DNA from: Nemertoderma westbladi
Taxonomy: Eukaryota; Animalia; Xenacoelomorpha
Assembly (NCBI GenBank): GCA_032718475.1
Contig: JAUCBJ010008563.1
Coordinates: 1-60,297, forward strand
Length of the DNA: 60,297 nt
Direction: 5' to 3'
This document shows positions 1 through 60,297 of the stretch, in pieces (positions within the stretch are counted from its first letter, which is position 1; every line of letters starts with the position of its first letter). A model generated the notes under the pieces. The model did not search any database. It had not been told where the DNA came from and saw nothing but the letters and a program-made list of their open reading frames with translations. A program made the translations under genes and the position numbers.

Positions 1-1
1 A

Positions 2-3000
2 AACTGTTTAAAACTTAAACTAAACCAAGTACGTACGCTACAACAAATTGATTACTTTAAATCTTGCCGCCAATCTAACTTCCCGCCTCAATTTATGGCG
101 TCCCGACTCAGATCAATATTAAAGTTCTACCCCTCTATTTACGAGGGAGTACTTAAAAGGACCTTCCGTTTAGAAATTACAGCAAAATATAAACACCTCA
201 GAAAACTGAATATCAACTTTGGTAACCACCATAACAATCTCTTAAAAACTGCGCAAGCCACTTACGATTACACCGCAATTGATTTTTTATCATTCTGGTT
301 ACCTCTAATAGAAAACCGGGAATTTGAAGTCGCGTGCAACCGAATGGACTATAAGTACAATTACAATATGGGTTACTATGTAATGGAACAAGCATTGACA
401 CGGCTGTCTCGAGCAAACATCGGTCTCTCGCGGCATAATCACAGCACAAAACCTCCACGAGAACTGGATCCAGACGACCCAATATCAACTAATCCATTCC
501 CATTAATGGAAGCCACGGTAAGCAACCTATCGAGTACAGCACTGACTGCGGCACAAGATGAGGTGCTTGGGCTCGGTTTCAGTTTTATACCACATACGGG
601 GACTACGGGAACCCAAATTTTTGAAGCGAAAGTGGACGTTGGTATAGCAGCTACGAAACTCAGACACCACAGCAAACGTTTCAATAATACCCTCCCTGTA
701 GTTGATAAAATAAACCATACACCAGCCAAGCCCACAATCACCCAGTTCCAAGCAAATAACATAGAAAATGAAACACCACGCGTGGCCAGACATAGACCAC
801 GAGCAATGCTACCCACAGGCAGACGCTGTCTTTTCCAAACAAATGTAACCCCAACTTCACATACCAATGTAATTAATATTAATACCCAGGGTGCCAAAGC
901 CACAGCCACAGGGATAACACCAAGCGGTATTTCTTCACCACCCTTACCGCATCAACCGGATGCTACCACAACGCCCCGTAGCAACAACTCCCAACCTGCG
1001 AAGCAGCCTCTATCAGACACACCTGCGTCACGCACACGTGCCAAGACCCGAGACTACTTCGTAACTCAACATCACCCAACTGCTCTTAACACGATCCCAG
1101 AGGTTATCGAACCCCCACCTGAACCACCCGACCCACCATATTTTTCGCACGCTCGGTACGTATCCGCTAGGGTTGATGAACCCCAAGTGGAAGCACTTAT
1201 TAGTGATCTGCATCGCGCTATTTACAAAACTAATCCAAACTACATTAACAAACAATATCCACCTAATTTATCAACCCAGCACCAAAAAGCTCTGCAACAA
1301 CTGCGCAAGAACAAAAATACTGTATTTCTTAAAGGTGATAAAACAGATAACATCATATTGCTAGATTATGTCGATAAGGAATTCGAAATATCTCGGATAT
1401 TAAGCGATACTACCACTTATGAGAAGTTACCCAGAGACCCCACTGCTAAATTCCGCGTAAAATGTAGACAGCTTCTCGACCAGCTTGCAATCACAAACCC
1501 ATTCCTACGCCTTTACTTATTCCCCAACACGTTTACCACAGGCTATTTGTTTATAACTCTAAAAGACCACAAACCAAGATCCGAGTGGATTCAACACCCA
1601 AACGGCAAACTTATCCCCAAAGGCAGACCTATAATTTCGAATACGGATGCGTTCTTTACTCCCCTATCTAAATTAATGCACCACTACCTGCACCCACTTG
1701 TTACCACAGCGTCGAACTATTTAAAGAGCTCATTGGACTTAAAAGAAACTTTACCCAGACAAGGATCAACATATCACTACACTTTTGTTACGGTAGATGT
1801 TATCGACATGTTCACAGCCATCCCACACGAACTAGGCATCGAAGCCACTATGCAAGCACTCAGCGAGGACCCTACGTTACCATACCGCTCCAAATTCACC
1901 GCCGAACAACTTGCAGCAATATTGCGTTTCCTGCTGTTTCACAACTTTTTCCGGTTTTCGGGACACTATTACCTTCAGTTGGCTGGGGCGCCCATGGGAG
2001 GCAGCCACAGTGGAGATTACGCCATCATAAGTTGTTACAGAGTGCTCAAGAGGGCGATCGCAATCTCGCTACGGGTCCCGTTATACTTTCGAACATTAGT
2101 GGATGACAGCCTGTGTGTTTACAACGAATGGCTCACTGACACTGATATAAAACAACTAAACTATGCATTCAACTCCGCCTGCTCAGACCTATACAATAAC
2201 AACTCTATACAGTTTACCGTAGACTACTCCAGAAAATCCATAAACTACCTAGATGTTACTATTCAAGCTTCAAACTCAACAAAACTAACAACCAAAATAT
2301 ATAGGAAACCAATGTCTAATAAACTACCCATCGCATACTCAAGCTTCCACCACAAACCATCCTTGCTAGCCATAGTTCGAGCTGAACTGCTGCGCATTCG
2401 CCGACTAACGGATTCAACAAATCATTTCAAACAACAAAGGCATTTATATCTCGAAAAGTGTAAACTCAGAGGATACCCCTTGAACTTCCTTTTAAGTTTG
2501 TATGCGTGGGACCCACCCCAATGTTCAACATTCACTGCCGCCGAACACGATCAGGACTTTCCGCATTCACCAAGCCATACCAATCAACAAAACAACATAA
2601 AACCTCCTACCCAACGTTTCTATCTGTCAACGACACCACAATTTATCCCTACCCTCAGCAAAGTTGTGCGTCGGCATAACAGACGAGTTCAGCACCTTGG
2701 TGTAACATTACAAACTGTCCCACGAAATGCACCTACTTTGGGAAAGCTTCTAATACGTAAACAGGAACCACAAACAGCTCCAGGTAACCATCCATGTTTG
2801 CAACCCCGCTGCCTCACCTGCTTGGCAATTACGGATATGAAAGAGACACCATGGGGCGAGCCAATCATCGGTAGGTTTGATTGTAAATCCAGCAACATTC
2901 TCTATACCATTAAATGTAAAACTCACCCCTATCAATACTACCTCGGTCAAACTGAACAACGTCTGCACAAGAGGCTCAATAAACATCGGGAGAACATCAA

Positions 3001-3226
3001 CAGCTACAGGAAAGCTCTGGATAAGGCAATAAAGAACAACAAGCCGATATGTACTGTGACAACAACTGACCCGGAGGTGCTATTGCTTCAACATTTCAGT
3101 AGCTGTAATAATTACGAAGTAACATGCGTCCAGCAATTTCGTAACCACCAGCGTCGTATTCATACTGAAGCTTTACTCATTAATTGCCACCGCCCACCCC
3201 TCAATAAACTGGTACCACTTCTATAG
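2..3226 (+). CDS. PLE reverse transcriptase/GIY-YIG endonuclease polyprotein, copy 1 (5'-truncated by window edge)
   Basis: Frame is open from base 2 and matches copy 2; RT motifs KGRPIIS, VTVDVIDMFTAIP, GAPMGG, LVDD, YLDV; linker CLQPRCLTC; nuclease ILYTIKC...YYLGQT...RLNKH...E...N. Confidence 0.93.
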   Translation, partial: NCLKLKLNQVRTLQQIDYFKSCRQSNFPPQFMASRLRSILKFYPSIYEGVLKRTFRLEITAKYKHLRKLNINFGNHHNNLLKTAQATYDYTAIDFLSFWLPLIENREFEVACNRMDYKYNYNMGYYVMEQALTRLSRANIGLSRHNHSTKPPRELDPDDPISTNPFPLMEATVSNLSSTALTAAQDEVLGLGFSFIPHTGTTGTQIFEAKVDVGIAATKLRHHSKRFNNTLPVVDKINHTPAKPTITQFQANNIENETPRVARHRPRAMLPTGRRCLFQTNVTPTSHTNVININTQGAKATATGITPSGISSPPLPHQPDATTTPRSNNSQPAKQPLSDTPASRTRAKTRDYFVTQHHPTALNTIPEVIEPPPEPPDPPYFSHARYVSARVDEPQVEALISDLHRAIYKTNPNYINKQYPPNLSTQHQKALQQLRKNKNTVFLKGDKTDNIILLDYVDKEFEISRILSDTTTYEKLPRDPTAKFRVKCRQLLDQLAITNPFLRLYLFPNTFTTGYLFITLKDHKPRSEWIQHPNGKLIPKGRPIISNTDAFFTPLSKLMHHYLHPLVTTASNYLKSSLDLKETLPRQGSTYHYTFVTVDVIDMFTAIPHELGIEATMQALSEDPTLPYRSKFTAEQLAAILRFLLFHNFFRFSGHYYLQLAGAPMGGSHSGDYAIISCYRVLKRAIAISLRVPLYFRTLVDDSLCVYNEWLTDTDIKQLNYAFNSACSDLYNNNSIQFTVDYSRKSINYLDVTIQASNSTKLTTKIYRKPMSNKLPIAYSSFHHKPSLLAIVRAELLRIRRLTDSTNHFKQQRHLYLEKCKLRGYPLNFLLSLYAWDPPQCSTFTAAEHDQDFPHSPSHTNQQNNIKPPTQRFYLSTTPQFIPTLSKVVRRHNRRVQHLGVTLQTVPRNAPTLGKLLIRKQEPQTAPGNHPCLQPRCLTCLAITDMKETPWGEPIIGRFDCKSSNILYTIKCKTHPYQYYLGQTEQRLHKRLNKHRENINSYRKALDKAIKNNKPICTVTTTDPEVLLLQHFSSCNNYEVTCVQQFRNHQRRIHTEALLINCHRPPLNKLVPLL

Positions 3227-3976
3227 AATGAAACTTCGACCCGATGGCTCGCCCCCACCTAACATTTGGATGTAACAAACTCACACCACCTCTAATAATT
3301 AATTAACTGTGCAGTACGCTCTACCCTTGCTGTAATATACATTGTGTCAGCCAGCTGTAATGTACGTACTATAGCCGAACATATTAGTATTCAATAGGAA
3401 ATACCAAAACAAAAACTTTTTTAAAAATTGTTATATGTAATCTTGTAGGGATTCCTTTTATTTAGTAACAGTAATATGTGTCCTTTTATCCCCCTCAATT
3501 TTATGGCTTAGGTATTCTTTCCCTTCTTTTAAATATATTTTTAAATGATATTTTATTTCAGAACCAACATTTTTTTAGAATTTTTTTTTTTTTTTTACCC
3601 TTTTACCAGCCTCACTTTTATTTGTAAATTTGTAACTCAACGACTTAATATTGGAACCAACAATTTTTAACTATTTTTAATCATTTAATGGTTTTAACGT
3701 TACCCACCCTTTTTCCACCTCTTCATTTAGCACCCTTTTTATTTTTATTTTTTAAATTTAATATTGAACATCTAATACCTTAACAACACTTGTAGCCTAC
3801 AATTATATCTCTAGGCCTACATACAGTATTAAGATAAATCTAAATATGTTAATCTAATACATCCTATCATACTGTGTATATCGGAATTTGGTGGCATAGT
3901 AATTGGTTGTACCGTACGTTAAATTTAATATTATGGTTTAGGTTTATAAATTGTGTTTTAATGTTATTTTAATTTA

Positions 3977-4018
3977 ATTTACTGAAGACGTCCGTGAGGA
4001 TGAAATGGCCATATAAAT
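3977..4018 (+). ncRNA. Minimal type I hammerhead ribozyme (PLE pseudo-LTR), copy 1
   Basis: Stem I ATTTA(3977-81)/TAAAT(4014-18); core CTGAAGA; stem II GTCC-GTGA-GGAT; GAAA; palindromic stem III ATGGCCAT; predicted AUA cleavage after 4013. Confidence 0.85.
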
Positions 4019-4084
4019 AGAAACTGTTTTCGTTAACCGTGGCATTAGACCCTTTCTACAGTCATTATCCCTGAAGTTATAATT

Positions 4085-7000
4085 ATGGATACGCCACGAA
4101 CGGCATCATTTCGACTTCTTTCCCATTTAAATATAGATCCAAGGGCAATCAACGATGTCAGAAACTGTTTAAAACTTAAACTAAACCAAGTACGTACGCT
4201 ACAACAAATTGATTACTTTAAATCTTGCCGCCAATCTAACTTCCCGCCTCAATTTATGGCGTCCCGACTCAGATCAATATTAAAGTTCTACCCCTCTATT
4301 TACGAGGGAGTACTTAAAAGGACCTTCCGTTTAGAAATTACAGCAAAATATAAACACCTCAGAAAACTGAATATCAACTTTGGTAACCACCATAACAATC
4401 TCTTAAAAACTGCGCAAGCCACTTACGATTACACCGCAATTGATTTTTTATCATTCTGGTTACCTCTAATAGAAAACCGGGAATTTGAAGTCGCGTGCAA
4501 CCGAATGGACTATAAGTACAATTACAATATGGGTTACTATGTAATGGAACAAGCATTGACACGGCTGTCTCGAGCAAACATCGGTCTCTCGCGGCATAAT
4601 CACAGCACAAAACCTCCACGAGAACTGGATCCAGACGACCCATTATCAACTAATCCATTCCCATTAATGGAAGCCACGGTAAGCAACCTATCGAGTACAG
4701 CACTGACTGCGGCACAAGATGAGGTGCTTGGGCTCGGTTTCAGTTTTATACCACATACGGGGACTACGGGAACCCAAATTTTTGAAGCGAAAGTGGACGT
4801 TGGTATAGCAGCTACGAAACTCAGACACCACAGCAAACGTTTCAATAATACCCTCCCTGTAGTTGATAAAATAAACCATACACCAGCCAAGCCCACAATC
4901 ACCCAGTTCCAAGCAAATAACATAGAAAATGAAACACCACGCGTGGCCAGACATAGACCACGAGCAATGCTACCCACAGGCAGACGCTGTCTTTTCCAAA
5001 CAAATGTAACCCCAACTTCACATACCAATGTAATTAATATTAATACCCAGGGTGCCAAAGCCACAGCCACAGGGATAACACCAAGCGGTATTTCTTCACC
5101 ACCCTTACCGCATCAACCGGATGCTACCACAACGCCCCGTAGCAACAACTCCCAACCTGCGAAGCAGCCTCTATCAGACACACCTGCGTCACGCACACGT
5201 GCCAAGACCCGAGACTACTTCGTAACTCAACATCACCCAACTGCTCTTAACACGATCCCAGAGGTTATCGAACCCCCACCTGAACCACCCGACCCACCAT
5301 ATTTTTCGCACGCTCGGTACGTATCCGCTAGGGTTGATGAACCCCAAGTGGAAGCACTTATTAGTGATCTGCATCGCGCTATTTACAAAACTAATCCAAA
5401 CTACATTAACAAACAATATCCACCTAATTTATCAACCCAGCACCAAAAAGCTCTGCAACAACTGCGCAAGAACAAAAATACTGTATTTCTTAAAGGTGAT
5501 AAAACAGATAACATCATATTGCTAGATTATGTCGATAAGGAATTCGAAATATCTCGGATATTAAGCGATACTACCACTTATGAGAAGTTACCCAGAGACC
5601 CCACTGCTAAATTCCGCGTAAAATGTAGACAGCTTCTCGACCAGCTTGCAATCACAAACCCATTCCTACGCCTTTACTTATTCCCCAACACGTTTACCAC
5701 AGGCTATTTGTTTATAACTCTAAAAGACCACAAACCAAGATCCGAGTGGATTCAACACCCAAACGGCAAACTTATCCCCAAAGGCAGACCTATAATTTCG
5801 AATACGGATGCGTTCTTTACTCCCCTATCTAAATTAATGCACCACTACCTGCACCCACTTGTTACCACAGCGTCGAACTATTTAAAGAGCTCATTGGACT
5901 TAAAAGAAACTTTACCCAGACAAGGATCAACATATCACTACACTTTTGTTACGGTAGATGTTATCGACATGTTCACAGCCATCCCACACGAACTAGGCAT
6001 CGAAGCCACTATGCAAGCACTCAGCGAGGACCCTACGTTACCATACCGCTCCAAATTCACCGCCGAACAACTTGCAGCAATATTGCGTTTCCTGCTGTTT
6101 CACAACTTTTTCCGGTTTTCGGGACACTATTACCTTCAGTTGGCTGGGGCGCCCATGGGAGGCAGCCACAGTGGAGATTACGCCATCATAAGTTGTTACA
6201 GAGTGCTCAAGAGGGCGATCGCAATCTCGCTACGGGTCCCGTTATACTTTCGAACATTAGTGGATGACAGCCTGTGTGTTTACAACGAATGGCTCACTGA
6301 CACTGATATAAAACAACTAAACTATGCATTCAACTCCGCCTGCTCAGACCTATACAATAACAACTCTATACAGTTTACCGTAGACTACTCCAGAAAATCC
6401 ATAAACTACCTAGATGTTACTATTCAAGCTTCAAACTCAACAAAACTAACAACCAAAATATATAGGAAACCAATGTCTAATAAACTACCCATCGCATACT
6501 CAAGCTTCCACCACAAACCATCCTTGCTAGCCATAGTTCGAGCTGAACTGCTGCGCATTCGCCGACTAACGGATTCAACAAATCATTTCAAACAACAAAG
6601 GCATTTATATCTCGAAAAGTGTAAACTCAGAGGATACCCCTTGAACTTCCTTTTAAGTTTGTATGCGTGGGACCCACCCCAATGTTCAACATTCACTGCC
6701 GCCGAACACGATCAGGACTTTCCGCATTCACCAAGCCATACCAATCAACAAAACAACATAAAACCTCCTACCCAACGTTTCTATCTGTCAACGACACCAC
6801 AATTTATCCCTACCCTCAGCAAAGTTGTGCGTCGGCATAACAGACGAGTTCAGCACCTTGGTGTAACATTACAAACTGTCCCACGAAATGCACCTACTTT
6901 GGGAAAGCTTCTAATACGTAAACAGGAACCACAAACAGCTCCAGGTAACCATCCATGTTTGCAACCCCGCTGCCTCACCTGCTTGGCAATTACGGATATG

Positions 7001-7387
7001 AAAGAGACACCATGGGGCGAGCCAATCATCGGTAGGTTTGATTGTAAATCCAGCAACATTCTCTATACCATTAAATGTAAAACTCACCCCTATCAATACT
7101 ACCTCGGTCAAACTGAACAACGTCTGCACAAGAGGCTCAATAAACATCGGGAGAACATCAACAGCTACAGGAAAGCTCTGGATAAGGCAATAAAGAACAA
7201 CAAGCCGATATGTACTGTGACAACAACTGACCCGGAGGTGCTATTGCTTCAACATTTCAGTAGCTGTAATAATTACGAAGTAACATGCGTCCAGCAATTT
7301 CGTAACCACCAGCGTCGTATTCATACTGAAGCTTTACTCATTAATTGCCACCGCCCACCCCTCAATAAACTGGTACCACTTCTATAG
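4085..7387 (+). CDS. PLE RT/GIY-YIG polyprotein, copy 2, complete (1100 aa), Neptune-type domain order
   Basis: Uninterrupted ORF with the same motifs as copy 1; the only amino-acid difference seen is I/L (A482 vs T4643). Confidence 0.95.
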   Translation: MDTPRTASFRLLSHLNIDPRAINDVRNCLKLKLNQVRTLQQIDYFKSCRQSNFPPQFMASRLRSILKFYPSIYEGVLKRTFRLEITAKYKHLRKLNINFGNHHNNLLKTAQATYDYTAIDFLSFWLPLIENREFEVACNRMDYKYNYNMGYYVMEQALTRLSRANIGLSRHNHSTKPPRELDPDDPLSTNPFPLMEATVSNLSSTALTAAQDEVLGLGFSFIPHTGTTGTQIFEAKVDVGIAATKLRHHSKRFNNTLPVVDKINHTPAKPTITQFQANNIENETPRVARHRPRAMLPTGRRCLFQTNVTPTSHTNVININTQGAKATATGITPSGISSPPLPHQPDATTTPRSNNSQPAKQPLSDTPASRTRAKTRDYFVTQHHPTALNTIPEVIEPPPEPPDPPYFSHARYVSARVDEPQVEALISDLHRAIYKTNPNYINKQYPPNLSTQHQKALQQLRKNKNTVFLKGDKTDNIILLDYVDKEFEISRILSDTTTYEKLPRDPTAKFRVKCRQLLDQLAITNPFLRLYLFPNTFTTGYLFITLKDHKPRSEWIQHPNGKLIPKGRPIISNTDAFFTPLSKLMHHYLHPLVTTASNYLKSSLDLKETLPRQGSTYHYTFVTVDVIDMFTAIPHELGIEATMQALSEDPTLPYRSKFTAEQLAAILRFLLFHNFFRFSGHYYLQLAGAPMGGSHSGDYAIISCYRVLKRAIAISLRVPLYFRTLVDDSLCVYNEWLTDTDIKQLNYAFNSACSDLYNNNSIQFTVDYSRKSINYLDVTIQASNSTKLTTKIYRKPMSNKLPIAYSSFHHKPSLLAIVRAELLRIRRLTDSTNHFKQQRHLYLEKCKLRGYPLNFLLSLYAWDPPQCSTFTAAEHDQDFPHSPSHTNQQNNIKPPTQRFYLSTTPQFIPTLSKVVRRHNRRVQHLGVTLQTVPRNAPTLGKLLIRKQEPQTAPGNHPCLQPRCLTCLAITDMKETPWGEPIIGRFDCKSSNILYTIKCKTHPYQYYLGQTEQRLHKRLNKHRENINSYRKALDKAIKNNKPICTVTTTDPEVLLLQHFSSCNNYEVTCVQQFRNHQRRIHTEALLINCHRPPLNKLVPLL

Positions 7388-7739
7388 AATGAAACTTCGA
7401 CCCGATGGCTCGCCCCCACCTAACATTTGGATGTAACAAACTCACACCACCTCTAATAATTAATTAACTGTGCAGTACGCTCTACCCTTGCTGTAATATA
7501 CATTGTGTCAGCCGGCTGTAATGTACGTACTATAGCCGAACATATTAGTATTCAATAGGAAATACCAAAACAAAAACTTTTTTAAAAATTGTTATATGTA
7601 ATCTTGTAGGGATTCCTTTTATTTAGTAACAGTAATATGTGTCCTTTTATCCCCCTCAATTTTATGGCTTAGGTATTCTTTCCCTTCTTTTAAATATATT
7701 TTTAAATGATATTTTATTTCAGAACCAACATTTTTTTAG

Positions 7740-7784
<45 letters not shown>

Positions 7785-8156
7785 ACCAGCCTCACTTTTA
7801 TTTGTAAATTTGTAACTCAACGACTTAATATTGGAACCAACAATTTTTAACTATTTTTAATCATTTAATGGTTTTAACGTTACCCACCCTTTTTCCACCT
7901 CTTCATTTAGCACCCTTTTTATTTTTATTTTTTAAATTTAATATTGAACATCTAATACCTTAACAACACTTGTAGCCTACAATTATATCTCTAGGCCTAC
8001 ATACAGTATTAAGATAAATCTAAATATGTTAATCTAATACATCCTATCATACTGTGTATATCGGAATTTGGTGGCATAGTAATTGGTTGTACCGTACGTT
8101 AAATTTAATATTATGGTTTAGGTTTATAAATTGTGTTTTAATGTTATTTTAATTTA

Positions 8157-8198
8157 ATTTACTGAAGACGTCCGTGAGGATGAAATGGCCATATAAAT
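8157..8198 (+). ncRNA. Minimal type I hammerhead ribozyme, copy 2
   Basis: Identical to 3977-4018. Confidence 0.85.
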
Positions 8199-8308
8199 AG
8201 AAACTGTTTTCGTTAACCGTGGCATTAGACCCTTTCTACAGTCATTATCCCTGAAGTTATAATTATGGATACGCCACGAACGGCATCATTTCGACTTCTT
8301 TCCCATTT

Positions 8309-9331
8309 TGATATCTGAATGTTAGTTAACACGTGAAATTTATAACTGATATCTGAATGTTAGTTAACACGTGAAATTTATAACTGATATCTGAATGTTA
8401 GTTAACACGTGAAATTTATATCTGATATCTGAATATTAACAGGTGAAATTTATAACTGATATCTGACTGTTAGTTAACACGTGAAATTTATAACTGATGT
8501 CTGAATGTTAACACGTGAAATTTATAACTGATGTCTGACTGTTAGTTAACACGTGAAATTTATAACTGATGTCTGAATGTTAACACGTGAAATTTATAAC
8601 TGATGTCTGAATGTTAGTTAACACGTGAAATGTATAACTGATGTCTGACTGTTAGTTAACACGTGAAATTTATAACTGATGTCTGAATGTTAACACGTGA
8701 AATTTATAACTGATGTCTGAATGTTAGTTAACACGTGAAATTTATAACTGATGTCTGACTGTTAGTTAACATGTGAAATTTATAACTGATGTCTGAATAT
8801 TAACACGTGAAATTTATAACTGATATCTGAATGTTAGTTAACACGTGAAATTTATAACTGATATCTGAATGTTAACACGTGAAATTTTAACTGATATCTG
8901 AATGTTAGTTAACACGTGAAATTTATAACTGATGTCTGAATGTTAGTTAACACGTGAAATTTATAACTGATGTCTGACTGTTAGTTAACACGTGAAATTT
9001 ATAACTGATGTCTGAATGTTAACACGTGAAATTTATAACTGATGTCTGACTGTTAGTTAACACGTGAAATTTATAACTGATGTCTGAATGTTAACACGTG
9101 AAATTTATAACTGATGTCTGACTGTTAGTTAACACGTGAAATTTATAACTGATGTCTGAATGTTAACACGTGAAATTTATAACTGATGTCTGAATGTTAG
9201 TTAACACGTGAAATTTATAACTGATGTCTGACTGTTAGTTAACATGTGAAATTTATAACTGATGTCTGAATATTAACACGTGAAATTTATAACTGATATC
9301 TGAATGTTAGTTAACACGTGAAATTTATAAC
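8309..9331. repeat. 38-bp satellite (TGATRTCTGAMTGTTAGTTAACACGTGAAATTTATAAC) with 34-bp variants, left arm
   Basis: Roughly 28 tandem monomers read directly. Confidence 0.97.
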
Positions 9332-9473
9332 TGATGAATTATTTCACTATAAGGTAGCATTTGTAGTTTAACTTTAACGTAAAAACTTTTGAAAATCCGA
9401 CGTATTTTGATTAAGTTACAGTAATGTAATACGCCTATTCATATTTGTACACATAAAACCCTTAGGTACTCTC

Positions 9474-9545
9474 GTGGCGTAGTGGTCAGATGGTTAAGGC
9501 GTTGGTTACATTACGTAGGTTACGAGTTCGAATCCCAGTCGGGAA
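9474..9545 (+). other. tRNA-derived (SINE-head-like) A-box/B-box cassette inside the 5' LTR; second copy near 23295-23366
   Basis: GTGGTCAGATGGTTAAGGCG resembles a tRNA D-arm/A-box; GAGTTCGAATCC is a B-box; T4 run at about 9553; no complete cloverleaf. Confidence 0.6.
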
Positions 9546-9589
9546 ATTTGTATTTTGGGGCCATTTATTTTCGTGTGGTGCTAATTGAT

Positions 9590-9865
9590 AGGCCAATGAG
9601 AAGCGTACAACGTAGCGAATAATGAGCCAGGCCAATCATAGGGCATAAATTATCTTATTGCTCAAATGTGAGGCAGTGGAAAATTCTGTTAGGATTCCAT
9701 GTCCCAGATTTAGTGTAAGGGCCGGACTGCGTTGAACGATGAGCTGGGCCAATCATAGAGCACGAAGCACTTCATTGCTCAATGGTGAAGCTGTGGAAAA
9801 TTCTGTTTAGTTTCCATGTGCAATTTCTAGTATAAAAGGCCGGTTTGCCTTCGGTTATCATTCTT
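9590..9865 (+). promoter_or_regulatory. Putative LTR Pol II promoter: three GCCAAT boxes, a duplicated ~85-bp block, TATAAAA (9831) and Inr-like TCATTC (about 9858)
   Basis: Motifs read directly; block 9617-9700 is imperfectly repeated at 9734-9819; TATA-to-Inr spacing about 28 nt. Confidence 0.6.
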
Positions 9866-12721
9866 CACCTTCGTTAACCTGATATTATTATCGCTTATTC
9901 TTGTAAAATTTAGTTTATTCGGTTTTTTGTTGAAACTTCGTTTTGATAAATCCTTTGTAAAACTGTAAATATACTGCAATTTCCTGACATGTTTTCTTTT
10001 GGTCCGACTTCGGGACAGCCGAACACCAGGGAGATGGCAGCCTAGACCGTTAGGCCGTAAGCAACGCAGGGAAGGGATGTCCACAACACGCTAGCGCCCA
10101 CATTTGGATTGACCGCGCACCCCCTTTGCCCCTTCGAAATACTCCACTTGCTATGCAGCGCCCGCTTTGTGAGAAGGTAAGACTTTGTTCGACGCCCTTG
10201 CCCGCCGTAAGACCTATAGATCAGGGTAAGCGTGACACCGCACTGGACGCCGCAAATTTAGGATCAAATAATTATATCCAGACACCCCCCCCCCCTTCTT
10301 GTCAGTCCTACGAACCCCTGGGTTAACCTGTACTTCCTACAGGTGCGAACTATTGCCATTCGTCAGTACGCGAGTACACATTAGGTACGGACAGCATACG
10401 TTCCATAATTTAGTGATTCATAGCACTGACTGTTTGGTACCGGTTCGCTTTGTAGAACGTACATTAGTACCCCCCCCCCCCCCTTGTCTGGAGTTAGCTA
10501 TTTGATCAGGCAAGGAGTATTTCTGCTACCGGCACACTGCTTGGCCTAGGGAGGTTTTATTAATATCCTACCGCGCCTTGCCACGTACTGATAGGTATTG
10601 CTGCTAACTACCGCAGCAACAAAGTTCTAGAATTAAATTAGTATACCAGATCAGCTAACGTACGGTAGCGATTAACCCCTATTCTTATCTTACAACCAGA
10701 ATCTGGTATTAGTGCCGATCACGGGTGTAGTTACTAACACTGTGGTTGCCCATTGGGTTGTGGATAGGAAGGAGAGAGCTTTGACGTCATTCGTGAGTAT
10801 AAAGTTCTACAAACGCGACTAGTTTATTTTAGTAGCTAGCGCACGGTATCATTTTAGTCAGAAAATCACTAAAACCTAGTAAAAGGAATTACACGAAATT
10901 GTTTTATTTGTAACACACCCACACACACACGCCCTAAAACATATCGCCCTTAAAGTTCTACTAGCTATAGCGTACTATACATTACTTTAGGTGGAAATTA
11001 TCTGTATTTGTAAAATTAGGATCTGATTTAGTTGCGGCAATAAGGAGTATTTCACTTTCGTTATTAAACTGTTGTTTGTCTGGACAACGGTATTGTTACA
11101 TTTAGGCCTGACCCTTTAGACTGATTTCGTACAGGGGGGTCAGTTATTGTTACATTTAGGTACGACCCCTTTTCGACTGATTTAGGACTGTCAGTGTTGT
11201 TACGCTAGGTCTGTTAACCCACTAGCTCGTATATAAACCATATAAATCACACCGCGGCAAGTTACTGTATTTAGGACTGTCAGTGATAGTTAGGATTCGC
11301 TGCGCGGGGATTGTTTTCCCGTGAGTTTGGTCTGTTACTGTAACTGTACATCTGCCTCACCGGTTAGAGGACAGGTATCCTTCTGTCTAGCACGTAGGCA
11401 TTCGACCCGCTCACGTACATAGAATAGATACAAGGCTCTGTTCCTCGCCAGTAGTCGTTTGTGTACTATATCTGTTTGTTTAGATATCCTGGACTGGGAT
11501 TTGTTGTCAGATACTGTACAAGCCCGTATACATTACTAGAGTCTCATAGTAAGATACATCGTTACTAGGATCTGGTAAGCGGTATACTACTGGACCCTTA
11601 CAGTAGGAAGTATTATTTCCTTTAGTTTAGAATTGTTAGCTATTGAAAGTAGGAGATATTTAAAATCTAAGGTTAGTAAATTTAGTAATTTAGAACGTCC
11701 CCTGCTTCAGTAGGCCTTTAGGGTAGCTAGTACTTTCGTATTTAATATTTGACTAGCTAATAGTTAGTTTGTAGCACTTTGTTTTACGCCGTGTGTGTGC
11801 GGTGTTACTTTTCGGTACTTGAAAAGGTACATAGGGTTTAAAGACCAATTTGTATCGGTACCTAGGAAGATTTTTCGTAAGCGTAGAAGTAAAACTCTCA
11901 CCTTCGACCTTTTCAGGACTCAAGGACTCATTTCTGGACCGCTTCGAGGATTAGACCGCTTTTCGCAAAGTTTGGGAGACAATAAATTCGTCCGCGCCGC
12001 CGAAAAACGGAAAGACCCACGTCCGGTTTGTATTTGGGAATTTGTACGACTGGAAGATCAAAGGAACGTAAGTTTTACGACTCGCGTCGTTCAAACTTAA
12101 GAAAGCACAGTAGTACTCAAAATTTGTGGGTTTCACTGTCTATTTAGTAGTGTTGTTGGTACATATTTTCCCGTTAGACGTTGCTGTTTGGCCTATTGTT
12201 TGTACTTGTTGATCTATATTTTGTTAACGTATACCGTTATCTCACTTATTCGTACAAATTTAGCCGGTAGGCTAGATTACTACTTATTTTATTATATACT
12301 TTGTTAGTTTATTTGTACCGGTTAGGGTATATATATGATATATATATATATCAAGGTAAGTTTGACATTTGTACATTTCGACATTTCGACATTCTGACTT
12401 GTTGATTTATTTGTACCGGTTAGGTAAGTTTGACACTTCAACATTCAGACACTTTGACATTTTATTACCCGTACTTGACGTATATAATAAGACATGAGTG
12501 ACACACCCCATTCGACGAGATACCCACCTACCGACTATGACTCGTGCGACCCGGACAGATCGACAGTAGACGAACCGAGAAGGAGAACCCGAGATTCCAC
12601 CGAGGTCACACCGCTTGCGTCGCCGGTACCCTGAACGGAAATACCGGAAACCGCAACGCGTGGCGACGGCAGGATCGAAGATTTCCTTACCGTCCCGCAG
12701 ACTAGATCGCGGGAACCGGAC

Positions 12722-15700
12722 ATGGTAAGTTCGACTGGAAGCCAGGAGAACGTTATTAGAAGTATAGGAGGACACATGGCCCAGATTACTCGGAACCTCG
12801 GAGAAGGTTTTCGCGTTTTACGCGAGTTAACCGCCCCGATGTCGAGATACGAGTTCTACACCTTACAGGTAAGGATAGAAAGTAGGGTACATGCCTCCGT
12901 AGATAAACTTAAAGGTTTGCACGAACTTGCAGAGTTGCGTGGCGACAACTTTACTCAGGTAAAGATAGTAGATAAATTGGTAAGTGCGAGAGAAAGCCTT
13001 ATCCAGTTTAAGTCGGTGATAAGATTGGCTCAACAGGAGCAGTTCGACCAACTGCTAGGTGAGTCAGTTTCGGACGCGTTGTTACAACCCGAAGAGGAAG
13101 AAGAACTCTACTGCCTGGACGGAAGGTTGGAAACGCTGACCAATTTTCTTCGTAGATGCGGCGTACCGATCGACGAACCGGAAATCGAACCGCGAGGGAC
13201 GACGGAAGTTCTCACTACGGAAGGCTCGCGAGCCTACCAACATCCACCACTGGATAGATCGTTCGTTAGCGTACGGAGCGACGTTGGCAACGTTGGCGAC
13301 GTTAGTAGAACAGCGTCTGGAATTACTCGACAACAACAGGAGGTTGCACGCCGACAACAAGTCGCCGAGGAAGAAGCGCAACTACAGATGGCACAGATCG
13401 CCATCGAAGGAGAAAAACAGCGCAGAGAGGATGTAGCGAAACTTGCGAAACTTCAAGCACAGGCTGAGTTCGAAGCATCAGAGATGCGGAGACTGGAGGA
13501 GGACTTAGCGCGAGAAGTGGCCGCGGCGGCAGCAGCCGACGAGTTAGCACGACAGGCGGCAGCTGACGAGTTAGCACGGAAGAAAGCAGCATCCGACGCT
13601 CGTGCCAAGTTGGAGGCGCGGCAAATAAACGCTCGATTAGCTATACAGGAAGCGGAATTAGCGGCACAACAACAGGACGCAGATCGACGCGAAAGGGAGA
13701 TGCAACTACAGTTCGAATTGAATCGTAGATCGCGCGAGACAGCGAACGCGCAAGCGGACCTCGAACTCGACGCGAGAGATAGATCTATGAGATCGCGAAC
13801 TGGACACGACTTGTCTGCCCTGGATCGTATGGAAGCTCGATATCGCGGAATACAGAAGCGGATCGAGGAAGGAAGCGTGGGAGCGATAGATCGAGGAGAG
13901 GAGTTCGTCGGGGATTACTGTAAACGTTTTCCCCAAGTTATTCCTATGCTCAAACCCACGACTCCGATGGAGCCGGTCTTTGTTACGAAACCTAAGGAAA
14001 TAACGCCTGTGCGTTCGACGCAAGGCAACAGGTTTGTTGTGACGGAATTACCGCAACCTAGGGCGACTTCATCGCCAATCTTAGCAGGTAACGTAACTAG
14101 TCCACCTACAGTAAGTCGTAGTTTACTTGTAGAGAGAGACGAACCTGCGTTTATGACAGTAAAACAGGTGAGTAAACCATTACAAGTTAAACCTGTGACG
14201 TGCTGCGCGAACCCAGTCATTTATAAACCTACAGTAGAGCTTAACTCTGATGTTTTTACTAGACCTCTCACCCAATGTTTATCGAGACCTACGACTTCGT
14301 GGAAGGCTTGCGAGCCTACCGAACAACGGAGGAGGATGGATGTAGGTAGTACCCACAGGATCGAACCGAGTTCAACGAGACCTACGACTACGTGGAAGGC
14401 TTGCGAGCCTACCGAACAACGAGGAGCCGTAGATCCCAGACCACGACGAACTCGACCAAGAATAATACGCCGGACGCGAACCCGCCAACCACCTTATCCG
14501 GACGACAGCGATTCATCCAGTGACTCGGAGTCGACGGAACGGGAAATATTCCGTACTGGAGCGGCAGCGGCAGCGGATTACAAACGGGAGGAACGGTCGA
14601 CGAACCCCTATATCGACAATCCTCCACGAGAAACACCCCAACAGAAACCCACGTTGAAACCAGCGGAAACGATCAGCGCCAAACAGTTCACCGAGATGAC
14701 GGACAGAATAGCTCAACTCGAAGAACGACTCGAAGCGCAACCGTCGGATCGATCACGAACCAGCGTGGAGTTGGAACAACCTAGACAACATCGACCACCG
14801 AGGAGAGAACAGGAGACTAGACGGACTCCGACACATCGAGAGGAAGATCCCGTTAATAATTCCTACCGACGAACAACGCGCGGAAGGGAGCGACTGGACG
14901 ACGCCACCGAACAGGGACGCGGACAGTTGGATTTAGTTAGCGAGATTGCGAAATTCGCGGCTAGACACGGATTACCGGCACAGCAACCGCCGAAGTTCTC
15001 TGGCAACGCGAAACACTGGCGCACACTGGTAGACTACGTAGAGTCCCAGATCGCTAAGTGTGCTTTCACCTCGACGGAGAAGTTTAACTACTTGCTCCAA
15101 GTCCTGTCTGGTGAGCCGAAACGATTAGCGGAAACCTTTATTGGTGTTCCCGATGCCTTTGAGTTGGCGTACGACCGTTTATATTCGATTTACGGAGGTA
15201 ATGTCGCCATGGCTAAATCCATCATTGAAGACCTCTGCAGAGGAGGCAACATTTCGAGACCGATCGACCTTTTACGACTCGCGGACGAAATAAAGAACGC
15301 TATAGGGACTTTACGGTCCATTGGACAACTCGAGTACGCTAACGCACCGACGGTTCTCATTCGAATAATCGGTCGACTTCACCATCGACTACGACGAGAA
15401 TGGCGACGCATCGAGTACCAGCGCGAAGAGGCCGGAGGGTTATTAAAACTCACCGATGTCTATCAACTTATTTCACGGGAGGCCGTGATCGAGACTCGAT
15501 CAAACTATACCGATCACCATATCGCGGCGGAAGGGATAACTGTTTCTGCGCCGAATCGGACTAAACCATTTCCGACGAACGCGAAAGCCGTTACTTACGC
15601 CACCCCTACTGAGACTTCTAAAGTTCTGACGCCTATCGGCACCACGCAGCCACGACAACAGTTGCCGGCGGACTTTGTGGGATGCTCGTACTGCGAGCGG

Positions 15701-18700
15701 AACGGCAGAAACCATAGCGGACATAAACTACGTGGATGTCGCGCTTTTAAAGAGTTGGGGATCGAGGAGAGGAGACTCCAAATCCGATCTCTAGATTCCT
15801 GTTGGAGATGTATGAAGCCAGGACACGTCCGGAAGGATTGCCCGAGCGACGATACATGTTCTCTGTGTGGACGTAACCATGACGCGTTGCTTCACACGAC
15901 CAGTCATACTCCGACCAGACGCTTTCGACGAGAGCATCCCGATAAAGCGGCTAGATGCGACGCGCTTTATAAGGAGCGTGCGCCGCGCGAGATCCGTACC
16001 TTTTATACCGACTGTATGGATCAGTCAGGATCATCGGACGAGGACGAGGAGGAAGACGACACTTTCTACGTGCATGCAGGTGAGGAACAGCCATCGATAA
16101 CGCTCCTCACACAGAACCAATTGAAAGGGTTTAGCGTGATTCCTATAAAGATTACCGGAACCCGAGGGAGCAAGCGTATATACGCCATCTTAGACTCTGC
16201 GTCATCGCATAGCTATGTCGACGAACAAGTAGCCAACGTAGTTACGGACTTGAGTCAAGGTAAGACTGCTCAGTATACTGTAAGCAGCATGCATGGTAAG
16301 AGAGCGATTCCTGTGACAAGAGTAAAACTAACCTTAGACACTCTTCTTTCCAAAGCGGAACACAGCAAGGAGGAGCGCTCATTACTTCCGGTAAGAAATT
16401 TGACCTTTGCAGCTACGAAGGACTTTAGTAACTTGCTCGGCCCTGTGCCAGAGCAATCACCGGAAGATCGTAAGTATTTCCGACACCTTGGAATACCGGA
16501 ATGTCCTGTCAATTATCGTTCAATTGCGATGTTAATTGGGACAGACCAGTTTAACTTACATCAGGTATGGGAGACACGCCCATCTGTTATTACAGCGGGC
16601 AACCCCTACGCATGTAGAACTCCCATAGGTTGGTATACTAGAGCACCAATACGTTCACTAGAGGTAAGTGACCAGGAGGACGACGTTTTGAGTACGTGTA
16701 GTTTATTGACTAACACGATAGATAATTCTCCTTCACACTCCTGTGGTCCAATTGTACGGACGGCACTACGACAGACTTGCGTCACTAACGCAGACGCCAC
16801 CGATACTGACGTAACCGATCTGGACACGACCATACGGACCTCTGACTTACAACTACTTGCAGTAGACCAGGTTGTATTGACTACTGAAGACCTGAGGGTT
16901 GTTGCCGTGGATGACTCGATGAACGAGGATTTTGGAAGGCTTGCGAGCCTACCGAAAAATCCGAAGGTCATTGACCCCACCCACCAGGCTTCGACACCGG
17001 TCGTTGATCTTGGAAGGCTTGCGAGCCTACCGATAGATCAAGAAGTTGTCAAACCGCCGCACGACAATTCGACGCCGACTAGTGACACCGGAAGGCTTGC
17101 GAGCCTACCAGACACATTGACACTAGCCACCGCAGCGGACGAAGACGTGGACGAGGACCATGGCGCAGTGCAAGCAGCGCTTGACCGACTGCTGACTGAA
17201 CGGACCATTCAATGGTTGGAACAGGACTCAGCAGAACCCGGTAGTTACGAGACCGCTATGTCAGAACAGGAAAAACGGTCATTAAATATTATGAGAGATA
17301 CCATTCGCCAGACCGCGAATGGCCACTATGAGGTTGGTATGTTGTGGCGCGATGGACAACCTAAGCTCGTTAACAATTACCCGCTTGCTTTGAGGCGACT
17401 CAAATCAATAAGGCAGCGATTGTTGCGAGACGAGACGGCCCATATGCAATACAATGCACAACTTCAGACGTATCTCCAAAAGGGATACGCCATTAGGATG
17501 TTAAATCCTGAGGTAACCACAGACCAGACATATTACCTGCCACATCATTTTGTTCGACACCCGGACAAACCTGGCAAGGTGCGTGTAGTCAACGACTGCG
17601 CTGCGCTTTACCAAGGGATGTCTATGAATAGCGAACTGATGGACGGGCCGAATATGAATAATTACCTCATGGGAGTCCTAATGCGTTTTAGACAACGCAA
17701 AGTGGCTTTCACCTGTGACGTAGAGGCCATGTTTCACCAGGTTAAGGCTTTGGAGCGGGACAGGGACAGTTTGAGGTTTCTTTGGTATCCGGACGGAAAC
17801 TTACAACTTCCGCCAGAAACTTACCAAATGCAGGTAAGAGTATTTGGAGCCAGGGACAGCCCCAACTGCACCATGTACGCATTAAAGCAGACAGCATTGG
17901 ACAGACGAGACCAATTTGACCCAGAAGTAGTTCGGACCGTGGAACGAGATTTCTACGTGGATGACGGCCTCAAGAGTTGTGACACCTTGGAGCGCGCTAC
18001 AACCGTAGCACACCAACTCCAGGATTGTCTCGCTGAGGGCGGATTTCACCTGACGAAGTTCGCTTCCAACGAACCCGAACTGGTGAACTCATTTGACCCG
18101 ATGGATCGTAGCGGAGGTGATTTAGACTTAGACCTAGAACCTCTGCCGACGACCAAAGTATTAGGACTTAGTTGGGACCCTAACACCGACAATTTTAGGG
18201 TACGTGTAAGGTCCAACGACCAGACTAGACCTCTCACTAAGAGGACTTGCTTATCGACCATGAGTCGATTGTATGACCCATTGTGTTTCATTAGTCCAGT
18301 GATCCTACATGCCAGGATCATACTCCGCAGCATTTGGCAAGCCGGACTGGAATGGGACGATCCCATCCCAGAAAAGTTAGCTGAGCGATGGAGGGACTGG
18401 GAAGCCCAACTGACGTTCCTACAAGACTATACCATACCGAGGGTATACTTTCCTTTGCAAACCACCTTTCCTGCCGATTTAGAGCTTCACAGCTTTAGTG
18501 ACGCTAGCAAGGATGGATTGGGGGTTACCTTATACCTTAGACGACAAGTGACATCGGACAGCTACGATGTATCTCTCGTTACTTCAAGAGCTAGAACAAT
18601 GCCATTGAAGTATATGACTGTACCTCGTGGGGAGCTGCAAGCCGGGACGATATCCACCGATATTGTCAGTCTAGTTCAACGCGAGCTGGAGGCTAACTTG

Positions 18701-21373
18701 AAGGTCACATATTGGACGGATGCGACGTTGGTACTTTGGTACATAAACAACGAAACATTCGAGTTCAAGACTTTCGTAGCCAACAGACGGGCTGAAATAC
18801 TAGACCGGTCGCTCAAACAAGATTGGCGTCACTGTCCAGGGAAGCTGAACCCAGCTGACATCGCGTCACGGGGGATGCAACCACTCGACTTTTGTAAACC
18901 GGACAATAAATCCTTTTGGTTTAGAGGACCCGATTTCCTACAGCGACCATCAGACGAATGGCCACCGTTATTCGACGCGACAACCAACACCATACCAGAG
19001 GGTGCCGAGATAAAACTCGACAAGGTTGTCAAGTCTAAAGCGAAAGCCAACGCCAAGGTCAAGAGGAAAAAAGGACGGACGAAATCTGATGACCTGGACG
19101 CTAGACCTGACATTACGCCAGACGTCTCACCAGACATTCGACCAGACGCTTGTATGAATCCTTCGCCGGATGTTCCGCGGGAGATTTCACCAGACGTTTC
19201 GCCGGATTGTTCACCAGATTACTCGCCAGATTATTCACCAGAAGAGACACCAGATTGTTCTCCGGATTGTTCGCCAGATTGTTTGATGGAACTCTCGACA
19301 GAATGTCTACCGGACGTCTCACCAGACTGTTCGCCAGACATCTCGACAGACTGTCCACCAGACTGTCCACCAGACTTTGAACCAGACTTTCTGATAGAAG
19401 TTACGCTAGACAGACTTTGGGACCGACGACAGGACATTTCGCCGGATGTTCCGCGCTATGTCTCACCAGACGTCTCACCAGACGCTTCACCAGACTGTCT
19501 ACTAGACACTCCATTAGAAGACCCATTGGAGCGGACATTTAGAGACGTACCGAATTTGACTTCTTTGGACGACAGAGATGTGGCCACAGGGATTACACTC
19601 CGCTCGAAGAAGGTACTTGACTTACCTACAGGTAAGCGTGTGACTAAGGTTAGGAAGCTTACAGGCTCACAGGAACACACTGACACTGTAGAGTTGAAAC
19701 CATTACTGCCAGTCGACACATTAGGTGCGGACGGTAAAGGTAAGACCGTAGAGATTGACGTACTTGGGGACTCAGACAAACCTACCGGAAGGCCCGTGGG
19801 CCTACCAAGTCCAGACAAGTATACACACTACGACTACACCTTACCCGATGACGTCACTAACACTTACGTTGACAGGATAGTGAACCTAACTAGATCATGG
19901 ACTGACGCGTGCCGCAAGTTAGCATGGCTCAAACGATTGAGACAATATGCCAGAGGCAAACGCGACTTTCCTAGAAGACTTACCTTAAAGGAAATTGAAC
20001 ACTGTGAAGTTGATATCATCAGACATTATCAATTGCGATATTTCGCACGAGAGTTCACAGCGATCAAACAAGGTAAACAGATTAAGTCTTCACCGATTTT
20101 GAGTTGGAGTCCGATTATTTACCGGGGCTTACTTTGTCACAAGTCCAGACTCCAAAACATCGACTTTGCACTTGACTTTAGGTATCCTATCATCATACCG
20201 CAACACCATGAGTTACAGCGCGCTATGATACTGGACGCACATGTACAACTCAAACACGTAGGTAGACACCACTGTCTATCACACTTACGCTCGAGGTTTG
20301 TACTGATTAGACCTAGTAAGGCACTGAGTTCAGTAACACGGAACTGTATTATTTGTAAGAAGGTGCACGCGAGGATAGGACACCAAGAAATGAGTGAACT
20401 ACCATTAGCTAGATTACAGGCGTTTAGACCCCCTTTCACTGAGACAGGGATAGACTGTTTTGGACCCATAATCGCGAAACGCGGAAGGGTACAGGTAAAA
20501 CGTTGGGGATTGATCTTCACTTGCATGGCCAGCAGAGCTGTCCATATAGAGCGAGTGACAGACTTGTCCACCAATGCCTTTATCCTAGCCTTACGGCGAT
20601 TTATCGCTAGACGTGGATTGGTCAAATCCATATACTGCGACCAAGGGACAAACTTTGTGGGTGCACGGAACGAGATAACCAGAGCTTTGAGAAAATTGGA
20701 CCAAAACCAGATTTCCGAGGAACTACGTCCTCACCGTATTGTTTGGTTTTTCAATACTCCAGACAGTCCGTGGAGAGGCGGCGTTTGGGAAAGGCTGATT
20801 GGCTCAATTAAAACAGCTATGGCTAAAGTCGTACCGACGCAACACATCTTGACAGACGACCAACTGACGACGTTACTAGTAGAAATCGAAGCAATCTTAA
20901 ATACCAGACCGATCGCTTTGATCCCAGACAATAACGACGTACAGTTTGCCTTGACACCAGCGCACCTGCTTATGCAGGCGCCGACGACATTGTTGCCCAT
21001 TTCGGTACCCGTTGATAGTGACGGATACGGCAACAAAGCTTGGAAAATCACTCAATTACTTGCAAATAAATTCTGGGAAATATGGCAGAAATATTATTTG
21101 CCCTCTATTTCGACCAGAACCTCTTGGTATCTAAATACCCGGTGTTTAAGACGTGGTGACCATGTTTTATTGGCTGAAGCTAATCTGAGAAGACGGTTTT
21201 GGCTGACTGGAGTCATTTTGACCACGCACCCTACATCTGGTGTAGTGAGGACAGTTACTGTACGGACTATCGACGGACGTACCGTAGATAGGCCTGTACA
21301 ACGTCTCGTACTCCTTGAGGAGACTAGAAACGAGACGGGAGACTACAAATCTCCACCCAATATTAGTAAATAG
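12722..21373 (+). CDS. BEL/Pao Gag-PR-RT-RNase H-integrase polyprotein (2883 aa)
   Basis: Gag PPKFSGN; three Cys/His knuckles (CSYC..H..C, CWRC..GH..C, CSLC..H..LLH); protease AILDSAS; RT YYLPHH, CDVEAMF, FYVDD; RNase H HSFSDAS, WTDA, NPADIASRG; integrase H-H-CIIC, GIDCFGP, CDQGTNF, GVWERLI. Confidence 0.97.
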   Translation: MVSSTGSQENVIRSIGGHMAQITRNLGEGFRVLRELTAPMSRYEFYTLQVRIESRVHASVDKLKGLHELAELRGDNFTQVKIVDKLVSARESLIQFKSVIRLAQQEQFDQLLGESVSDALLQPEEEEELYCLDGRLETLTNFLRRCGVPIDEPEIEPRGTTEVLTTEGSRAYQHPPLDRSFVSVRSDVGNVGDVSRTASGITRQQQEVARRQQVAEEEAQLQMAQIAIEGEKQRREDVAKLAKLQAQAEFEASEMRRLEEDLAREVAAAAAADELARQAAADELARKKAASDARAKLEARQINARLAIQEAELAAQQQDADRREREMQLQFELNRRSRETANAQADLELDARDRSMRSRTGHDLSALDRMEARYRGIQKRIEEGSVGAIDRGEEFVGDYCKRFPQVIPMLKPTTPMEPVFVTKPKEITPVRSTQGNRFVVTELPQPRATSSPILAGNVTSPPTVSRSLLVERDEPAFMTVKQVSKPLQVKPVTCCANPVIYKPTVELNSDVFTRPLTQCLSRPTTSWKACEPTEQRRRMDVGSTHRIEPSSTRPTTTWKACEPTEQRGAVDPRPRRTRPRIIRRTRTRQPPYPDDSDSSSDSESTEREIFRTGAAAAADYKREERSTNPYIDNPPRETPQQKPTLKPAETISAKQFTEMTDRIAQLEERLEAQPSDRSRTSVELEQPRQHRPPRREQETRRTPTHREEDPVNNSYRRTTRGRERLDDATEQGRGQLDLVSEIAKFAARHGLPAQQPPKFSGNAKHWRTLVDYVESQIAKCAFTSTEKFNYLLQVLSGEPKRLAETFIGVPDAFELAYDRLYSIYGGNVAMAKSIIEDLCRGGNISRPIDLLRLADEIKNAIGTLRSIGQLEYANAPTVLIRIIGRLHHRLRREWRRIEYQREEAGGLLKLTDVYQLISREAVIETRSNYTDHHIAAEGITVSAPNRTKPFPTNAKAVTYATPTETSKVLTPIGTTQPRQQLPADFVGCSYCERNGRNHSGHKLRGCRAFKELGIEERRLQIRSLDSCWRCMKPGHVRKDCPSDDTCSLCGRNHDALLHTTSHTPTRRFRREHPDKAARCDALYKERAPREIRTFYTDCMDQSGSSDEDEEEDDTFYVHAGEEQPSITLLTQNQLKGFSVIPIKITGTRGSKRIYAILDSASSHSYVDEQVANVVTDLSQGKTAQYTVSSMHGKRAIPVTRVKLTLDTLLSKAEHSKEERSLLPVRNLTFAATKDFSNLLGPVPEQSPEDRKYFRHLGIPECPVNYRSIAMLIGTDQFNLHQVWETRPSVITAGNPYACRTPIGWYTRAPIRSLEVSDQEDDVLSTCSLLTNTIDNSPSHSCGPIVRTALRQTCVTNADATDTDVTDLDTTIRTSDLQLLAVDQVVLTTEDLRVVAVDDSMNEDFGRLASLPKNPKVIDPTHQASTPVVDLGRLASLPIDQEVVKPPHDNSTPTSDTGRLASLPDTLTLATAADEDVDEDHGAVQAALDRLLTERTIQWLEQDSAEPGSYETAMSEQEKRSLNIMRDTIRQTANGHYEVGMLWRDGQPKLVNNYPLALRRLKSIRQRLLRDETAHMQYNAQLQTYLQKGYAIRMLNPEVTTDQTYYLPHHFVRHPDKPGKVRVVNDCAALYQGMSMNSELMDGPNMNNYLMGVLMRFRQRKVAFTCDVEAMFHQVKALERDRDSLRFLWYPDGNLQLPPETYQMQVRVFGARDSPNCTMYALKQTALDRRDQFDPEVVRTVERDFYVDDGLKSCDTLERATTVAHQLQDCLAEGGFHLTKFASNEPELVNSFDPMDRSGGDLDLDLEPLPTTKVLGLSWDPNTDNFRVRVRSNDQTRPLTKRTCLSTMSRLYDPLCFISPVILHARIILRSIWQAGLEWDDPIPEKLAERWRDWEAQLTFLQDYTIPRVYFPLQTTFPADLELHSFSDASKDGLGVTLYLRRQVTSDSYDVSLVTSRARTMPLKYMTVPRGELQAGTISTDIVSLVQRELEANLKVTYWTDATLVLWYINNETFEFKTFVANRRAEILDRSLKQDWRHCPGKLNPADIASRGMQPLDFCKPDNKSFWFRGPDFLQRPSDEWPPLFDATTNTIPEGAEIKLDKVVKSKAKANAKVKRKKGRTKSDDLDARPDITPDVSPDIRPDACMNPSPDVPREISPDVSPDCSPDYSPDYSPEETPDCSPDCSPDCLMELSTECLPDVSPDCSPDISTDCPPDCPPDFEPDFLIEVTLDRLWDRRQDISPDVPRYVSPDVSPDASPDCLLDTPLEDPLERTFRDVPNLTSLDDRDVATGITLRSKKVLDLPTGKRVTKVRKLTGSQEHTDTVELKPLLPVDTLGADGKGKTVEIDVLGDSDKPTGRPVGLPSPDKYTHYDYTLPDDVTNTYVDRIVNLTRSWTDACRKLAWLKRLRQYARGKRDFPRRLTLKEIEHCEVDIIRHYQLRYFAREFTAIKQGKQIKSSPILSWSPIIYRGLLCHKSRLQNIDFALDFRYPIIIPQHHELQRAMILDAHVQLKHVGRHHCLSHLRSRFVLIRPSKALSSVTRNCIICKKVHARIGHQEMSELPLARLQAFRPPFTETGIDCFGPIIAKRGRVQVKRWGLIFTCMASRAVHIERVTDLSTNAFILALRRFIARRGLVKSIYCDQGTNFVGARNEITRALRKLDQNQISEELRPHRIVWFFNTPDSPWRGGVWERLIGSIKTAMAKVVPTQHILTDDQLTTLLVEIEAILNTRPIALIPDNNDVQFALTPAHLLMQAPTTLLPISVPVDSDGYGNKAWKITQLLANKFWEIWQKYYLPSISTRTSWYLNTRCLRRGDHVLLAEANLRRRFWLTGVILTTHPTSGVVRTVTVRTIDGRTVDRPVQRLVLLEETRNETGDYKSPPNISK

Positions 21374-22053
21374 ATGTGGGACCTTTGTTGGCCGCCACAT
21401 AGACCTACTGTATTTTAGTTATTTGTATTTGTATTACTGTACGTGCATTTGAAATCCTCTTCACTGTAGATAGAGACAGCGGTGGAATTCCATTGTCTTT
21501 ATACGTGAACATGGAGGGTAGTACCCTTATGTATCACATAGGAGCGGGATTGTGTGTACAGTAGGAATGGAATTCCACTTGGAACCCACAAGTGAGACAT
21601 TTTTCAAAAATTATTAGACAAATCCATTTAGTTGGATTTAAATTTAAGAAAAACGATTCTCCAGTGAAAGCAAATTCTAGAATACAGCTAGAAAAATTAA
21701 AATTGGGGAGGACAAGAGCGGATGGAAGGCTTGCGAGCCTACCGATAAAATTTTTTTTTTTGGGAAAAGAAAATCGGTCTTGTTCTACGTAGTCGTGTCT
21801 ACTATTATTTTGACCAATTAATTCTCGACTGCATTATTTTCTTGGGAAACGTAGTTTGGGAAATTAAAAGGTGAGTATTTTAGACTCACGGCTAGTTTAC
21901 CCGGAATTCGTTTTTTATCGGCACAATTTTGGATTAGGAGCCAGTGCGAAATCACGCGAACCCGAAGTCATTAGGCAAAATGGGTTGGGGTTTAGAGCAG
22001 AGTTGAGCCAAAAGCCGACAAACTCTAAGTCACCTCACATCTAACCTCTGTTT

Positions 22054-22416
22054 GTGCTTCCTCTAGTAGAAACACTATTATCAAAGATCCACGCAGGAAT
22101 AGGAGCACCAGGCGCCGTTCAACCGATATGGGGCCAAAACTTTAACCCGTTTGGAGTGGAGAGTATGGCTAGGAGTACAGCCAAGCTTGCTAAATCCAAG
22201 GCGGATCCAAACGTTACGCGACAGCGATTGGACGCTTATAACAAAACAGCGGAGGAGTTACGCGCGGAGTTCAAAGCGTTGTACCCCTACGATGCGTTAT
22301 GCGAAGCCAGCGACGTTTGCGAGAACCCCGAGCTGATATTAGCGCGTTGCCCAAACCACCAAAGTCTGCGTTACCAAGAAGGCGGTCGTTTCATCTCCCG
22401 TCGTCCCCTTTCCTAG
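22054..22416 (+). CDS. Possible accessory ORF between pol and the 3' LTR, function unknown
   Basis: GC-richer open frame in an AT-rich 3' region; no ATG at its start but preceded by an acceptor-like TGCTTCCTCTAG; an overlapping frame runs 22299-22697. Confidence 0.3.
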   Translation: MLPLVETLLSKIHAGIGAPGAVQPIWGQNFNPFGVESMARSTAKLAKSKADPNVTRQRLDAYNKTAEELRAEFKALYPYDALCEASDVCENPELILARCPNHQSLRYQEGGRFISRRPLS

Positions 22417-23117
22417 CGTTCTGGAACCACCGACAACTCGACGCCGAAGTCCGAGCCCAGTTCGACCTCGACCACCACCCAATCGCAATAGAGGACGTGG
22501 ACGAGCCCGGTCGGCCAAGGAATAGGAAAGCGAGAAGAAAGGATATTATATTCAGATATTATATTTGGATGTTATATTGGATATTTATATTGGATATTTT
22601 ATATTTGGATATTATATTTGGGTATTTATATCGGACGTTGGGTTTGGAGGAGCGAGATATGGAAAGGAAGGCTTGCGAGCCTACCGTTAGCAATTAGTGC
22701 TCAGGAGAAGATATCCAGACCAGCAGGACGAACTATTAGATCGTCAGGAGGACACTATTGAAAGTTATTAGCGCATTGTGTTTATATTATATTTGGACTA
22801 ATTTAATTTGGTGAAGGTTTATTATGTATATTTACAATATATAAAGATTTATCGAAAGAGTTTGATTTATTTGTTTGATTTGTTTGATTTATTTGTTCTG
22901 ATTTGTTTAATTTGCTTATCTTGATAACCGAAAGCCTTTTTTTTGTATTTTAGGCACTAAAGTTAATTCGTAAATTTGTATTTGTATGTACGATCGATTG
23001 TATTTACGCCGTATCTGCAATATTAAGTATGCAATGATTAGATAGTGATTATATTTTATATTTTAGGCCCTACCAGTAAATTTAGAAATAGTTTGTAGAT
23101 ATTTTATATTTGATTGG

Positions 23118-23152
23118 TGAAAACAGTCTTACTTACTGTTTTCATGGAGCGG
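23118..23152 (+). promoter_or_regulatory. 10-bp stem-loop followed by a short purine-rich tract (PPT position)
   Basis: TGAAAACAGT(23118-27)/ACTGTTTTCA(23135-44), then GGAGCGG abutting the 3' LTR. Confidence 0.5.
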
Positions 23153-26045
23153 TGATGAATTATTTCACTATAAGGTAGCATTTGTAGTTTAACTTTAACG
23201 TAAAAACTTTTGAAAATCCGACGTATTTTGATTAAGTTACAGTAATGTAATACGCCTATTCATATTTGTACACATAAAACCCTTAGGTACTCTCGTGGCG
23301 TAGTGGTCAGATGGTTAAGGCGTTGGTTACATTACGTAGGTTACGAGTTCGAATCCCAGTCGGGAAATTTGTATTTTGGGGCCATTTATTTTCGTGTGGT
23401 GCTAATTGATAGGCCAATGAGAAGCGTACAACGTAGCGAATAATGAGCCAGGCCAATCATAGGGCATAAATTATCTTATTGCTCAAATGTGAGGCAGTGG
23501 AAAATTCTGTTAGGATTCCATGTCCCAGATTTAGTGTAAGGGCCGGACTGCGTTGAACGATGAGCTGGGCCAATCATAGAGCACGAAGCACTTCATTGCT
23601 CAATGGTGAAGCTGTGGAAAATTCTGTTTAGTTTCCATGTGCAATTTCTAGTATAAAAGGCCGGTTTGCCTTCGGTTATCATTCTTCACCTTCGTTAACC
23701 TGATATTATTATCGCTTATTCTTGTAAAATTTAGTTTATTCGGTTTCTTGTTGAAACTTCGTTTTGATAAATCCTTTGTAAAACTGTAAATATACTGCAA
23801 TTTCCTGACATGTTTTCTTTTGGTCCGACTTCGGGACAGCCGAACACCAGGGAGATGGCAGCCTAGACCGTTAGGCCGTAAGCAACGCAGGGAAGGGATG
23901 TCCACAACACGCTAGCGCCCACATTTGGATTGACCGCGCACCCCCTTTGCCCCTTCGAAATACTCCACTTGCTATGCAGCGCCCGCTTTGTGAGAAGGTA
24001 AGACTTTGTTCGACGCCCTTGCCCGCCGTAAGACCTATAGATCAGGGTAAGCGTGACACCGCACTGGACGCCGCAAATTTAGGATCAAATAATTATATCC
24101 AGACACCCCCCCCCCCCTTCTTGTCAGTCCTACGAACCCCTGGGTTAACCTGTACTTCCTACAGGTGCGAACTATTGCCATTCGTCAGTACGCGAGTACA
24201 CATTAGGTACGGACAGCATACGTTCCATAATTTAGTGATTCATAGCACTGACTGTTTGGTACCGGTTCGCTTTGTAGAACGTACATTAGTACCCCCCCCC
24301 CCCCCCTTGTCTGGAGTTAGCTATTTGATCAGGCAAGGAGTATTTCTGCTACCGGCACACTGCTTGGCCTAGGGAGGTTTTATTAATATCCTACCGCGCC
24401 TTGCCACGTACTGATAGGTATTGCTGCTAACTACCGCAGCAACAAAGTTCTAGAATTAAATTAGTATACCAGATCAGCTAACGTACGGTAGCGATTAACC
24501 CCTATTCTTATCTTACAACCAGAATCTGGTATTAGTGCCGATCACGGGTGTAGTTACTAACACTGTGGTTGCCCATTGGGTTGTGGATAGGAAGGAGAGA
24601 GCTTTGACGTCATTCGTGAGTATAAAGTTCTACAAACGCGACTAGTTTATTTTAGTAGCTAGCGCACGGTATCATTTTAGTCAGAAAATCACTAAAACCT
24701 AGTAAAAGGAATTACACGAAATTGTTTTATTTGTAACACACCCACACACACACGCCCTAAAACATATCGCCCTTAAAGTTCTACTAGCTATAGCGTACTA
24801 TACATTACTTTAGGTGGAAATTATCTGTATTTGTAAAATTAGGATCTGATTTAGTTGCGGCAATAAGGAGTATTTCACTTTCGTTATTAAACTGTTGTTT
24901 GTCTGGACAACGGTATTGTTACATTTAGGCCTGACCCTTTAGACTGATTTCGTACAGGGGGGTCAGTTATTGTTACATTTAGGTACGACCCCTTTTCGAC
25001 TGATTTAGGACTGTCAGTGTTGTTACGCTAGGTCTGTTAACCCACTAGCTCGTATATAAACCATATAAATCACACCGCGGCAAGTTACTGTATTTAGGAC
25101 TGTCAGTGATAGTTAGGATTCGCTGCGCGGGGATTGTTTTCCCGTGAGTTTGGTCTGTTACTGTAACTGTACATCTGCCTCACCGGTTAGAGGACACGTT
25201 CGTGGGGACTTCGCGCAGCACGTAGTCGGCAAGCCTTGGCATACGGTTCATATAGAGCAAATGGGGCATGTCTAGTTTGGACCCAATATCCCATGCTATA
25301 AATGTATTCATTCGATATACAATCATATGTTAATCCGCTAGGTGGTGTCAAATTGTTATTCTGCAATTTCGTACTTACCAGTGCAACACTGTACAGCAGT
25401 ACCGTACCGGTAGGCCTATGTCATTACTTCTGAGTCTCTAGCGGATCCCCAATTAAATGTCTTAACTTTTCAATTTCGTAAAAGATAGACTTCATGATTC
25501 TCTACAGGCCACCAAAATTTCAGCTCAGGAAAATGAGGCCTTCCCGAGAAATTTAACATTTTCTAAAAACCACATAATCTGTCGTAGCTGACGTCAGACT
25601 GCATGATTTTTCACCAAACTTTACAAACTTTCTAAACTTTCTCTCTACTACTTACCTACTAAGTTTGGTTCAATTCCGAACGAGCGATGCCGAGAAATTC
25701 GCGTTCAAACATTTACCAGACGGACGGACGGACAGACAGACAGACAGACGGACATGCCCCATTTGCCCTATATGAACCGTATGCAAAGGCTCGCCGACTA
25801 CGTGTCTCGCCCCACAGGTATCCTTCTGTCTAGTACGTAGGCATTCGACCCGCTCACGTACATAGAATAGATACAAGGCTCTGTTCCTCGCCAGTAGTCG
25901 TTTGTGTACTATATCTGTTTGTTTAGATATCCTGGACTGGGATTTGTTGTCAGATACTGTACAAGCCCGTATACATTACTAGAGTCTCATAGTAAGATAC
26001 ATCGTTACTAGGATCTGGTAAGCGGTATACTACTGGACCCTTACA
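23153..26045 (+). repeat. 3' LTR (2893 bp including a 620-bp insertion)
   Basis: Matches the 5' LTR; the 622-bp length difference equals the 620-bp insert plus two extra C residues. Confidence 0.95.
25197..25816 (-). mobile_element. Non-autonomous DINE-1/HINE/pearl-like element nested in the 3' LTR
   Basis: Absent from the 5' LTR (empty site GAGG-ACA-GGTATCC); ~54-bp subterminal inverted repeats, GTGGGG/CCCCAC asymmetric ends, (GTCY)n microsatellite on the minus strand, terminal mini-hairpin CACG-TT-CGTG. Confidence 0.8.
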
Positions 26046-29000
26046 ATAACTGATATCTGAATGTTAACACGTGAAATTTTAACTGATATCTGAATGTTAG
26101 TTAACACGTGAAATTTATAACTGATGTCTGAATGTTAGTTAACACGTGAAATTTATAACTGATGTCTGACTGTTAGTTAACACGTGAAATTTATAACTGA
26201 TATCTGAATGTTAGTTAACACGTGAAATTTATAACTGATGTCTGACTGTTAGTTAACACGTGAAATTTATAACTGATATCTGAATGTTAGTTAACACGTG
26301 AAATTTATAACTGATGTCTGAATGTTAGTTAACACGTGAAATTTATAACTGATGTCTGACTGTTAGTTAACACGTGAAATTTATAACTGATATCTGAATG
26401 TTAGTTAACACGTGAAATTTATAACTGATGTCTGACTGTTAGTTAACACGTGAAATTTATAACTGATATCTGAATGTTAGTTAACACGTGAAATTTATAA
26501 CTGATGTCTGACTGTTAGTTAACACGTGAAATTTATAACTGATATCTTATGTTAACACGTGAAATTTATAACTGATGTCTGACTGTTAGTTAACACGTGA
26601 AATTTTAACTGATGTCTGACTGTTAGTTAACACGTGAAATTTATAACTGATATCTTATGTTAACACGTGAAATTTATAACTGATGTCTGACTGTTAGTTA
26701 ACACGTGAAATTTATAACTGATATCTTATGTTAACACGTGAAATTTATAACTGATATCTGAATGTTAGTTAACACGTGAAATTTATAACTGATATCTTAT
26801 GTTAACACGTGAAATTTATAACTGATGTCTGACTGTTAGTTAACACGTGAAATTTTAACTGATGTTTGACTGTTAGTTAACAGGTGAAATTTATAACTGA
26901 TATCTGAATGTTAGTTAACACGTGAAATTTATATCTGATATCTGAATATTAACACGTGAAATTTATAACTGATGTCTGACTGTTAGTTAACAGGTGAAAT
27001 TTATAACTGATATCTGAATGTTAGTTAACACGTGAAATTTATAACTGATGTCTGACTGTTAGTTAACACGTGAAATTTTAACTGATGTCTGACTGTTAGT
27101 TAACACGTGAAATTTATAACTGATATCTTATGTTAATACGTGAAATTTATAACTGATGTCTGACTGTTAGTTAACACGTGAAATTTTAACTGATGTCTGA
27201 CTGTTAGTTAACAGGTGAAATTTATAACTGATATCTGAATGTTAGTTAACACGTGAAATTTATATCTGATATCTGAATGTTAGTTAACACGTGAAATTTA
27301 TAACTGATGTCTGACTGTTAGTTAACAGGTGAAATTTATAACTGATATCTGAATGTTAGTTAACACGTGAAATTTATAACTGATGTCTGACTGTTAGTTA
27401 ACACGTGAAATTTATAACTGATATCTGAATGTTAGTTAACACGTGAAATTTATAACTGATGTCTGACTGTTAGTTAACACGTGAAATTTATAACTGATGT
27501 CTGACTGTTAGTTAACAGGTGAAATTTATAACTGATATCTGAATGTTAGTTAACACGTGAAATTTATAACTGATGTCTGACTGTTAGTTAACACGTGAAA
27601 TTTATAACTGATATCTTATGTTAACACGTGAAATTTATAACTGATGTCTGACTGTTAGTTAACACGTGAAATTTTAACTGATGTCTGACTGTTAGTTAAC
27701 ACGTGAAATTTATAACTGATATCTTATGTTAACACGTGAAATTTATAACTGATGTCTGACTGTTAGTTAACACGTGAAATTTATAACTGATATCTTATGT
27801 TAACACGTGAAATTTATAACTGATATCTGAATGTTAGTTAACACGTGAAATTTATAACTGATATCTTATGTTAACACGTGAAATTTATAACTGATGTCTG
27901 ACTGTTAGTTAACACGTGAAATTTTAACTGATGTTTGACTGTTAGTTAACAGGTGAAATTTATAACTGATATCTGAATGTTAGTTAACACGTGAAATTTA
28001 TATCTGATATCTGAATATTAACACGTGAAATTTATAACTGATGTCTGACTGTTAGTTAACAGGTGAAATTTATAACTGATATCTGAATGTTAGTTAACAC
28101 GTGAAATTTATAACTGATGTCTGACTGTTAGTTAACACGTGAAATTTATAACTGATATCTGAATGTTAGTTAACACGTGAAATTTATAACTGATATCTGA
28201 ATGTTAACACGTGAAATTTATAACTGATGTCTGACTGTTAGTTAACACGTGAAATTTATAACTGATATCTGAATGTTAGTTAACACGTGAAATTTATAAC
28301 TGATGTCTGACTGTTAGTTAACACGTGAAATTTATAACTGATATCTGAATGTTAGTTAACACGTGAAATTTATAACTGATGTCTGACTGTTAGTTAACAC
28401 GTGAAATTTATAACTGATATCTGAATGTTAGTTAACACGTGAAATTTATAACTGATATCTGAATGTTAGTTAACACGTGAAATTTATAACTGATGTCTGA
28501 CTGTTAGTTAACACGTGAAATTTATAACTGATATCTGAATGTTAGTTAACACGTGAAATTTATAACTGATGTCTGACTGTTAGTTAACACGTGAAATTTA
28601 TAACTGATATCTGAATGTTAGTTAACACGTGAAATTTATAACTGATGTCTGACTGTTAGTTAACACGTGAAATTTATAACTGATATCTGACTGTTAGTTA
28701 ACACGTGAAATTTATAACTGATGTCTGACTGTTAGTTAACACGTGAAATTTATAACTGATGTCTGACTGTTAGTTAACACGTGAAATTTATAACTGATGT
28801 CTGACTGTTAGTTAACACGTGAAATTTATAACTGATGTCTGACTGTTAGTTAACACGTGAAATTTATAACTGATGTCTGACTGTTAGTTAACACGTGAAA
28901 TTTATAACTGATGTCTGACTGTTAGTTAACACGTGAAATTTATAACTGATGTCTGACTGTTAGTTAACACGTGAAATTTATAACTGATGTCTGACTGTTA

Positions 29001-29666
29001 GTTAACACGTGAAATTTATAACTGATATCTGAATGTTAACACGTGAAATTTATAACTGATGTCTGACTGTTAGTTAACACGTGAAATTTATAACTGATGT
29101 CTGACTGTTAGTTAACACGTGAAATTTATAACTGATGTCTGACTGTTAGTTAACACGTGAAATTTATAACTGATGTCTGACTGTTAGTTAACACGTGAAA
29201 TTTATAACTGATGTCTGACTGTTAGTTAACACGTGAAATTTATAACTGATATCTGAATGTTAGTTAACACGTGAAATTTATAACTGATATCTGACTGTTA
29301 GTTAACACGTGAAATTTATAACTGATGTCTGACTGTTAGTTAACACGTGAAATTTATAACTGATATCTGAATGTTAGTTAACACGTGAAATTTATAACTG
29401 ATATCTGAATGTTAGTTAACACGTGAAATTTATAACTGATGTCTGACTGTTAGTTAACACGTGAAATTTATAACTGATGTCTGACTGTTAGTTAACACGT
29501 GAAATTTATAACTGATGTCTGACTGTTAGTTAACACGTGAAATTTATAACTGATGTCTGACTGTTAGTAACACGTGAAATTTATAACTGATGTCTGACTG
29601 TTAGTTAACACGTGAAATTTATAACTGATGTCTGACTGTATAACACGTGAAATTTATAACTGATGT
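26046..29666. repeat. 38-bp satellite, right arm
   Basis: Roughly 95 monomers of the same unit as 8309-9331, including 33-34-bp variants and local higher-order duplication. Confidence 0.97.
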
Positions 29667-30000
29667 AAAATCGCCATCAACTTTACGTGAAATTCAAAAC
29701 TTTTTCACAACACATTTTTTGCCCATTGAAATAAATGATTGAAAAGTAGGTTTTGCTAAGGCGGATATGGGCCACCGCAAAAATATGAAAAAAATAAAAC
29801 ATAATAAACTCTTTCATTTTTTTATAATTAGCACAATTCAACCATCGCATTACTTGCGGTGTTTAATATTAAAAAACGCAGTCCTATGACCTTAGAATAT
29901 CAATATCTCAACATTTGCGGTAATTATCTGAACACGTTGTCTAACTGCTCAACTAGAAGCACATCATCAGTTAGGTTGCTAATGTTATTTCAGTACATTG

Positions 30001-30051
30001 TTAGGAGTTAACGTTGAACGCCTGTAATAATTCCCCGTTGTCTTTCAGCTC
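30001..30051 (-). CDS. GLRX3: Glutaredoxin-3 terminal coding exon (ELKDNGELLQAFNVNS*)
   Basis: Acceptor ttaacag; phase 0 continues ...GGLDIIK; matches the Grx C-terminal helix EL..GEL; stop TAA at 30001-30003. Confidence 0.85.
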   Translation of the reverse strand, partial: ELKDNGELLQAFNVNS

Positions 30052-30842
30052 CTGTTAACAAAGTAAAAATGAAGTATAATGTAGGGGTACTGTAGGTAGA
30101 CCTACTGTAGAGACGTTGTAGCAAGTTGTGTGCCCATGTCACTGAAGTAATCATATTTGAAGCTTTAATTAAAATTAAGACCAAAAGTGACCAAGAAATA
30201 TATTATATTATATATGACGTATATTACGGCCAACAGGCCTTTATTCAACGTCTAAAAGTTCAAATACTAATCCAAACACCGCAAAACAGTAAGGACATTA
30301 CCGGTAACTACTGGCAGTACTAGCAGTACTACAGTACATACGTATTCTAACTACGGTAGCCATATAAACAAAGTAAAAAATGGGTGGGGGGGGGGGGGGG
30401 GGGGTAAATGTGCGGTAGGAAGTTTAGTGACTGTCTATACCAGGATTAAAGCAAAAGTAATGTAGTGGGGACTTTCTAACTACTGTATAAATCTACTGTA
30501 TAATAATATTTTTATTTTAATGCACCAATAAAATCAAATTAAGCACACAACTTTATTAAGATAATAATATTCCATATTATTCTAATAATAATTCTAATAA
30601 TATACCAAAATGATATCGAAAAATATGCCGAAAAATATGTCAAAAAATAAATATGTCAAAAAATATAAATATGTCAAAAAATATGTCAAAAAATAAATAT
30701 GTCAAAAAATATAAATATGTCAAAAAATATGTCAAAAAGAAAGAAAGAAAACTAGGGAATATTTCTCGGAAATGTATTGGTGGGGGGGGGGGGGGGGGGG
30801 GGGGGGGAGGGGGGGGGGATGTTGTGTGTGTGCGTGTATACT

Positions 30843-31076
30843 TTACCAACAGAGGTGTTCCCATGGGTCTCCATACTGTATGTTTATGCTAGGGGACATT
30901 TCCCTGATGTACGACTTCTCTGCGAGTTTCCTGTCCGCCCAGTCCTTGCAGCGTCGAAGCAGACGAGCAGAGAATGGGACGGGTATGTTATGTTGTGCGA
31001 GGTGTAAAGTAAGGAAGTGTGTAGCGAATGCAATCTCGTCGGGGTCTTTCCTACGCACAGCGTTACGGTGCCCTAC
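30843..31076 (-). pseudogene. 5'-truncated fragment resembling the C-terminal half of a PLE GIY-YIG endonuclease (different family from 1-8308)
   Basis: GHRNAVRRK...ATHF...H...RK.AEKSYI...PSIN follows the HR...H...R...E...I...P.N pattern also seen in the PLE ORF C-terminus. Confidence 0.55.
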
Positions 31077-31492
31077 CTAGAGACCTAGACCTAGAGACCT
31101 AGACCTAGAGACCTAGACCTAGAGAGCTCTCATTATCACTTCAATAACAAAATAACTTTATAAAAACTTTTAAAATCTCAATTGCCATTTAAGAAACCAA
31201 ATTCCTTTAAAAGTAGACGTTTATAGAAAAATTGAAAATAGTATTTATTTTCTCTGTCAGTTTCAAAAACGTGACGATAGGTAAGTGATTTATACAGATA
31301 ACAGTTAATAACGTACATAAGTACAACGGAATTCTCAAGCAGATGTACAATTAATATGTATAGACAGCTACATCACATATTACTTTCATCTTCCAACTAT
31401 TGCCGGTGAACTCTTGGTGCGGTGCCGTCCTCTAATTTCATTATGTACACTATCCGATAAAAAAAAATGTTTTACACTCGCAATCAACTAAC

Positions 31493-31641
31493 CTTAATAA
31501 TATCTAATCCTCCTATAAGTTCAGAATTAACATAAATCTGGGGGTAGGTTGGCCAATTGGAGTATTCTTTTAAACCCTGCCTTACACTATCATCTTTGAG
31601 AATGTCAAAGTACCCGAATTCAATTGATTCACCCTGTAGTA
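31493..31641 (-). CDS. GLRX3: GLRX3 exon (I)[49 protein letters not shown]
   Basis: Acceptor ttttag, donor gttagt; 149 bp with phases 1/0 fitting both neighbours; WPTYPQ and GGLD motifs. Confidence 0.93.
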
Positions 31642-31791
31642 CTAAAATAATAAAAACAGCTCAGTATTATTAGTTAGGTATGTAAAGTAGTGGTGGCGTA
31701 AAAATAAGTATAAACAATGTCCGCCTAGAGAGTTATCAGATAGGTAGGTAGATAAATAATCTCTTCGACCGTTATGCCAGTGCCATTATTC

Positions 31792-34700
31792 ATGTAGACC
31801 TTACTTATACTACATATAAGAAGGTTGTTATGTAGACCCTACTTACACCACACAGAAGCAGGTAGTTATGTAGGCCCTACTTACACCACACAGAAGCAGG
31901 TAGTTATGTAGGCCCTACTTACACTGCACATAAGCAGGTAGTTATGTAGGCCCTACTTACACCACACAGAAGCAGGTAGTTATGTAGGCCCTACTTACAC
32001 TACACAGAAGCAGGTTGTTATGTAGGCCCTACTTACACCACACAGAAGCAGGTAGTTATGTAGGCCCTACTTACACTGCACATAAGCAGGTAGTTATGTA
32101 GACCCTACTTACACCACACAGAAGCAGGTAGTTATGTAGGTATGTAGACCCTACTTACACTACACAGAAGCAGGTAGTTATGTAGGCCCTACTTACACTG
32201 CACAGAAGCAGGTAGTTATGTAGGCCCTACTTACACTGCACATAAGCAGGTAGTTATGTAGGCCCTACTTACACTACACAGAAGCAGGTAGTTATGGTAG
32301 GCCCTACTTACACTACACAGAAGCAGGTAGTTATGTAGGCCCTACTTACACTGCACAGAAGCAGGTAGTTATGTAGGCCCTACTTACACTACACAGAAGC
32401 AGGTAGTTATGTAGGTATGTAGACCCTACTTACACTACACAGAAGCAGGTAGTTATGTAGGCCCTACTTACACTGCACAGAAGCAGGTAGTTATGTAGAC
32501 CCTACTTACACTGCACATAAGCAGGTAGTTATGGAGGCCCTACTTACACTACACATAAGCAAGTTGTTATGTAGGCCCTACTTACACTACACAGAAGCAT
32601 GTTGTTATGTAGACCCTACTTACACTGCACATAAGCAGGTAGCTATGTAGGCCCTACTTACACTGCACATAAGCAGGTAGCTATGTAGGCCCTACTTACA
32701 CTGCACAGAAGCAGGTTGTTATGTAGGCCCTACTTACACTGCACATAAGCAGGTAGCTATGTAGACCCTACTTACACTACACAGAAGCAGGTAGTTATGT
32801 AGGCCCTACTTACACTACACAGAAGCAGGTAGTTATGTAGGCCCTACTTACACTACACAGAAGCATGTAGTTATGTAGGCCCTACTTACACTGCACATAA
32901 GCAGGTAGTTATGTAGACCCTACTTACACTGCACATAAGCAGGTACTTATGTAGACCCTACTTACACTGCACATAAGCAGGTAGTTATGGAGGCCCTACT
33001 TACACTACACATAAGCAAGTTGTTATGTAGGCCCTACTTACACTACACAGAAGCATGTTGTTATGTAGACCCTACTTACACTGCACATAAGCAGGTAGCT
33101 ATGTAGGCCCTACTTACACTGCACATAAGCAGGTAGCTATGTAGGCCCTACTTACACTGCACAGAAGCAGGTTGTTATGTAGGCCCTACTTACACTGCAC
33201 ATAAGCAGGTAGCTATGTAGACCCTACTTACACTACACAGAAGCAGGTAGTTATGTAGGCCCTACTTACACTACACAGAAGCATGTAGTTATGTAGGCCC
33301 TACTTACACTGCACATAAGCAGGTAGTTATGTAGACCCTACTTACACTGCACATAAGCAGGTAGTTATGTACTGTAGGCCCTACTTACACTGCACATAAG
33401 CAGGTAGTTATGTACTGTAGGCCCTACTTACACTGCACATAAGCAGGTAGTTATGTAGACCCTACTTACACTGCACATAAGCAGGTAGTTATGTAGGCCC
33501 TACTTACACTGCACATAAGCAGGTAGTTATGTAGACCCTACTTACACTGCACATAAGCAGGTAGTTATGTAGGCCCTACTTACACTGCACAGAAGCAGGT
33601 AGTTATGTAGACCCTACTTACACTGCACATAAGCAGGTAGTTATGTACTGTAGGCCCTACTTACACTACACAGAAGCATGTAGTTATGTAGGCTCTACTT
33701 ACACTGCACATAAGCAGGTACTTATGTAGACCCTACTTACACTGCACATAAGCAGGTAGTTATGTAGGCCCTACTTAGACTGCACATAAGCAGGTAGTTA
33801 TGTACTGTAGGCCCTACTTACACTGCACATAAGCAGGTAGTTATGTAGACCCTACTTACACTGCACATAAGCAGGTAGTTATGTAGACCCTACTTACACT
33901 GCACATAAGCAGGTAGTTATGTAGGCCCTACTTACACTGCACAGAAGCAGGTAGTTATGTAGACCCTACTTACACTGCACATAAGCAGGTAGTTATGTAC
34001 TGTAGGCCCTACTTACACTACACAGAAGCATGTAGTTATGTAGGCTCTACTTACACTGCACATAAGCAGGTACTTATGTAGACCCTACTTACACTGCACA
34101 TAAGCAGGTAGTTATGTAGGCCCTACTTACACTGCACATAAGCAGGTAGTTATGTACTGTAGGCCCTACTTACACTGCACATAAGCAGGTAGTTATGTAC
34201 TGTAGGCCCTACTTACACTGCACATAAGCAGGTAGTTATGTAGACCCTACTTACACTGCACATAAGCAGGTAGTTATGTACTGTAGGCCCTACTTACACT
34301 ACACAGAAGCATGTAGTTATGTAGGCCCTACTTACACTGCACATAAGCAGGTAGTTATGTAGACCCTACTTACACTGCACATAAGCAGGTAGTTATGTAC
34401 TGTAGGCCCTACTTACACTACACAGAAGCAGGTAGTTATGTAGGCCCTACTTACACTGCACATAAGCAGGTACTTATGTAGACCCTACTTACACTGCACA
34501 TAAGCAGGTAGTTATGTAGGCCCTACTTACACTGCACATAAGCAGGTAGTTATGTAGACCCTACTTACACTGCACATAAGCAGGTAGTTATGTACTGTAG
34601 GCCCTACTTACACTACACAGAAGCATGTAGTTATGTAGGCCCTACTTACACTGCACATAAGCAGGTAGTTATGTAGACCCTACTTACACTGCACATAAGC

Positions 34701-36377
34701 AGGTAGTTATGTACTGTAGGCCCTACTTACACTACACAGAAGCATGTAGTTATGTAGGCCCTTCTTACACTGCACATAAGCAGGTACTTATGTAGACCCT
34801 ACTTACACAGCACATAAGCAGGTAGTTATGTAGGCCCTACTTACACTGCACATAAGCAGGTAGTTATGTAGACCCTACTTACACTGCACATAAGCAGGTA
34901 GTTATGTAGACCCTACTTACACTGCACATAAGCAGGTAGTTATGTAGACCCTACTTACACTGCACATAAGCAAGCAGGTAGTTATGTAGGCCCTACTTAC
35001 ACTGCACATAAGCAGGTAGTTATGTAGACCCTACTTACACTACACAGACGCAGGTTGTTATGTAGACCCTACTTACACTGCACATAAGCAGGTAGTTATG
35101 TAGACCCTACTTACACTGCACATAAGCAGGTAGTTATGTAGACCCTACTTACACTGCACATAAGCAAGCAGGTAGTTATGTAGGCCCTACTTACACTGCA
35201 CATAAGCAGGTAGTTATGTAGACCCTACTTACACTGCACAGAAGCAGGTTGTTATGTAGACCCTACTTACACTACACAGAAGCAGGTTGTTATGTAGACC
35301 CTACTTACACTGCACAGAAGCAGGTTGTTATGTAGACCCTACTTACACTGCACAGAAGCAGGTTGTTATGTAGGCCCTACTTACACTGCACAGAAGCAAG
35401 TTGTTATGTAGGCCCTACTTACACTGCACATAAGCAGGTAGTTATGAAGGCCCTACTTACACTGCACATATGCAGGTAGTTATGTAGGCCCTACTTACAC
35501 TACACATAAGCAGGTAGTTATGTAGACCCTACTTACACTACACAGAAGAGCAAGTTGTTAATTAGGTCCTACTTACACTGCACATAAGCAGGTAGTTATG
35601 TAGGCCCTACTTACACTGCACATAAGCAGGTAGTTATGTAGCCCTACTTACACTGCACATAAGCAGGTTGTTATGTAGGCCCTACTTACACTGCACATAA
35701 GCAGGTAGTTATGTAGGCCCTACTTACACTGCACATAAGCAGGTAGTTATGTAGGCCCTACTTACACTGCACATAAGCAGGTAGTTATGTAGGCCCTACT
35801 TACACTACACAGAAGCAAGTTGTTATGTAGGCCCTACTTACACTGCACATAAGCAGGTAGTTATGTAGGCCCTACTTACACTGCACATAAGCAGGTAGTT
35901 ATGTAGAGCCCTACTTACACTGCACATAAGCAGGTAGTTATGTAGGCCCTACTTACACTACACAGAAGAGCAAGTTGTTAATTAAGTCCTACTTACACTG
36001 CACATAAGCAGGTAGTTATGTAGGCCCTACTTACACTGCACATAAGCAGGTAGTTATGTAAGCCCTACTTACACTGCACATAAGCAGGTAGTTATGTAGG
36101 CCCTACTTACACTGCACATAAGCAGGTAGTTATGTAAGCCCTACTTACACTGCACATAAGCAGGTAGTTATGTAGACCCTACTTACACTACACAGAAGAG
36201 CAAGTTGTTAATTAAGTCCTACTTACACTGCACATAAGCAGGTAGTTATGTAGGCCCTACTTACACTGCACATAAGCAGGTAGTTATGTAGGCCCTACTT
36301 ACACTGCACATAAGCAGGTAGTTATGTAGGCCCTACTTACACTGCACAGAAGAACGAGTTATGTAGTCCCTACTTAC
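31792..36377. repeat. 38-bp intronic minisatellite (CCCTACTTACACTGCACATAAGCAGGTAGTTATGTAGG), about 120 copies
   Basis: Tandem units read directly; unrelated in sequence to the 8.3-29.7 kb satellite. Confidence 0.97.
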
Positions 36378-36472
36378 TCTGCACCACCTGTTGGCTGAAA
36401 CCACATTGCGGAGAATCCGGACTCCCCTTCATGAACACCATGACAGAATTTTGGCCAATTATCTTTGTCAGG
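36378..36472 (-). CDS. GLRX3: GLRX3 exon (R)LTKIIGQNSVMVFMKGSPDSPQCGFSQQVVQ(I)
   Basis: Acceptor cttgcag, donor gtaagt; 95 bp with phases 2/1; monothiol CGFS active site and FMKG motif. Confidence 0.95.
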
Positions 36473-36636
36473 CTGCAAGAAAAATTATGTAGTAAATATA
36501 CTACCATGATTTGGTAAATTCTACTACTACTAAGTCGAGCAAACTTGGACAGTGGATCCTGTGGACAGTGGAAATGAGATCCTTCCAGGCTTCCCGATTC
36601 TCCCGATCTCCGATTTCTCGATTCCCCTTCACGCCT

Positions 36637-37250
36637 TCAATGTGTTGTTTGCCAGAAAAGTAAATCTGGTATGACCTCGTCTTTACATCTCCAGCAGTGC
36701 CCACTTAATCTTAATCTGCGTTCACGGAGAATCGTTGATAAGATGTGTTTTGTACCACAAACTTTGGCGTTTGTAATGTGTTGTCTCCAGCTGATGTTTA
36801 TGGCTGCCCTTAGTAGTCTTGTGTAGCAACCATCAGTTCGTTGTTCAAGTGATTTAGTCAGTGTCCAGGTCTCACCCCTGTATAAAAATACACTTTCCAC
36901 TGTGGCTCGAAAGAACTTAGTCTTCAGGTGCCTGGAGAGATCTGATTTCCAGATGGTATCCATTTTTGATAGAGCTACCCAAGCCTTTGCTTTCCTAACT
37001 TCTATGTCCTTTTTGCTACTCTCTATCCATGATCCAAGGTACTGGTAGTCGTCGACCTTCCTTAGTTGATTATTATCAATGGTTGTCAAGTTTCCATCAA
37101 CATTAAAAGTCATGAATTCGGTCTTGGTAGCATTTATATGCAATCCAACCTCCATAAGTCCCACAATCCTATCCAATTTATTCCGTAGAAGCTGTGCATC
37201 TGCTAGCGTATTAGAGAGCAGGCGATGCCATCCGCAAAGTCGTTGACTGT
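36637..37250 (-). mobile_element. Degraded non-LTR retrotransposon RT/thumb fragment (RTE-like)
   Basis: DFAD..., GLHINATKT, YLGSW, ETWTL, RRLRLSGH motifs; frameshifted and truncated. Confidence 0.8.
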
Positions 37251-37885
37251 GAGAAGTAGAAGGTTGGGGGGGGGGGGGGGGGGGGGGGTAGAAGGTTGGG
37301 GGGGGAACCTTCCCATCTTCTTTGATTTATTGACGATTTCTGAAATACCGATTTTGTGATAGAATTGTTCAATTTCAATTTGTGTATCTCATAACTGAGC
37401 CTCGTGCTGCGCGAAGGTCCCACGAACATAGTAATGGCGCCAATGTGTGAACCTTGCAGTACGCCATCCAGGATTGAGAAGTTTGGTAAAAAACCATACA
37501 ACAAAAACCATGTTCGATGGACTTTGACTTTGGTCGTTTACTGTTATGAATCAGCAAGTTATGTGCTTTAGACCCAAATGTTCGTGAAAAGGAAAGATGA
37601 GTAATTTGTTATACTAAATATTAATTGATGAGTTGCATCCGCGTGGCTGTCTGCGATTGGAATAGAAACACAAAACACGGTGTAACCGCGTCGATTGCAA
37701 AAAGCACCCAATTTAATTATAATAAATGATGATACTGTAGTGGTACATAAAAATTTGTTACGAGAAATAGCGACCATGATTTTGCCAAAATCTATCAAAA
37801 TCATCAAATTTAACATTTTGAGTTATTATACCTTTCTTAACCAGTTTTCTTAACCATATATATCTCGTGTCCAAAAAGGAGCACA

Positions 37886-39160
37886 ATGTTAGAATCCGTT
37901 ATTAGCGGTTTAAATATAACTCAAACTCAATGCGACTACATTTCCGGTTGGTGTTACAAATGGAGAATCAAAGTAAATGGCGACAAAACGGAAGTTGTTG
38001 TGTTTAATGCGCCAACTATAACTGATTATTCTGTGCTACCGAGGTTAAAACTGTGTGACAAAACCTGCAATTTCTCTGATAAATGCAAGATTCTGGGAGT
38101 CTATATAGACCGTAGTTTAACATTTTCATGTCACCTTAATTACATTTATAAAACGTTTTGGAGTATATGGAACCAGTTGAGACAATATGTGTCACCAACT
38201 TATGGTATAAGCTTACCCGCTATTGTAAAGATAATTAAAACTATTGTTCTACCCAGATGCTTATATGGTTGTGTTGTCTGGTACCCTTTCGTATCTGGTG
38301 AGGCATTAGATGTACTCTGGAACACTATGCTGAGATGCGCAATAGGATCTCATTTCAACGCTGCGATCGAAAAAGTACAACTAATATGTGGAATACCTAG
38401 TCATGATATTTTTATTGAGATAATAATAATTAAATACCTATTGAAACTGTGTTATAGAGATAACAGTCAAGTAAACGGTGTATGGTTGAATATGTTGCCG
38501 ATAGTCTCAAGGAAACATATCTTCTATAAACACTTTTGTATATTACGGCGGTTTTTAACAAATAAAATGGGCCTCCGATCAACTGTAACACTACCGGATA
38601 TACGTTTAATTGATAAAGAAATCTATAGGTACACACAGATAGAAATTAACAATTATACTTCTTCGATTTGGCTGCGACGACTAAAGATTGCTCTCAATGA
38701 CAATATAGACGTATCAATGATTTCACCTACGCTTTCCCCCATCAATCTGGATAGTCTCAGATCGAATGAAACTTTTATCCTGGGTTTGATTGTTGGACAG
38801 GGCAATTTAGGACATATGCGCCGTATTTATAATGATATTGACACTGAAAATTGTCTCTGTGGTCTTCCAGAAACTGAAACTCATTTCCTTTTTGAATGTC
38901 CCAATCGCTTCGAGCAGACCGTTATTCTCAAACAGGTTCTTCAAGATATGAACTTACCTATTAGCCTCATCAGTCTCCAGGCTACTCGATCAGTAGACCT
39001 GCTGAGATGCTTAGTTTCCGTTTGTTAAAAACATACCAAAACTCATAATTTTATGGATTAACATTTAATTTCAGTTCCAACCTTAATAATATTGGCTACT
39101 TCTATAATTTTGTGTTTCTATGATGCCTACAATTAGAGGCTTATTAAAGAATTATATATA
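37886..39160 (+). mobile_element. 5'-truncated non-LTR retrotransposon: RT thumb plus C-terminal CCHC region, 3' UTR and (TA)n tail
   Basis: ORF 37886-39028 with WC..W..KVN..KT, KILGVYID..LTF..H, LYGCVVW and CLCG..ET.THFLFECP; ATTAAA followed by TA repeats. Confidence 0.85.
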
Positions 39161-39161
39161 T

Positions 39162-40868
39162 ATACCTATTATTATATTTGAGTGTTATACCTATTATTAT
39201 TATATTTGAGTGATATACCTATTGTTATTATTATATTTGAGTGTTATACCTATTATTATTATATTTGAGTTATTATACCTATTATTATAATTATATGTGA
39301 GTATTATAACTATTATTATTATTATATTTGAGTGTTATAACTATTATTATTATTATATTTGAGTTATTATACCTATTATTATAATTATATGTGAGTATTA
39401 TACCTATTATTATTATATTTGAGTGTTATAACTATTATTATTATTATATTTGAGTGTTATAACTATTATTATTATTATATTTGAGTTATTATACCTATTA
39501 TTATTATTATATTTGAGTTATTATACCTATTATTATTATTATATTTGAGTGTTATAACTATTATTATTATTATATTTGAGTTATTATACCTATTATTATA
39601 ATTATATGTGAGTATTATACCTATTATTATTATTATATTTGAGTGTTATAACTATTATTATTATTATATTTGAGTGTTATAACTATTATTATTATTATAT
39701 TTGAGTTATTATACCTATTATTATTATTATTATTATTATATTTGAGTTATTATACCTATTATTATTATTATTATATTTGAGTTATTATACCTATTATTAT
39801 AATTATATGTGAGTATTATAACTATTATTATTATTATATTTGAGTGTTATAACTATTATTATTATTATATTTGAGTTATTATACCTATTATTATAATTAT
39901 ATGTGAGTATTATACCTATTATTATTATATTTGAGTGTTATAACTATTATTATTATTATATTTGAGTGTTATAACTATTATTATTATTATATTTGAGTTA
40001 TTATACCTATTATTATTATTATTATTATTATATTTGAGTTATTATACCTATTATTATTATTATTATTATTATATTTGAGTTATTATACCTATTATTATTA
40101 TTATATTTGAGTTATTATACCTATTATTATTATTATATTTGAGTGTTATAACTATTATTATTATTATATTTGAGTGTTATACCTATTATTATTATATTTG
40201 AGTGTTATAACTATTATTATTATTATATTTGAGTGTTATAACTATTATTATTATTATATTTGAGTTATTATACCTATTATTATTATTATTATTATTATAT
40301 TTGAGTTATTATACCTATTATTATTATTATTATATTTGAGTTATTATACCTATTATTATAATTATATGTGAGTATTATAACTATTATTATTATTATATTT
40401 GAGTGTTATAACTATTATTATTATTATATTTGAGTTATTATACCTATTATTATAATTATATGTGAGTATTATACCTATTATTATTATATTTGAGTGTTAT
40501 AACTATTATTATTATTATATTTGAGTGTTATAACTATTATTATTATTATATTTGAGTTATTATACCTATTATTATTATTATTATTATTATATTTGAGTTA
40601 TTATACCTATTATTATTATTATTATTATTATATTTGAGTTATTATACCTATTATTATTATTATATTTGAGTTATTATACCTATTATTATTATTATATTTG
40701 AGTGTTATAACTATTATTATTATTATATTTGAGTGTTATACCTATTATTATTATTATATTTGAGTTATTATACCTATTATTATAATTATATGTGAGTATT
40801 ATAACTATTATTATTATTATATTTGAGTGTTATAACTATTATTATTATTATATTTGAGTTATTATACC

Positions 40869-40912
<44 letters not shown>

Positions 40913-41128
40913 TTGAGTTATTATACCTATTATTATTATTATTATTATTATTATATTTGAGTTATTATACCTATTATTATTATTATATTTGAGTTATTAT
41001 ACCTATTATTATTATTATATTTGAGTGTTATAACTATTATTATTATTATATTTGAGTGTTATAACTATTATTATTATTATATTTGAGTGTTATAACTATT
41101 ATTATTATTATATTTGAGTTATTATACC

Positions 41129-41162
<34 letters not shown>

Positions 41163-41415
41163 GAGTTATTATACCTATTATTATTATTATTATTATATTT
41201 GAGTTATTATACCTATTATTATAATTATATGTGAGTGTTATACCTATTATTATTATTATATTTGAGTGTTATACCTATTATTATTATTATATTTGAGTTA
41301 TTATAACTATTATTATTATTATATTTGAGTTATTATTCCTATTATTATTATTATATTTGAGTGTTATACCTATTATTAATATTATATTTGAGTGTTATAC
41401 CTATTATTATTATTC
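39162..41415. repeat. AT-rich minisatellite with variable (ATT)n core (TATACCT(ATT)nATATTTGAGTGT)
   Basis: Tandem units of about 28-40 bp starting at the LINE tail. Confidence 0.95.
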
Positions 41416-41679
41416 GATTATTATTATTATTATTTTATTATTAGACTCTAATTTAGTCTGTTCATCATTTAATGAAGCCATGTTAGCGGAATTGGCGCGA
41501 AATATCGATATTTATAAATTTTTTATCGGTTGTGGGGCGTTCATGAACGCCCCCTAGTGGGATTTTGGGTGAATAAGTAGTTTCATATTTATTACAATTT
41601 GGATATTTGAATAATAAAATATTCGGACATGCCGCGATATTCCACGACCTGCCGCGATATTCCACGTCCTTATTAAATC

Positions 41680-41755
41680 TGGGGCGCTACTGGAATGGTT
41701 AAAGCGCCATAATTCGAACCTGAAGGCCCCAGTTCGACCCCACCTGGACGGCAAA
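41680..41755 (+). mobile_element. tRNA-derived SINE-like head; related fragment near 46030-46060
   Basis: A-box-like GGAATGGTTAAAGCG and B-box AGTTCGACCCC; ACCTGAAGG..CCAGTTCGA is shared with 46031-46051. Confidence 0.5.
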
Positions 41756-42661
41756 TCGTCTGCATCCGGGATACTGAAACAATCACGCAGGGTTTATCAG
41801 AATGCTGAATTCATTATTTCACCATAGAATACCGTTACTTGACTATCTCACGCCGGTAAAATAGTACGCCGCAGTTTACCACTCAATACGATTCAGTTCA
41901 CGACGTGTTTCGCATTTCCAAAATAAAGCACTTTTAATTAAATTAGAAACTACTTATAAATTTTATAATAATCTTATTTTTTAGTTACGCAACAAATAGT
42001 CGATCATTAACGTTAAATTAGCAATGAATTCTACTTTATTGTCAAAAAATTAAACTAATCAATCAAACTACAATATTCTAAATTGTGCTGCAGCGGAATG
42101 GTCACATCAGTCGTGGGCAATGGTGAAAGCGACGTGACAAATCGCAGCACATTAGAGAGACATTCTGTATAATAGGATTAAGATTTAATTTACGATAAAA
42201 ACCTGTCTGACGCACATGGGAGTCCTCGAACGACGATGGCTGTCAACCTAAGATTGACGGGATAGAGTGCAGTAGCTATGAAGTTATGGCAATCTGGATT
42301 TGATACGTTATCGCTGCAGGATCAACCACCATTCTATAACAATGACTAATAGGTCCCAAGGGGGATATACGGAAGTGCCAAATCGTAAACTACCGTGGTG
42401 TCAACCTACCAGCTGCACTAAAATAACAAAATCGCGATGGGAAAAACAACAACAACACATAAAAATGTACTTTAGAGGAGAATATAATTTACTATCTATA
42501 AATCTGTGTTATACACAGTAGGATGGCATCGCTGATTACCTAGCCGAGAAGAACTAATAATCTAATCGGACGTGATTGTAGCAAAGCAGCAGTAGTGGGT
42601 GGCGTAGGTAGGCAAGGTAGAACGGAAATTATGATTAAATCTACTTGTTAGCACTTCGTCT

Positions 42662-45396
42662 TACACCCACTCGAGAGCACTGCGTCCAGTATACACTTAC
42701 TCAAGAGCACTGCGTCCAGTATACACTTACTCAAGAGCACTGCGTCCGTGTACACTTACTCAAGAGCACTGCGTCCAGTATACACTTACTCAAGAGCACT
42801 GCGTCCAGTGTACACTTACTCAAGAACACTGCGTCCGTGTACACTTACTCAAGAACACTGCGTCCGTGTACACTTACTCAAGAGCACTGCGTCCAGTATA
42901 CACTTACTCAAGAGCACTGCGTCCAGTGTACACTTACTCAAGAACACTGCGTCCGTGTACACTTACTCAAGAACACTGCGTCCGTGTACACTTACTCAAG
43001 AACACTGCGTCCGTGTACACTTACTCAAGAACACTGCGTCCGTGTACACTTACTCAAGACCACTGCGTCCAGTATACACTTACTCAAGAGCACTGCGTCC
43101 AGTGTACACTTACTCAAGAACACTGCGTCCGTGTACACTTACTCAAGAACACTGCGTCCAGTATAATACACTTACTCAAGAACACTGCGTCCGTGTACAC
43201 TTACTCAAGAACACTGCATCCGTGTACACTTACTCAAGAGCACTGCGTCCAGTATAATACACTTACTCAAGAACACTGCGTCCGTGTACACTTACTCAAG
43301 AACACTGCGTCCAGTATACACTTACTCAAGAACACTGCGTCCGTGTACACTTACTCAAGAACACTGCGTCCGTGTACACTTACTCAAGAACACTGCGTCC
43401 GTGTACACTTACTCAAGAACACTGCGTCCAGTATAATACACTTACTCAAGAACACTGCGTCCGTGTACACTTACTAAAGAACACTGCGTCCGTGTACACT
43501 TACTCAAGAACACTGCGTCCAGTATAATACACTTACTCAAGAACACTGCGTCCGTGTACACTTACTAAAGAACACTGCGTCCGTGTACACTTACTAAAGA
43601 ACACTGCGTCCGTGTACACTTACTCAAGAACACTGCGTCCGTGTACACTTACTCAAGAACACTGCGTCCGTGTACACTTACTCAAGAACACTGCGTCCGT
43701 GTACACTTACTCAAGAACACTGCGTCCGTGTACACTTACTCAAGAGCACTGCGTCCAGTATAATACACTTACTCAAGAGCACTGCGTCCGTGTACACTTA
43801 CTAAAGAACACTGCATCCGTGTACACTTACTCAAGAACACTGCGTCCGTGTACACTTACTAAAGAACACTGCATCCGTGTACACTTACTAAAGAACACTG
43901 CGTCCGTGTACACTTACTCAAGAACACTGCGTCCAGTATACACTTACTCAAGAACACTGCGTCCGTGTACACTTACTCAAGAACACTGCGTCCAGTATAC
44001 ACTTACTCAAGAACACTGCGTCCGTGTACACTTACTCAAGAACACTGCGTCCGTGTACACTTACTCAAGAACACTGCGTCCGTGTACACTTACTCAAGAA
44101 CACTGCGTCCAGTATACACTTACTCAAGAACACTGCGTCCGTGTACACTTACTCAAGAACACTGCGTCCAGTATACACTTACTCAAGAACACTGCGTCCG
44201 TGTACACTTACTCAAGAACACTGCGTCCGTGTACACTTACTCAAGAACACTGCGTCCAGTATAATACACTTACTCAAGAACACTGCGTCCGTGTACACTT
44301 ACTAAAGAACACTGCGTCCGTGTACACTTACTCAAGAACACTGCGTCCAGTATAATACACTTACTCAAGAACACTGCGTCCGTGTACACTTACTAAAGAA
44401 CACTGCGTCCGTGTACACTTACTAAAGAACACTGCGTCCGTGTACACTTACTCAAGAACACTGCGTCCGTGTACACTTACTCAAGAACACTGCGTCCGTG
44501 TACACTTACTCAAGAACACTGCGTCCGTGTACACTTACTCAAGAACACTGCGTCCGTGTACACTTACTCAAGAGCACTGCGTCCAGTATAATACACTTAC
44601 TCAAGAGCACTGCGTCCGTGTACACTTACTAAAGTACACTGCATCCGTGTACACTTACTCAAGAACACTGCGTCCGTGTACACTTACTAAAGAACACTGC
44701 ATCCGTGTACACTTACTAAAGAACACTGCGTCCGTGTACACTTACTCAAGAACACTGCGTCCGTGTACACTTACTCAAGAACACTGCGTCCGTGTACACT
44801 TACTCAAGACCACTGCGTCCAGTATAATACACTTACTCAAGAGCACTGCGTCCGTGTACACTTACTAAAGAACACTGCATCCGTGTACACTTACTAAAGA
44901 ACACTGCGTCCGTGTACACTTACTCAAGAACACTGCGTCCGTGTACACTTACTCAAGAACACTGCATCCGTGTACACTTACTAAAGAACACTGCATCCGT
45001 GTACACTTACTAAAGAACACTGCGTCCGTGTACACTTACTCAAGAACACTGCGTCCGTGTACACTTACTCAAGAACACTGCGTCCGTGTACACTTACTCA
45101 AGACCACTGCGTCCAGTATAATACACTTACTCAAGAGCACTGCGTCCGTGTACACTTACTCGAGAGCACTGCATCCGTGTACACTTACTAAAGAACACTG
45201 CATCCGTGTACACTTACTAAAGAACACTGCGTCCGTGTACACTTACTCAAGAACACTGCGTCCGTGTACACTTACTCAAGAGCACTGCGTCCAGTATACA
45301 CTTACTCATGGGAACTTCGTCCAGAATATACTTACTCAAGGGCACTGCGTCCAGTGTACACTTACTCCAAAGCACTGCGTCCAGTGTACACCTACT
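42662..45396. repeat. 29/30/33-bp intronic minisatellite (TACACTTACTCAAGAACACTGCGTCCGTG)
   Basis: About 90 tandem units; explains the repetitive ORFs in the track. Confidence 0.97.
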
Positions 45397-45625
45397 ACTG
45401 GACTCATTTTATTTACAGATTTTTTTACGTTTCCCAGGCTTCCCGAATATCAATTATCACCAAATTTGAACGAGCGGTCACTCACTGAGATTTAGACTTG
45501 ACTGAGACACACGGACAATGTCAAATTTGGAACGTACGAAATTGTCTGCAAAACTTCAGACTTTATGAATAGACAACCATTACTTGTACTGAATGGCTGA
45601 GAAAACCAAAAGCAACACAACTTAC

Positions 45626-45732
45626 CGTTCATTGATGGGGAGCTTCTTTGGTAAAACCTCACCCAGTGTTCCACTGTCGTCCATTTCTTTAATTATATCT
45701 AAACCACCAATCAATTCGCCTTTAACATATAC
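45626..45732 (-). CDS. GLRX3: GLRX3 exon [35 protein letters not shown](R)
   Basis: Acceptor ttaacag, donor gtaagt; 107 bp with phases 0/2; end of one Grx domain plus linker. Confidence 0.95.
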
Positions 45733-46687
45733 CTGTTAACATAAATAATAATATTTGGGGTGAAGTGATTGTATATCAAAATATAGCGCTGCATGATATT
45801 TAATGTACGTTTCGTACAATACAATGTACACGTTAGCTTCCATTATTGTTGAATAGATAAGAAAGCCACGTAGAATTGAGTTTTGCGCTTAGTAGGAATG
45901 CTACAGATGATAGGTATTGAAAGTTCGAAGGCCATAAGGCATAGTGATAGCACATTACAGACATCGATTTCGATGCGAGCTGCTATCGGAATGACTAGAA
46001 ACCTCCCAACCTGAAGAAAGAAAACTTACAACCTGAAGGTCACCAGTTCGATCCGACCTGATTTATGACTCCAATTATGACAAAAGTGCCAAAAGAGTAA
46101 ATTTGGGTATAAAGATGACAACAATCCCAAACAAAGGGGAGAATAAGGATTGAAATAGTTCCAGAATAATTTAATAAATTTCACAACAAGCTGTGATTCA
46201 ATGGGAAAGAAATATAACTTCCACCGAACTGTCTCACCATTAATTGCTAATGTCGGTAACTAGGAGTAGCATACAATATTTAAATATTATACAGTATCAA
46301 AAATTGCCCCACATATAATAAGATAGGCCTAACAGATACAAAAAATACGCGAATAAATTTAATTAGCAAGTCGTTAGACTTGTTAGCTACTTGATTACTG
46401 TAAGAAAAAAAAGCTACTGGCTACTGACTACTGACCTAGAGCAAAAACGGCGCTAACGATTTTGATGAAATTTTGCATGAACAATGAAAATATATTTCTA
46501 TGGGTACTTGTGAAATCGCAACTCTACGACCCAGACAGTAAGCAAACATTAACTGGTTTAGCTGGCTATTACAGTCTCAGCTGAATAACTCTTCCCAATG
46601 CATCCTATGGGAAAATCGACAAGGTTATACTCACTCCGCTATGTTAATTAATTGGCGTGCAAGCTAAAATGACTGTTAGTTACACAG

Positions 46688-47642
46688 GTTACGTCGCGTT
46701 TCGGCAACTGTCACGTTTAGGCAACTCAAATTCGCGTTTCAGCAAATGGACAATTACGTTTCACCAACTGCTATAGTTGTGTTTCGGCAACTCGTAGTTG
46801 CATTTCGGCGAACTGAAGTCGCGTTTCGGCAACTAGATATCGTATCTGTATCTGTAATGTATCTGTGACTGCACTCATTATGTAAGTAAATTATAAATGA
46901 TGACATGTTTAAGTTAGTTATAGTTTTTGACGGCAGAGTTGTTAACTGTTTGAGTTAGTTAGTTAATTTTAAATATACCGCAGCTGAAGTTGTGGATGTA
47001 AACGTTTGGAACTGGAGTCTGTCTGTCTTAAACACAAATCCCGTTTACAGTTTCCAAGGGGAGTTTTTCTAATACAAAGCGAAGCGCACCTTGCTGGGCG
47101 GGGTTTACAGCTACAACTTCAGTAATAATTAATTTCAGTTACTAATTTATTGAATTGGTAATTTTTTTGAATATATTTTTCCAATATTTTGCTCACTCAG
47201 GCTTACCGACCGGTACAATATTACGCTTACAAGGGGATATAGACTTCCACGACATGTGTACAGTAGTAGCCCTAACTTTGATTTTATGGATCAAACATAA
47301 TAACAATAATAATAATTCATTTATTGTTGTCATTTATAGTAAGTAGTGTTGAAGTAGGCGTGGGTAAACCAAAGTAAAATGAAATTGAATAATGGGAAAC
47401 GTAATGAGGCAAGGGTAATAATATATACTCTAGGCTCATAAAGTATCCAGTTGGCCTTCGTTTACGAAATTGCCGAAACGCATCTATCCATCAGTTTGCC
47501 TAAGCGTTTCATGTTAACAGTTGCCGAAATGCAACTATGAGTTGCCGAAATGCAACCTTGTTACCATGTTGCCGAAACGCGACTATGACTTGCCGAAACG
47601 CGTCTCTAAAGCTACTATCAGTTGCCGAAACGCGACAACACG
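46688..47642. mobile_element. Non-autonomous TIR element with arrays of inverted subterminal motifs and a candidate 9-bp TSD (Mutator/foldback-like)
   Basis: GTCGCGTTTCGGCAACTG (46693-46710) is inverted at 47619-47636; repeated TTTCGGCAAC/GTTGCCGAAA motifs; GTTACACAG flanks both sides. Confidence 0.7.
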
Positions 47643-49793
47643 GTTACACAGTGTGTTGGCTACTATTGATTGCACAGTGCTCTCATCTAATTATTGTTTT
47701 ATTTTGAAATCTTTGTGCCAACATTAATACTGTGGAGGCTGTATGCTTATAAGTCTGAATGTTTACTCAGCCTCATAATGATACTCCATAAGACTAACAT
47801 TATTGTTTGAAATATAAAAATCTGTTATAATAATAACATAATTGTTGTATTTAATTAATATCGTGGTTTACATTGAACAGTGCAAATTGTTAATCGCGGT
47901 TTACATTGAAACATCTCAACTTGTTTTATTTATTACAAAAATAAGACCGAATTTGTCTTATCACTTCTTGTGCGCGATTGTATTGAATTCATGACAACTG
48001 CTGTTATTGTTATTAATCAATTGACACCTCGACTCCTCTCTGAGACTCCGACTACTCTATCCGATAGAACAAAATAATCATTTCGCTAACTGCTCTCTAT
48101 CTTCTATAATCACAACAGTTTTTATAATTCATTACATAATTACACCATAATAATTATAGTTTGAAGTTGTCTAGAAACTTTCTCGTACACCACCGGGACT
48201 ACCCTCACACTAATTTATTATCAGACAGAACAAAAGGCTTTTACTTGACTCGTACTGTCTCCTACGACTTGCTTCACGGGCCACTAGGTCCGTCTCTAGT
48301 AATTTACACTAATTTAAGAAGAGATCTTTCACATAAAAAAATGGGATGGGATCGATGTATTGAATTTAGGTGTAATTTATTTATTTTTTTAGTTTAAAAA
48401 CCACAATTGATTATGATATACGGAGTCAATATTTTGGGAACAAGGGTTTTTAGGTCGACAAATCTGATGGGTTGGGTTACATTGCCTAGATATGTCGAGG
48501 GATTGTTTCCTGTATCGTACCACCCAATGATAATTCGAAATGCACATTTATGCTTCTCTGGAAAATAAGTTATCAACAATGTAGAAGTGTATAGTTCAGT
48601 CAATGATCGCCAGTGGACGTTTGGGAAAAATCTCACAAATTAGCTTGTTTCTGCTATGTAAAAATCCATGTTACTAAGGAAATAAACATGAAATTGAAAG
48701 TGTTAGTTTAGCATGGTCATATTTTTTGGAGCATGGTATTTTTGTTATCTATATATATACCCGAAGTACCTTACAAAAAATTTTTAGGATAGTTTTTCAA
48801 TTTTGTCACTAAGCCACTCCACTACCAACGAAAATTACAATATCGACAAACAGTGTGTTGGACATTATCATAGGAGCAATGGTGACTCAATATTAGGGAA
48901 ACATCCCCAAAGAGAAAATGTATATTAGCGAATCCCGCAAGCCTAACCAGAATACGCACGCACACCTGATCCATTGTAAGAGTACAAGGGACGACTTACA
49001 TACCAATTACTCTAATTGAAGAATCACCGGACCTGTACTATTCAGCAATCCCAATTCCTACACGCTTTCAGCCAGAGTGAATTTAGAAATATGCTGACAC
49101 CATTAGTGTGGATGGATATAGGATGATGGAGGGTGGGCGGCGTAGAACTTCTACTGTACATCGTCGTCTCTTGGTGCAATGCACCCCGCGAGGCGGTGAA
49201 AATCAATCCGGGAGCTATCTGCGTTGGATTTGGGTAAAGCAATTTTCGACCATTTATTTTATTACATCAATAGTTATCCACATACACATTTTGAGAACAC
49301 CATAGGAATAGTGTTTTTAATCTCCTAATCACACTGAATGATCTCTCAGGAGAACATGATAATGTTGGAATGACCATCACAATGATGATATCAATGGGAT
49401 TAAATTATCGCAAAAAGGGTGATTATCTGCAGAAATTTCTCTGATCTCTCTACGTAAACAAATATAATAAATAAGGCAAGATGTTGAATAATGAAACAAT
49501 GTGAGTAATAAAGTAGAAAACTCTAGTTAAAGTAAATTGAATATCAAAATGAGATATTCGTTCCTGTCTTCAATGTGTCACAATGTCACATGGCTCTGAA
49601 TACCATGTAACTGCGGGGGGGGGGGGGGGGGGGGGGGGGCTTGGGAGCAGTCATGCTCAGTTTGAAGTAAAAGTAGATAAATTTCGACTCTAACCAAACT
49701 ATGTGTTAATTCTCCCTACGTAATCAGCTTTCCTTCCCATATCGAACTATGTAGTATTTCGCTCTCTCGTAAACATATTTCCCAATAAATCGA

Positions 49794-51149
49794 TCATGAC
49801 CTACTATAGATACGACCCGCCAAGCCGCTGCAAAGCCCCTAAATTTAGTGGGCCAGTTATTTCTCTTAGATAGAACCCCTGAAACAATATGTCTAGCGCG
49901 TCGAAAGTACTTATCCCTAACTAAAATTATGTCCACTTTCAGGTGAGACAAATAAAAAGTTAATAGCTCCAGTATTTTTCGAGATATGAGGCATTCTTGG
50001 CACCCATACCATATCAACACCTTTCGGCATTTATAAAATTACACAAAATAGATCACCCTTCAAAGACTTTTATTATAGGAAGGGATCTAGGGGTCTTTAC
50101 CTCGAATGATAAGTTTATTTTACCGAAAATAACTTATCTTTTATTGGCGCAATTGTAGGACTAATCCCATCACATGCTTTTTTTTAACCGGGTAGTGTAC
50201 AAATTTAGGAATCGCGTAATTTTTCTTGAAATTAATATCTCATATCTCTCCAAAGCACGTACGCGTTTCGACAAACACCTCGAAAAATACAGCTTGCCAA
50301 CACATTGTTACTATCAATATTCAAAGACTTTGGAATAATCATATTTATTATATTATTATTATATTATATTATATATTATATATATTATTATTATTATGTT
50401 ATTATATTTATTTTTTAATGGATAGTAAAAGAGCACCTAACGTGCAAGTAGCTTGAAATTTTCAAACAACCACAACTGTTAAATTTGCCGTAGTGTTTTG
50501 CTACTGGGTTTTAGTGTTGTTATATTAGTTATTAGTCAGTTATTTGTGCCCCCTGGAGCACGAAAAAAACAAGTAGTGGAAATATGTTATTGAAAAATCA
50601 CCACGAAAACAAATTGATTTTATGACCATGTGTTTTTTTTGGGATGCTGATCACGAATATGACACTGAAATATATCCTACTTTGTGGAATACGGCTTTTT
50701 TGGATACGTGACAATGTATCAATGCTGATGTATTTTGTGTAATTTTATCAATTCCGAAAAGTGCTGATATGGTATGGGAGCCAGGAACTCCGAAATCTCG
50801 AAAACAACTGGAGTTATTACATTTTTATTTGTCTCATCTGAAAGAAAGAAAAGACAAGTACCAAGAAAGATTAGGACCAAGAAAGATTAGGACCAAGAAA
50901 GATTAGGACCAAGAAAGATTAGGACCAAGAAAGATTAGGACCAAGTTCTTTCGGCGTGCTAGACCTATTATTGTTTCATGTATTCTAACTAGGAGAAATA
51001 ACTGGCCCACTAAATTTTGTGGCTTTGCAGCGGCTTGGCGGTTCGTATCTATAGTAGGTCATGAGTCGGCCGAAGCCGGCGGCGACCTGAAGCAAACAGT
51101 CGGCCGAAGCCGACGGCGACCCGAACTATGGTAGCAATGGCCGACTCAT
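49794..51149. mobile_element. Non-autonomous element with ~240-bp imperfect inverted repeats and a hairpin-rich right tail
   Basis: 49794-50030 is inverted at 50754-51064; the right arm has a 16-bp tandem (ACCAAGAAAGATTAGG); the tail is bounded by ATGAGTCGGCC/GGCCGACTCAT. Confidence 0.7.
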
Positions 51150-51348
51150 CTACTATTTACAACAAAAGTTATTTCAATTTTTATTATGTTTTGTAATTAT
51201 ATTTTTTAAATATAAATTTCACATTAATTAACAAAGTTTCCACCGCTGGTTGTATCTGAGTGACAGGAATAGAGAGGGGGGGGGGGGGGGGGGGGGGGGT
51301 ATTGCTTCATAGGGTGGGTGGCATTGCGTTAATGCAGAATCAACTTAC

Positions 51349-51476
51349 TTGTGGATAAGTTGGCCAATCTGAGAACTTTTTAAGCCCTTGTCTGACCTCG
51401 TCGTCTGTGAGAATGTCGAAGGTGTTGAAGGCCACTTGGTGTTTTTGGAGGATCTCAACAAGCTGACAACTGAAAC
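51349..51476 (-). CDS. GLRX3: GLRX3 exon (G)[42 protein letters not shown]
   Basis: Acceptor tcaacag, donor gtaagt; 128 bp with phases 1/0; starts within the CGFS motif; the preceding exon was not found in the window. Confidence 0.95.
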
Positions 51477-51652
51477 CTGTTGATCAAGTAAATCGTTATA
51501 ACAGAAGAGTGAAGCTGATTATAACCATATTTGGCGATCTTTCATGGAACAATGTGTATAGGAAAATGTTTGGAATCTTAATTAACTTTAAAATACAAGC
51601 TAATTAAACTCTTCACTTAAAAAACAATTTTAATAGTGCACAGTAAATAACA

Positions 51653-51981
51653 CGTTCGTGGGGCCTTCGCGCAGCACGAATGTGGCAAAGCCTTTAGCAT
51701 ATTGGCACCATTAACGAGTTGTCTGCCGTTAGTCATAAGTCTTCAACACAATACTCGTCCTCCTCTTGTGCCTCGTTGCGTTCGCCCGTTTTTGACCAAA
51801 CTTTAGATTCTTTCTAAACTTTTATAGGACTACATCTATATGACCAAGTTTCGTTTAATTTCATCAAGGAATAACCGAGTTATTAGCAATCAAAGATTTA
51901 CTACAGACGACGACGCCGATAGTCAACTCGCCAATGACACCCATATGCTAAGGCTTCGCACACTTCGTGGCTCGCCCCACA
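51653..51981 (-). mobile_element. Second, shorter member of the 25197-25816 element family
   Basis: Shared ends ACACGTTCGTGGGG.CTTCGCGCAGCACG and CTCGCCCCACA; shared core TTTT.ACCAAACTTTA...TTTCTAAACTTT; short (GAC)n tract. Confidence 0.75.
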
Positions 51982-52340
51982 GTAAACTATTAATTGCAAA
52001 AAATAAAAAGCAAAAAAATATTCATTACCAGGGAAAGAAGTAAAACTTTTTTTCACTAAATCTTGCGGTATTTATTTACCGAACCCCAGCGAGGTTAATA
52101 GAGGGTCGAGAGTGCATATTGAAAAAAATAATTTATAAATAATTAAATAATAATTTTTCCAATTTTTTTCCATCTCATACGGAATTGTATTCTTAAATTG
52201 GTCCGATTTTGTTACTTAATTATTTAATAAACAATAAAACTAAATGTGTTTGTTTGTTACAAAGTGAATTGAACAGTTCTCTTAAACTTCTGATACAGCC
52301 GTGGCCTACATACTGCTTTACTCAATGTTACAACTATTTA

Positions 52341-52830
52341 CATACTGTACTTGTGTGTAAAGTACCACTTCAGTGTGATGATCCGAGTGGCTTTGTTACA
52401 CGAACGAACGTTAGTGAGTGAGTGAAAATAAAGCCACGAGGATCAAAACACTGTAAAATACTTTGCAACAAGTATGTATGTAGTTTTATTACAAAATTTA
52501 TTATTCCCTATATTATGTTATTATAATATAGCTACAGTAGACCCTACTGGATATTAATAGCTATACCCCGCCTATCGGTAGGTAATGCAGTAGGCCTATC
52601 TGGCTGTCAGGCAAATTTCCACCTGTTGTCTACGTGATATCCAATGACGGCGTTAAGTAATGTCCCCTTAGTGGACATTACTTAACGCCGTCATGGGTTA
52701 CCACGTAAACAATAACACCAAATACAATACTAAATGTACAGACCAATACAATGCTGTAATGTCCTCTAAAGTTGTAAAGTGCTAAATAACAACTCGCTGT
52801 TAATACTAACGGCGTTGAGTAATGTTACAA
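52341..52830. repeat. Cluster of palindromes, probable non-autonomous DNA element remnant
   Basis: Imperfect hairpin 52341-52480; perfect 22-bp arms 52644-52665/52673-52694; partial third arm copy near 52809. Confidence 0.6.
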
Positions 52831-53183
52831 TTTTGGAATAAAATAATCTAAATGTTTTCGAATATTTATTAAGTAACTAGAGAGCCGCTAACTATATAAA
52901 CCAATATTTGATATTGAGTTCCGTGTTGGAGTTCGTTTTGCACATACTAAAGTTGCAATAACTTTTGAGTGTCTGCATGGATTTAATGGCTCGAATTACG
53001 TCAAAACCTTTTCTTCTTCAATTCAATAGTTTAACATTTTCGTATACCGGGATTACTTTTTAAAATCAATGCAAGCCTATAGGTTTCTATTTTTTCCAAA
53101 GATAAAAAGTTACTCACTTTACTCCCGATTTTAGTGTGTATTCGGGAGAAAAGTAACAATAAAAGTATTTTACTTTTCTTGGG

Positions 53184-55337
53184 CACAAACATACACTCTC
53201 CAGGGTCGCATATCCAGGGTCGCAAACACAAACATACACTCTCCAGGGTCGCATATCCAGGGTCGCAAACACAAACATACACTCTCCAGGGTCGCATATC
53301 CAGGGTCGCAAACACAAACATACACTCTCCAGGGTCGCATATCCAGGGTCGCAAACACAAACATACACTCTCCAGGGTCGCATATCCAGGGTCGCAAACA
53401 CAAACATACACTCTCCAGGGTCGCATATCCAGGGTCGCAAACACAAACATACACTCTCCAGGGTCGCATATCCAGGGTCGCAAACACAAACATACACTCT
53501 CCAGGGTCGCATATCCAGGGTCGCAAACACAAACATACACTCTCCAGGGTCGCATATCCAGGGTCGCAAACACAAACATACACTCTCCAGGGTCGCATAT
53601 CCAGGGTCGCAAACACAAACATACACTCTCCAGGGTCGCATATCCAGGGTCGCAAACACAAACATACACTCTCCAGGGTCGCATATCCAGGGTCGCAAAC
53701 ACAAACATACACTCTCCAGGGTCGCATATCCAGGGTCGCAAACACAAACATACACTCTCCAGGGTCGCATATCCAGGGTCGCAAACACAAACATACACTC
53801 TCCAGGGTCGCATATCCAGGGTCGCAAACACAAACATACACTCTCCAGGGTCGCACATCCAGGGTCGCAAACACAAACATACACTCTCCAGGGTCGCATA
53901 TCCAGGGTCGCAAACACAAACATACACTCTCCAGGGTCGCATATCCAGGGTCGCAAACACAAACATACGCTCTCCAGGGTCGCATATCCAGGGTCGCAAA
54001 CACAAACATACGCTCTCCAGGGTCGCACATCCAGGGTCGCAAACACAAACATACACTCTCCAGGGTCGCACATCCAGGGTCGCAAACACAAACATACACT
54101 CTCCAGGGTCGCATATCCAGGGTCGCAAACACAAACATACACTCTCCAGGGTCGCAAACACAAACATACACTCTCCAGGGTCGCACATCCAGGGTCGCAA
54201 ACACAAACATACACTCTCCAGGGTCGCACATCCAGGGTCGCAAACACAAACATACACTCTCCAGGGTCGCATATCCAGGGTCGCAAACACAAACATACAC
54301 TCTCCAGGGTCGCACATCCAGGGTCGCAAACACAAACATACACTCTCCAGGGTCGCATATCCAGGGTCGCAAACACAAACATACACTCTCCAGGGTCGCA
54401 CATCCAGGGTCGCAAACACAAACATACGCTCTCCAGGGTCGCACATCCAGGGTCGCAAACACAAACATACACTCTCCAGGGTCGCACATCCAGGGTCGCA
54501 AACACAAACATACACTCTCCAGGGTCGCATATCCAGGGTCGCAAACACAAACATACACTCTCCAGGGTCGCAAACACAAACATACACTCTCCAGGGTCGC
54601 ACATCCAGGGTCGCAAACACAAACATACACTCTCCAGGGTCGCACATCCAGGGTCGCAAACACAAACATACACTCTCCAGGGTCGCATATCCAGGGTCGC
54701 AAACACAAACATACACTCTCCAGGGTCGCACATCCAGGGTCGCAAACACAAACATACACTCTCCAGGGTCGCATATCCAGGGTCGCAAACACAAACATAC
54801 ACTCTCCAGGGTCGCACATCCAGGGTCGCAAACACAAACATACACTCTCCAGGGTCGCACATCCAGGGTCGCAAACACAAACATACACTCTCCAGGGTCG
54901 CACATCCAGGGTCGCAAACACAAACATACACTCTCCAGGGTCGCACATCCAGGGTCGCAAATACAAACATACACTCTCCAGGGTCGCACATCCAGGGTCG
55001 CAAACACAAACATACACTCTCCAGGGTCGCACATCCAGGGTCGCAAACACAAACATACACTCTCCAGGGTCGCACATCCAGGGTCGCAAACACAAACATA
55101 CACTCTCCAGGGTCGCACATCCAGGGTCGCAAATACAAACATACAATCTCCAGGGTCGCACATCCAGGGTCGCAAACACAAACATACACTCTCCAGGGTC
55201 GCACATCCAGGGTCGCAAACACAAACATACACTCTCCAGGGTCGCACATCCAGGGTCGCAAACACAAACATACACTCTCCAGGGTCGCATATCCAGGGTC
55301 GCAAACACAAACATACACTCTCCAGGGTCGCATATCC
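53184..55337. repeat. 43-bp minisatellite (CACAAACATACACTCTCCAGGGTCGCAYATCCAGGGTCGCAAA), about 50 copies
   Basis: Highly homogeneous tandem with internal duplication of TCCAGGGTCGCA; source of the four ~750-aa ORFs. Confidence 0.97.
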
Positions 55338-56245
55338 AAAGACTGCGACATATTTCCATTGTGGCAACTATACAGAAAACAGAAAACAGCTACTCTTTTA
55401 GCGACCCTATAAGGAGAGAGCATTTGCCATTCTCTATGAAGCATAATGAAAACATATATTTCCTCCAGCTGGGCTCGAACCCGCGATTTGGAGACAGTAA
55501 ATAAGAAGAGGAAGCAAGATATTATGTTATTATGTTATACTGTTTGCGCAGGTATATCACATCGCGATCGAATAGTGAGTAGGCATGGATATTGGCGTAA
55601 TACTGGGGTAACTAGAAATTGAGAAGGTTCTCTGTGCGATGTATGTTAAATATATAAATTTATATATGACAGAAATTGAGATAAATAAAATCATATTGCA
55701 AAACAAATACCGAATAGGTGTTAAAATAAATTATTCCTTTGAATTATTATGAGCCAACCAATGAGCCTAGCGCCGCAGTTAGTAGTAAAACTGATAGTTA
55801 TAGATATAATTGAACAACTACAGAGGCAATGCAGAAAACAAAGGCTCAAGAAAATCAATTATTCAAAATCAAAAAGATCCGTAACAGTTGTTATTATTAA
55901 ATCACAGATATCATTTTATAAGCTTGTATTCTGCGTGGGAGGCCGCAATCAAGATTAACTAACTTATGTGGTTTTTGTTATGTCAATTAATTCTTCAAAG
56001 GGGATGAGATAGCGAATACGGTAACAGATGTAAATTAATATGACAAGCACGACTGGCGGTTAAAAATCTTTGAGGGTCTTCGAAGAGTATCCAAATATCA
56101 TATCCTCAAATCGAATGAGAAACTCGTTATTAGTTGAACCCGGTACCTGGATACCTTCGCTTATAGCACTGCCATTTACGTGTCTCGCCCCACAAACCAA
56201 AGCAAAATAGCTTTAATTCTCATATATGACATGACAAGGTATTCT

Positions 56246-56821
56246 TCACATGGGCGTCAAGATGCGTCTCAAGAAAGTCATGGGCTGTCCACCATGCTTA
56301 TTTATTCCATGAGGCTGCCAAAGCACAAGATTATGAACTGGCTGGTACTCACGGCGAAAGCAATGTCCTGCAAAGCGGAGACGGCTTTGTTCTAGTGTCA
56401 AGCTTGGGGGAACCAATAAGACACCTCCAATGTTATATAGTGTCTGGTAAATCCTGGAAAGCCCATTCAAGGCTGCCCATACCTTTCCCTTACGTATTCG
56501 AAGGTCCTCACCTGACTCCCGCATCCATGATCCCAGATAACAGAAGTCGTCCACATGCTCAGGCATACCATCCTTTGAGCTTATGATCATCCGGTCAGAG
56601 ACGTGCTGAGGACTTTCAATGTTAACTGTCAAAATGTTTGTATTTTTGGAGTTAATGAAAAGACCAACACTAGAAGCAGCATGTTCTAATGAGCTGAGGA
56701 GCCGTTGGGCTCCCTCTAGTGATTCTGAGAGTACTCCTAAGTCATCAGCAAAGTCTAGATCAGTTAGGTACTTGGCAGGATTTCCTCGACTTCTGGAGCC
56801 AGTAGGTGGAGTTATCATCAC
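56246..56821 (-). mobile_element. Degraded RTE-like non-LTR RT fragment with internal deletion
   Basis: LTDLDFADDL, GLFINSKNT, FCYLGSW, RLRFAGHC motifs; similar to 36637-37250 but the ETWTL segment is missing. Confidence 0.8.
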
Positions 56822-59359
56822 CCCGTCATCATTATGATGATATAAGGAATGCGTAGAACATAGTCAACATTTAACTTGAATAAGATGTAGTAGTACACAA
56901 TACAATATACAGTAGTATAAAATAGTACAGTATAATTCTATCAATATAAAGGACGGTGCGTTGACTCCCCCCAACTTGTTGTTTTATGTCTTACAGCCTT
57001 GGGGTTTTATAGGGAATATACTGGTAACATTCGCAACATCCCGGCAGGTGAAATACCAGATATACCAGTTGCTCTATTGTATGTAGTACTAATTTACTAT
57101 CAGTATTGCCTTAGTTCCTTATTTTAGTTCTAATGTAATCCGCCCTATTCTATTGCATTGCAATTGTACCGGGAACTGGAAAGCAAAAGAGTTGGATGTA
57201 TTGAAGGAAATAATTTACTCCGTTTACATTTACATCAATTATGGAGAATATCATCATTATTATTATTATTATTATTATTACCCAAATATGTATATATTTT
57301 CCAAATATGCTTCGTTTCCTTTTCGTTTCGTTATGTCATCCATGCCTACAACTACCTCACAACAACTTCAACACTACTATACTAAAATCAGTATAGAAGA
57401 TTATTATGTTCCGAGTTTCCCTGGAGGGTCCCTCTCCATTCATTATTATTATCCTACAACACTACAGTACTACATTTGAAAGCCGCCTACATTATTACTA
57501 AAATTCATTCACCTGGAATTAGTAATGATTCACATTCGCCCATACCTTTACTGATAAGGCTATCAGCTCTATGAAATATTTAACACACACTAATGCTACC
57601 CTATGAAGAATTTCAAGTTTGTAAAGGGGGGAGTTTAGGCAGTAGGGCCTAAGCAAACAGTATGGGTGTACTAAGTACAATAATCTTGGCAACCTCATCG
57701 ATTTATACTAAGCCTGAGTAGAAATCCATTACATAAGCCATTTTTCATCATGAACACCAGCTGTTATTGGTATAATTTTACCATTGCGTCTATGGCACTT
57801 TTCGTTTATTTCATTTTTTGCAAAAACTAATTACTGTATTTTTCTGAAAATTACTTTATACAGTGCCCAGGACCACGCAGAATCCAACGGTATTTTCCTC
57901 ATATCGCGAGAGCCAGTAGTTTAGGATGAGATAGAGGAACAAACAAACATACATACATACATACACAATTTGAACTTTATACAATATAGGCAGGTATTAA
58001 CGACATGACGGTAGTACAAGTGTTTACTACTAGTGCATAATATTAATATGTATTTATTGATATGTCAAATAGTGTTGCCATGTCATTCCATTGAGGTACC
58101 TACTGAACAGTGAACAGCCGGTTATGCAAGAAAATTCACATAATGTCAGTAATAAAACTGTTTTAACATCAAACGATCCAGTGGTTTTACTATCCCCAGT
58201 GGCCAAAGAGAGCGTGGGATTAAGCCTATATGTTTCGTTATATACCAATATACTTAAAAGTTTAATTAAATGAATAGCTTAATATATTCGAACCAACCAC
58301 CGCTATTGTGGGTGGCCTAAACTAATTAGGACTTTAATGGTTCCACTTTGACCAATGGACTTACTTTGATCGGGTACGTGGAAGCCAGAAGTCGTGTAAC
58401 ATACAATACACAAAGGATTTAATTATTATTCTAAGTATTGAATTTTAATTATAGATGTAATTCAATTAAGAATCACCAAATGAATTGGCACTAATTTATA
58501 AGTATTTCTGTGATTTTTCGTTTTATCACCATGAAAACCACCAAGGCCGGTAAGAAAAAAGGTGGACGTCAGCAATTAATATTACTGAACGGTTTGACAA
58601 CTTTTGCTACAGAAGACAATGAGGTTAATAATGAAGATATGAATTGGGAATTTCCTTGGCTGGTGGAAAAGCGTGGAGGTTTTGTGATAGTTTCGTGGGA
58701 AAATATGTATCTGCCTGCATGGATATTCGGAAAAGTTACTTATTCGATATGCAATATATTCCATATACAGAATATAGTAGTAATATATATATATAGGAGT
58801 CGCTTCTTCTAGTGGTGACTAGGTTCGACCCCTGATGGAGCAGAACTGTTTGTGCACAGTGACGATGAAGCCAAGCCCAACCCATGCTTACTTACTTGAC
58901 TGTCTGGTCGATATATGGGAAGCAGGGTAACTTGGAAAACCGTGTAGAAAGATTTACAGCTGAAGATCACCCATGGTGGTCAACAGGCATTCCTTTAGGT
59001 AACAGATTGGAAGGGTTTACTGTGGATGATCACCCATGGTGTGGTGAATATACATTCCTTTGGAAACATAATGTGTAAGGGTTTACTGTGGAAAATCACC
59101 CATGGTGATGAACATGCATGCCCTGGCTCAAGGGGAGATGGTACTCCAGGCTAAGCCCATACATTTTACTATTTATTAACACATCCGTACCAATTAATCT
59201 GGTTCTACAACATGTAATTTGATGAAAGTTTCCAGAATGGCAGACAAACTAGCGAGACACACCTGAAATCCGAAATAATTGAAAATTTTTTTGTGTCAAT
59301 GAATGGGGCTACATAACTTATCTTAAAACTTTTGTCAAAATTTGTCTATGTGTCTGCAT

Positions 59360-59882
<523 letters not shown>

Positions 59883-60160
59883 AAGCTACGATACTGCTCT
59901 AGAGACCGGCATCAATAAGCGTATCATTCCCGTAAGATATAATGGAGCTTTTAACATCGCAATTGCACTCGGCAGAAATCAATTACTTCAGAGGATCTAA
60001 GAATAATACCGACCACCACCGATAGACGTTGGATACACACTATAAAGATGAAGCACGCACATGGCACAATATAATCAATAAATATAGATCATATTTCAGC
60101 TGCAAAAATTAATAGAATGTTCCATGAAATGCATTTGATACACGGAGAGCCAAAAGATTG

Positions 60161-60297
60161 TCCACCTCCACTTATTACAGAATATAATCCACTCACCCCA
60201 GACACACATCCACCTCCACTTCTTACAGAATATAATCTACTCACCTCAGACACACATCCACCCCTACTTCTTACAGAATATATTCTACTCACCTCAG
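60161..60297. repeat. 48-bp minisatellite, running off the window edge
   Basis: Units start at 60161, 60209 and 60257. Confidence 0.8.

Follow-up and report, generated by a model that had tools for sequence, protein, structure and literature searches.

Repeated palindromes are known from the Sireviruses of plants, where a single element holds 8-32 palindromic copies, frequently asymmetric at the centre, that have been interpreted as DNA cis-elements (PMC2829016). Self-complementary hairpins drive the dimerisation of Ty1 RNA (PMC6844567) and also that of HIV-1 and MoMuLV RNA (PMC7599994; PMC4974528), and HIV-1 NC contacts G9 and G11 of the G8-G9-U10-G11 loop, that is, loop positions 2 and 4 (PMC7599994). 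In Cer1 of C. elegans, the CERV protein shares the Gag N-terminus and is required for export of genomic RNA (PMC10309623). For BEL/Pao elements, "replication is poorly understood" (ICTV, PMC8742986), and next to nothing has been established about how they choose their RNA, pair it, and export it.

We analysed a window of 60,297 nt from Nemertoderma westbladi (GCA_032718475.1, contig JAUCBJ010008563.1, positions 1-60,297, forward strand), in which a BEL/Pao element carries nine copies of a 20-nt hairpin. The original prediction held that no such dispersed signal was known for BEL/Pao. We also found none in the literature for this group, although the Sirevirus palindromes, which occupy LTRs and linkers and do not extend through gag-pol, are a precedent for the repetition itself. 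The exact 20-mer occurred in none of the papers covered by a full-text search, although a Repbase family description may mention the repeat; the same literature yielded no dispersed stem-loop packaging system in an LTR retrotransposon, and the words hairpin, stem, and repeat motif do not occur in the accessible portion of a BEL/Pao survey (PMC3118150).

Structure of the element and placement of the hairpins

The element is bounded by two LTRs that begin with TG and end in CA, and it is flanked by a target-site duplication, ATAAC, at 9327-9331 before the 5' LTR and at 26046-26050 after the 3' LTR. Between the LTRs, Gag is followed by RT, RNase H, and integrase in one frame with BEL-type domains. 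The 5' LTR (9332..11602, plus strand, 2,271 bp) contains CCAAT boxes at 9593, 9632, and 9749 and a TATA box at 9831. The 3' LTR (23153..26045, plus strand) is split by a ∼617-bp insertion and is 99.85% identical to the 5' LTR in a stretch of 2,044 bp and 99.6% identical in one of 232 bp. TGG does not follow the 5' LTR, where a tRNA primer-binding site would be placed, and a short purine-rich run lies upstream of the 3' LTR, where descriptions of BEL/Pao place a polypurine tract of ∼10 nt.

The single gag-pol frame (12635..21373, plus strand) has 2,912 codons from stop to stop, with the first ATG at 12722, and encodes DUF1759, CCHC knuckles, RT, Peptidase_A17, integrase, and DUF5641. Pfam matches were obtained for DUF1759, zf-CCHC, Peptidase_A17, Integrase_H2C2, and DUF5641, while RVT_1 and rve scored under their curated cut-offs; no protease was matched by Pfam in gag-pol, and an ILDSAS motif sits at the place expected for one. 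In the nucleocapsid region of Gag (15680..15910, plus strand), one Cys/His knuckle scores as zf-CCHC, and three knuckle-like motifs are seen by eye. The frame has 831 homologues at E<=1e-20, with a top identity of 46%. At 16,714 bp (16.7 kb), with an LTR of 2,271 bp, the element lies outside the size range described for Belpaoviridae, which is not a criterion of membership (genome 4.2-10 kb, LTR 0.2-1.2 kb; ICTV, PMC8742986). Its RNA would be at least ∼13 kb long if transcription starts near the TATA box.

All nine hairpin copies are on the sense (plus) strand, seven of them within gag-pol in three reading frames and two past its stop codon, as had been claimed. Copy 1 (13219..13238) has the loop CGCG, is read EGSRAY, and lies in a gag N-terminal region without homologues. 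Copies 2 (14301..14320) and 3 (14394..14413), read WKACEPT, are in the first and the second unit of a 93-bp local duplication. Copies 4 (16934..16953), 5 (17012..17031), and 6 (17090..17109), read GRLASLP, lie in the linker preceding RT, in the three units of a 78-bp triplication. Copy 7 (19787..19806), with the closing pair C-G and the loop CGTG, is read GRPVGLP and stands at the end of a ∼250-codon insertion between RNase H and integrase. Copies 8 (21724..21743) and 9 (22666..22685) are 3' of the gag-pol stop. Apart from copies 1 and 7, the 20-mer is exact. The coding copies all fall in stretches that are absent from homologues or unaligned with them, in agreement with the earlier placement of these copies in linkers outside catalytic domains. 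Overall, there is one 20-mer per 1-2.7 kb across the internal region. Given the 93-bp duplication and the 78-bp triplication, the nine copies represent six independent sites. Recent duplication together with flanks had been named as the observation that would speak against a signal; it accounts for the 14301/14394 pair, but is not the explanation generally.

The motif does not arise readily by chance. It was not matched in 100 dinucleotide shuffles, and the 14-base dyad would be expected ∼7e-5 times in the internal region. The heptamers GGAAGGC and GCCTACC occur nine times each in the window, always inside the nine copies. An unfiltered covariance model run over the whole window gave the nine copies E values between 4e-9 and 3e-7, and nothing else scored below E 1.3. 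Neither the LTRs nor the remaining 43.6 kb of the window contain a copy, as had also been noted. Retroelements are known to carry their packaging or dimerisation signals in the 5' leader; the leader here has no copy in the same scan, an observation that speaks against a packaging reading.

The predicted fold of each copy agrees with the proposed stem of 2 bp, an A.A mismatch, and 5 bp, closed by a 4-nt loop. A constant feature absent from the original prediction, and a new observation, is the loop: all three loop types are YGYG, so that its second and fourth bases are always G, and are predicted to self-pair on the sense strand. The sense strand of the element carries nine YGYG hairpins, with 0.7 expected. 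Among the 256 possible loops on the common stem, the three sense loops rank 4, 15, and 20 in predicted self-pairing, and their antisense forms 4, 64, and 51. Pairing between neighbouring copies is predicted with a probability of 1.0. In addition, any two main-type copies are predicted to be able to exchange their hairpins for a shared 20-bp duplex that contains two A.A mismatches; the predicted energy of the duplex is -30.7 kcal/mol vs -15.2 kcal/mol for two hairpins. In longer predicted folds, the hairpin at 22666 competes with other pairings. The compensatory change from T-A to C-G that had been noted at 19787, the sole two-sided change, does exist, but it is not significant and is weak as evidence, as 60 of 500 shuffles reach the same result; the six invariant pairs of the seven are silent on whether the stem pairs.

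Selection on the motif and its occurrence elsewhere

The 78-bp triplet allows the motif to be compared with its own flanks. No column of the 20 in the motif is variable, vs 49 of 58 in the flanks (p 5e-12), and for third codon positions the counts are 0 of 6 and 17 of 20, respectively (p 4e-4). Among the six sites, flank agreement is at the background level, 3-14 of 30. Since the motif is read in three frames, has two non-coding copies, and keeps its third codon positions invariant, the claim that selection acts on the nucleic acid and not on the peptide is well supported by these comparisons. In view of the three frames and the invariant third positions, selection at the peptide level was rejected.

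Public DNA contigs provide a view of other genomic copies of the family. There, variation at >=3% is seen at 1 of the 60 positions of the motif and at 27 of the 261 in the flanks (p 0.02-0.04), in a test that is biased, as contigs of other motif copies add coverage there and so lower the apparent frequency of variants. The sole varying motif position changes an outer G-C to G.U on the sense strand. The loose end of a single contig carries a motif copy with two changes, both giving sense-strand G.U pairs, and one of the two is the step through which a U-A closing pair would pass on its way to C-G, or the reverse. The loop changes seen are C-to-T at CpG, the most frequent mutation. None of the 40 differences shown, out of 827, is inside a motif copy, which is uninformative, since 0.6 would be expected there; run X5 had zero contigs over 16860-17180. 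Family members vary in the copy number and the placement of the hairpin.

These data bear on whether the copies have any function. Template switching at a self-complementary hot spot might spread and homogenise them, with the products tolerated in linkers. Local tandem duplications do hold five of the nine copies, copy number and place do differ among family members, and there are relatives without the motif. However, homogenisation would need to end exactly at 20 bases, next to flanks that have decayed to 31-48% identity while the 20 bases stay the same. Moreover, copy 7 departs at four positions, all of them central, with both arms intact, and the motif is poorer in variants among the genomic copies. 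Functionless copies are thus very improbable, and the comparison of the triplet with its flanks largely refutes them.

Outside this family, the motif was found in none of 78 distant BEL loci, and a covariance model run against them gave a best E of 1.6. A generic search of the same loci, 59 of which are >=6 kb, found no comparable dispersed repeat, with at most two independent copies of any 12-mer or dyad; in this element the same search returned four (12-mer) and six (dyad) independent copies. YGYG hairpins numbered 34 on the sense and 29 on the antisense strand over the 78 loci, at most three per locus, with 19-28 in Markov controls. Because both the motif and comparable repeats are missing from these loci, the hairpin looks family-specific. 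A degenerate pattern matched 68 loci in IMG/VR and the exact 20-mer two loci in prokaryote genomes, each in a single copy, which we take as chance; no BEL relatives were found among viral contigs.

At the protein level, the motif-encoded peptides are absent from the 120 homologues listed of 831. A search for closer relatives among shorter proteins gave 13 matches, none of them close across the linker, and the N-terminal 422 residues of Gag had no match among 1.84 billion representatives. Rfam models had no match over 9300-26100 at E<=1. The histone stem-loop, the iron-responsive element, and SECIS were rejected, as their shapes do not fit and Rfam gave no match. Pairing with a trans-acting small RNA was likewise dismissed by inference, as the loop variant at 13219 would mismatch.

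Candidate roles of the hairpin

Our best explanation, advanced tentatively and at somewhat below an even chance, is that the 20-mer is a dispersed signal for Gag binding, pairing, and packaging that acts as an RNA hairpin. The full-length transcript would carry the 20-mer as a small RNA hairpin, which Gag would bind and pair, thereby compacting and packaging the oversized genome. The CCHC knuckle present in the Gag of the element is consistent with this, and the knuckles, as the candidate binder, may read the invariant loop guanines at positions 2 and 4. Gag might then anneal copies within one RNA or between both RNAs of a particle. New copies could be made by template switching during reverse transcription and would persist where the protein accepts any seven residues. 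A stronger version, a possibility we regard as somewhat doubtful, is a genome-long packaging code, in which a 20-nt hairpin in every tolerant linker, in any frame, would nucleate Gag and, via the YGYG loop, zip or fold the two genomic RNAs along their length so that the oversized genome fits into the particle. On the other side, replacement of the GGAG loop of HIV-1 barely changed packaging, and isolated hairpins were not bound by MoMuLV NC (PMC7599994). Furthermore, the absence of the motif from the 78 distant loci implies that packaging in BEL elements does not generally depend on it.

The hairpins may instead serve in RNA export, in suppression of splicing, or in transport of unspliced RNA, although we consider this doubtful. 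The binder would be a Rev- or CERV-like protein, composed of the Gag N-terminus and a post-pol exon, or a host RNA-binding protein; it would coat the unspliced RNA at the hairpins and either carry it from the nucleus or deliver it to the germ line. Cer1 provides the precedent for such a protein, and in Egl-BicD transport two stem-loops are counted in each transcript (PMC13186709). A rough weight matrix found 17 strong donor-like sites on the sense strand and placed three of the four best acceptor-like sites post-pol, at 22954, 22067, and 22417. From the latter two, reading stays open for 116 and 92 codons, respectively, in phase with a gag donor at 13059; the chance of such open frames, per frame, is ∼0.006-0.009 and 0.017, respectively. 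Candidate exon A (22067..22416, plus strand) has a predicted branch point, pyrimidine tract, and TAG acceptor, and candidate exon B (22417..22697, plus strand), in the same phase, has a predicted second acceptor and an arginine/lysine-rich patch. The first hairpin is 160 nt past the donor; eight of the nine hairpins are upstream of 22067, and all nine are upstream of 22954. However, none of 478 candidates proved homologous to exon A, which also has no Pfam family, a low recognition score (1696), and no match in the ESM Atlas; its single-sequence fold (pLDDT 43) is uninformative. The depth over the exon A region is a third to a half of that of its neighbours in two runs, with loose ends, which makes the region variable among family members. 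In addition, copy 9 and the extra copies in other members are downstream of the acceptors 22067 and 22417.

It is unlikely, in our view, that the motif is a double-stranded DNA site, with 7-bp inverted arms and a 6-bp centre, for a dimeric protein of the host or the element that keeps the provirus transcribed or unsilenced, as with the Sirevirus repeats. The motif has dyad symmetry, and its near-invariant arms and centre would fit a protein reading the sequence. The internal region is not depleted in CpG (observed/expected 1.20 vs 0.79 outside the element), and the uniform orientation could come from copying by reverse-transcriptase template switching. Still, the 2.27-kb LTR and the surroundings of the TATA box, where Sirevirus motifs cluster, have no copy, and every one of the nine copies retains the A.A asymmetry, with a perfect palindrome never reached. 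The departures from symmetry, albeit small in number, are all G.U-compatible on the sense strand and mismatched on the antisense strand, which a symmetric DNA binder would leave unexplained.

Whichever protein handles the RNA, be it Gag, a Rev-like accessory protein, or a host factor, the 20-nt nine-copy motif is a probe for it. A cis signal that invades coding linkers in any frame and turns over in copy number within the family may also explain how an LTR element grew to 16.7 kb. If the packaging code proves true, no retrotransposon would have shown a dispersed system of packaging signals before, and BEL/Pao would gain its first cis RNA signal of such a type. So far, these considerations extend to a single family in a single organism, with the function predicted from sequence.

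Comparison with known systems

The hairpin resembles the repeated motifs of Sireviruses, plant Ty1/copia elements, in being a high-copy short palindrome in one LTR retrotransposon, highly similar within the element and hairpin-capable (PMC2829016; PMC4728375). By contrast, the Sirevirus motifs cluster ahead of env and, within the LTR, upstream of the promoter; they have a common CGG-CCG core that differs from the core of the BEL hairpin (PMC2829016), and are taken as DNA cis-elements or siRNA hot spots (PMC2829016; PMC4728375). Unlike them, the hairpin belongs to a BEL/Pao element and has seven copies inside gag-pol.

The HIV-1 DIS, SL2, and SL3, the MoMuLV DIS-1/2 and SL-C/D, and the Ty1 PAL1/PAL2 are likewise pseudo-palindromic hairpins that form kissing or extended duplexes (PMC7599994; PMC6844567; PMC4974528), and in HIV-1 SL2 CCHC knuckles bind a tetraloop with G at positions 2 and 4 (PMC7599994). 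As described in these sources, the retroviral and Ty1 signals are one to few distinct hairpins in the 5' leader alone, whereas here a single 20-mer is repeated. An extended duplex of the self-complementary hairpin is predicted in our case as well, but the first copy, at 13219, is already inside gag.

HIV Rev/RRE, an export system for unspliced RNA, is grouped here with CERV of Cer1. The BEL element resembles Cer1 in being an LTR element with unspliced RNA that must be exported and with a spliced product, possible in the BEL case, that shares the Gag N-terminus. The terms cis-acting, stem-loop, and response element are absent from the main text of the CERV paper (PMC10309623), and the BEL accessory exons are predicted and have no homology to anything. 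The SPRE of endogenous retroviruses is also a short conserved post-transcriptional RNA element of retroelements; it is a three-motif element across many ERV families, and the abstract of its source mentions no hairpin that recurs along a single element (PMC8579622).

The packaging signals of MS2, picornaviruses, and hepatitis B virus are, like the BEL hairpins, many small stem-loops distributed genome-wide, including coding regions, but they are degenerate, with a sparse shared motif, while the BEL hairpins are near-exact copies (PMC6281560). The nine YGYG hairpins of the element likewise amount to many stem-loops that share a candidate recognition motif.

Hairpin copies and their host element

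All nine copies of the 20-nt palindrome in the original prediction are present, on the + strand only. The exact 20-mer lies at 14301, 14394, 16934, 17012, 17090, 21724 and 22666, the form with a CGCG loop at 13219, and the form with a C-G closing pair and a CGTG loop at 19787. Neither the 20-mer nor its variants occurred in 100 dinucleotide shuffles, and all nine occurrences in the window of both GGAAGGC and GCCTACC fall inside hairpin copies. A covariance model made from the nine copies and scanned unfiltered over the whole window recovered them all (E 4e-9 to 3e-7), together with antisense shadows, and gave no further site below E 1.3; Rfam had no match for the hairpin or the element. Local folding yields the claimed stem (2 bp, A.A mismatch, 5 bp, tetraloop) in 9/9 copies, with a predicted pair probability over a 40-nt span of 0.90-1.0 in eight and 0.36 in one. 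The coding copies do use three reading frames. The proposed compensatory base pair exists, but it is a single cell, matched by 60/500 shuffles, and proves little.

The BEL/Pao element (9332-26045, 16,714 bp) is inserted in a 34/38-bp satellite array and flanked by a 5-bp target-site duplication. Its LTRs measure 2,271 bp and share 99.6-99.85% identity. Satellites with 34/38-bp, 29-bp and 43-bp units occupy 8200-9331, 26046-35000, 42750-45500 and 53040-55500. An intact frame of 1,112 codons at 4049-7387 has no Pfam match; by eye it reads as Penelope-type, with an RT-like middle and a GIY-YIG-like end.

Gag-pol is one frame of 2,912 codons with DUF1759, CCHC, Peptidase_A17, integrase and DUF5641 domains. 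The closest homologues are 46% identical across RT-RNase H, and those named among the best matches are mostly from marine invertebrates. Since the median homologue length is 1,945 residues (thirty of the best matches), and Belpaoviridae according to the ICTV span 4.2-10 kb, their LTRs 0.2-1.2 kb (PMC8742986), the element is unusually large for its family. This family has a very high copy number in public DNA contigs and is present in 6/7 listed runs from four studies, the best run possibly being that of the source sample. For any motif-encoded peptide, the alignment includes 8 of 133 homologues at most, compared with 106-133 at seven control positions; judged by these alignments, the coding copies sit in lineage-specific linkers.

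Several other features of the element were observed. A stop codon (12632-12634) lies between the in-frame ATG at 12494 and the long frame, so a break close to the beginning of gag is possible in this copy; alternatively, its gag may start at ATG 12722. The first 422 residues of Gag had no matches among 1.84 billion representatives; a long Ala/Glu/Gln/Arg-rich stretch in the N-terminal part of Gag (13330-13780) is probably a coiled-coil. An insertion of ~250 codons with many SPD(C/V/Y) repeats separates RNase H from integrase (19100-19520); it was not found in 30 aligned homologues. The sequence after the 5' LTR lacks a tRNA-type TGG primer site. Its initial 10 bases (11603-11612) are the exact complement of an LTR 10-mer (10331-10340, also 24153-24162), located where a predicted LTR intron (donor 10177, acceptor 10343) has its 3' end. 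This may reflect self-priming or chance (~0.002 per 2.3-kb LTR by our estimate). A 113-bp promoter block with CCAAT boxes is doubled inside the LTR (9622-9851; 75% identity between the two). A MITE-like insertion of ~617 bp (25197-25813), younger than the LTR element, is confined to the 3' LTR; its inverted arms (25219-25272, 25751-25804) are 54 nt long, and it contains a microsatellite.

Duplication, selection and turnover

Local duplication as the source of the copies, considered in the original prediction, accounts for two clusters: 14301/14394 form a 93-bp duplication, with one flank still common to both, and 16934/17012/17090 a 78-bp triplication. The nine copies therefore represent six sites, which are otherwise independent, as their 30-nt flanks match at 3-14 positions, the background level. 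Within the triplet, 0/20 motif columns are variable against 49/58 in the flank (p 5e-12), and at third codon positions 0/6 against 17/20 (p 4e-4). This argues for the proposed selection on the nucleic acid, the best-supported claim here; neutral spread of the copies fits the triplet poorly and is very improbable. We also compared genomic copies over 16860-17180, using the three runs with cover, from two samples, and a variant threshold of at least 3%. Of 28 variable positions, one fell in the motifs (1/60) and 27 outside (27/261; two-sided p 0.039, one-sided 0.019). The test is biased in the motif's favor, as depth at the motif is raised by contigs belonging to other copies.

Other family members carry motif copies in the 3' region at places lacking one in this element. 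For example, an extra copy between 22528 and 22599 is seen at two equal-depth contig junctions in the public run X5 and, at a depth of 5036, at one in X2. Another extra copy, of the CGCG type, lies 37 letters before 22377. Contigs also show two motif copies parted by non-aligning sequence, at junctions with a 21-22-letter side. We read this as copies that come and go while the 20 bases stay constant.

Candidate functions

The motif probably acts as RNA. All departures from perfect symmetry are G.U-compatible on the sense strand (loops UGCG and CGUG, variant position 17031), and one contig carries two such changes, one being a U.G intermediate between both closing pairs. These departures lean to RNA, although the events are few and also common transitions; the fixed A.A mismatch leans likewise, as does the lack of any copy in the LTR, which bears the promoter. 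Uniform orientation would also be expected from template-switch copying. Action as DNA is unlikely, and so is a DNA site akin to the Sirevirus motifs, 8-32 palindromes per element located in LTRs and before env (PMC2829016, PMC4728375).

A feature absent from the original prediction is the YGYG loop of every copy. It self-pairs antiparallel, which allows two copies to swap partners and form a 20-bp duplex. On the sense strand this duplex is predicted at -30.7 kcal/mol, compared with -15.2 for a pair of separate hairpins; the antisense-strand value is -22.9. Among 256 loops, the natural ones rank 4, 15 and 20 in predicted self-pairing, and longer predicted folds join 14301 with 14394 and 17012 with 17090 (pairing probability 1.0).

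Loop positions 2 and 4 are always G; HIV-1 NC knuckles bind the same two positions in the GGUG loop (PMC7599994). The closest solved matches of the Gag CCHC knuckle are retroviral nucleocapsids, all weak (E at least 0.017). The analogy is a lead only, because in the same source the HIV-1 GGAG loop is replaceable with little effect on packaging, and MoMuLV NC does not bind isolated hairpins.

We tentatively favor a role of the hairpins as tags by which Gag would recognize the full-length RNA. NC would bind their loop guanines and anneal copies, inside one genomic RNA or between two, which would compact and package an RNA of at least ~13 kb; template switching would make new copies, and tolerant linkers would keep them.

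An export or transport signal, the first rival, is rather unlikely. With a rough weight matrix we predict 17 strong donors; the acceptors predicted after pol are those at 22067, 22417 and 22954. From 22067 and 22417, frames of 116 and 92 codons stay open, in phase with the gag donor 13059. This predicted layout resembles C. elegans Cer1 CERV, which has the Gag N-terminus in common and is required for genomic RNA export (PMC10309623). However, candidate exon A (22067-22416) gave no homologue, no protein family match and no confident model, and it varies within the BEL/Pao family. The strong donor at 21871 and the same-phase open frames at both acceptors make 21871-22697 a possible spliced accessory gene; it had no homologues, and candidate exon B (22417-22697) has an Arg/Lys-rich patch.

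Related elements and known systems

The proposed scan of related BEL elements did not extend the motif beyond this family. From 542 confirmed BEL-encoding stretches in metagenome contigs we kept 78 loci (36-48% identity); none had the dyad within two mismatches, the best covariance-model hit was E 1.6, and none held a 12-mer or dyad at more than two independent sites (here four and six, respectively). In four contigs (L114, L115, L116 and L143) BEL sequence is repeated head-to-tail with a 6.1-7.8 kb period, as tandem elements or assembly artefacts. The 120 homologues listed lacked the motif-encoded peptides, and matches elsewhere were all single (68 loci in viral contigs, two in prokaryote genomes).

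In the main texts of open-access papers, we found no near-exact hairpin running through gag-pol in all frames of a BEL/Pao element without an LTR or leader copy. The hairpin is real, under selection and directly testable, so far in one family and with a putative function. Repeated palindromes in LTR retrotransposons and self-complementary dimer hairpins are already known, as are dispersed packaging signals (PMC6281560). In their predicted self-pairing, the hairpins are like the DIS of HIV-1 and DIS-1/2 of MoMuLV (PMC7599994), and like PAL1/PAL2 of Ty1 (PMC6844567).
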